The notes under the pieces: generated by a model
Seen by the model: the letters and a program-made list of their open reading frames with translations, nothing else
What the model was told of the DNA's origin: nothing
Databases searched by the model: none
Program-made: the position numbers and the translations under genes
From: Acidimicrobiia bacterium
Lineage (GTDB): Bacteria; Actinomycetota; Acidimicrobiia; Spongiisociales; SHLN01
Assembly (NCBI GenBank): GCA_041619515.1
Contig: JBFKDW010000006.1
Coordinates: 1 to 63,917, forward strand
Length of the DNA stretch: 63,917 nt
Direction: 5' to 3'
Shown: positions 1 to 63,917 of the stretch, one piece after another
Layout: the number at the start of each line of letters is the position of its first letter
Position numbering within the stretch: the first letter of the stretch is position 1

Positions 1-1289
1 ATGGGACTTGGTCTCGCCTGCCACCGTGACATGGGTCACCACCACCACATCACCAACCGCCACCACCACCGGCGGATCCAACTCACCCAGGTTCAGACTG
101 AAATCACCCACATTGAAACCATTGTCGGGATCATCAATCTCGTTGACATCGACCGTGAACGGACCAGCCCCACCCACCGTCACACTCACCTGACCCGGCG
201 ACCACTGATGCCCCCACACGTTGTTCCCACCCACATCCACATTGACGCGATACGGCGGAGACGGGGTCGGCCACTCGATCTGGGTTTGGTCACCGTCATC
301 ATCGTTCTGATAGGCATACCCGTTGGTGTCCGGACCGATATCCACCAGCCCGGAGAAATCAGCCGTCCACGCACCAACCCCCCCACCCATATCCACACTC
401 GCAACCGGTTCCAGATCCGGATCAGGTCGACCGTGCTCGTTCACAAAAACCGTGTCACCAAGATTGGTGGTCCCCACCACATCATCCAGACCCTGATCCA
501 CGCCGGTCAACGCCAACGGCAACACCACATGGGACTTGCTCAGACCGGACTCATCGGCCACCTCCAGGGAGTCACCCGCCCCAATCGTCACCGCCGGATC
601 CAGCGTCGACACATCCACCGAGAACGAAGACGGGTCCCCATCCCATGGGTTCGGACCCACCACCGCCACACCGGCATACACCTCAGTGCCGATCGTCAGC
701 GTGATCGAATCCCCCTCCGTCCAGTCATTACCCCATATCCGCTGCGGAATCTGGTTCAACCCCACCGTGAACCGCGTATTCGCCACCCTCCAGTGGGCGA
801 AGGTGCAGTCATTGTCGTCGTCGCACTGGTTGGCAGCCCCGTTGTTCCCTGGTGCCAGGACGATGGTCTCGGGATGATCGGGAGGATCGGGCACCGAGAA
901 ATCAACACTGGCCGGGATCACACCAGAACGACTCACCCCCGGATCACCCGTCTCATGCACCCAGATATCAAAGAAACTATCCGGAACCCCGGTCACATCC
1001 ACCCGGTTGGTCACCGGATCATGCACCGCCCCCAGCGACGTCACCGTATGGGACTTGGTCTCGCCTGCCACCGTGACATGGGTCACCACCACCACATCAC
1101 CAACCGCCACCACCACCGGCGGATCCAACTCACCCAGGTTCAGACTGAAATCACCCGGATTCCGGCCATCGGGATCACCCTCACCGGCCACATCCACCGT
1201 GAACGGACCAGCCCCACCCACGGTCACACTCACCTGACCCGGCGACCACTGATGCCCCCACACGTTGTTCCCACCCACATCCACATTGA
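1..1289. repeat. Intragenic direct repeat, period ~1047 nt
   Basis: 1-109 is identical to 1048-1156; 152-245 matches 1196-1289 with one mismatch. Confidence 0.95.
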
Positions 1290-1575
1290 AGTGATACGGC
1301 GGACCATCGACGTTGGCGCCAACCGAGGCGGTGGCTTTCACCGCCGCGCCTCCGTCGGTCAGCTCGACCTCGACGTTGGCCCCCGCCCCGGCACTGTGGC
1401 CCTGCACCCAGTCGTGGGCATAGTTGACCTCGAGCGTCATCGGCGGATCGACCGCCGCCGCCTCCACGATCGGCAGCGTGAAGAGGGCGACCATCATGGT
1501 CGCCAGGAATACGAAAAGGCCCCGGGTGTGGGCCCCGCCGTTATGGGTCTTGGGAGACGTCGACGAATCTCGCAT
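1..1575 (-). CDS. Large secreted/surface repeat protein, N-terminal part (continues past the left edge)
   Basis: Not in the ORF track because it has no stop inside the window. ATG at 1575 follows GGAGGT. Reads MRDSSTSPKTHNGGAHTRGLFVFLATMMVALFTLPIVEAAA (signal-like), then beta-rich acidic sequence (VNYAHDWVQG, QxDDDxDxT motifs) with an internal repeat. Confidence 0.85.
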   Translation of the reverse strand, partial: MRDSSTSPKTHNGGAHTRGLFVFLATMMVALFTLPIVEAAAVDPPMTLEVNYAHDWVQGHSAGAGANVEVELTDGGAAVKATASVGANVDGPPYHFNVDVGGNNVWGHQWSPGQVSVTVGGAGPFTVDVAGEGDPDGRNPGDFSLNLGELDPPVVVAVGDVVVVTHVTVAGETKSHTVTSLGAVHDPVTNRVDVTGVPDSFFDIWVHETGDPGVSRSGVIPASVDFSVPDPPDHPETIVLAPGNNGAANQCDDDNDCTFAHWRVANTRFTVGLNQIPQRIWGNDWTEGDSITLTIGTEVYAGVAVVGPNPWDGDPSSFSVDVSTLDPAVTIGAGDSLEVADESGLSKSHVVLPLALTGVDQGLDDVVGTTNLGDTVFVNEHGRPDPDLEPVASVDMGGGVGAWTADFSGLVDIGPDTNGYAYQNDDDGDQTQIEWPTPSPPYRVNVDVGGNNVWGHQWSPGQVSVTVGGAGPFTVDVNEIDDPDNGFNVGDFSLNLGELDPPVVVAVGDVVVVTHVTVAGETKSH

Positions 1576-1789
1576 GGCGCACCTCCAGCCAGAGGCAGGC
1601 TTCCTCGAGGGGACTCGAGGTAGGCCCGTCCATCACCCAGGGTGGCAGGGGCCAGTTGCAGTGGGTAGGGCCAAAGGTCAAGTCCCGATCGACCGACGCA
1701 TCCAATCCGTGGTAGAAATATGATCTAGTTTGGGTGGGAACTCACAGCGCTTGGCGCACCTCCAGCCAGAGGGAGAACCCACCCAAACT
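1575..1789 (-). promoter_or_regulatory. Structured leader: 21-nt direct repeat containing the RBS, one copy inside a 12-bp inverted repeat
   Basis: tggcgcacctccagccagagg at 1575-1595 and 1752-1772; agtttgggtggg (1727-1738) is the reverse complement of cccacccaaact (1778-1789). Confidence 0.55.
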
Positions 1790-1913
1790 CGCGCTCCCGG
1801 CGCACGTTCTGTGACCACCGAGAGCATCGAAGGCCGCGACCCGACGAGTGCTTCCGCATTCACGCCCACACCGGGGACCGGATGTCCCAAGCGTCCCTAA
1901 CCTGATCGGTGAC

Positions 1914-3038
1914 GTGCGCAAACGCCTACTCATAGTGCTCGGTGCGATGCTGGTGCTGGCGGTCGCCTGGGTTGTCTCGGGTCCGCTGCGGACCTGGCGC
2001 TCGATCGAGCGCGTGCCGTTCGACCCGACGGCGGCCCGCGAGGTGCTGGCGGCCTCGGCTCGTCAAGAGGAGATCGCCGCCGATCCGACCGCACCCGCCC
2101 CTCCCACGACTCGCACCACCCCGGAGACGGCACCCACGCCCTCGACAACACACTCCGTAGAAGGGCAGCCGGCGGTTTCCAGCACCACCGTGGCACCAGC
2201 CGACCCGCCCACCGAACCGCTCCCACCGGCACCGGCACCGGCGGACACATTCGATGTGTATCTCATCCTCGGCAGTGATGCGAAACCGACCGAGAATCCG
2301 AGCCGGGCCGACACGATCATGCTGTACGTGGTTCCCGACGACAGATCACGCTCGATGCTCGTGTCGATTCCCCGATCCCTGTATGTCGTCAACCCGTGCA
2401 CCCGCCAGCTCGCCCCCATCAACACCAACTTGGAGGGCTGCGAGGGCGTCGGCGGGCTTGATCTGATGGGGGTTGCGGTCGAGGACTACACCGGGCTCAC
2501 CGTGGACCACCTCGTGCTGTTCGACCTGGCGGGCTTCGAGACGATCATCGATCGGATCGGCGGAATCGAGGTGTGCGTCGACCATCCGGTCAAGCTGCGA
2601 GCCGACCATCGTCGCACGTTTCTCGAGGCCGGCTGCGCGACTCTCGACGGTCACAGCGCCCTGCGATGGGTCCGGTCCCGACAGACCCTCGAGATGGTGG
2701 AGGACGAATGGCGGCTCATGGCCGGGGCGGGTGACGGGATGCGCACCGAACGCCAGCGGTCGGTGTTTCGCCAGGTGCTCGGTGAAGCCGACGAGTTCGG
2801 GGCACCGGCCGACCTGCTCTCACTCATCTCAGAGCTGTCAGACTCGTTCGTGCTCGACGACGACTTCGACCTGAGGCAGGCCGCCGACACTGCGTGGGAT
2901 CTGCGCCGTTTGGTGCGGCGCCCGATCATCGATTTCAGCGTCGCGGCCACCGGCATGGTCTCACCGGAGGGTGAGTTCGTCCTCGTTCCAGATACACCGT
3001 TCGCCGCCTACCTGGACGAGGTGTTTGACGCCGGCTAG
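1914..3038 (+). CDS. LCP (LytR-CpsA-Psr) family cell-envelope phosphotransferase
   Basis: N-terminal TM helix, Pro/Thr linker, motifs LILGSD, RADTIML, VSIPR, IDRIGGIEV, ALRWVRSR, RTERQR. Start set at GTG 1914. Confidence 0.9.
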   Translation: MRKRLLIVLGAMLVLAVAWVVSGPLRTWRSIERVPFDPTAAREVLAASARQEEIAADPTAPAPPTTRTTPETAPTPSTTHSVEGQPAVSSTTVAPADPPTEPLPPAPAPADTFDVYLILGSDAKPTENPSRADTIMLYVVPDDRSRSMLVSIPRSLYVVNPCTRQLAPINTNLEGCEGVGGLDLMGVAVEDYTGLTVDHLVLFDLAGFETIIDRIGGIEVCVDHPVKLRADHRRTFLEAGCATLDGHSALRWVRSRQTLEMVEDEWRLMAGAGDGMRTERQRSVFRQVLGEADEFGAPADLLSLISELSDSFVLDDDFDLRQAADTAWDLRRLVRRPIIDFSVAATGMVSPEGEFVLVPDTPFAAYLDEVFDAG

Positions 3039-3556
3039 TTCGAGGGAACCTTCACGACCACGTCGATAGTGGCAGTCGTCGACTCACCATCCGGCCACAC
3101 CGCCGTCGCCGTCACCTGGTGGGAGGCGACGTCGGCGTCGTTATTGGTCAGCAGCGCCGTCAGCACGAGCCCGGTGCCTAGGACACCGTCGAGGTCGGAC
3201 GCCCAGAGGACATCGGGGGGTGCGCCAGACCCTCCCGACGTCTCCGACCGGAACTCGACCTCGGCGGCGAGGACGCCACCCCCCATGTCGACAGTGGCGA
3301 GGTGGGTCGAAAGGGGGGCGGGTGCAACGATTGTGATGCTCGTATCACCGTTCGGTGCCGTGGTCGGCACCGGGTCTTCGCCGGTGGTGGTCGGCGTGTC
3401 CGCGGTCGTGGTCGGGGTGGAGGTGCTGCTCCCTGCAAGGGTGGTCGAGGTGCCATTCCCCTCCGTGCTCGTGGGGCTGTCGGAGTCAGACGAGCACGAG
3501 GCAATCAGCAATCCGACGACGGCGAGGATGCCGAGCAGGCGACGATACGAGCGCAT
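3035..3556 (-). CDS. Lipoprotein with Thr-rich stalk and C-terminal Ig-like domain
   Basis: MRSYRRLLGILAVVGLLIASC lipobox, T/S-rich linker, WASDLDGVLGTG motif, ends VPSN. Start set at ATG 3556. Confidence 0.8.
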   Translation of the reverse strand: MRSYRRLLGILAVVGLLIASCSSDSDSPTSTEGNGTSTTLAGSSTSTPTTTADTPTTTGEDPVPTTAPNGDTSITIVAPAPLSTHLATVDMGGGVLAAEVEFRSETSGGSGAPPDVLWASDLDGVLGTGLVLTALLTNNDADVASHQVTATAVWPDGESTTATIDVVVKVPSN

Positions 3557-3624
3557 GGGTTTCTTTCTCGGAGAGGGGCAGCAGGAAGGATACCGGGAGA
3601 CATCTCGTGCACGCTGCGAAAGGT

Positions 3625-6114
3625 TCAATCGGAAAAGCGCAGGATACGATTGCTCCCGCGCGGGTTGCCGCCGGTAAATATGAAGAGCTCGAACACGACA
3701 TTCCCCTCCGGGTCGACCTCGGTCGCCGCCGGCCCCGTCGTCCTCCCGCCCCATCCGATGAGTGTGTTTCCGTTTTCGAACCGTTGGGCCGAGCCGCCGG
3801 ATGCTCCGTAGGTTCCCTCCTGTGCATACGACCACACGAGGGTCGCAACCTTGTTCACCTCGTCGAGGGCATACTCGACCGCCCTGCTGGACTCTCCTCG
3901 TTCGGGGTATTCGGGGAGATCTGGGCAGTAGATGCCGTTGTCGAAGAACAGGATGTTGCCGTTCGGCAGCCGGGTGACATGATGCTGTCCACAGGGACCC
4001 CCGAGCGGGTCGTTGATGGTGAACTCGTTCGAGAGCCCTCCCAACTTCCACATCAGATCACCGGTGGTGCGGTTGATCTTGACGATCTGACTCACTCCCC
4101 GCAGCGAGGCGAGGAAGTTGCCGTCATCGTCGAGGAAGACCGAGTTGATGTGGGCGTAGTCGGTGTCGTCGGGCCGCAGCTGGTCGGAAAGTGGAATCAC
4201 TCCCCAGCTGCTCCACCGGAACACCTCGTTGCCGCTGGTGTCGACCTCCTGAATGACGGCGTCCTCGTATGTGACGCCATCGTGCTCCGTCGGCTCGTAG
4301 GACAGGAACACATGGTTTCCGTTGGGGAGAATGAGGAAGTCGTGACCATCTGTGTGTGCGAGGGGTGGCACCACCTGGACTCGCTCGACCTCTTGGAAGT
4401 TCTCGTCGAGGATCACCCGCTCCGTCGATGGCAGGCCGCTACCGGTCACGATGCGCTCCGAGTACGAACGCTGTCCGTTGGGATGCTTGGTGAAGGTCGA
4501 TCCACGCTCCGGAAGGGCTCTGATGAATTCGGGCACTCCGCCGTTGTCGAGCGTCAACGAATAGAACGCCGAGGACCGCGAGTTGAGGTAGAGGACGCCG
4601 GGAGTAACGCCGGGCTCGAGGGTCGTGACCTCGATGATCGGAAAGTCAACCGGGAGGTACTTGAGCTCGTAGCGACGGGTTCCGGTCACGGGGCTGCTGA
4701 CCTCTACGGCTATCTCGTCACCCGGTTGCGGATCGGCGATCGGAAACCCCTCGCCGCTGTTGACCGGCTGGCCGTCGATGGTGAGCGAGTCGGTCGCGTG
4801 AGCCGTTGTGGCCGTGACGACGACCCCCTCTGTTGTTGCATCGGGGTACACGGCGAAGCGACTAGTGAGGGGCGCAAAGGCAGGGTTGATTGAAACCCCG
4901 CTGCCGGTCACATCCAGTGCTTCCAGGAGAGGCGGGCCCGTTACGAGACCCGCGTCCCACGAGTAGTCGATCTCCCCCGGGTCGAGCGTCAGCGGCCCCA
5001 GCAGGCCGCTCCCATCTGCGTCGGAATCTCGCTCGGGTTTTCCGTTCACCTGCTGGAGGGTGAATACCATTCCGGCCGGCGCCGCCACCTGCACGGTGTA
5101 CACGCCCGGGTCAACGCCGATGAACCGATATACGCCGTTGCGGTTGGTAGTGACCACCGCCGTCGGCGCGGGGGAGCCCTCGGCAAACAAGCTCACCTCG
5201 ACTCCGCTCAGCGGCGGCTCTGTCCGCTCCCGGAGTCCATTGGCGTTCTCGTCCTCCCAGATCCGATTTCCGACGGTTGCCAGGGACGGATCGACGTAGC
5301 CGAAGTCCACCTCCATCTGCTGGCTCTCGCTCAGCGCCAGGACGAGCGGGTTGTTCCCCGTCGTCAGAGTCATCCCGGGCGGCACCGTGGAAGCATCCAC
5401 CGAGACCTTGAAGTCACCGGCAGCCAAGCCACCGAACCGATAGGTCCCATCCGCCACAGTCCAAACGGACGCGAACGCATCATCGCCGGTACCGAGCACC
5501 TCATCGTCCCCCGCCGATCGCAGCACCACCTTGACGGCAGCCAGGCCTTCATCACCCGGATCCACCCGGCCGTCGGCGTCGGCATCCTCAAACACCACCC
5601 CCGAAACGGAGGCACCGGACCCGAAGCCAAAATCGACCAGCCGGTTCTCGTCCGTGGCCAGCGTGAACACCGACGGGTTGTTACCGGTCGTCGAATCCAA
5701 CCCGGCCGGAACCGTGGAGGCCTTGACGCTGAGTTTGAAATCACCGGCATCCAGCCCGGGGAAAGCGAACGAACCATCCGGCGGAGTCCACTGCGAGGAA
5801 AAGACGTCGTCACCGCTGCCGAGCGTGCCATCGGCGCCGGCCGACCGCAGCAGCACCTTGACCCCGCCCAGGCCGCCTTCACCCGCATCCAGCATGCCGT
5901 CGGAGTCCGCATCCTCGAACACCACCCCGGACACCGAGGCGCCTGCGGCACCGTTCGCCGGCGCCAGCCCGGCACGGTCGGGCGCGTCGGTGCTCGCCGG
6001 CGCAGCCGAAGCCAGCGCAGCCCGGGGGCCGGCGGGATCGACAAGAGCGACCAATGAGCTCATCAGCAGCAACCAGGCGAACAGCGCAATCCGCTGTGGT
6101 GATGTCGTGACCAT
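3625..6114 (-). CDS. Secreted arylsulfotransferase (ASST) family protein with 3 SdrD-B-like domains and a cadherin-like domain
   Basis: Signal peptide; SGVVFEDADxDG...VDFG modules; TVGNRIWEDENANG...DAGL; ASST motifs DGHDF, HINSV, GQHH, FFDNG, GSAQRFENGNTLIGWG. Confidence 0.85.
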   Translation of the reverse strand: MVTTSPQRIALFAWLLLMSSLVALVDPAGPRAALASAAPASTDAPDRAGLAPANGAAGASVSGVVFEDADSDGMLDAGEGGLGGVKVLLRSAGADGTLGSGDDVFSSQWTPPDGSFAFPGLDAGDFKLSVKASTVPAGLDSTTGNNPSVFTLATDENRLVDFGFGSGASVSGVVFEDADADGRVDPGDEGLAAVKVVLRSAGDDEVLGTGDDAFASVWTVADGTYRFGGLAAGDFKVSVDASTVPPGMTLTTGNNPLVLALSESQQMEVDFGYVDPSLATVGNRIWEDENANGLRERTEPPLSGVEVSLFAEGSPAPTAVVTTNRNGVYRFIGVDPGVYTVQVAAPAGMVFTLQQVNGKPERDSDADGSGLLGPLTLDPGEIDYSWDAGLVTGPPLLEALDVTGSGVSINPAFAPLTSRFAVYPDATTEGVVVTATTAHATDSLTIDGQPVNSGEGFPIADPQPGDEIAVEVSSPVTGTRRYELKYLPVDFPIIEVTTLEPGVTPGVLYLNSRSSAFYSLTLDNGGVPEFIRALPERGSTFTKHPNGQRSYSERIVTGSGLPSTERVILDENFQEVERVQVVPPLAHTDGHDFLILPNGNHVFLSYEPTEHDGVTYEDAVIQEVDTSGNEVFRWSSWGVIPLSDQLRPDDTDYAHINSVFLDDDGNFLASLRGVSQIVKINRTTGDLMWKLGGLSNEFTINDPLGGPCGQHHVTRLPNGNILFFDNGIYCPDLPEYPERGESSRAVEYALDEVNKVATLVWSYAQEGTYGASGGSAQRFENGNTLIGWGGRTTGPAATEVDPEGNVVFELFIFTGGNPRGSNRILRFSD

Positions 6115-6138
6115 GAGCCTCCCGCCCGCTACAGGGGG

Positions 6139-6146
6139 CCAGTGTA
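6139..6146 (-). promoter_or_regulatory. Putative -10 element TACACTGG, also at 8051-8058 and 12300-12307
   Basis: The same octamer lies shortly upstream of each of the three SdrD-B-module enzyme genes and fits the actinobacterial TANNNT consensus. Confidence 0.6.
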
Positions 6147-6191
6147 TCTCACTTTACGTGGCGGGCAGGGCGGGTCGACCGCGTCCCGTCG

Positions 6192-8024
6192 TTACCGCGC
6201 CGGATCGGCAAACCCGAAGTCGACGGTCTCATGCCCACCCTCCACCACGTCGACGATCATCGGATTGTTGCCCGTCGTCAACGTCAGCCCCGCCGGCACC
6301 GTCGACTCCTTCACACTCACCTTGACCGGGCCCGCCGCAACACCCCCCAACACGTACACGCCGTCCGCCCCGGTCACCACCGAGGAGAACCCATCATCAC
6401 CACCACCAAACACCCCATCAGCACCCACCGAACGCAGCACCACCTTCACCCCACCAATCCCACCCTCCCCCGCACCACGCACCCCATCCCCATCCCCATC
6501 CTCAAACACCGTGCCCGTGACAGACGTCGCCGGGCCGACGGTGACCGACACCACCCCGGAGGTCGTGGTGACGGTGCCGTCGCTCACCTCCAGCCGTGCC
6601 AGGTACCGGCCGGGCGTCGAATAGGTATGGACCACGTCGGCGCCGATCGAGTCCATCCCGTCGCCGAACACCCACCGGAACGTGAGCTGGTCGCCGTCAG
6701 GATCGGTGGCCCGGCCGGCGAAGGCCACCGTCAGCGGCGCAGCCCCCGCCGTCACGTCCCCCTCGGCCAGGGTGATGTCGGGAGCCGCCTGTTGATCGTC
6801 GTAGGCGATGCGGCCGACATAACCGGACGACCCCTGGTCCGGATTGCCCGGCTCCCAGATGGATAGGTAATAGAGCGCCCCATCCGGCCCCTCGATCAGA
6901 TCGACTATCGGGCCGACATCAGTGGCGAAGGGAATGGTCTCGTCGGCACCCACCGTCGAGGTCGGGCTCACGTCGTATCCGTCTCCCAGCTCGAGATAGC
7001 GGATCACATGATTGGCGAAGTCGCCGAAGAAGTAGCGGCCCACCCATTCGCTGGGGAACATGTTGCCGCGGTAGACCGGTCCGCCGGTTATCGACGCCCT
7101 GGCGGATGTCCACGGCAGGCCCTGAGCGTAGGAGTGGAGAGGATCGGTGAACCGGTCATCCGTACACGGCCCCTCACAATCGGGCCAGCCGAAGTTCTCT
7201 CCTCCACCGTCGAAGGGGTCGACGACGTTGATGTCCTCCCATGCGTCTTGTCCAACCTCACCGAAGACCAGGCGCTCCGTGGCACGATCCCAGGTCCCCT
7301 TCCACGGATTGCGCAGGCCCATCGCCCAGACACTGTCGAGGTTGGGGCCTCCCGCATCGTCGAACGGATTGCCTGTCCCTGCGGACCCGTCCCGCTGCAA
7401 ACGCAGGAGCTTGCCATGGGCTAGAGCAGGGTCCTGGGCCTCTCCGGCGCTGTTGTTGAGGGCGTTGGTGTCCTTGTCGCCCACTCCGAGCCACAGCGCA
7501 TCGTCGGGCCCCCAGGTGAGCAGCCCACCCAGGTGGCAACAGTTGGCGTAGCCGGGCAGCACATCCGGATCCTCGAACACCACGAGCCGCGAGGCGGGAT
7601 CAGCCACGGAGCCGGCATGGGTGTACCGCGCGAGGGTGAGCTTCTGGGTGGTCGAATCGGGATACCAGAGGTAGATGTACGAATAGTCGTCGAACTCGCC
7701 GTCGACCGCGATGGCGCGCAGACCGAGTGGGCCGGCCGTCGAGACATTCGGAAGAGACAGGTAGGGGTCTCGAACCGGGTCCGGGCTCCCCGGGTCGGTG
7801 ATCACGACTTCGCCGGACTTCTCGGTGATCAGGAGGCGCCCATCGGGGAGAAACGCCATACCGGTGGGTTGAGCCAGGCCATCGAGGACGACGTGATTGG
7901 TGAAGCCTTCCGGCTCGTCGGCGGCGCTCGCCGGCTGCAGGGACATCGGTGAGACGAATGCTGCCAGAGAGGCGGCTGCCAGCAACCAGGCGAACCACGC
8001 GGCCGACGGTCTTGATCCTCTGAT
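6192..8024 (-). CDS. Secreted PQQ-dependent sugar (glucose/sorbosone) dehydrogenase + PKD + SdrD-B-like domain
   Basis: QPTGMAFLPDG, HLGG...GPD, GLRNPW, GEVGQDAWEDIN, NFGWP; PKD motif WVFGDG...HTYSTPGRY. First canonical start is TTG 7985; the proposed start is ATC 8024. Confidence 0.85.
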   Translation of the reverse strand: MRGSRPSAAWFAWLLAAASLAAFVSPMSLQPASAADEPEGFTNHVVLDGLAQPTGMAFLPDGRLLITEKSGEVVITDPGSPDPVRDPYLSLPNVSTAGPLGLRAIAVDGEFDDYSYIYLWYPDSTTQKLTLARYTHAGSVADPASRLVVFEDPDVLPGYANCCHLGGLLTWGPDDALWLGVGDKDTNALNNSAGEAQDPALAHGKLLRLQRDGSAGTGNPFDDAGGPNLDSVWAMGLRNPWKGTWDRATERLVFGEVGQDAWEDINVVDPFDGGGENFGWPDCEGPCTDDRFTDPLHSYAQGLPWTSARASITGGPVYRGNMFPSEWVGRYFFGDFANHVIRYLELGDGYDVSPTSTVGADETIPFATDVGPIVDLIEGPDGALYYLSIWEPGNPDQGSSGYVGRIAYDDQQAAPDITLAEGDVTAGAAPLTVAFAGRATDPDGDQLTFRWVFGDGMDSIGADVVHTYSTPGRYLARLEVSDGTVTTTSGVVSVTVGPATSVTGTVFEDGDGDGVRGAGEGGIGGVKVVLRSVGADGVFGGGDDGFSSVVTGADGVYVLGGVAAGPVKVSVKESTVPAGLTLTTGNNPMIVDVVEGGHETVDFGFADPAR

Positions 8025-8109
8025 AGCGGACCTCGGGGTGACGAGACCGGCCAGTGTAGCCCACCCAGAGTGGCAGTGTCCCGCCTCTGCGGGCGAGGCT
8101 GACCGGCGT

Positions 8110-11100
8110 CTACTGATACCCGAAGTCGACGATCTCGCGCTGGAGATGGGCCAGGTCGATGATGGTCGGGTTGTTGCCCGTCGTCAGCACCAGACCGGCC
8201 GGGACCGTGGAGGCCTTGACACTCACCTTGAACGGGCCCGGGTCGAGACCCCCGAACGCGTACTGTCCGTCCGCCCCGGTCACCACCGAGGAGAACCCAT
8301 CATCACCACCACCAAACACCCCGTCGGGCCCCGCCGAACGCAAAGTCACCTTCACCCCGCCCAGACCATCCTCACCCACGTCCCGCACCCCGTCACCATC
8401 CCCATCCCCGAACACCGTCCCCGAAATCGACGTCAACACCGCCGGATCCGCATACCCAAAGTCGATGATCTCGCGCTGGAAATGGGCCAGGTCGACGATG
8501 GTCGGGGTGTTGCCCGTCGTCAGCACCAGACCGGCCGGGACCGTCGAGGCCTTCACACTCACCTTGTGCAACCCCGGATCCAAGCCCCCGAACACATACT
8601 GTCCGTCCGCCCCCGTCACCACCGAGGAGAACCCATCATCACCACCACCAAACACCCCATCGGGCCCCGCCGAACGCAAAGTCACCTTCACCCCGCCCAG
8701 ACCATCCTCACCCACGTCCCGCACCCCGTCACCATCGGTATCCCCAAACACCGTCCCCGAAATCGACGTCAACACCGCCGGATCCGCATACCCGAAGTCG
8801 ACGGTCTCGGGCACCTCTGCCACCAGGTCGACGATGGTCGGGTTGTTGCCCGTGCTCGACATCAGCCCGGCCGGGACCGTCGAGGCCTTCACGCTCACCT
8901 TGTGCAACCCCGGATCCAACCCCCCGAACACATAGGCACCGTCCGCCCCCGTCACCACCGAGGAGAACCCATCATCACCACCACCGAACACCCCATCGGG
9001 CCCCGCCGAACGCAAAGTCACCTTCACCCCGCCCAGACCATCCTCACCCACGTCCCGCACCCCGTCACCATCGGTATCCCCAAACACCGTCCCCGAGATC
9101 GACGTCGGATCGATGGTCACCACCACCGTGCCGGGGCCGGAACGGCCGAGGCCGTCGTCGACGCGAAAGGCGAACGACTCCGTGCCGGTCGATCCCGAAT
9201 CCGGGGTGTAGGTGACGACGGCGGTGCAGACGTTCACGGCTGAGCAATCCACCTCGCCTATCGGGCCCAGCGTGCCGCCGCTCGGGGGATCGGTAATGGA
9301 GAACATGAGGTCGTCGTCGTCTGCATCCGAGCCCCGCAGCGTCACCTCCACCGGAGCCCCGGTCGACAACGCCGACCCGTCGTCGGCGGTCGGCACCGTG
9401 TTGGAGGCGAGCGCCTCCACCTGACCGCCACTCAGGCCCCGCTGGTAGATCCGCACATCGTCGATGAGCCCGTCCCAGAACTGGGGGCCGGCGCCGGGAG
9501 GCTGCGCGCCGCCGGCGACGGTGACGCCGGGATCCTGATCGACTGCCCCCGTCAGCCCGGCGCTGCCAACCAGCACCCCATCCAGGTAGAGATTCACGGC
9601 CGAGCCCGTGTAGGACATGGCACCGTGGTACCAGGTGCCGGGGCTGAGATCTCCCGAGCCGGCTATCACGGTGGTGGTGGCGCCGTCGACCCGGACGCGG
9701 CCCCGCAGCCGGACCTGGCCTCCCTGCAAGATGGTGCTCAGCATGAAGATGTGGTCGTCCTCGTTTGACCCGGTTGCCTTGGACACGATGCGGGCATCGC
9801 CATGGGAGCCGGGAAAGCTGTCGGCGTTGAACCAGGCGGCCACGGTGAGCCCGGGCCCGGCAACGTCGACCGTTCCCATGTCCACCCAGTCGTCGACACC
9901 GTCGAGGCCGACCGAGTGGGAGCTTCCATCCGCCGAGTCTGGTACGAACGAAGCTCCTCCCATGAGCGTCGCGTCGTTTCCGAACCCGCTGGCGTCGCCG
10001 GCGACCACTCCGGATCCCTCGTCGAGCGGGAGCCACACGATGGGTCCCTGCGGCGTGAACCTCGGCAGGAGTGACGCGTATGGGCCCGGGTCGACCGGCG
10101 GTGCCACCGCTGCAATCGCCTCTTCCACAATCGGCACTGCCGCCGGCCCGAAGGTGTTCCCGGACAGCGTCACCGGATCGCATCCCCCGCCGTTCCAGAA
10201 CGGAGCATGCGAACCGTCGGCGCGGATGGCAGTGGCCACGTTGTTGGTCACCTGAACCGGGCCGCACGGGTCGGGGTACTGCTTCCACACGTAGATGGCG
10301 GTGTTGCCGGCGGCCGGATCGTCCAGGTAGGAGTTGAGCACGTAGTTGCCGTCGACCACCTGGTCGGTGCCGCTGGAAATGCCGATACCGCATTGGCCGG
10401 TCCAGTCGGCGATATTGTTGCGGAACTCGACCTCGTTCGCCGAGACGTCGGCGATGTAGGCACACCCGCTGGGGCTGGTGCCTCCATACATGTAGTTGTT
10501 CGATACCACCACGCCATCGGTGAAGCCGAGGCTGATGGCATCTTCCTGGTCTTCCGGGAACGCCGCGCCGGGATCGTTGGTGGCGATCCCGTAGTTGTTG
10601 TCGATGAGAATGTTGCTGCTGCGGGGTCCCCCGGTCAGCCATATCTGTACGTGCTGGCCGCGCGGGAAGGGGCCGAGGGGATTGATGAACAGGTTCGACT
10701 GGATGGTGGCGTTGACGACCGACTGGAACATCACGTTGGTCTCGCCGTAGGCGATCACGTTCTCGTCGACGAGTATGTCTGTGCTGTTGCGGGCGTGAAT
10801 GCCGTCGGCCAAATCACAGCAGACGAACACCGGATACTCCGGGTGGATGTGGTTGCGTGAGATCGTGAGGGCCTGCGAGTCGATGATCTCCACCCCCATG
10901 CCGGCGCAGGTGCCGATGTCGGAATCAGCGATCGTGACACTGGTCGATCCGAACATGTAGATGCAGTGGCTGTCGGCCGAGGTGGTAATGACCTTTTCGA
11001 TGGTGACGTCGGTGGCCGAGTTCAACAAGAACGGGGCACAGACCGGTTCGGGAGGCGGGTCTCCCGGCATCCACTTGGGGTCGTCGATGCAGCCGGCGGC

Positions 11101-12252
11101 GCCCGTCGAGACCTCGAGATTGCGCACGGTCACCCCGGACGCGTTCTCGATCAGGATGCCGCCCGCCCCGCTGAGCCTGGCAACCGACGCCCCATCGCCG
11201 TCTGTCTGACCGAGCAAGGTCGTCTCGGCCGGCAGGACGATCGAGCCCAATGCAAAGTCGCCCGCCTCGAGGAAAAAGGTGTTGCCCGGCCCGGCCGAGT
11301 CGATCGCAGCCGCCACGTCCGAGCCGGGCGACAGCACGATGGCGCCGGGCGGCGGGGGTGAGAAACTGCAATCGGAGCCCACGCTGCTCGAGTCCAACAA
11401 CCCGCTCGTGACACCGTGAAACTCGAACACCATGCCGATATCGCACGCCCGGACCAGCATGGACCCGAACTCGCTGTTGAGGGCGAGCTCGCTCTCGGGC
11501 ACAGGTGGACCCAAACCGTGCAGATCGCGCCCGCCGACGCCGGACACGAAGTAGGGGATGCCGTCGGCCTCGAGCCGCTCGTAGATGTGGTCGTGCCCGG
11601 CAAACACCGCGTCGGCGCCCCAGGCACTGAAGGGCCATTGCAGGGCCGGATACGAGCCGTGGTGATCACCCGAGGAGAACGGTGGATGGTGCATCGCCAC
11701 CACCTGCCACGGGGCGGTGGAGGCCGCCAGCCCGGCTTGCAGCCAGGACTGCTGGGCAGCCATCTCGTCGGGGATCGTCAGGGCCGCTTCGGTGTCGACG
11801 ACGAAGACGTGCACCGGGCCGCGGACCACGTCGTAGTACCGCTCGTTTCCCGAGGTATTGGACGAGACCGCGGACGCACCCGGCAGGTCGAAATAGTCGA
11901 GGTACGCCGAGACCCCACCGGTGTCCCAATAGTCATGGTTGCCGAGCGCAGGAAAGAAGTCGCCGGCGGCAATGGCGGCGCCGTAGTAGGCGCCCACGTG
12001 GGTGGCGTAGTCGGCCGAGCCGTAGATGTTGTCACCGGTGGTGACCAGGAAATCCGGACCAAGGGTTCCGTTGACCAGACCGGCGACCGCCGCCTCATCC
12101 GCGTCGTCGTCTCCGTAGTCGCCGAACACGGCAAACTCGACGGTGAAGGGGCTGGTGGCTGCCACCGCCGGTGAAGGCATGGTTGCGGCGACCGCCAGCG
12201 AGCTGCTCAGTACCAGCCACGCGACCAGGGCGCCGTGTGTTGAACGTCGAAT
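8110..12252 (-). CDS. Secreted metallophosphoesterase + parallel beta-helix + LamG + Ig-like + 3x SdrD-B-like
   Basis: GDYG, GDNIY, GNHD, HHPP, GHDH motifs; beta-helix rungs (ISRNHI, VDENVI, IDNNY); LamG motifs WYHGAMSY and GLIDDVRIY. First ATG is 12180; the proposed start is ATT 12252. Confidence 0.85.
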   Translation of the reverse strand: MRRSTHGALVAWLVLSSSLAVAATMPSPAVAATSPFTVEFAVFGDYGDDDADEAAVAGLVNGTLGPDFLVTTGDNIYGSADYATHVGAYYGAAIAAGDFFPALGNHDYWDTGGVSAYLDYFDLPGASAVSSNTSGNERYYDVVRGPVHVFVVDTEAALTIPDEMAAQQSWLQAGLAASTAPWQVVAMHHPPFSSGDHHGSYPALQWPFSAWGADAVFAGHDHIYERLEADGIPYFVSGVGGRDLHGLGPPVPESELALNSEFGSMLVRACDIGMVFEFHGVTSGLLDSSSVGSDCSFSPPPPGAIVLSPGSDVAAAIDSAGPGNTFFLEAGDFALGSIVLPAETTLLGQTDGDGASVARLSGAGGILIENASGVTVRNLEVSTGAAGCIDDPKWMPGDPPPEPVCAPFLLNSATDVTIEKVITTSADSHCIYMFGSTSVTIADSDIGTCAGMGVEIIDSQALTISRNHIHPEYPVFVCCDLADGIHARNSTDILVDENVIAYGETNVMFQSVVNATIQSNLFINPLGPFPRGQHVQIWLTGGPRSSNILIDNNYGIATNDPGAAFPEDQEDAISLGFTDGVVVSNNYMYGGTSPSGCAYIADVSANEVEFRNNIADWTGQCGIGISSGTDQVVDGNYVLNSYLDDPAAGNTAIYVWKQYPDPCGPVQVTNNVATAIRADGSHAPFWNGGGCDPVTLSGNTFGPAAVPIVEEAIAAVAPPVDPGPYASLLPRFTPQGPIVWLPLDEGSGVVAGDASGFGNDATLMGGASFVPDSADGSSHSVGLDGVDDWVDMGTVDVAGPGLTVAAWFNADSFPGSHGDARIVSKATGSNEDDHIFMLSTILQGGQVRLRGRVRVDGATTTVIAGSGDLSPGTWYHGAMSYTGSAVNLYLDGVLVGSAGLTGAVDQDPGVTVAGGAQPPGAGPQFWDGLIDDVRIYQRGLSGGQVEALASNTVPTADDGSALSTGAPVEVTLRGSDADDDDLMFSITDPPSGGTLGPIGEVDCSAVNVCTAVVTYTPDSGSTGTESFAFRVDDGLGRSGPGTVVVTIDPTSISGTVFGDTDGDGVRDVGEDGLGGVKVTLRSAGPDGVFGGGDDGFSSVVTGADGAYVFGGLDPGLHKVSVKASTVPAGLMSSTGNNPTIVDLVAEVPETVDFGYADPAVLTSISGTVFGDTDGDGVRDVGEDGLGGVKVTLRSAGPDGVFGGGDDGFSSVVTGADGQYVFGGLDPGLHKVSVKASTVPAGLVLTTGNTPTIVDLAHFQREIIDFGYADPAVLTSISGTVFGDGDGDGVRDVGEDGLGGVKVTLRSAGPDGVFGGGDDGFSSVVTGADGQYAFGGLDPGPFKVSVKASTVPAGLVLTTGNNPTIIDLAHLQREIVDFGYQ
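8116..9108 (-). repeat. Three tandem near-identical 336-nt (112-aa) SdrD-B-like module repeats
   Basis: The anchor gtccccga recurs at 8417, 8753 and 9089, and the translated units are almost identical. Confidence 0.95.
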
Positions 12253-12334
12253 CGATGTGCCTTCCCGCCCGCCTGTCCGCCACTGATCGTGGTAGTCATC
12301 CAGTGTATCGAGTGGCCGTTGTCTCCGCCGCGAC

Positions 12335-13405
12335 CTAGTTCGACGGGACGAACACGATGACGCGCACCGAATCGGTGAAGGTCCCGGAGGCGGTGGTCAT
12401 CGTCGCAGTCACGAGGTGAGACGCGGTGTCTTGCAGACCGGTCGACAGCCGTCCGGTGATGCTGGTGCCGGTCCCGAGTGGTCCGTCCAGATCGGACTCC
12501 CAACTGACGGTGAACGGAGCCGCACCGGGAACGTCGGCAGCGACCTCGAGTGCCACGTCGGCGACGAAATCCCCGGCGCCGGCATCGAAGGCGGCGGCAA
12601 AGGACTGGTTGTCGGCCGCGGGCGTACTGATCTCGATCGAGGCGAACTCACCGGCGGTCGGCAGCCACGTCATCTCGCCGAAGTCGAACTCGATATCGGC
12701 CACCACGGTGTCGTTCACGTTGGCGAGGAAGAACCGGGCGAGCGAGGGTCGAAAGATCCCGACGGTGTCATCTCCGGTGTCGTCCCAGTCGCCGGCCACG
12801 ATCCGATCGGACGGCACCCCGTAGTAGAACTCCTTCTCGGCGAACCCGGTGACGAGGTCGTTGCGCAGGTACACGAAGCCGCTCGACTCCCGGTACACGC
12901 CCACCGTGGTCACGCCATCGCCGTCGAAGTCGCCTGTGAAGGGACGGTCGCCCGGAACCCCGAAGAAGAACGAGAACTCGCCGACAACTGTGCCGAGCGT
13001 GTTGGCGATGAAGATCTCTCCGTTCCGGTACACGGCGAGGGTGTCGCAGCCGTCGTTGTCCCAGTCACCGACAAGGGGCAGGTCGCCGGGAATCCCGAAA
13101 TAGAAGGAGAGGTCGGCAACACCGAAATCGTTGGTGTTCCGCAGGTAGACGAATCCACTTGCCGGCCGGTACATGCCCACCGTGTCCACCCCGTCGCAAT
13201 CCCAGTCGCCCAGCAGGGGGATGTCGCCTGGGATCCCGTAGTAGAAGGTCGTCGCCTCGTCACCGCCCGTGCGCAGGTGCCACTGACCAGTGTTTGGATC
13301 GAACAGGGCAACCCGGGCGTCGGACGCGAACGCGGGAGCAACCGCCGCCAGCATGAGCAGCGACATCAGGCAAATGACCATCCAATGAACGCGCGACCTG
13401 AGCAC
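12335..13405 (-). CDS. Secreted FG-GAP/VCBS-like repeat (GDWDxDG) propeller protein with C-terminal Ig-like domain
   Basis: Signal peptide; four full FxxGxPGDxPxxGDWDxDGxDTxGxYR repeats plus one partial; WESDLDGPLGTG; ends VPSN. Confidence 0.85.
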   Translation of the reverse strand: MLRSRVHWMVICLMSLLMLAAVAPAFASDARVALFDPNTGQWHLRTGGDEATTFYYGIPGDIPLLGDWDCDGVDTVGMYRPASGFVYLRNTNDFGVADLSFYFGIPGDLPLVGDWDNDGCDTLAVYRNGEIFIANTLGTVVGEFSFFFGVPGDRPFTGDFDGDGVTTVGVYRESSGFVYLRNDLVTGFAEKEFYYGVPSDRIVAGDWDDTGDDTVGIFRPSLARFFLANVNDTVVADIEFDFGEMTWLPTAGEFASIEISTPAADNQSFAAAFDAGAGDFVADVALEVAADVPGAAPFTVSWESDLDGPLGTGTSITGRLSTGLQDTASHLVTATMTTASGTFTDSVRVIVFVPSN

Positions 13406-13634
13406 CGGGAAACCTCTCTCTCGTGGGTGGAGGAGTCTAGGAGCGCCGGGCGGCCCCGAAGTCGACTCCCGTGGTCGTTCCCGTATTGGGGGCGAAGACC
13501 CTCACCCGAATAGCGCGAAAACTTTCCACAATCCCGCCTGGCACTAAACCGAGCATATACGTAGGGTCGGCTACGGAGAGTGTGGGGGGCCGGACACCGT
13601 TCAGCCCTTCGAAGTCGAGGCGAAGGACAGGACC

Positions 13635-16600
13635 ATGTTTGTATCGAGATTCCCCGTACGAACGCACAGCATCTTTCTCACGGTCGCCCTACTGGCGGCC
13701 CTTCTCATTGCACCACCGGCGGCGATTGCCGCCGACCCGGTGCCGGGCGCTGAGTTCACGCTCACCATCCTTCACAACAACGATGGTGAGTCCCAGCTCA
13801 TCAACGCCGGCAGCGGGTTGGAGGATTTCGGCGGCGTTGCCCGCTTCAAGACCCTCGTCGACGGGCTGAGAGCCGATGCGGCCGCCAGCGGCAACGGCGT
13901 GCTCATGCTCTCCTCCGGTGACAACTTCCTCGCCGGGCCCGAGTTCAACGCCAGTCTCGAGAACGGCGTACCCTTCTACGACACCATCGCACTCGAAGCG
14001 ATCGGCTACGACGCCGTTTCCCTCGGCAACCACGACTTCGACTTCGGGCCCGACGTCCTGGCCGACTTCCTCGCCGGGTATACCGACGCCCCCCAGTATC
14101 TCTCCGCCAACCTCGACTTCACCGGCGAGCCCTCCCTGCAAGCTTTCGTCGACTCGGGTGTCATCGCACCGAGCACGGTGGTCACCACCGCCGGCGAAGA
14201 CATCGGCATCATCGGCGCCGTCACCCCCTCCCTCCGCTCCATCTCCAGCCCGCGCAACGTCGTCATCGATTTCGACGTGGCCGGGGCCATCCAAACCGAA
14301 ATCGATGCGCTCACCGCGGCCGGCATCGACAAGATCGTGGTCATCAGCCATCTGCAGGACATCGATGAGGACGTGGCGCTGGCCGCCAACCTGTCCGGAG
14401 TCGACGTCATGATCGCCGGCGGCGGCGACGAGCTGCTCGCCAACCCGGGCGATCCTCTGGTCCCGGGTGAGGAAGGTGATGTCTTCGGCCCGTACCCGAT
14501 CTTCGCCACGGGCGGCGACGGAGCCCAGATACCGGTGGTGACAACCCCCGGTGAATACAAGTACGTCGGCCGGCTCTCGGTTGGCTTCGATGCCGACGGC
14601 AACGTCACGGACGTGGGTGCCGACAGCGGTCCCAAGGTCGTCGACGGCACCCTGGTTGCCGACCCGGGCCTGCAAGCCTCGGTGGTCGATCCGGTCGTAG
14701 CGGCCGTCGCCACCCTCGACGCCACCGTCATCGGGACCAGTGAGGTGGCGCTCGACGGCACCCGGGCGAGTGTCCGGAGCGTCGAGAGCAACGAGGGGAA
14801 TTTGCTGGCCGATGCCCTCAAATGGCAGGCCACCGAGCTGGCCGCCGACTTCGGCGTGGGCGCACCCGACGTGGCTATTCAGAACGGCGGCGGTATCCGC
14901 AACAACACGATCATCCCGGCCGGCGACATCACGCTGCTGGACACCTTCGACATCGCCCCCTTCTCCAACTTCGTCTCGGTCATCGAGGACATTCCCCGCA
15001 CCCAGTTCCGGGCCATACTCGAGAACGCCGTCTCCCAGGTTCCTGGGGGCGGTCGCTTCGCCCAGATAGCCGGCTTCTCATTCGTGTACGACCCCTTCGG
15101 CATTCCCATGGTCATCGACGATGAGACCGGCGTGGTCACCCAGGTGGGCAACCGCATCGTCGACGTGGTCCTCGACGACGGCACAGTGGTGGTCGACGGC
15201 GGCAAGGTGGTGGCCGGTGATCCCGTCACCATCGCCACTATCGACTTCCTGGCGCGCGGCGGCGACCAGTACCCGTTCAGCGGCGCTTCGTTCACCTCGA
15301 TCGGCGTGTCCTACCAGCAGGCGCTGGCCAACTACATCGTCGACGGGCTCGGTGGCTCCATCACCGCCGCCGGTTACCCCGAAGGCGGCGAGGGTCGCAT
15401 CGCCACACTGCCCGCTCCGACCGATTTTGGGCTCGTCATCCACCACAACAACGACGGTGAAAGCCAGCTGATCAACGCCGGCAGCGGCCTCGAGGACTTC
15501 GGCGGGGTCGCCCGTTTCGGCCGCCTGCTCGACGGCCGGCGCCGCATAGCCTCCAACGAGCGGTTCGGCAGCATCCTGTTGTCTTCGGGCGACAACTTCC
15601 TGGCCGGACCCGAGTTCAACGCCAGCCTGGAGAATGGCGTGCCGTTCTACGACACCATCGCCATGGACAAACTCGGCTACGACGCCATCGCCATCGGCAA
15701 CCACGACTTCGACTTCGGCCCCGACGTGCTGGCCGACTTCATCGAGGGCTACAGCGAGACGATGCCACCCTATGTCTCGGCCAACCTCGATTTCACGGGT
15801 GAGCCGCGTCTGCAGGCACTGGTCGATGCCGGGCGGATCGTTTCGAGCACCGTCATCAGCGAACGCGGGGTCGACATCGGCATCGTGGGTGCCACCACTC
15901 CCAACATCGACTTCATCTCGAGCCCGCGCAACGTCGAGGTGATGGACGACGTGGCCGGCATCGTGCAGGCCGAGGTGGACGCCCTCACCGCCTCGGGCGT
16001 GAAAATCATCATCCTCATCAGCCACCTGCAGGACATAGACGAGGACATCGCGCTCGCCGCCATGTTGTCGGAAGTCGACGTCATGATCGCCGGCGGCGGC
16101 GACGAACTGCTCGCCAATCCCGGCGACCCGCTGGTTCCCGGCGAGGAGGGCGACGTGTTCGGGCCGTACCCGATCGTCGCCACCGACGCCGACGGCGCCG
16201 AGGTGCCCGTCGTCACCACCCCCGGTGAGTACAAGTACGTGGGCGAGCTGTGGATCGGCTTCGACCCCGACGGCAAGACCACCCTCTGGGGAGGCCGTCC
16301 CATTCCGGTGAAGGGCGCCTCGGATGCCGACATCTACAACGCAGCCGTGCAGCCCGTCATCGATGCGGTTGCCACGCTCGACGCCACCGTGATCGGAACG
16401 AGCGAGGTCGACCTCGACGGCACCCGCACCAGCGTGCGCAGCGTCGAATCAAACGAAGGCAACCTGATCGCCGACGCCCTCCGCTGGCAGGCCGGTGAGC
16501 TGGCCGCCGAGTTCGGCGTTGCCGTTCCCGATGTCGCCTTGCAGAACGGGGGCGGCATCCGCAACAACACAGTCATCGCCGCCGGCGACATCACGCTGCT

Positions 16601-19600
16601 GGACACCTTCGACATGGTGCCGTTCCCGAACTTCGTGTCGGTGCTCGAAGACATCCCGCGTGATCAGTTCAAGGAGATCCTCGAGAACGCTTATTCGGCC
16701 GTGCCGGGTGATGGGCGTTTTGCCCAGGTTTCCGGGTTCAGCGTCGTCTACGACGCCGGCCGGACCGCGCAGGTCCTCAACGACGACGGGACCGTCGCGG
16801 TGGCTGGTGAGCGGATCATCGACGTGATGCTGGACGACGAGACGATGCTCGTGGAAGACGGTGAGGTCGTGGCGGGTGATCCGATCACAATCGCCACCAT
16901 CGACTTCCTCGCCAGAGGCGGCGACCAGTACCCCTACCGGGGCGCGCCGTTCACGAACGTCGGCGTCAGCTACCAGCAGGCGCTCGCCAACTACATCATC
17001 GACGGGCTGGGCGGAGCCATAACCGCCGCCGACTATCCCGAGGGCGGCGAGGGCCGCATCACCGACGTCGGAGGCGAGCCGATCGAGGGGCCGTTCACAG
17101 CCGTCTACGAGATTCAGGGAAGCGGCGATGAGAGCCCGCTGGCCGGCGAGACGGTCGAGGTCGCCGGCACCGTCACAGGAGTCTTCCCAGGCCTGGGCGG
17201 GTTCTTCCTCCAGGACGCCGAAGGCGACGGTGACACGACCACCAGCGACGGGATATTCGTGGCGGCCGGCAACGGCGTGGCCGTCGGCGATCGCGTCGAG
17301 GTGCGCGGGGTCGTCGAGGAGTTCTTCGAAGAGACCCGCCTCGTCGATGTGGACGCCGTCGAAGCGGAGGAAGGCGGAAGCGTGCCTCCTGCGGCAGCCG
17401 TCTCTCTCCCGCTCGGCGAGGGTGCGTCACTCGAGGCCTACGAGGGCATGCTGGTGACGTTCGAGACCCTGTACGTCACCGACACCTTCAACCTGCACCG
17501 CTTCGGAGAGGCAGTGCTCGCCGAGGGCGGAGTGCTCGTCAACCCGACCGACATCGCCGAGCCCGGCGATGCCGCCAACGCGGTGGCGGCAGCCAACGCC
17601 GCCCGCCAGATCGTGATCGACGACGGCTCGAACGCCGAGTTCCCCGACGAGGTCCCGTACTTCGGCGAGGACGGGACGCTCCGCCGGGGTGATGCCGCCA
17701 CCGGGATCACGGCCAACCTGTCGTTCAGCTTCGGGGCGTACAAGCTGCAGCCGACCTCCGAAGTCTCCTTCGAGCGGTTGAACCCCCGGCCGGCGGGACC
17801 CGCCGACGTGGGTGGGAACGTGAAGGTGGCGAGCTTCAACGTGCTCAACTTCTTCTCCACCATCGACGACGGTGACAACGGCGCCCGTGGTGCCGACTCC
17901 GAGGCGGAGAAGGCCGCTCAGCTCGAAAAGCTGGTCGCAGCCATCACCGGCCTCGGGGCCGACGTTGTCGGTTTGCAGGAGATCGAGAACAACGGCCCGG
18001 TCGCCATCGGCGAGCTGGTCGACGCCCTCAACGCCGCCGAAGGCGCCGGCACCTGGGCGGCCGCGGCCGACCCGGAATATCCCGGCGGCCTGGAAGCCAC
18101 CAACGCCATCAAGGTGGGGATCATCTTCAAGCCGGCATCGGTCACGCCCGTCGGCGTCACCGAAGTGTCTGAGGACCCGATCTTCGCCGCCGACCGGCCC
18201 CCGATCGCCCATGCGTTCACAGCCTTCGGCGACACATTCACGGTGATCGTCAACCACTTCAAGTCGAAGAGCCCGAGCAATGCCGAGGGCGCCGACCTGG
18301 ATCAGGGCGACGGCCAGGGCGCTTACAACGCCAGGCGGACGGCCCAGGCGGGAGCGCTCATCGGCTTTGCGCTCGAGCGCATGGCGGCGGTGGGCGACGC
18401 CGATCTGCTGGTGATCGGTGACTTCAACAGCTATGCCATGGAAGACCCGATTACCACGCTGGAGAGCTCCGGCTTCCTCCTCAACATCGTCAAGCGCCAC
18501 CTGGCGCCCGAGGACAGCTACTCGCTGGTCTTCTTTGGAGCCCAGGGCCTGCTCGACGGTGTCTTCGCATCCAGCGCCGCAGAGAGCAAGGTCACCGGCA
18601 TCGACATCTGGCACATCAATGCCGACGAGCCGCGCGTCCTCCAGTACAACGACGACATCGTCGATCCGGCCGAGAGGTCGAGTGACTTCAACCAGCCGGT
18701 GTCGCAGCCGGACGAGTTCTCCTCGTCTGACCACGACCCGCTGCTCGTCGGGCTTGCGCTCGGCGGTGCGCGCCAAGTGGCTTCGGCCCTCAACAACCCG
18801 CGGGGGCTCGGCATGGGTCCCGATGGGACCATCTACGTTGCGGAATCCGGAGTCGGTGGGCTCGAGCCTTGCATCGAAGGCCCGGAAGGCACCGAGTGCC
18901 TGGGCGCCACCGGCGGGGTGTCGGCCATCGACAGCGCCGGGCAGTCTCGCGTCGCCGCCGGGCTGCCCTCCCTGGCCGGTCCCGAAGGCTTTGCCGCCAC
19001 CGGGCCCAGCGATGTTGCCGTCGCCGCCGATGGGACGATCCGGGCGCTGATCGGGCTCGGCAACAGCCCGGCCGTCCGTGACGAGGTGCTGACGCCCGCT
19101 GGTGGCGGCAACCTGGGACAGCTCGTCAACATCGGGGCGGACGGCACTGCCACGGCCGTCCTGGACGTGGCCGGATTCGAAGGATCGGCCAACCCCGACG
19201 GCGGTGAGATCGACAGCAACCCGACTGCCATCATCCACACCGACGACGGGTATCTGATCGTCGACGCCGGCGGCAACTCGCTGCTGAAGTTCGACGGGTC
19301 GACGCTGAGCACAGTGGCCGTGTTCCCCGAACGGTTGGTGCCGGCACCGCCCTTCATCCCGGTGCCCGAGATCCTGATGCAGTCGGTGCCGACGTCGGTA
19401 GCCGTGGGACCCGACGGCGCCTACTACGTGGGCGAGTTGACCGGATTCCCGTTCCCTCCGGGTGGGGCCAATGTGTACCGGGTCGACCCTGCCACGGGTG
19501 ACGTGAGCGTGTTCGCCGACGGCTTCACCAATATCGTGGATGTCGCGTTCGGGCCGGACGGCTCGCTGTACGTGGTCCAGATCTCGTCGAGCAGCATTCT

Positions 19601-22600
19601 GTTCGGTGAGTTCGACGGCGCCATCATCAGAGTGGCGCCCGACATGAGCCGCGAGGTCGTGTTCGACCGCTTGTTTGCACCGTATGGAATTGCCGTCGAC
19701 CAATCGACCGGTGACCTCTACGTGTCGAACTGCAGCGTGTGCCCAGGGCTGGGTGAGGTCCTGCGCATCACGGGCGAAGCGCCGTCGGCACCGATCAGCC
19801 TCGGCTACAGCGCCCGCAACGACCGGTCCTCGCCCCAGGTGCTCGACGGGGCCACCGTCTCGGGCAAGATCTATCCGTTCGTGCTGCCGCTCGATCCCGG
19901 TCTCGGCTTCACGACGGTGGACTTCTACCTGGACGGTCAGAAGGCCCGCACGGAGTATCTGGCGCCGTACGATTTCGCAGGAGGCTCCCTTACGCACGCG
20001 ACGGCGTGGGACACGGCCACCACCAGCGACGGCTCCCATACCATCCGGGCGGTCGGCAACCTGCCGGACGGGGGAACCGTCGAGACCAGCGCCACGTTCA
20101 CCGTGGACAACGGCCCGGCGCCCGCCGACTTCACGATGGAGGTCTCGCGCAGCGAGTTCCGCACGGACGCGGTTCCGCTGGAAGGTGCCGTGCTCAGCGG
20201 CAGGGTGTACCCGTTCGTTTCGCCGTTGTTCCCGGAGGGCTTCGAGACCTTCGGCACGGTGAGCTTCTTCCTCGACGGCGTCCATTTCCACACCGAGTAC
20301 CAGGCGCCCTATGACTTCGTGTCGGGCGGGATCGACAAGGCCAACGAGTCGTGGGATACCACGACGGTGGCCGACGGCCAACACACCATTCGGGTACAGG
20401 CCAACCGGCCCGGAATGGTGCCGTTGGTGACGGAGGTCACCTTCAGCGTCGCCAACAACGTCCCCGAAGTGGAGCCGATACGCTTCGCGACGTTCAACGC
20501 CTCGCTCAACCGCTTCAACGCCGGCGACCTAGTCGCCGATCTTTCGACGCCGGACAACGAGCAAGCCAAGGCGGTCGCCGAGATCATTCAGCGGGTTCGC
20601 CCCGAGGTCCTCCTGCTGAACGAGTTCGACTACGACGCCGACGGTGAGGCGGCGAGGCTGTTCCAGGCGAACTACCTGTCCGTGTCGCAGAACGGTGCCG
20701 AGCCGATCGTCTACGACTATGCGTTCAGCGCACCGTCGAACACCGGGGTGCCGTCGGGGTTCGACCTGAACAACGATGGGGAGGTAGGCGGACCGGATGA
20801 CGCGTTCGGGTTTGGGTTCTTCCCGGGCCAGTTCGGAATGCAGGTGTACAGCCAGTACCCGATCGACCTGGCCAACGTCCGCACGTTTCAGGAGTTCCTG
20901 TGGGCCGACATGCCGGGAGCCCTGATCCCGGTCGATCCGGCCACCGCCGAGCCGTGGTACTCGGAGGAGGAACTGGGAAGCCTTCGCCTGTCCTCCAAAT
21001 CCCACTGGGACGTACCCATCACGGTCGGCGACGGCACCGTCAACTTCCTCGTGAGCCACCCGACCCCGCCGGTGTTCGACGGCCTGGAGGATCGCAACGG
21101 GACCCGCAACTCCGATGAGATCCGGTTCTGGCGTGATTACGTCAACGGCGACTCGTACATGTACGACGACAACGGCGTGGCCGGTGGCTGGTCCGGCGAC
21201 TACTTCGTGATCGCCGGAGACCTGAACTCCGATCCCAACGACGGCGACAGCCTCTTCGGTTCTATCCAGCAGCTGCTGGATTCGGCGCGGGTGAACACCA
21301 CCGTCACACCTTCCAGCGCCGGGGCCGTAGAGCAAGACGGGTTGCAGGGTGGCGCCAACCTGAGCCACACCGGAGACCCGGCCCACGACACGGCCGACTT
21401 CAACGACAATCCGGCGCCGGGCAACCTGCGGGCCGACTATGTGCTCCCGAGCAACAACCTGGCGATCGACGACTCGGGCGTGTTCTGGCCGCAGAGCACC
21501 GATCCGCTGTTCCCCCTCGTGGGCACCTTCCCGTTCCCGAGCTCGGATCACCGCATGGTGTGGGTCGATGTCCTCCCGGGAGATCAGCCGCTCGCCGACC
21601 CGGCCGGGTTCGTTGAAGACGAGTTCTGGCACTTCGACGTGACGGTCGAGAACCTCACGAACGGCCAACCGCTCACACCGGTCCTGGTCGTCGCCCACGA
21701 CCCGGCTATCTCGGCCTGGACGGTGGGCGAGGCAGCGCCCATCGGGGTGCAGGAGCTGGCCGAGAACGGAAACGGAGTGCCGCTGGCCGGTTTCTTCACG
21801 AGCAGGCTGAGCCAGGCCTCCGACGGAACGATCGGGTCGGGGCCGCTGGTGCCGGCCGCCGACCCCGGCGGCTCAGGTTTCTCGTCGAGCGAGACGTTCG
21901 GCATCCACGCCAGGGCAACGGACGTCATCACCCTGGCGTCCATGCTGATCTGCACCAATGACGGCTTCGCCGGGCTCAACGGGGCCGCCCTGCCCGGCGA
22001 CGGCGAGACGGTGGTGTACGAGTTGTTTGCCTACGACGCCGGCACCGAGACCAACACCGAGGACTTCGCCGACATCGTGCCCCCCTGTCAGGGCCTGATC
22101 GGCGTGGGATCGGACGATCCGGGAACCGGCGAGACCAATCCCGACCTGGCCGAGGGAGGCGTCATCGCCGCTCACCCCGGCATTGTCGGCGGGGTCGATC
22201 TCGACCCAGCGGTGCACGGTTGGACGGATCCGGTCGCGCGGGTGACGATCAGCCACGGCGCGGCCGAGCCCTTCGTGATGACGGGAGAGATCGACGGCGC
22301 CCCGTATCGCATCGCCGCTCCGGGCGACCCGGACGACTGGAACGGAGTGCTGCTGCTGTACGCCCACGGATACGTGGATGCCCTCGACCACCCGTCGGAG
22401 GGCACCGATCGCGGAGACCCGGAGTCCGCACCGGGCGGCGAAGCCGCCGAAGCTGCCCTCGTGGCCGAGGGCTTTGCAGTTGCCGGATCGCAGTACAAGA
22501 CGGACGGGTGGGCGGTTGAGGACGGCATCGTCGACACCGAGGCCCTCGCCGCCTTCTTCACCGAGAACCTGGCGGAGCCGGAGGCCACCGTGCTGTGGGG

Positions 22601-24848
22601 ATTCTCCATGGGTTCGGTGGTTGCCGGCTACTTTGCAGAGAACAGCGACTCGGTAGACGGTGTGATCGCCGCCTGTTTCGTCGGCGCGGGAGCCCCCCGA
22701 GCCTTCGACGGCGGCCTGGCGCTCACCATCGCCTACGCGGCGGCCTTCGGGTTCCCGGAAGCATGGGGCACACCGGGCGACGTCCGGGACGACCTCGACT
22801 TCGAGACCGAAGTCCTGCCCGTGCTCAGTTCCCAAGTGTTCGCCGACCCGGCCGACCCGAGCGCCGGGCTCAACCCGGCCAACGTCGGGCTGTTCACATT
22901 CATACAGATGGTGAGTGGGATCCCGGCCGAGGACTTCTTCAGCGAGTGGCTCTTCACCGACATGTATTTCGCCACCGAGGGCCAGGCCGAGGCGGAGCGC
23001 CGCGCCGGGGGACCGATGGCAGGCAACGTCGGCCACGTGTACTCGGTGTCGGCCGAAGAGCGAGCGCTGCTCGCCTCTCTCGGCCTCGATGAGGACGCCG
23101 TCGACGGCCTGCTGGCAACCATGAACTCGATGAAGTTCACGCCGGACCCGGCGGCGCGCACCTACCTGGAGACGAACTACGAATACACGGGCTCGCTGAC
23201 GAAGCCGGTCTTGACCTTGCACACCACGGTCGACGGCCTGGTTCCCGTCGAGCATGAGTCGGCGTATGCCGAAACCGTGAATTCGGCCGGGGCCGGCGGT
23301 CTGCTCGTCCAGACCTACACGGACTCATATCCGCCGGGGCAGTCGTCGGGTCACTGCACGTTCACCCCCGAACAGCTGGCCGCGTCGCTGAACGGCATGC
23401 TGACGTGGCTCGCCACCGGAATACCTCCCGCACCCGAGCTCTTCCCTGAGGCGATCGGCTTCGTGCCCGGCTTCCAGCCCGGCCCGTGGCCGCAGCCACC
23501 GCCGCCGCCGCCGCCGATGCCGTTCCCCGGGATCATTCCGACCCCGGATGGGTTCCAACCCGAAGGGGTGGCAATCGGTGACGGAACCGATTTGTTCGTC
23601 GGCTCGCTCGGCCGCTTGGGAGATGACGGCGTCACCGTCACCGGCGGTGCCATCTACAAGGCGGATCTGGCCACGGGCGACGGAGCGGAGCTGGTTCCAC
23701 CGGAGCCGGGCAAGGTGGCGGTCGGGATGACGGTTGATTCCCGGACGAATTACCTGTGGGTCGCCGGCGGGCCGTTCGGCAATGCGTTCGTGTACGACGC
23801 CGACACCGGCGCCGAGCTCGCCGAGATCAGCCTGGCGGGCGTGGCGCCCTTCGAGACGCTGGTGAACGACGTGGTGGTGACCGGTGATGCCGCCTACTTC
23901 ACAGACTCGTTCAGACCGTATTTCTACCGTGTCGCACTGGACGGGGACGGGACCTTGCCGGATCCGGTGATCGTCGAAGAGATCCCACTCGGTGGCGACT
24001 TCCCGTTTGTCGCAGGGGGAATCAACGCCAACGGGATCGTGGCGGCGAACGGAGCGCTCCTCATCAATCACACTGATGCCGGCCGGCTGTTCCGGGTCGA
24101 CCCGGCCACCGGCACCGCCACCCAGGTGGACCTGGGAGGGGCGGCCATCCCGAACGGTGACGGTCTCGTGCTCGACGGCACCACGCTGTACGTCGTCCAG
24201 AACTTCCTGAATCAGATCGGCGTCGTGGAACTCGACGCCGGATTCGAATCCGGAGTCTTGGTCGGCACGATCACCTCGCCGGACTTCCGCATCCCGACGA
24301 CGGCAGCCCAATTCGACGGGGCTCTCTATGCCGTCAACGCGCGGTTCGATGTGGCACCTCCTCCGTTCCCAGGGTCGCCCCAGGCAGACATCACAACCGA
24401 GTTCGAAGTCGTGCGGGTACAGAAAGCCAGCGTGCAGCCGCTTCCGCCGCCCCCGGAACCGACCGCATCCCTAGAAGCCAGCCTGGATGGAGCATCGGAG
24501 ATACCCGGCCCGGGCGACGACGACGGCACCGGCTCGGCGACGGTCGAGATCAGCGGCACCACCGTCACGTGGTCGATCACGGTCGCCGATATCGCCATGC
24601 CGACCGCCGCTCACATCCACGTCGGTGAAGCGGGTGTGTCCGGAGGGGTGGTGGTGGACCTGCTGGGCGACGGAGCTTTCACCGACAACGGTGACGGCAC
24701 GTTCAGCGCATCCGGCGCGGTAGAAGCCACCCCCGAAGTGGCCGCCGCCATCGCGGCCGGCCCGGCCGGCTACTACGTGAACGTCCACAACGGCGATTTC
24801 CCTCCCGGCGCGGTTCGCGGCCAACTGACGCAGGCGGCCGGGGGCTGA
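13635..24848 (+). CDS. Giant secreted multidomain hydrolase (2x 5'-nucleotidase, ExeM/NucH nuclease, ScyD/E propeller, 2x Ig, EEP, spondin, alpha/beta hydrolase, SMP-30 propeller, CHRD)
   Basis: Single 3737-aa ORF with RBS and signal peptide. Motifs: GDNF/GNHDFD/NGGGIR/GGDQY twice; VASFNVLNFF...NHFKSK...SDHDP; RFATFNASLNR...SDHR; VTVENLT...ICTNDGF; WGFSMG...GHC; FQPEG...NGDGL; YVNVH...GAVRGQL. Confidence 0.9.
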   Translation: MFVSRFPVRTHSIFLTVALLAALLIAPPAAIAADPVPGAEFTLTILHNNDGESQLINAGSGLEDFGGVARFKTLVDGLRADAAASGNGVLMLSSGDNFLAGPEFNASLENGVPFYDTIALEAIGYDAVSLGNHDFDFGPDVLADFLAGYTDAPQYLSANLDFTGEPSLQAFVDSGVIAPSTVVTTAGEDIGIIGAVTPSLRSISSPRNVVIDFDVAGAIQTEIDALTAAGIDKIVVISHLQDIDEDVALAANLSGVDVMIAGGGDELLANPGDPLVPGEEGDVFGPYPIFATGGDGAQIPVVTTPGEYKYVGRLSVGFDADGNVTDVGADSGPKVVDGTLVADPGLQASVVDPVVAAVATLDATVIGTSEVALDGTRASVRSVESNEGNLLADALKWQATELAADFGVGAPDVAIQNGGGIRNNTIIPAGDITLLDTFDIAPFSNFVSVIEDIPRTQFRAILENAVSQVPGGGRFAQIAGFSFVYDPFGIPMVIDDETGVVTQVGNRIVDVVLDDGTVVVDGGKVVAGDPVTIATIDFLARGGDQYPFSGASFTSIGVSYQQALANYIVDGLGGSITAAGYPEGGEGRIATLPAPTDFGLVIHHNNDGESQLINAGSGLEDFGGVARFGRLLDGRRRIASNERFGSILLSSGDNFLAGPEFNASLENGVPFYDTIAMDKLGYDAIAIGNHDFDFGPDVLADFIEGYSETMPPYVSANLDFTGEPRLQALVDAGRIVSSTVISERGVDIGIVGATTPNIDFISSPRNVEVMDDVAGIVQAEVDALTASGVKIIILISHLQDIDEDIALAAMLSEVDVMIAGGGDELLANPGDPLVPGEEGDVFGPYPIVATDADGAEVPVVTTPGEYKYVGELWIGFDPDGKTTLWGGRPIPVKGASDADIYNAAVQPVIDAVATLDATVIGTSEVDLDGTRTSVRSVESNEGNLIADALRWQAGELAAEFGVAVPDVALQNGGGIRNNTVIAAGDITLLDTFDMVPFPNFVSVLEDIPRDQFKEILENAYSAVPGDGRFAQVSGFSVVYDAGRTAQVLNDDGTVAVAGERIIDVMLDDETMLVEDGEVVAGDPITIATIDFLARGGDQYPYRGAPFTNVGVSYQQALANYIIDGLGGAITAADYPEGGEGRITDVGGEPIEGPFTAVYEIQGSGDESPLAGETVEVAGTVTGVFPGLGGFFLQDAEGDGDTTTSDGIFVAAGNGVAVGDRVEVRGVVEEFFEETRLVDVDAVEAEEGGSVPPAAAVSLPLGEGASLEAYEGMLVTFETLYVTDTFNLHRFGEAVLAEGGVLVNPTDIAEPGDAANAVAAANAARQIVIDDGSNAEFPDEVPYFGEDGTLRRGDAATGITANLSFSFGAYKLQPTSEVSFERLNPRPAGPADVGGNVKVASFNVLNFFSTIDDGDNGARGADSEAEKAAQLEKLVAAITGLGADVVGLQEIENNGPVAIGELVDALNAAEGAGTWAAAADPEYPGGLEATNAIKVGIIFKPASVTPVGVTEVSEDPIFAADRPPIAHAFTAFGDTFTVIVNHFKSKSPSNAEGADLDQGDGQGAYNARRTAQAGALIGFALERMAAVGDADLLVIGDFNSYAMEDPITTLESSGFLLNIVKRHLAPEDSYSLVFFGAQGLLDGVFASSAAESKVTGIDIWHINADEPRVLQYNDDIVDPAERSSDFNQPVSQPDEFSSSDHDPLLVGLALGGARQVASALNNPRGLGMGPDGTIYVAESGVGGLEPCIEGPEGTECLGATGGVSAIDSAGQSRVAAGLPSLAGPEGFAATGPSDVAVAADGTIRALIGLGNSPAVRDEVLTPAGGGNLGQLVNIGADGTATAVLDVAGFEGSANPDGGEIDSNPTAIIHTDDGYLIVDAGGNSLLKFDGSTLSTVAVFPERLVPAPPFIPVPEILMQSVPTSVAVGPDGAYYVGELTGFPFPPGGANVYRVDPATGDVSVFADGFTNIVDVAFGPDGSLYVVQISSSSILFGEFDGAIIRVAPDMSREVVFDRLFAPYGIAVDQSTGDLYVSNCSVCPGLGEVLRITGEAPSAPISLGYSARNDRSSPQVLDGATVSGKIYPFVLPLDPGLGFTTVDFYLDGQKARTEYLAPYDFAGGSLTHATAWDTATTSDGSHTIRAVGNLPDGGTVETSATFTVDNGPAPADFTMEVSRSEFRTDAVPLEGAVLSGRVYPFVSPLFPEGFETFGTVSFFLDGVHFHTEYQAPYDFVSGGIDKANESWDTTTVADGQHTIRVQANRPGMVPLVTEVTFSVANNVPEVEPIRFATFNASLNRFNAGDLVADLSTPDNEQAKAVAEIIQRVRPEVLLLNEFDYDADGEAARLFQANYLSVSQNGAEPIVYDYAFSAPSNTGVPSGFDLNNDGEVGGPDDAFGFGFFPGQFGMQVYSQYPIDLANVRTFQEFLWADMPGALIPVDPATAEPWYSEEELGSLRLSSKSHWDVPITVGDGTVNFLVSHPTPPVFDGLEDRNGTRNSDEIRFWRDYVNGDSYMYDDNGVAGGWSGDYFVIAGDLNSDPNDGDSLFGSIQQLLDSARVNTTVTPSSAGAVEQDGLQGGANLSHTGDPAHDTADFNDNPAPGNLRADYVLPSNNLAIDDSGVFWPQSTDPLFPLVGTFPFPSSDHRMVWVDVLPGDQPLADPAGFVEDEFWHFDVTVENLTNGQPLTPVLVVAHDPAISAWTVGEAAPIGVQELAENGNGVPLAGFFTSRLSQASDGTIGSGPLVPAADPGGSGFSSSETFGIHARATDVITLASMLICTNDGFAGLNGAALPGDGETVVYELFAYDAGTETNTEDFADIVPPCQGLIGVGSDDPGTGETNPDLAEGGVIAAHPGIVGGVDLDPAVHGWTDPVARVTISHGAAEPFVMTGEIDGAPYRIAAPGDPDDWNGVLLLYAHGYVDALDHPSEGTDRGDPESAPGGEAAEAALVAEGFAVAGSQYKTDGWAVEDGIVDTEALAAFFTENLAEPEATVLWGFSMGSVVAGYFAENSDSVDGVIAACFVGAGAPRAFDGGLALTIAYAAAFGFPEAWGTPGDVRDDLDFETEVLPVLSSQVFADPADPSAGLNPANVGLFTFIQMVSGIPAEDFFSEWLFTDMYFATEGQAEAERRAGGPMAGNVGHVYSVSAEERALLASLGLDEDAVDGLLATMNSMKFTPDPAARTYLETNYEYTGSLTKPVLTLHTTVDGLVPVEHESAYAETVNSAGAGGLLVQTYTDSYPPGQSSGHCTFTPEQLAASLNGMLTWLATGIPPAPELFPEAIGFVPGFQPGPWPQPPPPPPPMPFPGIIPTPDGFQPEGVAIGDGTDLFVGSLGRLGDDGVTVTGGAIYKADLATGDGAELVPPEPGKVAVGMTVDSRTNYLWVAGGPFGNAFVYDADTGAELAEISLAGVAPFETLVNDVVVTGDAAYFTDSFRPYFYRVALDGDGTLPDPVIVEEIPLGGDFPFVAGGINANGIVAANGALLINHTDAGRLFRVDPATGTATQVDLGGAAIPNGDGLVLDGTTLYVVQNFLNQIGVVELDAGFESGVLVGTITSPDFRIPTTAAQFDGALYAVNARFDVAPPPFPGSPQADITTEFEVVRVQKASVQPLPPPPEPTASLEASLDGASEIPGPGDDDGTGSATVEISGTTVTWSITVADIAMPTAAHIHVGEAGVSGGVVVDLLGDGAFTDNGDGTFSASGAVEATPEVAAAIAAGPAGYYVNVHNGDFPPGAVRGQLTQAAGG

Positions 24849-24881
24849 GCAACGTTGCCGCAACGGCTGCGGCCGCCCCTC

Positions 24882-26147
24882 TCACCCGACCGGCATGGTC
24901 GCATCGGGGCGGGAGGATTTCGGATCGGCATAGAGCCGGCCCAACGACCATCGGAACCCCAGCCAGCGAACGAGACCGAAGCCGAGCATCGAGAGCGGGA
25001 CCGCATAGGACTCGGTGATCACCGAACTGAACGCGATGACGATCTGCACGGCGGCTCCGACGACATAGATCTTGAAGATGTCGACCTCGTGACCGCCTCC
25101 TACGAGCTGTGACTCGTCGGAGAACAACATGCCCCAGATGATGTGGGTGAAGATGGTCGCCGCCGTCAGGAACTCGACGGTGTAGGCCTTCTCTACCAGC
25201 CATGCCATGGGATTGCCCGGCCAGTCGAAGCCGAGCCAGGCCAGGAAGAGCAGCCCGGATCCCACCACCACCGCGTATGCGATGCGCGCCAATCGGAGAC
25301 CCTCGGCCCGATTCCCGTCGCGCCCCGCCACCAGTGAGGGCGGGTTGAGGACTGCCGAGACCCCGGTGACGAACACGAGCAACGGGCGGGCTGCCACTCG
25401 GGCAGCCTCGGCGAAGCCGAGGAATTCGTCACCGGCGACGACGGCGACGATGGCGGCGGCCACGAACGTGGCGCCGACGGGGAGCAGGCCAAAACCGGTG
25501 AGCCACCGCCCCGACGCTGCCAGGCTGCGGAACCCGTAGACCTCACCAGGGGCAGGGCTGGCATTTTGGTGTGCCAACACCAGGCCCGCAGTGATCGAGA
25601 ACGTGTTCGCGAGGGCAAGCGCCCCAAAGGGAACCCAGGCCTCGTCGAAGCCGAGCAGGATCGCTCCGGCAATGAACGCCAGCGCCACGCTCAGCTGGAC
25701 GACCGACGTGACCGCCGCCAGCCATGATCTCCCCGCCTGGTGCATCACACGGCGGACGTGGTCCTGAATGGGTGACAGGATCGCAGTGATCACGGTCGTG
25801 ATTGTGAGCGGTATCACCAGTGACGCCGCTGCGCCCGCCGCCGGGATGAGGGCAAGCAGAACGACGAGGCCGCCCAGCATCGCCACCGGCATGCCGGTAG
25901 GCAGCGTCAGCCGAAACCCGCTCAGCTGCTCGGATTGCGGCAGGTCGAGCAGCCGCACTTCTCCCGGCAAGAGGACCAGCTTGAACGGGACGATGGCGGC
26001 CACGAGGAAGATCGCGAAGAAAAGGGCATAAACGCCCAGTTCGGCGCTGTCGAAGTAGCGGGCGGCGTACACGCCGGTGGCGAACGTAGCCAGGGCGGCC
26101 GACCCGGCATCGACCAGGCCTCCCGGGATGGATGTCGTGAGACGCAT
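24882..26147 (-). CDS. Wzx-like oligosaccharide flippase / polysaccharide export membrane protein
   Basis: About 12 hydrophobic segments; N-terminal LVDAGS..LATF...AARYF...LGVYAL pattern typical of the family. Confidence 0.65.
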   Translation of the reverse strand: MRLTTSIPGGLVDAGSAALATFATGVYAARYFDSAELGVYALFFAIFLVAAIVPFKLVLLPGEVRLLDLPQSEQLSGFRLTLPTGMPVAMLGGLVVLLALIPAAGAAASLVIPLTITTVITAILSPIQDHVRRVMHQAGRSWLAAVTSVVQLSVALAFIAGAILLGFDEAWVPFGALALANTFSITAGLVLAHQNASPAPGEVYGFRSLAASGRWLTGFGLLPVGATFVAAAIVAVVAGDEFLGFAEAARVAARPLLVFVTGVSAVLNPPSLVAGRDGNRAEGLRLARIAYAVVVGSGLLFLAWLGFDWPGNPMAWLVEKAYTVEFLTAATIFTHIIWGMLFSDESQLVGGGHEVDIFKIYVVGAAVQIVIAFSSVITESYAVPLSMLGFGLVRWLGFRWSLGRLYADPKSSRPDATMPVG

Positions 26148-26225
26148 GAACAATTGCTATCGGCTGGGATCCCGGGTGAGAGTAGCGATCTCGACGCCGG
26201 GCACACGCCGGTGGCGGGCCGGTGA

Positions 26226-26636
26226 TCATTCGAGCAGGCGAGCCGGGATGAACTCGGCCCGGCTGGTCGCCTCCACCGACTGTTCACCGAACAGCAGCAC
26301 CCGGAACGTGCCTCGAACCGTCACGGCTACGGTGCGCGGCTCCCACGACGGGTTGGAGTTGCAGCGGCAGCGCACGAGCCTGGATCCGTTGGCCAGCGCG
26401 AACATGGCCGCTTCCTCAGCCGCCGAGCCGGCCGCCCCGAATGGGCGAAACGTCACCGGGGCAGCGGCCAGCGCCGCTGCATCGGCCGCCGCCTGCGCGC
26501 GGGCGTACCCCGCCAGGTACTGGCCGACGCCCACCACCGCCAGGGAGAGCAGGAGGCTCGCAGCCGCAACTGCCACCAGCAGCAGGGTCACCGACCCACG
26601 ATCCCGGGGTTGGGCAGGCACCGCCCGCCGGCTCAT
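26226..26636 (-). CDS. Rv3654c-like TadE/TadG pseudopilin
   Basis: DRGSVT plus hydrophobic helix, AQAAADAAALAAA; ATGA overlap with the upstream gene. Confidence 0.85.
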   Translation of the reverse strand: MSRRAVPAQPRDRGSVTLLLVAVAAASLLLSLAVVGVGQYLAGYARAQAAADAAALAAAPVTFRPFGAAGSAAEEAAMFALANGSRLVRCRCNSNPSWEPRTVAVTVRGTFRVLLFGEQSVEATSRAEFIPARLLE

Positions 26637-26998
26637 TGCTCGACCCGCATGACGGCGCGCGCCGACACCTCGACATCGAGGCCGCCGAACAACGACGCCG
26701 CAAACCGGTACGGGACCCGCACCCTGACCTCGGCCGGTGCTCCGACGCGGTGGGGCCGGTTGACACTGACCCGGGCACGGGCTGCCACCCCGTCGGGAAG
26801 TGCTGCCCGAGCTGCGGTGACGGCGCCGGCCGGGTCGACATCGGTCGCCGCCTGCCTCGCCCCCTCGCGGGCGGCGTGGGTGACCTCCAGCTGAAGCCGG
26901 GCCACCGAGACCAGCTCGACGGAGGCGACCAGCACCACCAGCACCAGCGGCACCACGATGGCAAACTCGGCCACCGAGGACCCCGAGTCGCTCCGCAT
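26633..26998 (-). CDS. tadE: TadE-like pseudopilin
   Basis: DSGSSVAEFAIVVP prepilin motif, AAREGAR. Confidence 0.85.
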   Translation of the reverse strand: MRSDSGSSVAEFAIVVPLVLVVLVASVELVSVARLQLEVTHAAREGARQAATDVDPAGAVTAARAALPDGVAARARVSVNRPHRVGAPAEVRVRVPYRFAASLFGGLDVEVSARAVMRVEQ

Positions 26999-27162
26999 CA
27001 GCTGCCGGCAATCCGCAGCACCCGGCGGGCCACCGTGTCGAAGATCTCCTCCAACACGCCCGTCGAGCTTGCCCACACGATGAGGGCAAGGGCTATGAGC
27101 GCCGCCGCCACGATCACGAGCGCGTACTCGGCGGTGGCCTGTCCAGAATCGCTGTGGAACAT
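26998..27162 (-). CDS. Flp/DUF4244-type major pilin (54 aa; not in the ORF track)
   Basis: MFHSDSGQATAEYALVIVAAALIALALIVWASSTGVLEEIFDTVARRVLRIAGS; RBS AAGGAG; G|xxxxEY Flp motif; TGATG coupling to tadE. Confidence 0.9.
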   Translation of the reverse strand: MFHSDSGQATAEYALVIVAAALIALALIVWASSTGVLEEIFDTVARRVLRIAGS

Positions 27163-27181
27163 GTTTCTCCTTTCAATGGTT

Positions 27182-27802
27182 TCAGCCGGTGAGCACGAAT
27201 CGCTCGAGTGCGGCCAAGACCGTTGGGCCGACGGTCAGCAGCACGAATCCGGGGAGGATGAGCAGAGCGAGGGGAAGCATCATGCGGACCGGCAGCCGTC
27301 TCGCAGCCTCGTGGCGCCGTGACCTGTGCTCGGCTACTGCCTCACGGACAAACGAGTCGACTGCCGGGGCGAGCGGCGCTCCCGTCACCACCGCCCGGGC
27401 GGTCATTGTGTACAACCTGCGGCCGTGCCCTTCGGCGGTGGACAGCGCCTGGGCGAGGCCGCCGGCAGCTGCTCGGCGAAGCAGCCCGTCGACCTCCCCC
27501 GCCAGTTCCGGGTGTACGTGACGGCGCGCTGCGCCAAGAGCCTGGGACAGGGTCAGTCCTGCCGACAATCCCAAGCCGACGACCTCAGCCAGCACCGTCA
27601 CGTCGGCGGAGATGTCGGTGCGATTGCTGCGCCGCTGCCGCAGGCGACTGTGGCCGGCCCAGATGCCAAGTGCCGGCATGGCGGCGACGGCCAGCATCGG
27701 CCGGACCACCAGCACGCCGACAGCCACCCCCCACGACACCCGCCGCCGAATCGGCGACAGGGCAACCGCCGACGCCGCCATCACCCCTGCCAGGAGACTC
27801 AC
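27182..27802 (-). CDS. tadC: TadC-like type II secretion F-domain protein
   Basis: LSAGLTLSQAL, AARRLPVRMMLPLALLILPGFVLL; GTGA overlap with tadB. Confidence 0.8.
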   Translation of the reverse strand: MSLLAGVMAASAVALSPIRRRVSWGVAVGVLVVRPMLAVAAMPALGIWAGHSRLRQRRSNRTDISADVTVLAEVVGLGLSAGLTLSQALGAARRHVHPELAGEVDGLLRRAAAGGLAQALSTAEGHGRRLYTMTARAVVTGAPLAPAVDSFVREAVAEHRSRRHEAARRLPVRMMLPLALLILPGFVLLTVGPTVLAALERFVLTG

Positions 27803-28464
27803 GAGTCGCGCACCATGAGCCACACGACCAACCCTCCCACCCCGACGAGGGCAACCCCGATGGTGCTGATGACCGCACCAGGGCCATCCAGGCCGGGCCC
27901 GCGTCCGGTGGCGGCGAATCCCAGGGTTGCCGCCACCGGAAGGCCGCCCACCAGCCAGGCCGAAAACCGGGCCTGCGCCGTGAGGACCCGCCGCTCACGC
28001 TCTATGTCACCGGCCGCTGATGCGCGCACCGCCAAGCCGGCAAACACGGCCGACGCCTCGGCTCCGGTATCGGCGACCATCTGATACGCCGCCGCAGTCA
28101 TGCGGCCGTTGTACGGGAGCGCACTCTCCAGTCGGGCGGCCACCTCGGCAGCCGGGCGGCCGGCCGCTGCCCGATGGACGGCTGCAGCCAGGTCGAGGGT
28201 GGGAGCGCGGTCGGCGGCGGCAGCCACTGCCTGGCGGATAGAGCTGCCGACCTGGACCTCCGCCGCCACCGCACGGAGAAAATCTGCTTCGTCGAACGGG
28301 AGCCGACGTCGCGCCAGGGTGCGGGCGTGAGCGTGATAGGCGGCCCAAGCCGCCGCCAGGGCCAGGAACGCCGGCGGCGACAGGAAGGCGAGCGCAATGA
28401 TCAGGGCGGCGGCCGGATGCGGGCCGAGCACCAGGCTGAGGGCGACGAGCACGGCCATCAGCAT
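27799..28464 (-). CDS. tadB: TadB-like type II secretion F-domain protein
   Basis: FLRAVAAEVQVGSS, TAQARFSAWLVGGLP; position directly after cpaF. Confidence 0.8.
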   Translation of the reverse strand: MLMAVLVALSLVLGPHPAAALIIALAFLSPPAFLALAAAWAAYHAHARTLARRRLPFDEADFLRAVAAEVQVGSSIRQAVAAAADRAPTLDLAAAVHRAAAGRPAAEVAARLESALPYNGRMTAAAYQMVADTGAEASAVFAGLAVRASAAGDIERERRVLTAQARFSAWLVGGLPVAATLGFAATGRGPGLDGPGAVISTIGVALVGVGGLVVWLMVRDS

Positions 28465-29519
28465 TGGTAGAGCTCTTGCAGGGTCTCCGGCGTCACCTCG
28501 CTGACGGCGGCAACCACCCGCCGACCCTCGTGGCGGGCCATGAGCACGACAAGGTCGATTCCATGACGGATCTGGCTGCGGATCGTCTCTGCCTGCACCC
28601 GTCGATCCCCAGAGGATGCCAGGGTCTCCAGCCTCCACAGTGCCTCCGCCTCGGAGGAGGCGTGGATCGTCCCCATCGACCCGTCGTGGCCGGTAGTCAT
28701 GGCCGCAATCAGATCGATGGCTTCCGGACCTCGCACTTCTCCGACGATGATCCGATCCGGGCGCAGGCGCAACGCGTGCCGCAGCAGCTCGTCCACGGTC
28801 ACGCGCCCAATCCCGTCACTGTTGGCCGGGCGACTCTCGAGGCGTACCGAATGGCCGCTGATCCTCAACTCGGCGGCGTCCTCGACGGTGACAACCCGTT
28901 GATCGGGAGGGATCTCCTTCGAGAGGATGTTCAGCACGGTGGTCTTGCCCGAGCCGGTGCCCCCCGTCACCACCAGGTTGGCCCGGTCCCTGACCGCATC
29001 TCGCAGCAAACGGGCACCTACCGGGCGGATGGCGCCCTGCTCGACGAGGGCTGCCAGGTCCGGAACCGCTTCGGTGAACCGTCGCACGGCCAGTGCGGGC
29101 CCGTCGACGGCGAGCGGCGGAATCACCGCGTGCAGCCGGGACCCGTCGGAGAGCCGTGCGTCGACTGCCGGCGAAGCGCGATCGAGACGCAGCCCGAGTG
29201 GAGCGATGACCCGTTCGACGGCTGCGGTGACGGCATCGCCGTCGGCGAACTGCACATCGGTCCGCTCCAGCCTCCCCGCTCGCTCCACCCAGACCTCGTC
29301 AAAGCGGTTCACCAACACATCCGAGATGGTGGGGTCGCGCAACAGCTCTTCGATCGGCCCCAGGCCGATGAGGCCATCGACGACTTGCGTGACGGTCTCA
29401 GGCCTCGCCAGCGGGGCCTCCACGGGCACGAGACGGCGTGCCGCGTGCTCGAGCACACGGCGGTCGAGCGGTATTCCGGCTTCGAGCAGCCGCTCGGCGA
29501 TGCGGTCGCTCACTCCCAT
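28458..29519 (-). CDS. tadA: TadA/CpaF pilus assembly ATPase
   Basis: GLGPIEELLRDPTISDVLVN, Walker A GGTGSGKT, LRLRPDRIIVGEVRG, TGHDGSMGTIHA. Confidence 0.95.
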   Translation of the reverse strand: MGVSDRIAERLLEAGIPLDRRVLEHAARRLVPVEAPLARPETVTQVVDGLIGLGPIEELLRDPTISDVLVNRFDEVWVERAGRLERTDVQFADGDAVTAAVERVIAPLGLRLDRASPAVDARLSDGSRLHAVIPPLAVDGPALAVRRFTEAVPDLAALVEQGAIRPVGARLLRDAVRDRANLVVTGGTGSGKTTVLNILSKEIPPDQRVVTVEDAAELRISGHSVRLESRPANSDGIGRVTVDELLRHALRLRPDRIIVGEVRGPEAIDLIAAMTTGHDGSMGTIHASSEAEALWRLETLASSGDRRVQAETIRSQIRHGIDLVVLMARHEGRRVVAAVSEVTPETLQELYQC

Positions 29520-30073
29520 GTTCCCTCCCAGGCTGCTTTCCAGGCCCGCACCCAGCGGCTGCGGAGGGGGATGCTTCCTGCCAGGAGCGCTGCGGCTGCG
29601 GCCCGGCCGATGACTGGCAGGCGGGGGCCCGGGGCCGGGATGTGGAAGCCCAGATCTTGGAAGATCGCCCGCCCCTCGCCGTCGGTCGGAAAGAGGCCGC
29701 CGGGGACCAGCGGATAGGCGATGATGTCCGGCTGCCGATGGGCGGGCGCCGAGGCGGGCAGTCGCAGCACCATCGCCGGCCATCCGGCGGCCAGGGCGTC
29801 AAGTACTTCGGCGGCGGCCTCCGGCCCGACACCCCCATTGCGAAGCACTGCCAGACCCGATCGCTTCGGGCTGAGATCGAAACGGCGGGGCCCCTCGGAC
29901 ACAAGGGACGCCAGCGATCCGGTTCCCGGATAGCGCGGGCCGTGTGGATCGAGATCGACGACCAGCGCGGTGCCGGCCGCCGCCCCCAAGCCGAGCGGGG
30001 CGAGGGCACCGAGCACACCGTCCTCCGGGGATCGAATGGCGAGAACGGCCACGGCACCTCGGAAATGTTTCAC
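29510..30073 (-). CDS. Degenerate Ssd/CpaE(TadZ)/MinD-like protein
   Basis: Sits where ssd normally lies, upstream of cpaF. ALVVDLDP motif present; no recognisable Walker A. Start uncertain. Confidence 0.55.
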   Translation of the reverse strand: MKHFRGAVAVLAIRSPEDGVLGALAPLGLGAAAGTALVVDLDPHGPRYPGTGSLASLVSEGPRRFDLSPKRSGLAVLRNGGVGPEAAAEVLDALAAGWPAMVLRLPASAPAHRQPDIIAYPLVPGGLFPTDGEGRAIFQDLGFHIPAPGPRLPVIGRAAAAALLAGSIPLRSRWVRAWKAAWEGTWE

Positions 30074-30226
30074 GGAACGTGCCAGAACCAGACGCCGAAA
30101 TCAAGACACTCCTCAGCCGTCGCCTCGAGTCAGCCGCCTCGAACCGCCGCCAACCCATGGTCGCCCATTCGCCGGCTTGGCCGACGGGATATCAGCGGCC
30201 GGCAGGGGAGCCGGCGGCCATGATCG

Positions 30227-30994
30227 TCAGACGCCGGCACGAGCGCGCGGCTCGAGCACGTACAGGGTCTGATGCGATCGGGTGATTCCTATCAGCATTC
30301 GCATCCAGCGCCTCCGGCCGGTGCGCACCACCTCTGAGCCCACCACGGCAAGGCCCGCGTCGTCGTAGAGCCTCAGCAATCGTTTCTCCGATGCGAACAG
30401 CACTCCCACGCCCGCCGTGTTTGCCCCGCCATGGCGGACGAGGGGAGCCAGCAGTCGGCTGCGGGTCAGGTAGTAGATGACGCGCGAGGCGAGCCCGGGA
30501 AAGACCGGCGATTCGTGAATCTGCTCGACGACCACGACCCGGCCCGTGGAGGTCAGGCGACGTGAGGCCTCCCCGAGCACCCGCTGCTGGAGAGCCCGGG
30601 ATGCGGCAGCAGTCGTTCCGAGGCAATGGTGCAGCACGACGTTGAACAAGATCAGGTCGTACTGCTCCCCAGCCGGAAGCAGGCTCTCCAGATGCAGGAG
30701 ATCACCCTGGAGCGTTGTCTTCCTGGGGTGTGGAACGTTGGCGTCGACCATCTCCCCGGCCAGCTCGACGAGCGTGCCGCGGGCTCGTGGCAGCGCCTCC
30801 AGGCACCCGTCCAGGATCCGGCCGTCACCCCCACCAAGATCGACGAGCGCCAGCGGTCGATCAGGATCCTCCACAGCTGCACATATCCGCTCGACGAGCA
30901 ATCGAGCGAACTCGAGTCGCGGCTCGGTGCTCCCTCTCTTGAAGATCTGCAGCTGTGCCCTGTCGAGTTGACGCCTGCTCTGCCTCATCCTCAT
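30227..30994 (-). CDS. Class I SAM-dependent methyltransferase
   Basis: LVDLGGGDG, YDLILFNVVLHH, GRVVVVE. Confidence 0.85.
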   Translation of the reverse strand: MRMRQSRRQLDRAQLQIFKRGSTEPRLEFARLLVERICAAVEDPDRPLALVDLGGGDGRILDGCLEALPRARGTLVELAGEMVDANVPHPRKTTLQGDLLHLESLLPAGEQYDLILFNVVLHHCLGTTAAASRALQQRVLGEASRRLTSTGRVVVVEQIHESPVFPGLASRVIYYLTRSRLLAPLVRHGGANTAGVGVLFASEKRLLRLYDDAGLAVVGSEVVRTGRRRWMRMLIGITRSHQTLYVLEPRARAGV

Positions 30995-31108
30995 GTGCCG
31001 CCTTCTGCTCCACGCTCCGGACGCCCTGCTGAGACGCCGACCACTACCCGTGAGCGTAGTGGCAATATGTGAACGCGTTCGCAATCAGCAGGCGGCGTGT
31101 GCCGCCTC

Positions 31109-32242
31109 TCAGCCGTGCTCCTGGATGACGCGGTACAGCACGACGAGGGCCACCACATTGAGAGCGGCGGCCAGGCCGGCGTTGGCGGCGATCCCGAATG
31201 CGGCAAAGATTGGATTGCCGACCAGGGCACCGGCCGCCCGGGCGATTGCCATGGACGCCTGGATGAGCCCCAGATATCTGCTGCGGGCGCCGGGCTGGAC
31301 CTCGCTGGCAAACGGGAGGGCCGAAACGATCGTGATTTCGAAACCTATGAACGCGATGGCGGTCGCCGCCAGTCCGCCGGCAATCGAGCTGCCGAACAAG
31401 CCAATCGACATGAACCCGGCGATGGCCAGCACCACTCCGGTCATGACCGCGTTGCGCTTGCCGAGCCGATCGGCGAACACGAGGGTGAGGGACTCACCGG
31501 TCAGCTCGGAGAATCCCACCACCGCTGCAAATGCACCAAGCTCGATTACCGAGAGGCCGAACTCCCCCTCGAGCCATGAGCCCAGCACGACGAAGACGAG
31601 CTCGGCAGCAGCGGTGAACAGAACGAAGACGAGGAGCAGCGCCCTGGCGCCGCGGTCGAGCGCCGGTGTCGACGCCCTCTCATCTCGTGACCGACCCGAG
31701 CCTTCGAGGATACGAAAACCGAGGCCGAGGGCGAGGACGGCGAGCCCGGCGATCAACCAGAACGGTGCCTCCCAGCCCGACCGGTCGATGAGCCAGCCGG
31801 TGACGGGCGCACCCACCAGCAAGCCACCTGCCCATGTCAGCTCGAGCACCGACATGACCCGGGCCCGTCTCTCGTACGGTGTGCGATCGGCCAAGTAAGT
31901 CATGGCCCCCACATCGAACGCAGGCTTGGCCACCCCCATCAGGACGAAGCCGGCAAAGGCGCCCCAGAAGGCACCGGTTGCCGATGTGATGGCCGCCCCG
32001 AGCGAGAACAAGCCGAGAGCGAGGCCAATCAGGGCACGGGTGCTGCGCCGTTCGGCCAGTACCACCACCGGGGTGGCCGCCCCCGCCAGGTTCCTGGCCG
32101 AAACCAGTGCACCGGCCCGATCGAGCGAGATCCCGAGGCCCCGGCTGATGGCAGGCAGAAACGGGTAGACGAGGCGGTAGCCGGTGTTGAGGACGAGCCG
32201 AGCGCCGGCCAGGAAGCCGAGCGGGAGGGCCAGCCGCCTCAA
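31109..32242 (-). CDS. MFS transporter
   Basis: 12-TM pattern, ADRLGKR loop motif. Confidence 0.9.
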   Translation of the reverse strand: MRRLALPLGFLAGARLVLNTGYRLVYPFLPAISRGLGISLDRAGALVSARNLAGAATPVVVLAERRSTRALIGLALGLFSLGAAITSATGAFWGAFAGFVLMGVAKPAFDVGAMTYLADRTPYERRARVMSVLELTWAGGLLVGAPVTGWLIDRSGWEAPFWLIAGLAVLALGLGFRILEGSGRSRDERASTPALDRGARALLLVFVLFTAAAELVFVVLGSWLEGEFGLSVIELGAFAAVVGFSELTGESLTLVFADRLGKRNAVMTGVVLAIAGFMSIGLFGSSIAGGLAATAIAFIGFEITIVSALPFASEVQPGARSRYLGLIQASMAIARAAGALVGNPIFAAFGIAANAGLAAALNVVALVVLYRVIQEHG

Positions 32243-33060
32243 CGACCGCGCGGAACGAACGCGTGCGCGAAGTTTTCGTCGTTGAAATAGCCCCCCGGCA
32301 CCGAGCCGGAGCTGGCGTAGTGGTAGAGAGCGGTCTGGAAGATGGCGTTGAGCGCCGCCAGGACCACGCTCACCCCGACGATTCCCACCACGCCGACGAC
32401 AACCCCGACGGCGGCAAGCGCCTGCGAACCACTCGCCATAGCGCCTACCGCAAGCAGGATGAACGGCAAGCTGACCAGGAAACCGAGCAGGCCAAATCCG
32501 ACCTGGGCGGCCACGTTCTCACCCCAGGTCCGCTTGAAGAGGGTGGCCGAGCGGCTGACGGCGTCCCGCACTCCCACGTCCTCGACCACGAACACCGGGA
32601 TGACCAGAAAGGTGACGAGCGTCCACGCCAGTCCAACGATGCCGATCACGATCTGGCCGAGTATGCCCGCCCGCTCCTGCAATGACTTGAGGATGACCGA
32701 GACGGTGGCGCTGATGGCGGCCCAGACGAAGATCTGGGGAATGTGCCTGGCAGCACCACTCAGAGCGCTCCCGATAGTGGGGTCGCCCCCGCTGAGGCGC
32801 TCATTGGCGGCGTACACGAGTGCCGTGTTGAAGAAGATGGTGACGAACGCCATGGCCAGGTACAGCACCGCGAGGAGAACATATTCGACCGTGCCCACCG
32901 ATTCGGTGCCCCGCAGGAAGCCGGCCGGGATCAGGAAGGTGAGTGCTACCACGATGCTGGCCACCCCGGAGAGCAGCGGGAGGACGGCGAGCTCCTTGTC
33001 CGCCTTGAGGACGCTCCAGGAAGCCTTGGCGAGCTCGATGGTGGTGGCGATGCGACCCAT
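32239..33060 (-). CDS. Conserved membrane protein (DUF6159-like)
   Basis: LAKASWSVLKADKEL, FVTIFFNTAL, RSATLFKRTWGE, IFQTALY. Confidence 0.7.
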   Translation of the reverse strand: MGRIATTIELAKASWSVLKADKELAVLPLLSGVASIVVALTFLIPAGFLRGTESVGTVEYVLLAVLYLAMAFVTIFFNTALVYAANERLSGGDPTIGSALSGAARHIPQIFVWAAISATVSVILKSLQERAGILGQIVIGIVGLAWTLVTFLVIPVFVVEDVGVRDAVSRSATLFKRTWGENVAAQVGFGLLGFLVSLPFILLAVGAMASGSQALAAVGVVVGVVGIVGVSVVLAALNAIFQTALYHYASSGSVPGGYFNDENFAHAFVPRGR

Positions 33061-33140
33061 TGCCGGCTGAGGCTAGTAGGTGAGGCTCCCGGACGACACC
33101 CACGTGCCGCCGTCTAGTTGAATGAGTCTGTGGAAACACA

Positions 33141-34304
33141 GTGAGAATCGTCTACCACAACTCGTCGATCACGAACCCGGATCGCTGGGCCGGGGAGCGA
33201 GCCCGTCAGCTCGCAGAGGCGCTCAACCGGACCGGTGTCGAGATACGCACCCACCCGCCGGTGCCGGCGGCACCCCGGCGTGGGCTGACTCGCGCCGGGG
33301 CAGCCCGCAGCTGGCTGCAAGCGCACACGCCGTCACGGTGGCTGAATGCAGTGATCCGCCTGCGCTTGCTCCAGCGGGGAACCATCAACACCGTGCGTTG
33401 GAGCTGGCGCCTATGGAGAGACCTGCGAGCCTCACCTCCCGACGTGGTGCTCAGTCGATACCACGAATACGAGTGGACACCACTCATCGTGGCATGGCTG
33501 TTACGCCGCCCGCTCGTCCTCGAGGTCCATGCCCCGTTCGGCCTGGAGGCAACGCTGCGGGGCCAGCGGCCCTCCCGGCTCGCCGGGTGGATGGACCGGA
33601 CGTTCTTCCGCAGGTCGGACCTCATCTGGGTCCACACTCCCGAGCTCGGGGCCATCGTGGCCGGCTCGGTGGCCGATCCCGGCAAGATCCGACTCATCCC
33701 CTTTGGAGTAGCCGACCCCAATGTCCTCGCCACCCCGGGAGCCCCGGTTGAACGGGTCGAGTTCTGTTTCGTGGGGAGCTTCTATCAGTGGCACGGTCTC
33801 GAGGACCTCCTCACCGCATTCAGCCGGGCGCGTCTCCGGGTGCCGGGCATCCACCTGACGCTGGCCGGCGACGGCGTCACACGGGCAGAGAGCCAGGCCC
33901 GGGCCGCCTCGTTCGGGCTGGGCGACGCGGTTGCGTTTCCCGGCTGGCTGGACCGCCGGGCGGTCTATAGCCTCCTGCAGCACTCCCACGTTGGGGTCGC
34001 CCCCTACCGCCGGGCCCGCTACAACTACTTCGAGCCGGTCAAGATCCTCGACTACCAAATGGCCGGCCTGCCGGTGGTGGCGTCGGCGGTGGGGCACATA
34101 CCCGAGATGGTCGACGATGGAGTCGACGGGGTCCTGGTGCCCCCCGGCGATGTCGAAGCGCTCACCGAGGCGCTGGTCAGGCTGGCGGCCGACCCCGAAC
34201 TGCGCCGGGACATGGGCCGGGCTGCCAGGCGGTCTGCCCAGCGGGTCGACGAGACTGCGGAGGCAGTGGTGAAGGTCTGCCGTGAGGCGGCCGCCATCCG
34301 GTAA
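33141..34304 (+). CDS. Glycosyltransferase family 4
   Basis: FVGSFYQWHGLE, PVKILDYQMAGLPVVAS, GVLVPPGD. Confidence 0.9.
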   Translation: MRIVYHNSSITNPDRWAGERARQLAEALNRTGVEIRTHPPVPAAPRRGLTRAGAARSWLQAHTPSRWLNAVIRLRLLQRGTINTVRWSWRLWRDLRASPPDVVLSRYHEYEWTPLIVAWLLRRPLVLEVHAPFGLEATLRGQRPSRLAGWMDRTFFRRSDLIWVHTPELGAIVAGSVADPGKIRLIPFGVADPNVLATPGAPVERVEFCFVGSFYQWHGLEDLLTAFSRARLRVPGIHLTLAGDGVTRAESQARAASFGLGDAVAFPGWLDRRAVYSLLQHSHVGVAPYRRARYNYFEPVKILDYQMAGLPVVASAVGHIPEMVDDGVDGVLVPPGDVEALTEALVRLAADPELRRDMGRAARRSAQRVDETAEAVVKVCREAAAIR

Positions 34305-34335
34305 CGGTTGGTGAGCGGAGTCGTAGAATTCCCGC

Positions 34336-35127
34336 ATGACACGGGCAGCGGCCTTTTTCGACCTCGACAAGACCATCATCGCCAAGTCGTCCACCCTGGC
34401 ATTTCGCCGCCACATGTACCGGGCCGGGCTCCTCAATCGCCGCACCCTGCTGCGCATGGCGGTTGCCCAGTTCTTCTACGTCCTGTTCGGGGCCGACCAC
34501 AGCCAGATGGAACGCGTCAGGGAAGCGCTGATGGCTCTCATCAAGGGATGGGACAGCCATCAACTCGAGGACATCGTGGCCGAGACGCTGGAGGACGTGG
34601 TGGCGCCGCTCGTGTATGCGGAGGCCCTGTTTCTCATCGACGAGCATCATCGGGAGGGGCGCCAGGTCATCATCGTCTCCTCCAGCCCAATCGAGATCGT
34701 CAAGCCCCTGGCCGGCTATCTCGGGGTCGACGACGTCATCGCCACCCGGGCGGCTACCGACGAGGATGGCCGCTACACGGGTGAGCTGGAGTACTACGCC
34801 TACGGGCCCACCAAAGCCGAGGCCCTGCGCGAGCTTGCTGCCGAGGGCCTCGATCTGGAGGCCAGCTACGCCTACACGGACAGCCACACCGACCTTCCCC
34901 TGCTGGAGGCGGTCGGCCATCCGGTAGCCGTGAACCCCGATCGGGAGCTACGGCGCACCGCTGAGGAACGCTCGTGGCCGATCCGCGAATTCCACCTGGC
35001 AGTGGACCTGCGCACTCGCCTCGCCGAGATGCCCAAACCCGATCCGGTCGTATCGGGAGCGGCGGTTGCAGCGGCGATTGGGGCGGCGGTGGCCGTCGTC
35101 TTGCTGCGAGCCAGGAAGAAGGGCTAG
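34336..35127 (+). CDS. HAD-IB hydrolase (Rv3661-like)
   Basis: AAFFDLDKTIIAKSS, AYTDSHTDLPLLEAVGHPVAVNPD, C-terminal TM helix. Confidence 0.92.
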   Translation: MTRAAAFFDLDKTIIAKSSTLAFRRHMYRAGLLNRRTLLRMAVAQFFYVLFGADHSQMERVREALMALIKGWDSHQLEDIVAETLEDVVAPLVYAEALFLIDEHHREGRQVIIVSSSPIEIVKPLAGYLGVDDVIATRAATDEDGRYTGELEYYAYGPTKAEALRELAAEGLDLEASYAYTDSHTDLPLLEAVGHPVAVNPDRELRRTAEERSWPIREFHLAVDLRTRLAEMPKPDPVVSGAAVAAAIGAAVAVVLLRARKKG

Positions 35128-35156
35128 CCCGGCGAAGCGGGCGTCTCGAGCGGGTG

Positions 35157-35690
35157 CTAGCTGCCCCCTTCGGTTTCGTCGACGACGGTTGCCGTTCCCG
35201 ACGTGTCGACGAGCCGGTGTCGGGTTGGTTTCGCCCTCGGCCATACCCAGTACACCAGCAGGCCGGCGCCGGCGAGTGCACCGGCACCCAATGCCAGCCA
35301 TCCCCACTTGCTCGTACTCGTCGAGGTCCCCCGGGTCCCGTAGGTCGTCTGCAGCCGGTCGGCCGGGATGCCGAGATCGATGAGCGAAACCGTCTTCGAC
35401 ACTTGGAATTCGCCCGGCCGGCCTGCCTCGAAGTGGATGGCCCGGTTGAAGGGAAGGATGGTGAAGGTGCCGACGTAGTCCCCCGAGCCATCTGCGCCGA
35501 GAGAGAAGGTCTCCTGGCCGTCCGGGTTGAGAACGTGCACCACGACGTAGTCGGCGCCGAACCCCGGGTCGACTCGCACCCGTACCGTCACGCCGATATA
35601 CGCCCCTTCGTCGACTGCGGTGGCGCTCGCTTCGGAAAACGGCGGGCTAAGCGTGACGGCGGCAACAATGGCCAGCAACGAGGCGATCAT
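35157..35690 (-). CDS. Hypothetical exported protein with C-terminal membrane anchor
   Basis: N-terminal hydrophobic stretch, beta-rich core, C-terminal TM helix followed by basic residues. Confidence 0.65.
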   Translation of the reverse strand: MIASLLAIVAAVTLSPPFSEASATAVDEGAYIGVTVRVRVDPGFGADYVVVHVLNPDGQETFSLGADGSGDYVGTFTILPFNRAIHFEAGRPGEFQVSKTVSLIDLGIPADRLQTTYGTRGTSTSTSKWGWLALGAGALAGAGLLVYWVWPRAKPTRHRLVDTSGTATVVDETEGGS

Positions 35691-35742
35691 GGGGCGACGT
35701 TAGCCTCCGGTTTCCCGTTGTCGGGCGACTACCGTAGCGGCC

Positions 35743-37146
35743 ATGGCACGAACCCTGTTCGAGAAGATCTGGGCCGATCACGTGGTCCGCAGCTCGCCGG
35801 GCGAGCCCGACCTGCTCTACATCGACCTGCACCTCGTCCACGAGGTGACGTCGCCTCAGGCGTTCGAGGGCCTGCGGGCCACCGGCCGGCGAGTGCGACG
35901 GCCCGAGCTCACCCTCGCCACCATCGATCACGGCGTCCCCACCATCGGCCGCGAGCACGGCATCACCGACCCGCTCTCCCGCCAGCAGATCGAGACGCTC
36001 GTCGCCAACTGCCGGGAGCACGGCATCACGCTGTTCGGGCTCGAGGACCCCCGCCAGGGGATCGTCCACATCATCGGGCCCGAGCAGGGAATCACTCAGC
36101 CGGGCATGACCATTGTGTGCGGCGACAGCCACACCTCCACTCATGGCGCATTCGGTGCCCTCGCCTTCGGCATCGGCACCTCGGAGGTCGAGCACGTGCT
36201 CGCCACCCAAACCCTCCCCCAGAGCCGGCCGAAGGCCATGGCCGTGAACGTCGCGGGGCAGCTGCCCCCCTGGTCGACGGCCAAAGACATCATCCTCGCC
36301 ATCATCAGTCACATCGGGGTGAGCGGCGGCACGGGCCATGTCATCGAATACCGGGGCGACACGATCGCCGACCTTTCGATGGAGGGCCGCATGACGATCT
36401 GCAACATGTCGATCGAGGGTGGCGCCAGGGCCGGCCTCATCGCCCCGGATGACACCACCTTCTCCTACCTGAAGGGCCGGCCGCACGCTCCGGGCGGGGA
36501 CGCCTGGGATGCGGCGCTCGAGTACTGGCGAACCCTTCCCACAGACCCGCAGGCGGTGTTCGACTGGGAGGTGAGCCTGGCGGCCGGTGAGATACCGCCC
36601 TATGTGAGCTGGGGAACCAACCCGGCTCAATCCGCACCGGTGGACGGCGCCGTGCCCGCCCCCGGCGATTTCAGCGATCCGTCCGAGCAGGAGCACACGG
36701 CTCATGCGCTGCGGTACATGCAGCTGGAGCCCCACATCCCGATTACCGACATCACCATCGATCGGGTGTTTCTCGGCTCGTGCACGAACGGACGGATCGA
36801 AGATCTCCGGGCGGCGGCGGCCATCCTGGCAGGCAAGAAGATCCATCCGGATGTGCACGCAATGGTGGTTCCCGGGTCCGGGCTGGTGAAACTGCAGGCC
36901 GAGTCGGAGGGTCTCGACGAGGTCTTCGTTCAGGCAGGCTTCGAATGGCGGGATGCCGGATGCTCGATGTGCCTCGGCATGAACCCCGACATCCTCCAAC
37001 CCGGCGAACGCTGCGCTTCGACCTCAAATCGGAACTTCGAGGGGAGACAGGGAAGGGGTGGGCTCACCCACCTCGTCAGCCCGGCGATGGCAGCGGCAGC
37101 CGCCGTCGCCGGCCGTTTCGTCGACGTTCGAGAGTGGACCGACTGA
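35743..37146 (+). CDS. leuC: 3-isopropylmalate dehydratase large subunit
   Basis: [55 protein letters not shown]. Confidence 0.98.
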
Positions 37147-37748
37147 TGGACCCCGTGCGGCGCATCGAGGGAACGATGGTGCCGCTGATGCGGTCCCATG
37201 TGGACACCGATCAGATCATCCCCAAGCAGTTCCTCAAACGGGTCGAACGGAGCGGCTTCGGGCCGTTCCTGTTCTACGACTGGGCGTTCGACTCCGAAGG
37301 CGAACGCCGTCCGGAGTTCGTGCTGAACCGACCGGAGTACCGATCCGCCCAGGTGCTGGTCACGGGGCCGAACTTCGGGTCGGGCTCTTCCCGCGAGCAC
37401 GCGCCGTGGGCGCTCCTTGACTGGGGGATTCGGGCGGTCATCGCCCCTTCCTTTGCCGACATCTTCCGCAACAACAGCTTCAAGAACGGGCTGCTGCCCA
37501 TCATCCTCGCCGATGAGGAGGTCGCGCGCCTCGCCGAGCTGGCAGCGGACCCGGCGTCGCACGTGGTCATCGACGTCGAAGCCGAGACCGTGACGGCAGG
37601 AGGCGAGACCGTTACGTTCGCATTGGATCCCTTCGTCAAGCACTGCTTGCTCAATGGGCTCGACGACATCGCCGTCACGCTCGAGAGCGAGCCCGACATC
37701 TCTTCGTTCGAGCTCGCCAGACCGGGGTTCAAGCCGAGCCTTGCATGA
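37146..37748 (+). CDS. leuD: 3-isopropylmalate dehydratase small subunit
   Basis: VDTDQIIPKQFLK, NFGSGSSREHAPWAL; TGATG coupling to leuC. Confidence 0.98.
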   Translation: MDPVRRIEGTMVPLMRSHVDTDQIIPKQFLKRVERSGFGPFLFYDWAFDSEGERRPEFVLNRPEYRSAQVLVTGPNFGSGSSREHAPWALLDWGIRAVIAPSFADIFRNNSFKNGLLPIILADEEVARLAELAADPASHVVIDVEAETVTAGGETVTFALDPFVKHCLLNGLDDIAVTLESEPDISSFELARPGFKPSLA

Positions 37749-39061
37749 AGCGCCTCGCCGTGATCGCAGCGCTCCTGGCCGCCTGCTCGAGCGCGGCCGG
37801 CTCCGGCTCGACCGTGGCGGCCACCACCACCGGTTCCGGCGCCCAACCATCGACGATCGCACCTGCACCGCCTGCGGTCGCTACCGTCTCGGTCCGTCTA
37901 TCCGATATCGAAGCGAGGGCGGCTACCGGCGCCACGGTGCAGGTCGGCCAGACCGTGCGGCTGGCACCCGGTGAGCGGGACCTGCTCCTCCTGCCCTTCG
38001 ACCGCCCCGTCACCCTCGCCGTCCACTATGTCGTCGACGAGACGAGCACGGGCCCGGCCTGGACCCAGGAGGTGCAGGCCGCGGCCGATGGCTCCACCGA
38101 GTTGATCATCGAGCAGCCGTGGCGCCGGACCGTGCCGGCGACAGAACCGATTGTGATGGCCTGGCAGGCGGCCGGAGACTCCGACGGCTATCTGGCGCAG
38201 CTCGCCGATGCCCCCGGGCTGACGGTCACCAGCCCCAAATGGTGGACGCTCGACGACGACGGCCTGCTGGTGGGGGAAACGGATCCCCACTTCGTGGCCG
38301 CCGCCCACGACATGGGGATCGAGGTGTGGCCGTACGTCACGAACGGGTTCGAGCCGGCCAGGACCCGCAAGGCTCTCGCCGATGAGCAGCGGCGCAGCGT
38401 GCTCGTAGCCCAGTTGTCGGGGGCGGCGCAGCTGGCGGGAGCCGACGGGATCAACGTTGATTTCGAAGCCTTCAGCTTCGTAGATCGGGATCATTTCACC
38501 GCCTTCGTCGCCCAGCTCGGCGAGTTCGTCCACTCCTGGGGTGGCGTCGTGTCGGTGGACATCACGGTGCGTACCCGGAACTTCGCCACTCTCTCGGAGG
38601 CCCGTGCCAATCTCTACGATCGCCGGGCGCTGGCCGAAGCTGCCGACTATCTAGCGCTGATGGCCTACGACGAGCACACCACAGTCCGCCCCTCCGGGCC
38701 CACCGCCTCGCAGGCCTGGACGGAGGATGCGGTCCATTGGCTGCTGCGCTACGCCGATCCCCACCAGATTCTGCTGGGAATCCCGCTCTATGCCCGAATC
38801 TGGGATCCCGAGGACCTCCCGCGGCCGCAGGTGGCAACCATCGGGACGGTAGTGGAGCTGAGCCGATCCCACCCGCGCACGTTCGACCCCGAGTTTGGAA
38901 TCGACCGGGTAGACATCGACGACGGCACGTACGTCTGGGCCGAGGATTACGACCACCTCGCCGTTCGCATGGCGTTCGCCCGCGAGGCGGGCCTGGCAGG
39001 GACGGCCCTCTGGCGCCTCGGCTTCGATACCCCCGAGGTCTGGCCCATCCTGGCGCCGTAG
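37745..39061 (+). CDS. GH18 (YaaH/YdhD-like) glycoside hydrolase lipoprotein
   Basis: Lipobox LAAC, DGINVDFE, LMAYDEH, LGIPLY, ALWRLG. Confidence 0.88.
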   Translation: MKRLAVIAALLAACSSAAGSGSTVAATTTGSGAQPSTIAPAPPAVATVSVRLSDIEARAATGATVQVGQTVRLAPGERDLLLLPFDRPVTLAVHYVVDETSTGPAWTQEVQAAADGSTELIIEQPWRRTVPATEPIVMAWQAAGDSDGYLAQLADAPGLTVTSPKWWTLDDDGLLVGETDPHFVAAAHDMGIEVWPYVTNGFEPARTRKALADEQRRSVLVAQLSGAAQLAGADGINVDFEAFSFVDRDHFTAFVAQLGEFVHSWGGVVSVDITVRTRNFATLSEARANLYDRRALAEAADYLALMAYDEHTTVRPSGPTASQAWTEDAVHWLLRYADPHQILLGIPLYARIWDPEDLPRPQVATIGTVVELSRSHPRTFDPEFGIDRVDIDDGTYVWAEDYDHLAVRMAFAREAGLAGTALWRLGFDTPEVWPILAP

Positions 39062-39112
39062 CCACCCTCCCGGCCGGCCTGCCCGGTCGAGGATCTCGAA
39101 GGCTCTCAGGCC

Positions 39113-40501
39113 TCAGGCGACGTCGCCCACCTCGAAATAGAGCGGCAGGCGAAGGGTGAAGACGCTCCACCCGCTGATGTACTCGTAGGTGAGATCGCCG
39201 CCCATGAGCCGGGCAAGCTGGCGGGATATCGACAAGCCGAGACCGACCGACCCCGGGAGGCCCAGCGCCAGATGGGCACGCTCGTACGGCTCGAACACCG
39301 TTTCGCGCTGCTCCTCGGCAATGCCGTCGCCGTTGTCCCATACGTAGACGAAGGCACCCTCGAGACTGGTTTTCGTTTCGATGCGGAGATGGCTGCCGCC
39401 GTACCTGATGGCATTGACGACGAGGTTTCGCAGGATCTGCCGAAAGCGAAGTGGGTCGGCGTTCGCCCATCCTTCCACCCGCGATGCGTCTACGACCACC
39501 CCGCGCTCGAGTGCCACCGCTTCCAGGACCATCGTCACCTCGGCGTGAATCTCGATCGGCATCCGCCGCACGACGACGGTTCCAATGTCGGCCCGGGCGG
39601 CGACCAGCAGATCTTCGATGAGGTGGGCGAGATCCCGGCTCTCGACGGCAATGAGGTCCAGCAGCTCTCTCTTCAGCTCGTCGTCGAGATCATTCCATTG
39701 CTCCTGCATGCTCTCGGCGGCTCCGAAGACGGTGGTGAGCGGCGTGCGGAGCTCGTGGCTCACGGCGGCCAGGAATTGATCCTTCGATCGGATCAAATCC
39801 GCCATCCGCTCCTCCGCCGCCTTCCGCGCCGTGATGTCGGCGATGGCAACGAGGACACGGGTCAGGTCCCGCTTCATACCCAGCGTCGGCGCCCTCCAGT
39901 GCAAGATCCCGTCGACGCGGTTGCCTCTGTGGGTCCTGGCCACCATCTCCCGATCATGGCGCGACTCGCCGTTCCACAAGACCTCCAGCTCGCCGATGGC
40001 CGCCGTCTTGTCGACGATCCCTTCGGGATCCAGGGGACCGAGCAGCTGGTCGCGAGACTCGGCCTCGAACAGCTCGGCGGCGGCGTGGTTGGCGTCACGC
40101 ACCAGGATGAGCGAGAGCGCATGATCCAACTCGGCCGGGTTGGCATCGAGGTACCGGCGCAGTTCGCGGACACCACTCTCCTTCAGCGCTCCGAGCCACG
40201 CTGCTGCCTCCGAGAAGTCTTCCTCCCACATGGCAATCGGTGAGTTGAGAAAGATGTTGCGGTAGTGGATCTCCGACAGTTCCACCCGGGAACGAGCGGT
40301 GGCCTCGAGCTGGTCGTACAGCTGCTGCATCTCCCGGGAGGAAAGGTCGAGCGATCGTTCCAGGAGATACCGGCTCCGGTCGGAGCTGTCGTAGAACGTG
40401 TTGATTCTGGCCAAGAAGGATGCCCACTGCTCCGGATCCTCCGGCGGGATGTTGGGGTCGAGCCCGAGCCTCCGGAGCTGTCGAGCGAGCACGGGGTTCA
40501 T
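39113..40501 (-). CDS. PAS-containing sensor histidine kinase
   Basis: WEEDFS PAS, DITARK, SHELRTPLT H-box, QILRNLVVNA, DNGDGI, GLGLSISR. Confidence 0.93.
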   Translation of the reverse strand: MNPVLARQLRRLGLDPNIPPEDPEQWASFLARINTFYDSSDRSRYLLERSLDLSSREMQQLYDQLEATARSRVELSEIHYRNIFLNSPIAMWEEDFSEAAAWLGALKESGVRELRRYLDANPAELDHALSLILVRDANHAAAELFEAESRDQLLGPLDPEGIVDKTAAIGELEVLWNGESRHDREMVARTHRGNRVDGILHWRAPTLGMKRDLTRVLVAIADITARKAAEERMADLIRSKDQFLAAVSHELRTPLTTVFGAAESMQEQWNDLDDELKRELLDLIAVESRDLAHLIEDLLVAARADIGTVVVRRMPIEIHAEVTMVLEAVALERGVVVDASRVEGWANADPLRFRQILRNLVVNAIRYGGSHLRIETKTSLEGAFVYVWDNGDGIAEEQRETVFEPYERAHLALGLPGSVGLGLSISRQLARLMGGDLTYEYISGWSVFTLRLPLYFEVGDVA

Positions 40502-41625
40502 CGCCGTTCGGCCACCACCGTCAACGTCATCGTTTGATTGTGCAGGTCACAGGTGCCTCCGGTGTACGGCGACATCTCCCCGTAGGAGTAGAAGCCCACC
40601 TGGTGGGTGCCTTCAGGCAGCGCATGACGTACAGCCTCGAGCTCGTCTTCGGTACGCTCGCCGAGTACGAGGCGGCGCCCCACACACGAGATGGCGAGCG
40701 TCAGGTAGGGGCCCGGTACGTCTCCGACGAGAGCGGACTCGGCTGCTGATTCAGCCCCGCCGACCAGCCGGTCGAAGTTGGCTTGCATGAGCTGGGCTCG
40801 ATGGCCTTCCGGAATATCCCCGGCGAACGTGAGCGACCGCGTCTCCTCGTCGACCGCCAGGATGGTCCGGACCAGTTGCTTGTCGTCGTCTTCGCTGGCA
40901 CGCAGCGCCAGCGGAAAGAGGAGGCCGGTGGCGGGGAGGCCGGAGGCGAGCTCACCCAGGTAATTCTTGTAGAGCTCGAGGGCCGGCTCGCCGTCCAGCT
41001 CGAACAGCACGTTGTCGCGTGACCGGGTGACGATGCGCTCCGGACCGAAACGGTCCCATCCACCCTGGGATCCGTGTCCGACGTGAACTTGCTCCCCGTA
41101 GAAGCCGACTGCGGTCACGAAGCCGGGCACCGGCTTGCCGTCGACCAGTGTCCAGGTCTGCTCGAAGCGGTCCCCGTCCCCGGCCAGGCCCCCGGTGATG
41201 ACGATTCCGGGAAGCCGTCCGTTGAGGCCCTCCGCCAGATCCGTCCCGTTCACGTCCAGCCCCTCCGACAGCACGAACACCGCGGCCAAATCCGGGGCAG
41301 CCAGCTGGCCGGCGAGTGACGAACCTGCCATGCGAGACGTGCCGGACGATATCGGGCTGACCGCCACCTGCAGGCCGGTGCGATCGAATCGGGCGATCGC
41401 CACCGACAGCGAATCGTCTGCCAGCGTGTCGTCGAAGATCTCGCCAGAGGAGGAACACCCGATGATGTGGCTGGTTGGGAAGGCACTGACGAGCTCGCCA
41501 ATCGGGTCCGGGTCGTCGACGAACGACGAAGCACCAAAGACCGTTATCAGCGTCCGGCCCGAGTCGAGTGCCGGGAACGGCCGCGACCAGGTGCGTCCGT
41601 TGAAGCGCAGCATCTCAATGTCCAT
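40498..41625 (-). CDS. FIST (NosP-like) sensory domain protein
   Basis: IIGCSSSGEI, ITGGLAGDG, ELDGEPAL, ISCVGRR, GFYSYGE, LHNQTMT. Confidence 0.93.
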   Translation of the reverse strand: MDIEMLRFNGRTWSRPFPALDSGRTLITVFGASSFVDDPDPIGELVSAFPTSHIIGCSSSGEIFDDTLADDSLSVAIARFDRTGLQVAVSPISSGTSRMAGSSLAGQLAAPDLAAVFVLSEGLDVNGTDLAEGLNGRLPGIVITGGLAGDGDRFEQTWTLVDGKPVPGFVTAVGFYGEQVHVGHGSQGGWDRFGPERIVTRSRDNVLFELDGEPALELYKNYLGELASGLPATGLLFPLALRASEDDDKQLVRTILAVDEETRSLTFAGDIPEGHRAQLMQANFDRLVGGAESAAESALVGDVPGPYLTLAISCVGRRLVLGERTEDELEAVRHALPEGTHQVGFYSYGEMSPYTGGTCDLHNQTMTLTVVAERR

Positions 41626-41755
41626 GGAAACCTCACAGGAGACGTAGCTATGACATCGGCGGGAACGGCTCCGATCATGAGGAATCCCCTCCGGAAAACG
41701 GCTGATTGGGCTCCCGCGCCACCTTGAGCGGGGGCCCGGCTAGCCTCCATCTCTC

Positions 41756-42094
41756 ATGAGAACACTCCACCTGCTCGCCGACCTCATCGACGAGCTCCCG
41801 CCGGACGTAGTGGAGGACCTGCCGCCCAGCGTCATCGACCAGATTCGGCGCGAAGGCCTCGAGAAGCTGCCGGACAACATCGTCGATCAGCTCCCCGAAT
41901 CGGTCGTCGACCGCATCCCGTCGGAGTTCCTGGCCGCGGCAGGCAGTAACCCGGCGTTGACCGCCTTCCTGGTGATTGTCGGCATTCTCGCCATCATCGG
42001 GTTCTTCTACGGCGTAGCCAAGAGCGCCTTCAAGGCTGCCCTGTTCTTCGGGGTCGTGGCGGCCGGGGCCTGGTTCTGGTTCTTCAACGCCTAG
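41756..42094 (+). CDS. Small membrane protein with acidic 8-residue LP repeats and 2 TM helices
   Basis: LIDELPPD/VVEDLPPS/...IVDQLPES/VVDRIPSE followed by two hydrophobic segments. Confidence 0.75.
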   Translation: MRTLHLLADLIDELPPDVVEDLPPSVIDQIRREGLEKLPDNIVDQLPESVVDRIPSEFLAAAGSNPALTAFLVIVGILAIIGFFYGVAKSAFKAALFFGVVAAGAWFWFFNA

Positions 42095-42187
42095 CTGCCG
42101 CCGGGCCTCACGCCGTAGCCGGCGTGCCGGAGATCCGCACCGGTCGCCGGCAAACGACTGTTTTTCGAGCATCGCCGCACAGGCTTC

Positions 42188-42976
42188 CTACGCCCATTCC
42201 CCGCGAGCCTCCAGGAGTTGTCTCAGCAGGTCGGGACGATCCGTGATGAGGGCGTGGATTCCCCGGTCGAGCAGGCGGGCCATCTGGCCGGGATCGTTGA
42301 CGGTCCACACATGCACCTGACGGCCGCCGGCCTCCGCCGCTTCCACCAGTTTGCGGTCGGCCAGCTCGAGAAACGCAAAACTCTCGGGTATCTGGAGGGC
42401 ATCGGCCTTGGTTGCGAGCGACCTGCCCAGTCGCGCCGCCGCCCACAGCGCCATGGTCTCGGCCGGTCCCGACGACGTCGCCACCCGCCCGTTGCTGGCA
42501 GAGCGAAAACGCGCCAGGCGAACGTCGGAGAATCCGCCCACGATGACCTGATCCTCGAGCCCGCGCCGGCGCAGGTACCCGGCGACATCGGCCTCCAAAC
42601 CCGACTGCTTCAGGTCGACCACGAGGCGGATAGACGGAAAGGCATCGAAGAGCTCGTCGAGGCTGGGAATGCGAACACCCTGGCCCCGGCGCGGATATCC
42701 GTGGTGGGGCGCGAAGCGATACCCGGCGTCGAGCTCCCCAATCTCGGCCCACGTCTTGCCTGCCACCGGCCCGGTGCCGTCGGTGGTGCGGTCCACTGCG
42801 TCGTCATGGAGCAACACGAGCACGCCATCGCTCGTGCGGTGCAGGTCGCTCTCGAGGAAGCGGTATCCCAGGTCAACCGCACCCTGAAAGGCCTCCATGG
42901 TGTTCTCGGGCCAGAGCAGCCGGCTGCCCCGGTGTGCAATCGCGAACGGCGTCGGTTCGGAGAAAACAGCCCTCAT
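42188..42976 (-). CDS. Glycerophosphodiester phosphodiesterase
   Basis: IAHRG, PENTMEAF, ESDLHRTSDG, HD, VWTVND, LITDRPD. Confidence 0.93.
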   Translation of the reverse strand: MRAVFSEPTPFAIAHRGSRLLWPENTMEAFQGAVDLGYRFLESDLHRTSDGVLVLLHDDAVDRTTDGTGPVAGKTWAEIGELDAGYRFAPHHGYPRRGQGVRIPSLDELFDAFPSIRLVVDLKQSGLEADVAGYLRRRGLEDQVIVGGFSDVRLARFRSASNGRVATSSGPAETMALWAAARLGRSLATKADALQIPESFAFLELADRKLVEAAEAGGRQVHVWTVNDPGQMARLLDRGIHALITDRPDLLRQLLEARGEWA

Positions 42977-43109
42977 CGGCGCCAGGCTACCGGGTCCCGA
43001 CCCAACCGGTCGCCAACGACCCCGACAGGGCCTGGTGGCACCTGGGATCGGACTGCCGACACCTTCCGATTGCCAGAAAGCGCCGGGTCGAGATGGTCGG
43101 CCGGCGCGC

Positions 43110-44084
43110 CTAGCCCTTCACCGAGCCGGCGGTGATGCCTCTGACGAAGAAACGCTGCAGGGCGAAGAACACGACGAGCGGCACCACCGTGATCACGAAC
43201 GCACCGGCCGAGAGCAGGTGCTCGCGATCGTTGAACTCGCCGGCCAGCGACGCCACCACGATGGTGGCCGGGAGCGCCTCTCGATTCCCGCCGATCATCG
43301 TCAGGGCGATGAGGTAGTCGTTCCAGGTCCAGAGGAACTGGAAGATGGCGAAGGCGGCCAGCACCGGAACCGACAGGGGCAGAACAAGCCGGAAGAACAC
43401 TTTGAAGTGGTCGGCACCATCGATGGCAGCCGACTCGAACAGGTCCCGTGGCAGACCGGCGATGTAGTTGTGGAGCAAGAAGATGGCGAAGGGCATGGCG
43501 AAGCCCGTGTGGGTGAGCCACACGGCGGGTATCTCCCCCGATAATCCGAGGTCCGGGAATAGGGTCACGGTTCGCTCGATGAATGGGACCGTCCAAGCGA
43601 CGCCATTCGAGTAGGCCGACAAGAGCGGGATGAGAGAAACCTGGGTCGGTACCGCCAACAGGGCGACGGTTGCGATGAAGAGCCACTCGCGGCCCTTGAA
43701 GTCGATCCAGGCGAATGCGTACGCAGCGAATGCAGCAATCGCAATGGGAATGATCGTGGCAACGATTGCGATGGCCGCAGAGTTGAGGAGGGCATTGCCC
43801 AGACCGGATCCGGTTTCGGGAAAGAGCACGTCCTGGTAGTTCCGGAGAATGGGGAAGTCGTCGTCGCCGAAGGCGGTCCAGAAGCCGCTCGCCCGCTGCG
43901 CCTCGCGGGTCCGAAAGGAGTTCACGAAGAGAGAGAACGTCGGGATCGTCCAGATGATCACGAGGATCCAGAGGAACCAGGTCGGGATGGAGCGAAGGAA
44001 CCCGTAGATGCGCTTGCCGAGGGGACGACGTCCGGTGAGGCCGCCGACGGCGGGAGCCGTTCGATCGACGGTGGTCGTCGTCAT
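43110..44084 (-). CDS. Carbohydrate ABC transporter permease (AglG/MalG-like)
   Basis: AAFAAYAFAW, ESAAIDGA EAA loop, QFLWTWND, FVRGITAGSVKG. Confidence 0.93.
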   Translation of the reverse strand: MTTTTVDRTAPAVGGLTGRRPLGKRIYGFLRSIPTWFLWILVIIWTIPTFSLFVNSFRTREAQRASGFWTAFGDDDFPILRNYQDVLFPETGSGLGNALLNSAAIAIVATIIPIAIAAFAAYAFAWIDFKGREWLFIATVALLAVPTQVSLIPLLSAYSNGVAWTVPFIERTVTLFPDLGLSGEIPAVWLTHTGFAMPFAIFLLHNYIAGLPRDLFESAAIDGADHFKVFFRLVLPLSVPVLAAFAIFQFLWTWNDYLIALTMIGGNREALPATIVVASLAGEFNDREHLLSAGAFVITVVPLVVFFALQRFFVRGITAGSVKG

Positions 44085-45979
44085 CCCAGCCTCTCCCTCT
44101 GCATGCGGCGGATATTGATGAACATGACGGGCAGGACCGCTACGAACAGGACCACCGCCACCGCCGACCCCAGGCCGAAGTCGAGCTGGGTGAAGGCCCT
44201 CTCCCACATCTCGTTGGCCAGAACCTGGGTGTCGAAGTTGCCGTTGGTCATGACCTTGGGGATGTCGAAGACTCGGAGCACGGTGACGATGAAGGTCGTG
44301 ACCACCACCCCGATCGTCGGGTAGATCTGGGGAACGGTCACCCGCCAGAACGTCTGCGCCTCGGTAGCCCCGTCGATGCGGGAGGCCTCAAGCAGGTCTT
44401 CCGGTACCGCTTTGATCGCGGCGGAGAATATGACCATGGCAAACCCGGTCTGAATCCAGATGAATACCACCATCATCCAGAAGTTGTTGAACGGATTCTC
44501 CTGGATGAACAGCACGGGGTCGCCGACGATCTGACCCGTGACCTCGTCAGTCTTGAACCCACCCAGCCCGGGCCCGACGAACCGGTATATGAGCCAACCG
44601 ATGCCGGCCGCCGATACCAGCGAGCCGGTGAGGATCGCACTCGACTCGGCCTGCCAACCCCGCCAGGCGAGATACAGCAGCGCAGCAGCGATGACGCCGA
44701 GGATGACCGAGATGACGGTAGTGGCGGAGGTCGAGTTGCTCCACTTGCCGATCTGAACCCACAGAGTGTTCAAGACGCCCGACTGCGCCTCCTGCGGGGG
44801 GCGAGCGACGTAGATCAAGCGCCAAATGATGCCGGCGCCGACAAAGCTGATCGCCATCGGTAAGAAGATCAGCGACTTGGCGATGTTCTCGCCCTTGGCG
44901 CGGTCGGCGAGCACCGCCACGGCCAGGCCAAGCCCAACGGCGAAGATGATGACGGCGAAGATCCACCAGATGTTGTTGGAGATGGTTCCCCGGATGACGG
45001 TGAACACGGCGAAACCGAGCAGCGTCACCCCGCCGGCGAGCATCGAGACGCTGCCTGCCCCGGCTGAGAAATTGGCACCGATCTGTCTGCCGAGTACCCG
45101 TCCGGCGATGAGGCCGCCACCAATCAGAAGGAGCCCAACCCAGAAGAGCCGACTCGTGAAGAGACCGCTTGCGTCGTCGAAGTCGATGATGTTGGGATCG
45201 GAGAAGATGTCGGCGTAGTTGGTGAGCCCGTTCCAACGCAGGTCCCGGGGGGACCCTGTGAGAAACCCCAGCCAGATCGTGCGTATCAGCGGGATGACCA
45301 GAGTGGCGCCGACAAAGATCAACGCAGGGGCCAGGAAAATATACTTGCGGCTGGCGACAGCCACGTCGCCGCGACGGATCGGGTCCGGATGCTGCCAACG
45401 ACCCAGTGCCCCGCCCAGGGTCAGCCCCAGAACGAGTGCGACGATAACCAACTCGACGCGTGAGCCGTCGAAATCAGCCGCCAGCCAGCCTCCAAACAAC
45501 CACCCGACGGCCGTCCCCGCCAGCACCCGCTGCACCATCGTCTCCCGGCCGTTGCGGCTCAGGGCCCACCAGCCGTAGCCGAGCGCAGCCCCAACCGCCA
45601 CCCCGATGACGATGCTCACCGGCTCCAGCGAAGGCGCATAGTCGGTCTTGACCGTCAGGCCGAGGAGGAGGCCGATCGCACCGCCACCCGCGAGACCGAT
45701 GACCATACGCCGGCCGGGATCCTCCACCGACCCGAGGAGGTAGCCCACTCCGGTAGCGATGGCTATGCCGATGAGCGTCACCAGAACGGGAAGTTCTAGA
45801 AGCCGATTTCCCCAGAGGATCAAGAAAACGGCCGCCGACAGCGCAGCACCGACGATGGCGTTGAACCACGAGAAGCGCTTCTCGGTCAGGTCGAAGAGCT
45901 TGTTGATGCCGATGAAGACAACCGCGCTCAAGCCGACAGCGGCGACAATGCCGATGGCGGTGGCTAGCAGACGGTTCAG
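44081..45979 (-). CDS. Carbohydrate ABC transporter permease (AglF/MalF-like) with extended N-terminal membrane region
   Basis: KSLIFLPMAISFVGA, WIQTGFAMV, EASRIDGA. First canonical start is TTG 45931; the proposed start is CTG 45979 after GGAG. Confidence 0.9.
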   Translation of the reverse strand: MNRLLATAIGIVAAVGLSAVVFIGINKLFDLTEKRFSWFNAIVGAALSAAVFLILWGNRLLELPVLVTLIGIAIATGVGYLLGSVEDPGRRMVIGLAGGGAIGLLLGLTVKTDYAPSLEPVSIVIGVAVGAALGYGWWALSRNGRETMVQRVLAGTAVGWLFGGWLAADFDGSRVELVIVALVLGLTLGGALGRWQHPDPIRRGDVAVASRKYIFLAPALIFVGATLVIPLIRTIWLGFLTGSPRDLRWNGLTNYADIFSDPNIIDFDDASGLFTSRLFWVGLLLIGGGLIAGRVLGRQIGANFSAGAGSVSMLAGGVTLLGFAVFTVIRGTISNNIWWIFAVIIFAVGLGLAVAVLADRAKGENIAKSLIFLPMAISFVGAGIIWRLIYVARPPQEAQSGVLNTLWVQIGKWSNSTSATTVISVILGVIAAALLYLAWRGWQAESSAILTGSLVSAAGIGWLIYRFVGPGLGGFKTDEVTGQIVGDPVLFIQENPFNNFWMMVVFIWIQTGFAMVIFSAAIKAVPEDLLEASRIDGATEAQTFWRVTVPQIYPTIGVVVTTFIVTVLRVFDIPKVMTNGNFDTQVLANEMWERAFTQLDFGLGSAVAVVLFVAVLPVMFINIRRMQRERLG

Positions 45980-46013
45980 TGTGGCTCCCTGCCCGTGGTT
46001 TTCAACAACCTAG

Positions 46014-46046
46014 ACGAAACCGGCCTGCGATGCAGGCCGGTTTCGT
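46014..46046. terminator. Perfect 15-bp intercistronic stem-loop after the binding-protein gene
   Basis: acgaaaccggcctgc-gat-gcaggccggtttcgt. Confidence 0.75.
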
Positions 46047-46068
46047 GTTCGGTCCTCGGATGTCGTGG

Positions 46069-47382
46069 TTAGCTGTCGGGCCACTCCGCTTGAATGGCTG
46101 CGAACGCCTCCGCAACAGTCTTGTCGCCATTGACGGCGCTGGTGCCTTCATTCCAGAACGGGTTGATGGTCGCTCCGGGCATGGCGTCACCGGCGTCGAA
46201 ACGGGCCGGATCAGCTGCCAGCAGAACTTCAATGAACTCTGCCTCGAGCGGATCCCACAAGTCCGTGTCAACGTCCAGGTTGGCCGACAGGAACCCGGAG
46301 GCTCCGCCGCCCTTGCCGGCACGCTGAGCCTTCTGCCGCTCTTCGGCGTACTCGGTCGAGCCCATGTATTCCATCACAGCCCACACCTCGGGCGCATCCC
46401 GGAAGGCTGCAGCCGAGTTACCAGCCGTCAGCACCGGCTCAGAGCCGTCCGGCGCCGGGAACGTGAAGTAGAACGTGCCGATCTGGCCGTCCTCTCCAAC
46501 GGTCGTGCCCTCTGGGAAGAAGGCCGGGAAGAACGACGCCTGCTTGACCATGGCACAGGTGCCATCGACCAACGCCGGCCCGTTGTCCGCACTGTGGGCG
46601 GTGGCTGCAATCGAACCACCGGCCGCGTACGTGTTACCCGGCGTGTTCCAAATAGAGAGGATCAACTCACCCACGGCAACGACCTTGGGATCGTCGAACT
46701 TGAGCGTGTTGTCGACCCAGTCGTCATAGCCGTCTGGGCCCTCAACTCTGAGCATGAAGTCTTCCATCCAGTCGGTGAATACCCAGCCGGTGGCCGGTCC
46801 CGACTCGATGCCGATGCACCACGGTGTCTGGCCGTCGGCGATCATCTGGTTGCTCAAAGTGACCAGCTCGTCGAGCGTCTCCGGGATGTCATAGCCGCCG
46901 TCGGCGAAGATCTGGTTGTTGTACCAGACGATCGACTTGAGGTCGGTCTTCACCTGAATGGCATACGGATCACCCTCATATGAGTAGGCCTCGAGCGTGC
47001 CGTCCGGCCACTGCGGCCTGACTGCGTCTTCAACATCGGCATCCAGCGGCAACAGGAAGCCCTGAGCCGCGAATTCCTTCACCTTGCCAGGCTGTGGGAA
47101 CATGGCGATGTCCGGCGGGTTGCCGCCGGCGGCCTGCGCATTAATTTGATCCGAGAAGTCACGGGCGCCCGTATGGGTGATCGTCATCCCGGTGCGGGCC
47201 GCAAAGACGTCGAGTGCTGCCTGGATCCCACCGGCCTCGGCCTCGCCGTCCTCTGACGAGAACACGGTGACGGTCTTCCCGGCGAACTCCCCACCACCGT
47301 CGCCTTCACCGTCATCGCCTCCACACGCGGCTGCAATCAGCGCGAATACGGCGATGACGACTAGCCATCGATACTTTTTCAC
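46069..47382 (-). CDS. Sugar ABC transporter substrate-binding lipoprotein (AglE-like)
   Basis: Lipobox AAAC, PPDIAMFPQPG, KSIVWYN, PWCIGIESGPATGW, RFDAGDAMP; RBS AGGAGG. Confidence 0.92.
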   Translation of the reverse strand: MKKYRWLVVIAVFALIAAACGGDDGEGDGGGEFAGKTVTVFSSEDGEAEAGGIQAALDVFAARTGMTITHTGARDFSDQINAQAAGGNPPDIAMFPQPGKVKEFAAQGFLLPLDADVEDAVRPQWPDGTLEAYSYEGDPYAIQVKTDLKSIVWYNNQIFADGGYDIPETLDELVTLSNQMIADGQTPWCIGIESGPATGWVFTDWMEDFMLRVEGPDGYDDWVDNTLKFDDPKVVAVGELILSIWNTPGNTYAAGGSIAATAHSADNGPALVDGTCAMVKQASFFPAFFPEGTTVGEDGQIGTFYFTFPAPDGSEPVLTAGNSAAAFRDAPEVWAVMEYMGSTEYAEERQKAQRAGKGGGASGFLSANLDVDTDLWDPLEAEFIEVLLAADPARFDAGDAMPGATINPFWNEGTSAVNGDKTVAEAFAAIQAEWPDS

Positions 47383-47594
47383 TTACTCCTCCTTATGAAG
47401 AACGCTGCCCCGGCTCCCGGACAAAATGCCCCGCGACGGGCGCAACGCCCAATACCTTAGGCACGCGACCGTGGCTGTTCCACCGCCACCAGCCCCATTG
47501 GCCGGATAAGCACCGATTTCGCGACTCATGCCCGCGACACGGCCTCCCGTCTCGCGTGGCCTGCTTCTCGAAAGAGGGCGGCCACACACGCCAA

Positions 47595-47620
47595 AGAGAG
47601 AGCCCCGTGAGGCTCTCTCT
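47595..47620 (-). terminator. Intrinsic terminator-like hairpin
   Basis: agagagagcc / ggctctctct stem just past the stop at 47637, with a short T tail on the minus strand. Confidence 0.6.
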
Positions 47621-47636
47621 CCGAAGTCGAAACGGG

Positions 47637-47846
47637 CTACTCGCCGGCGGGAGTTTCCTCGTCGTCGCCATCGAACTTGTCTTTGACGGCGTCGGCCACG
47701 TCGCCGGCCTTGTCTTTGACGGCGTCGAAGGCGTCTCCGGCCGCGTCACCGGCCTTTTCGGCAACATCGCCGAGCGTCTCTCCGACGTCGCCGGCGACAT
47801 CCTTAGCCTTGCCGAACCAGCCCTTGACGGTGTCCATGAATCCCAT
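47637..47846 (-). CDS. Small hydrophilic helical-repeat protein (CsbD/LEA/Rv0909-like)
   Basis: MGFMDTVKGWFGKAKD..., ~11-aa DAVKDKAGD repeats; RBS AGGAGA. Confidence 0.75.
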   Translation of the reverse strand: MGFMDTVKGWFGKAKDVAGDVGETLGDVAEKAGDAAGDAFDAVKDKAGDVADAVKDKFDGDDEETPAGE

Positions 47847-48048
47847 GTGGTCTCTCCTATCGGTGGTACAGCAGCCAGTTTGCCATTTCTGAGCCGCCGG
47901 CGAAACTCGACCGCCTCCTCAGACCCGCGAAGTCGGTGCATCCGGGCGACGTGTGCGCCGTCCCGGGACGCCGGCGCCCGGTATGGGGCGACCGCAACCC
48001 GCGCTCGGGCGGCGTCCACGGGAACGGCCCTGACTAGCATCGCTGCAC

Positions 48049-48594
48049 ATGGGAGCACCGACTGTGACTGTGTTCGGATCGTCGACCGGCAAACCGGGCG
48101 ACGATGACTACGAGGAAGCCGTTCGACTTGGGCAGTTGCTGGCCGAAGCTGGATATGCCGTGGCCACCGGTGGGTATGACGGATCGATGGAAGCCGTGTC
48201 GGCCGGGGCCGACGCGGCAGGAGGGATGGTGACGGGAGTGACCGCCCCCGAGGTCTTCCCACACCGCGAGGTCGCCAACCGGTTCGTTCAGGAGCACATC
48301 CGGGCAGCCAGTCTCACCGAGCGGATTCACGAGCTGGTCGACCTCTCCGATGCCTGCGTCGCCCTTCCCGGCAGCATCGGCACCTTCACCGAGTTGATGG
48401 TGGCGTGGAACCTCGCCTTTGTCGCCCGATTCTCAGATTCGCCGCCCAACCCGGTCGTTGCGGTCGGGCCGCTCTGGCAGGAATTGGTCGACCATCTCGG
48501 TGAGCTTCTCGGCACCGATGTTTCCCTCGTGACGTGTGTCGACACCGTGGACGAAGCCGTGGAGCTGATCCGCCGGCGCGTACCCGTGTCCTAG
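48049..48594 (+). CDS. LOG family nucleotide phosphoribohydrolase
   Basis: TVFGSS, TGGYDGSMEAVS, LPGSIGTFTEL. Confidence 0.9.
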   Translation: MGAPTVTVFGSSTGKPGDDDYEEAVRLGQLLAEAGYAVATGGYDGSMEAVSAGADAAGGMVTGVTAPEVFPHREVANRFVQEHIRAASLTERIHELVDLSDACVALPGSIGTFTELMVAWNLAFVARFSDSPPNPVVAVGPLWQELVDHLGELLGTDVSLVTCVDTVDEAVELIRRRVPVS

Positions 48595-48601
48595 GGGGGA
48601 G

Positions 48602-50971
48602 ATGAGCGAAGGCTTCCTGCTCGGACACGTCATCGATCCCGCCGGCGGCGATCGCACCGGGGCCGACGTCGACTACGACCCTTCCGACCTCACCACCCAC
48701 GGCGTCATCGTGGGCATGACCGGGTCGGGCAAGACCGGCCTGGGCGTGATCCTCTTGGAGGAGGCGCTGCTCGGCGGCCTCCCGGTCCTGGTCATAGACC
48801 CCAAGGGCGACATGGGGAATCTCGAGCTGCTCTTCCCCGAGTTCGCCCCCTCCGATTTCGAACCGTGGGTGAGCCCGGATGAGGCACGCCAGGCGGACAT
48901 CACGACCGGGGAGCTGGCGGAGAAGACGGCCGAGCTGTGGAAGAAGGGCATTTCCGGGTGGGATCCCGGGCTGGAGAAGATCGCCCGCCTCGAGCGCGAG
49001 GTGGACGTCACCATCTACACGCCGGGCTCCAGTGCAGGCGTTCCGGTCAACGTCGTCGGGTCACTGGCGGCCCCCGACATCGATTGGGGTGTGGATGCCG
49101 AAGCCGGCCGCGACGAGATCGAGGGTTTCGTGTCCAGCCTGCTGAAGCTGGCCGACATCGACGCCGATCCGCTGTCGTCTCCCGAGCACATCCTGCTTGC
49201 CAACCTCCTGGAGCATTCCTGGAGCCAGGGCCGCGACCTCGACATGGCCTCGCTCATCAGCCAGGTCCAGGAGCCCCCGATGCGCAAGCTGGGCGTGTTC
49301 GAGGTCGACACCTTCTTCCCGCCCAAGGACCGCACGGCCCTGGCGATGCGGCTCAACGGGCTGGTGGCTTCGCCGTCGTTCGCGGCCTGGGCCGAAGGAG
49401 CTCCCCTCGACATTCAATCGATGCTGTATACGCCGGCCGGCGAGCCAAGGGCGGCCATCCTGTACCTTGCCCACCTGTCAGACGAGGAGCGCCAATTCAT
49501 CGTCACGATGGTCCTGTCCAAGGTCGTGACGTGGATGCGCCGCCTGTCGGGTGCCACCGATCTTCGGGCCGTTGTGTACATGGACGAGGTGTTCGGGTAC
49601 GCACCGCCGACGGCCAACCCGCCGGCCAAGAAGCCGATCCTCACCATGCTGAAACAGGCACGTGCCTTCGGTGTTGGGCTGGTGCTCTCCACACAGAACC
49701 CCGTCGATCTGGACTACAAAGCGATGTCGAACACCGGCACCTGGATGATTGGACGGCTCCAGACCGAACGGGACAAGGCCCGGATTCTCGAGGCTCTCGA
49801 ATCCGCCCGGGGCGACACCGACATGCAGGAAATCGACAAGATGATCAGCGGCCTCGGCAAGCGTCAGTTCCTCCTTCACAACACCCACGAAACACAGCCC
49901 AGTGTGTTCGCAACCCGGTGGGCCATGTCCTACCTGCGGGGTCCTCTGACCCGGGAGGAAGTGAGCCGGTTGACGAGCGATGCGCCCGAGCGCCGGTCCC
50001 AAGAGCCGCCGGCGCCGGCCGCAGAAGCGGCTCCCGCCGCCACACCCGCCGACGACGAGACTCCGGTAGCCCCCGAGGTGGCGTCCCGCATTCCCGTCCT
50101 GTACCTGGACCCGGCGGCGCCCTGGGCGTCGCTGGTCGGCGCCAACCCGACCGGCACCAGGCTCGAGCCGATGATTGCCGCCAGGGTCGACCTCGTGTAC
50201 GACGAGACCAAAGCCGACCTGAAGCACAGCCAAACATGGGAGGCAATCTTCCACCCCCTCGGTGCGCGGTTCGAGCCCGAAGAGGCTGTGGTCGTGGACT
50301 ACGACGATCGCGATTTCCGCTCTGAGGCTCCAGACGGCGCCAACTACACGATCGTGGATGCCCCCATCGACAAGTCCACCTTTTGGACGTCGGTCAAGAC
50401 CGACCTGAAAGACCACCTGTATCGAAACGCCACCGTCGAGGTGTTCCGCAACGCCGAGCTCAAGTTGTACTCCCGGGTGGGCGAGACCGAGGCCGAGTTC
50501 CAGGCCCGGTGCGACCGGGCAGCAGAGGAGGCGGCGGACGCCGAGATAGCCAAGCTGCGCGACCGGCTCGACACCAAGCTCGACCGGGCCCGCGAGCAAC
50601 TGGCCGCCGCCACCCGGCGCATGCAGGAACTGGAGATCGACGCCGGCACTCGCAAGCGCGACGAGTGGATGTCGGGGGCCGGCGAGGTATTGGGAGTGCT
50701 GCTGGGGGGTCGGAGAACCCGTTCACTGTCCGGGGCTTCTCGCCGCCGCAGCCAGACACAGCGCACTGAGCAACGGCTGCGGACCGCCGAGGCCAAAGTG
50801 CAGGACAAAGCCGAGGAGATCGCCGACCTCGAACAAGATCTGATCCTCGAAGTCGAGGAGATCGACGACACATGGGAGGATGTCGCAGGCGCCATCGATA
50901 CCATCGAAGTGGGGCTCGAGAAGACCGACATCTCCGTCGACGAGGTCGCACTCGTCTGGGTTCGCACCTGA
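48602..50971 (+). CDS. HerA-like (DUF87) P-loop ATPase with C-terminal coiled coil
   Basis: GMTGSGKT, IDPKGD, YMDEVFG, LKQARAFGVG, TQNPVDLDYK. Confidence 0.88.
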   Translation: MSEGFLLGHVIDPAGGDRTGADVDYDPSDLTTHGVIVGMTGSGKTGLGVILLEEALLGGLPVLVIDPKGDMGNLELLFPEFAPSDFEPWVSPDEARQADITTGELAEKTAELWKKGISGWDPGLEKIARLEREVDVTIYTPGSSAGVPVNVVGSLAAPDIDWGVDAEAGRDEIEGFVSSLLKLADIDADPLSSPEHILLANLLEHSWSQGRDLDMASLISQVQEPPMRKLGVFEVDTFFPPKDRTALAMRLNGLVASPSFAAWAEGAPLDIQSMLYTPAGEPRAAILYLAHLSDEERQFIVTMVLSKVVTWMRRLSGATDLRAVVYMDEVFGYAPPTANPPAKKPILTMLKQARAFGVGLVLSTQNPVDLDYKAMSNTGTWMIGRLQTERDKARILEALESARGDTDMQEIDKMISGLGKRQFLLHNTHETQPSVFATRWAMSYLRGPLTREEVSRLTSDAPERRSQEPPAPAAEAAPAATPADDETPVAPEVASRIPVLYLDPAAPWASLVGANPTGTRLEPMIAARVDLVYDETKADLKHSQTWEAIFHPLGARFEPEEAVVVDYDDRDFRSEAPDGANYTIVDAPIDKSTFWTSVKTDLKDHLYRNATVEVFRNAELKLYSRVGETEAEFQARCDRAAEEAADAEIAKLRDRLDTKLDRAREQLAAATRRMQELEIDAGTRKRDEWMSGAGEVLGVLLGGRRTRSLSGASRRRSQTQRTEQRLRTAEAKVQDKAEEIADLEQDLILEVEEIDDTWEDVAGAIDTIEVGLEKTDISVDEVALVWVRT

Positions 50972-50981
50972 GCAGGGCGCC

Positions 50982-51284
50982 TCAGCCTTCCGCTTCCATC
51001 CTGTCCAGCCAGTCCTCCACCAGCACGGTGACCAGCCGGGCTCGCTCGAACTGCACGACATGCCCCCCTCCATCGAGAACGGCGACGGTGCCTCTCATGG
51101 ACTCGACGTCCTTGGCGAGGAGGGTGCGATAGCCGACCATGGTGTCGTGCCGGCCGCCGATGAGCAGTGACGGGCCGCTGAACGGCGCCCGGAGCGGCAC
51201 TCCCTCTTCCGCCAGGCGGTATCCCCTCGCCTGGAACTCATCCAGAAACTCGTAATCGGCGGTGCGCACTCCCATACCCGGCAC
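50982..51284 (-). pseudogene. C-terminal remnant of an alpha/beta hydrolase
   Basis: LLIGGRHD...VLDGGGH (acid and His region) without the N-terminal GxSxG half; begins just after the ltaE stop. Confidence 0.55.
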
Positions 51285-51290
51285 CTGGAG

Positions 51291-52319
51291 CTAGCCGGCC
51301 ACGTCGGCCAGCACTTTGAGAGCGGCGTCGATGTCGGCTGGGTCGATGCCGAGGTGGGTTACGGCACGGATGCGATTGATGCCCATGGGGAGCATGAGCA
51401 CGCCCCGCTCGGTCAGCCGCTCACACACCACATCGGCGTCGTCCATGAGGAAGAACACGATGTTGGTATCGACCTCGCCCGGGTCGATCGTCACCCCCGG
51501 TATCTCCGCCAGCCCGACGGCGAGCCGAGCGGCGGTTTGGTGGTCTTCGGCCAGCCGCTCCCGATGATGCTCGACGGCATACAGCGCCCCGGCCGCCATC
51601 ATGCCGGCCTGGCGGAAGCCGCCGCCGAACATCTGCTTGAAGCGGCGCGCCCTATGGATTAGATCGCGCCGGCCCGCCAGCGCCGATCCCATCGGTGCCC
51701 CCAGCCCCTTCGAGAAGCAGACCGACACCGTGTCGAATCCGGAGGCGAACGTCTCCTCCGGGACTCCGCTCGCCACCGAGGCGTTCCACAGCCGGGCTCC
51801 GTCGAGGTGGGTGGCGAGGCCAAGCTCGTGAGCCGTGGAGGCAACGGCGTTGAGCAATCCGAGCGGCCACACCGTCCCGCCCGCGTCGTTGTGAGTGTTC
51901 TCGGCTGCGACCAGCGTCGTCGGCTCGAACAGTGAGGACGGCATGGAGGGAGGCGGAATCGGGATGGCCGACCGGATGTCTTCGGGGGTGAACGTCCCCC
52001 GACGGGACGCGACCTCGTTGATGCGGATTCCCGAGAGCACCGCTGGGGCTCCCAGCTCGTGGCCGTTGATGTGGGCGCCCCGGGCGGCAATGACAACGTC
52101 GCCCGGGTCGGTGTGCACCCGCAGCGCAGTCTGATTGGACATCGTGCCGGTCGGGACGTACATCGCGTCTTCTTTGCCGAGCACTCCCGCCACGTGCTCT
52201 TCGAGGGCAAGCACTACCGGGTCGTCGTGATAGACGTCATCGCCGACTTCGGCCTCGGCTATCACCCGGCGCATGGCCTCGGTGGGTGTGGTGACGGTGT
52301 CGGACCGCAGGTCGATCAT
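51291..52319 (-). CDS. ltaE: Low-specificity L-threonine aldolase
   Basis: IDLRSDTVT, TGTMSN, HLDGARLWNA, CFSKGLGAPMGS, GGGFRQAG. Confidence 0.95.
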   Translation of the reverse strand: MIDLRSDTVTTPTEAMRRVIAEAEVGDDVYHDDPVVLALEEHVAGVLGKEDAMYVPTGTMSNQTALRVHTDPGDVVIAARGAHINGHELGAPAVLSGIRINEVASRRGTFTPEDIRSAIPIPPPSMPSSLFEPTTLVAAENTHNDAGGTVWPLGLLNAVASTAHELGLATHLDGARLWNASVASGVPEETFASGFDTVSVCFSKGLGAPMGSALAGRRDLIHRARRFKQMFGGGFRQAGMMAAGALYAVEHHRERLAEDHQTAARLAVGLAEIPGVTIDPGEVDTNIVFFLMDDADVVCERLTERGVLMLPMGINRIRAVTHLGIDPADIDAALKVLADVAG

Positions 52320-52349
52320 GGCGGGAGTGTAGAACGGACGGGTGGGCGC

Positions 52350-52850
52350 CTACCGGTCGCCCGAAAGCAGTTCCCGGTAGATGGCCACCGTCTCGTCGTC
52401 GAACCCTACGAGCGTGGCAACCTCGATCTCGGTGTCGGCCGTCCGCAGCACCTCGAGCGCCACCTCGGCGGCTGCCTGCTTCGGATACCCGTAGGCGCCG
52501 GTTGAGATGGCCGGAAACGCGATGGTTCGCACCCCCAGCCCGGATGCCACCTCGAGGGCTCTCTGGTAGCACGCCGCCAGCAGGCCGGGCTCCCCTTCGC
52601 GGCCGCCTCGCCAGACGGGGCCCACCGCGTGAATCACCCATCTCGCCGGGAGATCGAATCCGGGGGTAGCTTTGGCGTCGCCGACCTCACAGCCATCCAG
52701 TTGTCGGCAGGCTTCGAGCAGTCCGGGCCCCGCTGCCCGATGGATGGCTCCGTCCACGCCTCCACCGCCCAACAGCGTCGTATTGGCCGCATTGACGATG
52801 GCATCGACCTCCATCGCGGTGATGTCGCCGAGAACGGCCCGGCAGCGCAC
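52350..52850 (-). CDS. Macrodomain O-acetyl-ADP-ribose deacetylase (YmdB-like)
   Basis: [37 protein letters not shown]. Confidence 0.93.
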
Positions 52851-52860
52851 CCGGCGCCTC

Positions 52861-53238
52861 CTACTCGGTACCCTCGACCATCGCCCACAGCAGGTCGCGA
52901 ATGCTGGCGATGCCGAGCAACTCGCCGTCGCGCATGACGGGAAGATGCCGGTAGCCGGTTTCGATCAGCCAGGATGCCGCTTCTTCGACGTCGACGTCGG
53001 GGGCAAAGGTGTCCGGAGCGGGGGTCATGAAATCGGAGGCCAACGCTGCGTCGAGCTCGACCGTTTCCGCCACCCCCCGCAAAATGTCGCGTTCGGTGAG
53101 GATCCCGACCAGGGCGTGCCCGTCGACGACGCCGACACTGCCGACACCGGTCTTGACCATGGCCTGCGCCACCTCGCGCAGCGTCGCTTCCGGCCCTACC
53201 ACCTCGGCGCCGCCGCCTACGAGAGTTTCGAGATTCAC
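52861..53238 (-). CDS. CBS-pair protein
   Basis: [23 protein letters not shown]; start set at GTG after GGAAGGGG. Confidence 0.9.
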
Positions 53239-53328
53239 GTGTCCCCTTCCCGTTGCATCCAGGCTACTCACCGGCGTGCCGGTGGGTATGCCACACCCAA
53301 GGCCGTTGAAGCGAAACCCGCCTCCCGG

Positions 53329-54297
<969 letters not shown>

Positions 54298-54573
54298 AGA
54301 TGGCGTTCCTCCTCAGTGGTGCTCCCGGGGATCACATACATGCGCCCCGGCGAATCAATATGACATAGATTCGGTGTCTTGAGAACCCCCCAAATCAGGG
54401 AATGTTGATCACTTCCAAGGCGGGGGCCGAGCCTTCCTCACGGCCGCCGGAGGCCTCTCTCCCTCAGTGTGGGCTATTTTCCGGGTTCCCGCATCCCGGT
54501 ACGACAGCCGCAGACACCCGTCGCGGGGCCGGCCGGGGACGTGAGCGTCACGCACCCGCGCTACGTTGCTGAG

Positions 54574-56586
54574 ATGCCGAACCGCCTTGCCGACGCCACC
54601 AGCCCCTACCTCCTTCAGCACAAGGACAATCCGGTGGACTGGTATCCGTGGGGCGAGGAGGCGTTTCAAGCCGCCCGGGATCTCGATCGTCCGATCCTGC
54701 TTTCGGTCGGGTACTCGGCCTGTCACTGGTGCCACGTCATGGCGCATGAGTCCTTCGAGGACCCCGACACCGCCGAGATCATGAACGAGTCGTTCGTCAA
54801 CGTGAAGGTCGACCGGGAGGAACGGCCCGACGTCGACGGCATCTACATGACTGCCGTCCAGGCCATGAACGGCCATGGCGGGTGGCCGATGACCGTCTTC
54901 ATCACCGGCGCCGGGAAGCCGTTCTTCGCCGGCACCTATTTCCCCCGCGAGCCTCGCGGTGACATGCCCTCATTTCGGCAGGTGATGGGCGCAGTGTCTG
55001 AGGCGTGGCGGGAGCGACGACAGGACATCGAATCCCAGTCGGATCAGCTCGTCGAGGCGGTCTCCAGGCGAATCGGGCCGGGAGAGCAAGCGATCACTGC
55101 CGCCCAGCTTCAGGCTGCCCACGACCGGCTGGTGGCGGGCGCCGATCATGAGTTCGGCGGGTTCGGCGGGGCCCCCAAATTCCCTCAGGTCCCGAGCCTC
55201 GAGTTTCTCCTGCGGGCCCGTCGCCAGCCGTGGGCGGGCCAGACGGACGAGATCCTTCGCCTCACGCTCGACCGCATGGCCGATGGCGGCATCTACGACC
55301 ACCTCGGCGGAGGGTTTGCCCGCTATGCAACGGATCGCACCTGGCTGGTGCCGCACTTTGAGAAGATGCTGTACGACAATGCGCTCCTCGCCCGCCTCTA
55401 CTTGTGGGCCGGCCAGGAGCTGGGGGAGCCGCGCTATCTGCGGGTCGCCGGCGAGACGCTCGACTACATGCTGCGCGATCTCGGCTTGCCCGGTGGAGGC
55501 TTCGCGTCGGCGGAGGATGCCGACAGTGAAGGCGTCGAGGGCAAGTTCTACGTGTTCGGCTACGACGAGTTCGCCGAGCTGGTCGGGCCGGACGCCGCAA
55601 TCGCCGCCGAGGTGCTGGGAGTGACTCCCGGCGGTAACTTCGACGGGGCCAACATCCTGCACGCTGCTCGCAGCGTTGCCCAGGTGGCCGACGGCGCCGG
55701 CGTCGGCCGCGAATGGCTGTCATCGGTGGTCGCCGATGCCAAAACGCGCCTGCTGGAGGCCAGGTCACGGCGGGAACGGCCGGGCCTCGACGACAAGGTC
55801 ATCACGGCGTGGAACGGTCTCGCCCTGCGGGCGCTGGCGGACGCAGGGGCCGTCCTCGGGGAGGAGCGGTACCTGGAAGCGGGTCGCGCCAACGCCAGAT
55901 TCGTCCTCGCCCACCTCCGCCGCGACGACGGACGGCTGCTCCGCTCCTATCGGCAGGGCGAGGCCCGCGTGCCCGCCTTTCTGGACGATTACGCCGGCTA
56001 CGCCGTCGGCTTGCTGGCGCTCTATCAGGCGACCGGCGAGGAAGAATGGTTCGAAGCCGGCCTCGGCCTGGTGACGGACATGCTCGAGCTGTTCTGGGAC
56101 GGGAACGAGATCTTCTCGACCGCACACGACGCAGACGAGCTGATCACCCGCCCCCAGGACCTCATGGACAACCCGGCCCCCTCCGGCAACTCGCTGGCCG
56201 CCGAGGCGCTGTTGACGGCTGCGCTGCTGACGGGAGATCCGGGCCTGTTCGACCGGAGCGAATCGGCGCTGCGGGCGGGAGCATTGCTCGCCGATCAGTA
56301 CCCCTCGGCGATCGGACACCTGCTGGCGGTCGCTCACTCGTGGCTCGCTCCCCCAGTTGAGGTGGCCATCGTCGGCGCCGATGTCGGAGGGCTGCTGCAC
56401 GCGTTCTGGGAGGAGTACCGGCCCTACGCGGTGCTTGCCCGCTCGACCGGCGCAGCTGCCTCCGCGATCCCGTTGCTCGAGGGACGCACGCCACATGCCG
56501 GCCCGGCCGCTGCCTACGTATGCCGGCGTTTCGTCTGCTCCGCACCAACCGAGGATCCCGAGGTCCTGCGCAAGCAGCTCCGCTAG
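54574..56586 (+). CDS. Thioredoxin-domain YyaL/SSP411 (DUF255) protein
   Basis: [50 protein letters not shown]. Confidence 0.93.
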
Positions 56587-56678
56587 GGCCCGCGGCCGGC
56601 GGATCGGTGCCCACCGGCTCCCGTCGGCGAGAAACACCCCCGCAGGTCGCGAAACCTCGATAACATCCCGGGACACCC

Positions 56679-57686
56679 ATGAGCGGCCGATGTCCCATTT
56701 GTGCGGGCGCGCTCAGCGCCGATTCCCGATCCTGCCCGTCCTGCGGGCATGAGTTGACCGAACGCGCCCCAACCGGCGCCTACGTGTCGCGGTACGAGGA
56801 GGCCGATCTGAGCACGGACAGCTTGCTGGCCGCTCCCGCCGTGTACCGCAAGTTGCTCGAGAGCGAGCCGACGAACCCGCTGTGGTCGGATGCCGAGACC
56901 GACGATCCTCTCGCCCTCCCGTTGCCCGTGCGGGACCGGCCGCGTGAATTCTGGCCGACGGCGATCGTCGCAGGCGTCATAGCCCTCATCGCAGTCTTCG
57001 GGCTCACCCGCCTGTTTGGGTCGGCCGACGAACCGGTCGAGGTGCTCGGGATCACTGCGGCCAACACCACCGTGGCCACCACCACCGCCACGACCGCCCC
57101 CGCCACCACGACGACACCGGCGCCGACTACCACGGTGGCAACGACCACCACGCTGCCGCCCCTCACGATCATTCCCGTCGGCCGGCCGATTCCCCTCAGT
57201 GAGCTGCGGCTCGGCGCCTTCGGAATCGAGCCGTTCACGTTCGGCGATGATTTCAACACGGTTCTCGGCCGCCTCGGGGCCAGCCTCGACGAGGCGTCGG
57301 AAGTCGGCCGTCCCGGGATCTCGGCCGGCCAGTTCGGGACCTGTGAAGGAGACGTGATCCAGACGGCGCGCTGGGGCAGGCTGCTCGTCATCGGAGTGGA
57401 GAACGACGCCGGGGTCATGAGCTTCGCCGGATATCGGGTCGACAGCACCTACGACAGCCTTCGGTATCCGACGGTTCGCACCATCAGCCGTGTCGGCGTC
57501 GGCGACAGCATTCGCGACCTCGAATCCGCCTACAGCCGGGTCTCCTATCTCAACGACGAAAGTGTCGGGCTGGTGTTTCAAGTCCGGTCGGGTGACGGGT
57601 CGCTGCTCATCTGGGGCCCGGTGACCTCGAGCGATCCCACCGGCGAGATCATCGGCATCTATTCACCCGATAGCTGCACCGCCTGA
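56679..57686 (+). CDS. Bitopic membrane protein: N-terminal zinc ribbon, TM helix, Thr-rich linker, extracellular domain
   Basis: CPICG...CPSCG, hydrophobic helix, T/A/P run. Confidence 0.75.
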   Translation: MSGRCPICAGALSADSRSCPSCGHELTERAPTGAYVSRYEEADLSTDSLLAAPAVYRKLLESEPTNPLWSDAETDDPLALPLPVRDRPREFWPTAIVAGVIALIAVFGLTRLFGSADEPVEVLGITAANTTVATTTATTAPATTTTPAPTTTVATTTTLPPLTIIPVGRPIPLSELRLGAFGIEPFTFGDDFNTVLGRLGASLDEASEVGRPGISAGQFGTCEGDVIQTARWGRLLVIGVENDAGVMSFAGYRVDSTYDSLRYPTVRTISRVGVGDSIRDLESAYSRVSYLNDESVGLVFQVRSGDGSLLIWGPVTSSDPTGEIIGIYSPDSCTA

Positions 57687-57697
57687 CCGTCTCCCGG

Positions 57698-58528
57698 TCA
57701 GACCCAGCTGAGCATCTCCTTGACCGCCGCCGGAAGAGACCGCTCCCAGGAAGGGACTTCGATCCCGGTATCGCGGGCGGAGGCAAGCACGCCATAGGCG
57801 GGGCGAAGCGCTCCGATCCCGTATTCCTCGGTCGAGATCGGCTGCACCAGCTCGGGATCCATGTCGGCCAGCCGCACCACAATACGGGCGAGATGGAACC
57901 AGGTCGTTTCGCCCGCACTGGAGAGATGCAAGATGCCCGTGACGCCGGCGTTGAGGGCCTCCAGGGTGGCCACTGCGATGTCGTCTGCGAGGTTGGGAAC
58001 ACCGATTTGGTCGTCGACCACGCGTATCGGCCCTTCACGCGCCCTGCGGAGCACGGTCGCCGCAAAGTTGGGAGAGGTTCCGGAAAGAAGCCATGAGCTG
58101 CGAACCACCAACATCTCCGGATGGGCGGCCAGCCCCTCGGTCTCTCCTGCCAGCTTGCTGTTGCCGTAGGTGTTGATGGGGTTGGGCTCGTCTGATTCCA
58201 CGTACGGCGTGCGCTTGGTCCCGTCGAACACGTAGTCGCTCGAGAAGTTGACGAACGGGATGGAGCGCCCGGCCGCCCAGCGAGCCATCTGGCCGACGGC
58301 CGATGCGTTGAGGAGGTAGGCCAGCTCGGCCTGCTGCTCGGCAAGATCGACCGCAGTGTGGCCGGCGCAGTTGATGAGAGCATCGGGATGAAAGCGATCG
58401 AGTACCGGCACGATATCGTCGAAATTGGTCAGGTCGAGCTCATCGATGCCGAGGGGCCGGCCATCGGGCCCGAGCAAGTTGGCGAACGAGGTGCCGAGTT
58501 GTCCGCCCCGGCCGATGATCAGGATCAT
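57698..58528 (-). CDS. rmlD: dTDP-4-dehydrorhamnose reductase
   Basis: GRGGQLG, SSDYVFDG, YGNSK, VVDDQIG. Confidence 0.95.
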   Translation of the reverse strand: MILIIGRGGQLGTSFANLLGPDGRPLGIDELDLTNFDDIVPVLDRFHPDALINCAGHTAVDLAEQQAELAYLLNASAVGQMARWAAGRSIPFVNFSSDYVFDGTKRTPYVESDEPNPINTYGNSKLAGETEGLAAHPEMLVVRSSWLLSGTSPNFAATVLRRAREGPIRVVDDQIGVPNLADDIAVATLEALNAGVTGILHLSSAGETTWFHLARIVVRLADMDPELVQPISTEEYGIGALRPAYGVLASARDTGIEVPSWERSLPAAVKEMLSWV

Positions 58529-59583
58529 CAGCCGATGATCTCCGATCGGTCGCCGACCGTCAACTCGACAAAGGCCGGAGGGGCGGAGCCGCCGATAGAC
58601 GCTCGCCGGCCGATCAGGGAGTCGCGCAGCCGCCAGTGAGTCAGCTCCACCTCCTCCATCAGGATGGACCGGCGCACCACGGCATCGGTGATCCGGCACC
58701 GATCCCCGATCGTGGTGTTGGGCCCCACCGTGGAGCGCTCGATCTCAACGCCCTCGCCGATGACCACCGGCCCGATCACGTCGCAGTCGACCAGTTTGGA
58801 TCCAAGCCCGACCTGCACCTCACCCCGCAGCCGGCAGTCGATGACCTCGCCTTTCAACGACGTAAGCAGCGTCTCGAGCACCAGCTCGCTGGCGTGGAGG
58901 AGATCTTCCTTCTTGCCGGTGTCCTTCCACCAGCCTCCGATCATCGAGGCGCGAACCCGGCGCCCGGAATCGATCATGTACTGGATGGCATCGGTGATCT
59001 CCAGCTCACCGCGGTCGGAGGGCTCGATGGCGTCCAGCGCCTCGTTGACCGTCGAGTCGAACAGGTAGACGCCCACGAGAGCGAGGTTGGTGGGCGGGTT
59101 CTCCGGTTTCTCCAGGAGCTGATACACCTGTCCGTTCTCGTCGAGCTGGGCGACACCGAAGGAGCTCGGGTTGGGCACTTCGGCCAGGAGTATCTGGGCG
59201 TTTGGCTGGTGGTCTTCGAAATCCCTGACCACGTCGGCGACCCCTTGCCGCACCAGGTTGTCCCCCAGGTACATGAGGACGGAGTCGCCGCCGGCGAACG
59301 GCATTGCGAGCTTGAGAGCGTGGGCGAGCCCGTCTGGACGGTCCTGGAGAATGTATTCGGGCGTGATGCCGAACCGGGATCCATCCCCCACTGCGTCGCG
59401 AATCTCCTGGCCGGTTTCCGGCGAGATGATGATGGCCACTTCGGTGATGCCTGCTGCGGACAGATCCCGCAGTCCATAGAACAGGATCGGCTGGTTGGCC
59501 ACGGGTACCAGCTGCTTCGACATCGCGAACGTGATCGGTCGCAGCCGGCTGCCTGCGCCGCCGGCCAGCACTACGCCCTTCAC
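58528..59583 (-). CDS. rmlA: Glucose-1-phosphate thymidylyltransferase (long form)
   Basis: LAGGAGSRLRP, KQLVPVAN, EKP, RGELEITDA, WWKDTG, C-terminal left-handed beta-helix. Confidence 0.93.
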   Translation of the reverse strand: MKGVVLAGGAGSRLRPITFAMSKQLVPVANQPILFYGLRDLSAAGITEVAIIISPETGQEIRDAVGDGSRFGITPEYILQDRPDGLAHALKLAMPFAGGDSVLMYLGDNLVRQGVADVVRDFEDHQPNAQILLAEVPNPSSFGVAQLDENGQVYQLLEKPENPPTNLALVGVYLFDSTVNEALDAIEPSDRGELEITDAIQYMIDSGRRVRASMIGGWWKDTGKKEDLLHASELVLETLLTSLKGEVIDCRLRGEVQVGLGSKLVDCDVIGPVVIGEGVEIERSTVGPNTTIGDRCRITDAVVRRSILMEEVELTHWRLRDSLIGRRASIGGSAPPAFVELTVGDRSEIIG

Positions 59584-60548
59584 CGTTCCTCCCTCAACGG
59601 CCGCCACCAATCCTCCCGGGAACGGTACCAATCGATGGTGTCTCCCAGCCGATCATCGAGGCTGTGGGACGGCTCCCACCCCAATGCCCGGATCTTCGAC
59701 GAGTCGACGGCATAGCGGCGGTCGTGGCCGGGGCGGTCGGTCACCGGTTCGATGAGGCTCTCGTCTTTGCCGAGCAGGGCGAGGATCTTGCGGGTCAGCT
59801 CGAGATTGGTGACCTGGGCGTCGGCACCGATGTTGTACACCTCCCCGGGCCGGCCGGCCTCTACCAGCAGGTGAAGCGCCGCACAGTGGTCGTCGACGTA
59901 CAGCCAATCACGCTCGTTGAGGCCGTCTCCGTACAGCGGCACCGGGAGATCCTCGAACAGGTTGGTGACGAACAGGGGGATGACCTTCTCCGGGAATTGG
60001 TAGGGACCGTAGTTGTTGGTGCAGCGGGTAATGATGGCGGGGTAGTCAAAGGTGACTGCGTAGGACCCGACGAGGAGGTCGCTCGCCGCCTTCGACGCCG
60101 AATAGGGGGACGACGGGTCGAGCGGGGCATCCTCGCCGGCAAAGCCTTCTGAGATGGACCCGTACACCTCGTCGGTCGAGACCTGAATGAATCGCGGGAT
60201 CCCGTGCCGGCGAGCCGCATCGATGAGCACCCCGGTGCCGACGACGTTGGTTTCGAGAAACACCGACGGACCTTCGATGGATCGGTCGACATGACTCTCG
60301 GCCGCGAAATTGACGACGACGTCATGGCCGGGCAGCAGCCGGTCGACCAGGGCAGCATCACGGATGTCGCCGAGAACGAAGGAGTGGCGGCCGTTGGCGT
60401 CCAGTTCGTCCACGGTGGCCTTGACGCCGGCGTAGGTCAGCAGGTCGAGGTTGGTCACCTCGGCGTCCGGTTCGTGCTCCAGCACCCGGCGGATGAAGTT
60501 CGAGCCGATGAAACCCGCGCCGCCGGTGACGAGGTAGCGGCGGCTCAC
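59580..60548 (-). CDS. rmlB: dTDP-glucose 4,6-dehydratase
   Basis: TGGAGFIGSN, AAESHVDRSI, STDEVYG, YSASKA, DRPGHDRRY. Confidence 0.97.
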   Translation of the reverse strand: MSRRYLVTGGAGFIGSNFIRRVLEHEPDAEVTNLDLLTYAGVKATVDELDANGRHSFVLGDIRDAALVDRLLPGHDVVVNFAAESHVDRSIEGPSVFLETNVVGTGVLIDAARRHGIPRFIQVSTDEVYGSISEGFAGEDAPLDPSSPYSASKAASDLLVGSYAVTFDYPAIITRCTNNYGPYQFPEKVIPLFVTNLFEDLPVPLYGDGLNERDWLYVDDHCAALHLLVEAGRPGEVYNIGADAQVTNLELTRKILALLGKDESLIEPVTDRPGHDRRYAVDSSKIRALGWEPSHSLDDRLGDTIDWYRSREDWWRPLREER

Positions 60549-61069
60549 GAGGGACGTCGTTCCGCCGGAACGTCGGCCCATTTGGCTGCCGCCTGGTCGC
60601 GCTCGGAGAGTATGGGCGATTCCACCGGCCAGGTGATGCCGAGCGCGGAATCATTCCAGAGCACTCCCAGCTCGTCCGAGCCGTCGTAGTAGGCGGTCAC
60701 CATGTACGACATCAGCGTCTCGACCGGGGCGTAGAAACCGTGTGCAACCCCGATCGGGATGTGGACCGCAGCGGGGCCCGTCAACTCGAACTGCTCGACG
60801 GCCATGTGGGTCGGAGAGGAGGCACGCAGGTCGATCAGCGTCACGAGTGCTGCGCCGTGGGGGATGAACCAGAGGTCTTCCTGCGCCAGGTGGTAGTGGA
60901 GCCCGCGCAGCACGCCTGCTTCGGATTTCGACGTGTTGCACTGTACGAAGGTCGTGCCCGGCAGCCATGAAGACCGGTAGGTCTCCATGAAGAATCCACG
61001 GCCGTCGAAATGCTGGTCGAGGGTCAGGTGCTTTACCCCGTCTATGGTTTGTGACGGCCGAATATCCAT
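60545..61069 (-). CDS. rmlC: dTDP-4-dehydrorhamnose 3,5-epimerase
   Basis: DGRGFFMETY, GVLRGLHY, GVAHGF. Confidence 0.95.
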   Translation of the reverse strand: MDIRPSQTIDGVKHLTLDQHFDGRGFFMETYRSSWLPGTTFVQCNTSKSEAGVLRGLHYHLAQEDLWFIPHGAALVTLIDLRASSPTHMAVEQFELTGPAAVHIPIGVAHGFYAPVETLMSYMVTAYYDGSDELGVLWNDSALGITWPVESPILSERDQAAAKWADVPAERRPS

Positions 61070-61219
61070 CGGGCCTCCCTGGTGCGAGTCTTGTTTCGAT
61101 TCGCTCGCTCAGCGTACTGGTTTCTCACGGTCTCTCAATCGGTCGCCCGACCCACTGGATTGAGCGGGCCCTTGCCGCCAGGGCAGGCGCCGGCCCGGAG
61201 ACCGGTAGTATCCACGGGT

Positions 61220-62044
61220 GTGAGTGCGCCTACCACCGAATATCGCTCCCTCCCGAGCCTGGCCCAGACGACCCGGCTTGGTGCCGCTGCCGGCGCAGTT
61301 GCCGCGGTGGCGGTTGTCGTCCTCCTGGCGCCACTGCTGCTCGACCGGGTGTCGGCGAATTCGCTCGACGATGGAACTGCCCGGGTGGACGCGGTGTTTC
61401 AGTTCACCGGGCTGGAAGTTTCGCTGCCCGAGCTCATCCGCCTCGGAGGCGACATCACGCTGTTTGTGGGCACGTGGAACCTGACGCCCCTGTTCATGCT
61501 CTCGCTGGTCGCCGCCATCGGTTTCGGAATCGCCGGGGCCATCACGGTCGGCCTCACCCGCTGGCTTCCGGCCACCGTCGACGCAGCAGTCGTCACCGCC
61601 GGCCAGAACCGCCGCCTGTATGCCAACGGCATCGGGACCGGCGTGGTCATCGGGATCATGGCGGCTCACTTCGGCGCCACCTGGCTGGGCTCCGACACGG
61701 GAGTCGGCCTCGAGATCCCCATCTTCAGGTTCCTGCTGACGCTCGTTGGCGCCGGAGCCGTGCTGGGGGCAAGCGTGGTCGCCACGACCCATTTGATCGC
61801 TCGGCCCGACATCGTCGGAATCGAGGGGAACACCTGGGAAACCCGGGGCGAATTCGTGCGGGCGGTGCGCCGGGCGCTGGCTATTCCGCTGGCGGCCGTC
61901 GCCATCATCGCGGTGCTGGTGGTGGCCTTCGGCGTTCTGCTGCTCGCCGTCGAGGAGGCAGGTAAAGAAGCTCCGCTCATTCTGGCCGGCGTGGCTGCCG
62001 CCGCCATCCTCGGTGGAGCGTCCTTTGCCGCCTACAAGAAGTAG
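61220..62044 (+). CDS. Hypothetical polytopic membrane protein
   Basis: About 6 hydrophobic segments; start set at GTG 8 nt after TAGTAT. Confidence 0.65.
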   Translation: MSAPTTEYRSLPSLAQTTRLGAAAGAVAAVAVVVLLAPLLLDRVSANSLDDGTARVDAVFQFTGLEVSLPELIRLGGDITLFVGTWNLTPLFMLSLVAAIGFGIAGAITVGLTRWLPATVDAAVVTAGQNRRLYANGIGTGVVIGIMAAHFGATWLGSDTGVGLEIPIFRFLLTLVGAGAVLGASVVATTHLIARPDIVGIEGNTWETRGEFVRAVRRALAIPLAAVAIIAVLVVAFGVLLLAVEEAGKEAPLILAGVAAAAILGGASFAAYKK

Positions 62045-62083
62045 CCGGGACCGCCTCCGGCCGAGCTCGCCGCACAGCTCACT

Positions 62084-62108
62084 GAGGGCTGCGGTGCCCG
62101 CAGCCCTC
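62084..62108. terminator. 11-bp hairpin downstream of the membrane protein gene
   Basis: gagggctgcgg-tgc-ccgcagccctc. Confidence 0.6.
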
Positions 62109-62141
62109 TAGTCGAGGGGGATCCCGACCGATATCGAGTAG

Positions 62142-62606
62142 GTGGATATTGCGACGAGGTCCCGGGCGGCGATCGTGCACGTGGTTTCGACTCTGATCGG
62201 GCTCAGCGCGCTCGTGATCGGGGCTCGCTGGGTGCAGGCCGGCGGAGAGGCGGTGGCGGTTCCACCGACCCTCATCGTGCTCGCACTCGTCGTCCTCACA
62301 CCGTTGGCGATCGACCGGAGCTGGACCAGCCGGGGAGAGTTCGTCGATCGCCACATGCAGGCGGGACGCCGGTTTCTGACCACACTGGGCTTGACGGCCG
62401 CCGTTGTGATAGGGCTTCCGGCCAGCGTGACGTGGCTGCTGCCGGTCGGGAGCGAGCTGTGGAGCTCGCTGATGGTGGTTCCCTACCTTGGAGCTCTCGC
62501 CATCCCCGTCGGGTGGGCCTTCTTCGCTGCCCGGGCCGCGATCCTCGCCATGCGCGGCGCCGGCGAACCGTTCCCACGCTGGATGGTCACCGCCAACGGG
62601 AGCTGA
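62142..62606 (+). CDS. Hypothetical 4-TM protein (DUF4870-like ending)
   Basis: Four hydrophobic segments, ends GEPFPRW. Confidence 0.6.
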   Translation: MDIATRSRAAIVHVVSTLIGLSALVIGARWVQAGGEAVAVPPTLIVLALVVLTPLAIDRSWTSRGEFVDRHMQAGRRFLTTLGLTAAVVIGLPASVTWLLPVGSELWSSLMVVPYLGALAIPVGWAFFAARAAILAMRGAGEPFPRWMVTANGS

Positions 62607-62649
62607 TCCGGGCTGGAGGACCGCCGCCTGCGGGGGGCGGCCGTCCGAG

Positions 62650-63495
62650 CTAGGTGGGGACCCGCTCGGGCCGGCTGGGCGAGAATCGCTGCTCGTCGCT
62701 CCACCAGCGGAAGTAGATGGTGATCATGACGCCCCAGAGGAGGAGGCCGCCGCCGATCTTCATGACCAGCCCGGCGATGGTCTGATCGGTGATGACATCC
62801 AGCCCCCATAAGCGCGGAAACCCCTCGTAGACCGGATACACCGTATCGGTGGCAAACGTGAGAAAGCTGGCGGGGATGGTGGGGACGAGGCCGTTGGCGA
62901 ACAGGTAGCCGATAGAAGCCATGGCCGTGAGCTTGGGCAGCTCGGGGACCGGGCCCAGCACCGGCCACCACAGGAGGAAAGCCGTTGCCATGAGCCCGAA
63001 ATGGGCGGCGAAGTGGAATAGGTCGTTCGTGACCATGAGCTCGACCACCCGCGGGACATGGATGGCGGCCAGAGTGGCGTTGAAGATGACGAGAGCAATC
63101 AGCGGCCTGGTCAGGAACCGCAGGGGGCCCATGATCGGACGCACCAGCAGCCGGGTGAACCACCACGGCGATCCCATGAGCAGCAAGGGTGGGACCACCC
63201 ATGCGAGTGTCATATGCTCGATCATGTGGAAGGTGAAGAGGCTCTTCTCGGCAATGTCGTGGAACGGCCAGGTGCTCACCACCACCCAGGCGACCAGGCC
63301 GGCTCCAAACAGCCACTTCTGCGTGCGGGTGACGGCCTCCTCACCCCGGGGGGCATAGCGAGCGGCCAGGCGCGGCATGACGTAGAAGTACCCGACGGCC
63401 AGGGCGGCGATCAGCAGATAGACGTCCCAGTGAGGATGGAACGCCAGCACCTCGCTGGCATCGTCGACGACTTCACCGCTAGCGAGGATCGCCAT
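62650..63495 (-). CDS. ctaG: Cytochrome c oxidase assembly factor (caa3 CtaG family)
   Basis: FHMIEHM...PPLLLMG, LLWWPV, DQTIAGLVMK. Confidence 0.9.
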   Translation of the reverse strand: MAILASGEVVDDASEVLAFHPHWDVYLLIAALAVGYFYVMPRLAARYAPRGEEAVTRTQKWLFGAGLVAWVVVSTWPFHDIAEKSLFTFHMIEHMTLAWVVPPLLLMGSPWWFTRLLVRPIMGPLRFLTRPLIALVIFNATLAAIHVPRVVELMVTNDLFHFAAHFGLMATAFLLWWPVLGPVPELPKLTAMASIGYLFANGLVPTIPASFLTFATDTVYPVYEGFPRLWGLDVITDQTIAGLVMKIGGGLLLWGVMITIYFRWWSDEQRFSPSRPERVPT

Positions 63496-63496
63496 G

Positions 63497-63844
63497 TCAG
63501 AACGTGTCGAGGAGCGCCCGGAAGGACAGCAGCACGGCAATGAAGAGGGCGAGGGCACCGATGAGGCCGAAGTAGAACATGAAGTTCATGGTGAAGGGCT
63601 CGTACCGGAGGTGCATGAAGAAGGCCACCACCGTGAGGAACTTGACGATCCCGAGCAGGAGCAGCGACGCGACCAGGAACCCGCCGTCGAATCCGGGGAT
63701 GTAAGTGATGGCTATCTCTACGGCAGTGACAATGCCCAAGAACAGGGCAATCGCCCAATAGTTGGCCGGGCTGAGATGGAAGTGATCGTCGTGAGAGCTC
63801 TCCTCTTCGACCGTCGACTCCGGGGCTGGCGTTTCGGTGGCCAT
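63497..63844 (-). CDS. Cytochrome c oxidase subunit IV family protein
   Basis: YWAIALFLGIVTAVE, KFLTVVAFFMHLRYE. Confidence 0.88.
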   Translation of the reverse strand: MATETPAPESTVEEESSHDDHFHLSPANYWAIALFLGIVTAVEIAITYIPGFDGGFLVASLLLLGIVKFLTVVAFFMHLRYEPFTMNFMFYFGLIGALALFIAVLLSFRALLDTF

Positions 63845-63846
63845 GA

Positions 63847-63917
<71 letters not shown>

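Follow-up and report, generated by a model that had tools for sequence, protein, structure and literature searches.

We find that a lineage-specific locus of an uncultured Acidimicrobiia bacterium encodes a single protein of 3,737 residues and eleven modules. The ten alleles of this locus show at least nine architectures, each of them a subset of a single fixed order. On the one hand, the front of the chain is conserved (signal peptide, one or two nucleotidase domains, an ExeM/NucH nuclease, an Ig pair and usually a second EEP domain, EEP2), whereas on the other hand the ScyE, spondin, hydrolase, propeller, CHRD, fasciclin and 317-aa modules are optional. We consider it fairly probable, judging from sequence, that this is a genuine protein exported by the Sec route, that its front would digest extracellular nucleic acid to nucleosides and phosphate, and that its unrelated tail modules vary between close relatives. 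The novelty lies in this variable tail. Extracellular DNA is a major pool of carbon, nitrogen and phosphorus in sediments, few of its degraders are known, and Actinobacteriota are mentioned only once in the available text of the study concerned (PMC8289736). Through this locus one Acidimicrobiia genus stands out as a likely DNA degrader, and a marker gene becomes available.

The window, that is the whole 63,917-nucleotide stretch of DNA analysed, contains the gene as one uninterrupted open reading frame (Table 1), whose neighbours on the two sides are a tad pilus cluster and further genes for large secreted proteins. The initial annotation had described such a frame with a signal peptide and about eleven modules, and all eleven are real, lying within about 30 bases of the positions first given. 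GC3 is 0.81-0.90 in each module, and the mature chain of about 383 kDa is strongly acidic (D+E 14%, K+R 4%). We put close to nil the possibility that the giant frame is a chimera into which assembly has joined several adjacent genes. In favour of a chimera, the genome is a MAG built from short reads, the full length of the gene is not covered by any one public contig, and DNA blocks of the two nucleotidase copies show about 79% likeness. Yet an independent genome has identical junctions in a single frame, and all ten inter-module junctions are bridged by contigs of runs X1 and X2 (depth about 10-13), without indels at 97% likeness; several are also bridged by runs from two other studies. Given a congeneric counterpart of 4,048 aa with identical module order, and public contigs across the enzyme junctions, a chimera was rejected; reads exposing one, which the initial annotation had named among the findings that would undo its claim, were not borne out.

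Table 1. Features of the giant gene and its upstream region (positions in the window).
Feature	Position	Strand	Evidence or remark
Conserved upstream motif CGCGAAAWCTTT	13514..13525	+	upstream in 4/4 genomes with 5' end
CGTAG-N6-CTACG element with TAGGGT	13560..13575	+	kept in 3/3 same-genus genomes aligned, not G008
Whole ORF	13635..24848	+	3737 aa, ATG start, no internal stop
Predicted Sec signal peptide (aa 1-32)	13635..13730	+	sequence and hydropathy
5'-nucleotidase-like module 1	13743..15410	+	variant metal site NND-G-E, GD, GNH, SH, GGGDE
5'-nucleotidase-like module 2	15411..17084	+	72% identical to module 1, same motifs
OB-fold/YhcR-like region and EEP domain, ExeM/NucH family nuclease	17091..18764	+	N, E, H, GDFN, D, SDH motifs intact
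ScyD/ScyE-family NHL/SMP-30-like beta-propeller, optional cassette	18765..19784	+	pLDDT 95.5
Two Big_7-like Ig spacer domains	19791..20462 (19791-20123, 20130-20462)	+	weak, E ~1e-3, below cut-off
Second EEP domain (EEP2; RFATFNASLNR type)	20469..21578	+	PF03372 E=3e-24, catalytic motifs intact
Bacterial spondin_N domain, optional cassette	21612..22262	+	NF038123, 137 vs 40
Alpha/beta hydrolase (S9/DUF6351-like), optional cassette	22269..23489	+	predicted Ser-Asp-His triad
Poly-proline linker	23490..23519	+	sequence
SMP-30-type propeller, optional cassette	23520..24428	+	PF08450; PDB 9m58 E=3e-18
C-terminal CHRD domain, optional cassette	24462..24833	+	PF07452 E=3e-26

We infer secretion from an N-terminus that, read by eye, presents a hydrophobic core and an AXA site without a twin-Arg motif, and that is 78-83% identical in G004, G005 and P0003. 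As the initial annotation had noted, no TM, LPXTG or SLH anchor is visible. LPXTG is absent from the chain, the SLH profile gives no match, and hydropathy reveals no C-terminal TM helix and, beyond the signal, just a single hydrophobic window of marginal strength; the GDWDGDG repeat domain of the clade was not found either, leaving the protein without any of these four features of a wall-anchored exoenzyme. That no anchor was found is a point against the favoured reading, since it leaves no visible means by which the cell would keep the benefit.

Catalytic motifs are intact in the front modules. Both nucleotidase modules match PF02872 and PDB entry 2z1a (E=1e-55) and have the architecture of a metallophosphoesterase followed by 5_nucleotid_C. 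With UshA, CD73 and the Thermus enzyme 2z1a they share the two-domain fold (at the sequence level), the GD and GNH motifs, the SH ligand and the C-terminal domain. Their metal site, however, departs from UshA/CD73 at three ligand positions: the canonical dimetal ligands D-x-H and G-H-x-H/Q are absent, and both copies carry D-G-E, a D-x-E motif, for D-x-H and GGGDE for the GHSH/GHSN-type motif. Likewise, they score under all NCBIfam cut-offs for UshA, NadN and Nt5e. The D-x-E motif was seen in 55 of 60 nucleotidase domains scanned, the remaining five being unparsed, and is common to these modules and the choice-of-anchor I database proteins, although the choice-of-anchor I domain itself (PF22494) had no match in the giant in profile searches. 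The D-x-E type may correspond to the atypical-PhoA domain (CDD cd08162). The site is widespread, with no close solved structure among the PDB matches; the atypical phosphatase of bioRxiv 10.1101/2025.04.09.648040 is, in the text available, of another, eukaryotic kind.

The nuclease module scores 541 bits against the ExeM/NucH model NF033681 (cut-off 300), covering positions 1-546 of 546. Like ExeM of Shewanella oneidensis (SO_1066) and NucH, it combines an OB/YhcR-like region with an EEP domain, both of which ExeM activity needs according to the available part of PMC6085458. The metal- and phosphate-binding residues (E, H, N, D, H) are kept in GLQEIE, NHFKSK, GDFN and SDHDP, as matched by motif and not by alignment to SO_1066. 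It is not ExeM proper (NF033680, 231 bits vs 1300): neither a lamin-tail domain nor a C-terminal TM helix or GlyGly-CTERM membrane anchor was found in the giant, and the nuclease sits inside a chain of 3.7 kaa together with nucleotidases. EEP2 is likely a phosphoesterase, judging from its motifs; its PDB sequence search was empty and single-sequence fold prediction reached only pLDDT 31.

Under the favoured reading the ExeM/NucH module would cut DNA and RNA, EEP2 would likely help to hydrolyse phosphoester bonds, and one or two variant-site nucleotidase modules would remove phosphate. Bmp-type ABC transporters would take up the nucleosides for catabolism through DeoC, phosphate would enter through Pst, and the tail would represent accessory cargo with binding and esterase functions, acquired on a single occasion and later lost or exchanged repeatedly. 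Since short Pro-rich linkers string the modules together like beads, the likely benefit is co-location and not substrate channelling. Bmp lipoproteins occur in 14 of 14 family genomes and deoC in all five searched, and G004 has a Bmp-ABC-deoC-ribokinase-nucleoside hydrolase run (gene names read from translations); since family members without the giant have them too, Bmp and deoC do not single it out. Purine auxotrophy as a motive was dropped, purM being present in 5 of 5 genomes searched. The phrase 'assembly line', used in the initial annotation, fits the front three or four catalytic modules and not the rest of the chain; so too with its 'single-chain secretome', where a single predicted-secreted chain and a front half suited to turning DNA into nucleosides and phosphate hold up, and the proposed link to the tail is not supported for ScyE and spondin.

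Is the giant under phosphate control? The initial annotation had, in effect, seen a multi-phosphatase of the Pho regulon, all of whose modules, ScyE, spondin and CHRD among them, would contribute to the scavenging of phosphate. Of 45 giant matches, 38 combine the nucleotidase variant with choice-of-anchor I, and some of these also carry PhoD, PhoX or phytase-like domains; in L039 and L041 EEP2 shares a chain with phytase, phytase-like and PhoD domains, and Synechocystis phoA-nucH is under Pho control according to the text available from PMC1906773. Moreover, PhoD was not found in any of 14 family genomes and PhoX-like matches occur in only 2 of the 14, so that the giant could be a main secreted phosphatase. 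Against this, no pstS-type box lies upstream of the giant in any of four genomes (coding strand, at most 2 mismatches; one opposite-strand match is at chance level), whereas pstS itself has a Pho-like box in G003, G004 and G005, the three promoters from which the box was inferred. Phosphate-starvation control is thus doubtful, and nucleoside carbon and nitrogen salvage is as plausible as a phosphate role. With the tail modules dispensable within the gene and two of them lacking phosphoesterase partners elsewhere (below), we judge the phosphatase reading unlikely.

The conserved upstream motif CGCGAAAWCTTT is likely a regulator site and differs from the pstS-type box. A regulon for it was rejected: G000 holds a single exact copy, and none of 10 pst, nucleoside or nucleotidase-ExeM loci has a convincing one. 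TAGGGT within the CGTAG-N6-CTACG element is likely a -10 box, a promoter role suggested by sequence; a generic promoter and terminator scan remained at chance level. Loss of Pst in G000 was also discarded. PstS was not found there, but its absence is uninformative since the operon falls where the assembly is broken between C109 and C72, the pstS box itself being cut by the end of C109.

Does fusion to the nuclease tie the rear modules to nutrient scavenging, as first proposed for ScyE, spondin and CHRD? ScyE is fused to a nucleotidase, ExeM or EEP in none of 120 other fusions, and none of 150 spondin relatives carries one; their partners elsewhere are CHRD, hydrolases, anchors, DUF4331, RskA and SGL propellers. 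Being also missing from most orthologues (ScyE is carried by 4 of 10 alleles, spondin by 3 of the 9 whose tail is seen), these two have no supported scavenging link. CHRD retains a weak one: it recurs with nucleotidase or ExeM in P0011-P0013, P0017, L041, L028, L086, L090 and L091, and is promiscuous in its partners. The rear modules are thus mostly without an independent link to scavenging, a caution that fusion within one giant protein is weak evidence for shared function.

The ScyE module scores 348 bits against NF033206 (ScyD/ScyE family, cut-off 80), its predicted fold matches NHL and lactonase propellers equally (Z 26-28, rmsd 2.2-3.0), and its blade-1 calcium-ligand motif reads PRG rather than PEG at the sequence level. 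With ScyE of Nostoc punctiforme scytonemin synthesis (PMC4870267) it shares the family score and a secreted beta-propeller; in the giant, however, it is an optional internal cassette with no scytonemin context within the window. The hydrolase carries GFSMG (2989), TTVDGLV (3197) and GHCTF (3239); it falls below the Pfam cut-off, reaches 0.96-0.98 to S9/hydrolase clusters in the Atlas, and had nothing significant in a PDB sequence search. The last propeller finds its best PDB sequence match in the Deinococcus radiodurans SodC beta-propeller lactonase (9M58/9M59, PMC12362111), an enzyme with weak activity on 2-coumaranone only; the giant lacks the SOD domain. Its E/N/N/D calcium ligands are apparently kept (E3308, the N3409-region LVND, NANG, NGDG): three (Asn290, Asn339 and Asp381) align directly with 9M58, and the PEG-motif Glu, placed by motif, is where expected.

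Databases already hold giant chains of several phosphate-scavenging enzymes as a common type; the full architecture is rare, only one other of 45 giant matches covering more than half of it. The initial annotation did not recognise it as described, and a literature search covering main texts and a minority of subscription papers found no published description; the available text of PMC12008989 mentions neither nucleotidases nor secreted proteins. Synechocystis phoA-nucH (sll0654-sll0656) joins a nuclease, a D-x-E nucleotidase domain and further phosphoesterases in one locus or chain, and choice-of-anchor I/nucleotidase/ExeM/phytase/PhoD/PhoX giants of cyanobacteria, Proteobacteria and Bacteroidota (such as P0025, P0014 and L041) have the same nuclease and D-x-E combination. 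Unlike them, the present protein lacks choice-of-anchor I, phytase, PhoD, PhoX and RTX domains, and has a Sec-type signal, no Pho-like box and a non-phosphatase tail varying inside one genus.

Several modules of the tail lack any catalytic signature and are elsewhere fused to wall anchors (SLH, CWB2). The chain might be mainly a surface or matrix protein, attaching to cells or sediment polymers by its Ig, fasciclin, spondin, CHRD and propeller modules, with a nuclease that would remodel biofilm eDNA instead of feeding the cell; ExeM influences biofilms in Shewanella, and the neighbouring secreted proteins and tad cluster would suit such a role. Dissolving a matrix, however, needs neither two nucleotidases nor EEP2, the binding-type modules are the least conserved part of the chain, and relatives have separate-gene nucleotidase/ExeM/EEP clusters, making this quite unlikely. 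Stand-alone secreted counterparts of each catalytic cassette in related genomes, and junctions at short linkers from which cassettes are cleanly removable, could indicate a polyprotein, exported once and freed into independent enzymes by linker proteolysis. Compatible as it is with the favoured reading, we hold this for improbable: no common cleavage motif is visible across the linkers, no protease gene was seen beside the locus, and the linkers are short and Pro-rich, as is typical of stable multidomain proteins.

We return to the conserved front with its varying tail. Nucleotidase and ExeM occur in 8 of 8 alleles with an assembled front and EEP2 in 9 of 10, counts to be read with five of the ten alleles incomplete (G002, G003, G005 and G008 in pieces; several database proteins partial). 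G004 has the same chain and order at 70-88% identity per module. P0003 and P0046 belong to the same starred clade (EEP 96% identical), yet have unlike terminal modules; relatives' tails also hold fasciclin, extra CHRDs, a canonical nucleotidase and the 317-aa domain, for which an Atlas search gave leads under 0.9 only. Recombination between modules gained no support, AU tests on the hydrolase and ExeM not rejecting the (G000,G004) clade (p=0.46 and 0.31); as the module trees are without significant conflict, cassette exchange is not established and differential loss fits equally. Repeat-driven shuffling was dropped, junction repeats not being evident among the largest 20 of 42 repeat families. 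The locus shows clearly how a giant protein evolves as cassettes are gained and lost, and its ten alleles amount to a deletion series made by nature, in which the contribution of each module could be examined. Tentatively, and as a rather doubtful extension, it may be a single-chain secretome in the making: a nuclease-nucleotidase carrier with its own non-Pho promoter, to which a sediment lineage would append, drop and trade secreted enzymes and binding modules, some of them taken from an envelope system linked to an ECF sigma factor (DUF4331, fasciclin, spondin, CHRD, ScyE). With a new D-x-E dimetal nucleotidase chemistry at its core, it would be a scaffold-free alternative to the cellulosome for bringing unrelated hydrolases together to necromass.

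Nucleotidase, ExeM and EEP are adjacent separate genes in G004:C42 and G032:C31, ExeM and EEP in G012:C129 and G021:C87, and nucleotidase and ExeM in G000:C24 and G008:C84; the pair on C24, a second one beside the giant's own, makes the giant's front half partly redundant in G000. The giant was not found in three other genomes of the genus of G008, whose allele lacks nucleotidase module 2. The non-syntenic locus there, with nucleotidase/ExeM at 79% vs 77% for LeuC, suggests transfer of the gene into G008.

The window corresponds to G000:C6, where a single frame encodes the giant protein; the protein's N-terminus reads, by eye and hydropathy, as a predicted Sec signal peptide. Profile searches place all eleven modules of the initial annotation where it had put them: two 5'-nucleotidase units (NT), an ExeM/NucH nuclease (541 bits, cut-off 300), a ScyD/E propeller (ScyE; 348 bits, cut-off 80), two weak Big_7 Ig matches, a second EEP domain (EEP2), spondin (137 bits, cut-off 40), an alpha/beta hydrolase that lies under the Pfam cut-off and has Atlas matches of 0.96-0.98, an SMP-30-type propeller and CHRD. 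GC3 ranges from 0.81 to 0.90 across all modules. A chimeric assembly, which the initial annotation named as a refuting condition, is ruled out by a congener and by public sequencing runs. The congener, G004, has the same module order in an open frame of 4062 codons (per-module identity 70-88%), with one additional 317-aa domain (X317) ahead of CHRD, and synteny extends over the giant's flanks in G004 and in G005. The stretch is contained in six public runs (three studies; five runs marine, one soil). Pieces of run X1 (15309-15717, 16607-21080, 21051-22081, 22052-22817 and 22788-27000) span every one of the ten inter-module junctions at a depth of 11-13, as do those of X2. From the two remaining studies, X5 and X6 connect ExeM/ScyE, ScyE/Ig, EEP/spondin, spondin/hydrolase, hydrolase/propeller and propeller/CHRD. 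X1-X4 could represent the source sample. Among the six runs no single piece spans the whole gene, and no indels against it are listed at 97% likeness. The close homologue P0007 and the same-genus locus L035 carry an Acidimicrobiia label.

Location of the giant gene and of other features discussed in the text
Feature	Location	Strand	Length
Giant ORF, without stop	window 13635-24848	+	3737 aa
Metallophosphoesterase, beta-helix, LamG protein	within window 3628-12180	-	1356 aa
GSDH, PKD protein	within window 3628-12180	-	597 aa
Arylsulfotransferase	within window 3628-12180	-	829 aa
GDWDGDG-repeat ORF, no Pfam match	window 12338-13405	-	
tad/Flp pilus genes (TadE/G-like, secretion ATPase)	window 26229-29783	-	
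L118	G000:C14:26530-45544		6338 codons
L094, tandem pair	G000:C17:26935-29901, about 32000-34986		
L021, DUF4331-fasciclin-spondin-Ig	G008:C107 4084-8207		
L017, X317 at aa 3618-3934	L017:5661-17846	-	
L041, Rhodospirillaceae giant phosphatase	L041:2427-9797		

Giant chains joining nuclease, nucleotidase and phosphatase are common in databases, and the front-half enzymology is expected. With 1893 candidates scored, coverage of the G000 protein exceeds one half in just one other of the 45 giant hits; no published description of the architecture was found in a search of largely open-access literature. Features that merit follow-up are the variable tail, a promoter of non-Pho type and the variant metal site.

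The Ig pair, taken as marker of the giant, is present at full length in 6 of 14 family genomes (5/8 in its own genus, 1/4 in the sister genus, 0/2 in a third); the three own-genus genomes in which the pair was not found are 72-89% complete. Protein searches yielded four further alleles (P0003, P0004, P0046, P0047), P0002 being that of G004 and P0007 a near copy of that of G005. Split alleles were joined by exact contig overlap in G008, G005 (tail) and G003 (tail); the two G002 contigs overlap at just 94%, and the front of G003 has no overlap to its middle.

Module order in ten alleles of the giant (SP, signal peptide; NT', canonical D-x-H nucleotidase; EEP, EEP2; FAS1, fasciclin; Spon, spondin; ABH, alpha/beta hydrolase; Prop, SMP-30-type propeller)
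Allele	Architecture
G000	SP-NT-NT-ExeM-ScyE-Ig-Ig-EEP-Spon-ABH-Prop-CHRD
G004	as G000, with X317 ahead of CHRD
G005	SP-NT-(gap)-ExeM-ScyE-Ig-Ig-FAS1-EEP-Spon-FAS1-CHRD-CHRD-(138 aa)-Prop-X317-CHRD
P0003	SP-NT-NT-ExeM-Ig-Ig-EEP-X317
P0004	NT-NT-ExeM-Ig-Ig-FAS1-EEP-NT'-CHRD
P0046	ExeM-Ig-Ig-EEP-NT'
P0047	ScyE-Ig-Ig-FAS1-EEP-ABH-Prop-X317
G003	NT-NT-ExeM-Ig-Ig-EEP-ABH-stop
G008	SP-NT-ExeM-Ig-Ig-ABH-stop
G002	NT-NT-ExeM-Ig-Ig-EEP-(contig end)

These alleles present at least nine architectures, every one a subset of one order, with cassettes joined by short, frequently Pro-rich linkers. NT and ExeM occur in all eight alleles with the front seen, EEP2 in 9/10 and ScyE in 4/10; among the nine with the tail seen, spondin occurs in three, the hydrolase in five, the propeller, X317 and terminal CHRD in four each, and NT' in two. 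P0003 and P0046, of one starred clade and 96% identical in EEP, end in different modules. Trees give no support for recombination between modules (AU p=0.46 for the hydrolase, 0.31 for ExeM), so that a longer ancestor whose descendants repeatedly lost modules is as good a fit as exchange. X317, absent from G000 and present in L017, G005, P0003 and P0047, is conserved at 76-80% among the four giant alleles; it has no Pfam match, and its Atlas leads are all below 0.9. The sister-genus giant of G008 (L085/L021) is non-syntenic and has a single NT; its similarity to that of G000 is 79%, against 77% for LeuC, and lateral transfer into the G008 lineage is possible.

Aligned with the Thermus 5'-nucleotidase 2z1a (E=1e-55), both NT units keep GD, GNH and SH and carry NND-G-E in place of D-x-H and GGGDE in place of GHSH. 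Given that D-x-E is found in 55 of 60 NT domains of giant hits (the other five unparsed), the variant metal site is not decay. Choice-of-anchor I is present in 38/45 giant hits. The D-x-E domain may be of the atypical-PhoA type. A naming conflict of this kind, phoA versus 5'-nucleotidase, is pointed out in a Crocosphaera paper (PMC12260270). Both EEP domains keep the N, E, H, GDxN, D and SDH motifs, and the hydrolase retains GFSMG, Asp and GHC. The last propeller matches the lactonase domain of D. radiodurans SodC (9M58, E=3e-18); three of the Ca ligands align directly, and a motif supplies the fourth. The natural substrate of that enzyme is not established (PMC12362111). The ScyE model (pLDDT 95.5) fits NHL and lactonase propellers equally well (Z 26-28), so its fold names no function, and the Nostoc work leaves the ScyE role undefined as well (PMC4870267).

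NT, ExeM and EEP2, all or two of them, are adjoining separate genes in six related genomes, G000 included, and L039 and L041 join EEP2 to phytase, phytase-like and PhoD domains. Together these arrangements independently point to a single extracellular phosphoester pathway. ExeM requires a YhcR-like part and an EEP part (PMC6085458), and the giant has both. Nucleosides released by its front would be taken up via a Bmp-type route and catabolised via DeoC: Bmp lipoproteins occur in 14/14 family genomes and deoC in 5/5 searched, and G004 has a Bmp-ABC-deoC-ribokinase-hydrolase run. Given that Bmp and deoC also occur in relatives lacking the giant, these uptake and catabolic genes permit this model and do not prove it.

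Is the giant geared to phosphate or to nucleosides? The pstS promoters of G003, G004 and G005 share GTT(C/T)AC-N5-G(G/T)T(A/T)AC, which G010 has with one base changed; by its likeness to actinobacterial PhoP boxes it is the putative Pho box of the clade. Allowing two mismatches, the coding strand ahead of the giant lacks the putative box in 4/4 genomes, as does that ahead of four NT/ExeM genes; a single match on the opposite strand is no more than chance would give (0.26 per kb). Instead CGCGAAAWCTTT, which occurs once in G000, is conserved upstream of the giant in 4/4 genomes, the non-syntenic G008 included. The giant thus differs from Synechocystis phoA-nucH, which is Pho-controlled (PMC1906773). 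PhoD was looked for and not found in any of the 14 family genomes, and PhoX-like matches came up in 2/14; both results count in favour of a phosphate role. Loss of PstS in G000 is rejected, as PstS is missing solely through an assembly gap that takes in the pstSCAB-phoU-regulator operon between the starts of C109 and C72; C109 breaks off within the pstS promoter box.

The initial annotation had tied ScyE, spondin and CHRD to nutrient scavenging by fusion. For ScyE the tie fails: among the best 120 of 194 longer ScyE proteins (596-2000 aa), none has PF02872 or PF03372 or matches the NT, ExeM or EEP modules, while CHRD is found in 21 and a chlorophyllase/cutinase-type hydrolase in 18. ScyE followed by three to five CHRD recurs (P0158, P0163, P0182 and others), 17 of the 120 having three or five, and as a lead to what ScyE and CHRD do, such proteins are preferable to the giant. 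Nor does it hold for spondin, none of the best 150 of 1729 relatives matching NT, ExeM or EEP; Pfam partners in the 40 longer ones are CHRD, SGL propeller, DUF4331, RskA_C, cupredoxin, GSDH, DUF302 and wall anchors. The spondin of the sister genus is part of a DUF4331-fasciclin-spondin-Ig protein (L021, L033, L034). Downstream of the gene for this protein, G008 has a TPR gene and an ECF sigma factor; G010 and G013 have an ECF-like sigma gene there. Thus a separate cohort emerges, made up of ScyE, spondin, fasciclin, CHRD and the propellers. In G008 the DUF4331-fasciclin-spondin-Ig gene and the giant are convergent, and the Ig of the former shares 48% identity with the first Ig of the latter. 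For CHRD the claim holds weakly: it recurs with NT or ExeM (four giant hits outside the clade, and L028, L041, L086, L090 and L091), and in G000 its fusion partners also include peptidase S55 and DUF4331. In L041 two nucleotidase-matching stretches flank a CHRD domain, which appears to have been inserted into the NT domain.

A GDWDGDG-repeat domain (about 190 aa, repeats of about 47 aa) is N- or C-terminal in 37 G000 ORFs, many with signal-like N-termini, and is likely a clade-wide surface-sorting or wall-binding module. A family combining it with peptidase S55-like and CHRD domains comprises L087-L089, L092, L094, L102 and L103, with a tandem pair in G000 (L094). No allele of the giant has the GDWDGDG domain, and no C-terminal module is invariant across alleles; the protein may be set free into pore water, or kept by size or non-covalent binding. 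Three large secreted-type proteins upstream have SdrD_B domains in common, and the differing content of this region in G004 marks it as a variable secretome island. The tad/Flp genes just downstream are syntenic in G004 and G005. Elsewhere in G000, a probable giant adhesin is encoded by L118, which is rich in beta-helix, SdrD_B and Ig/cadherin-like domains.
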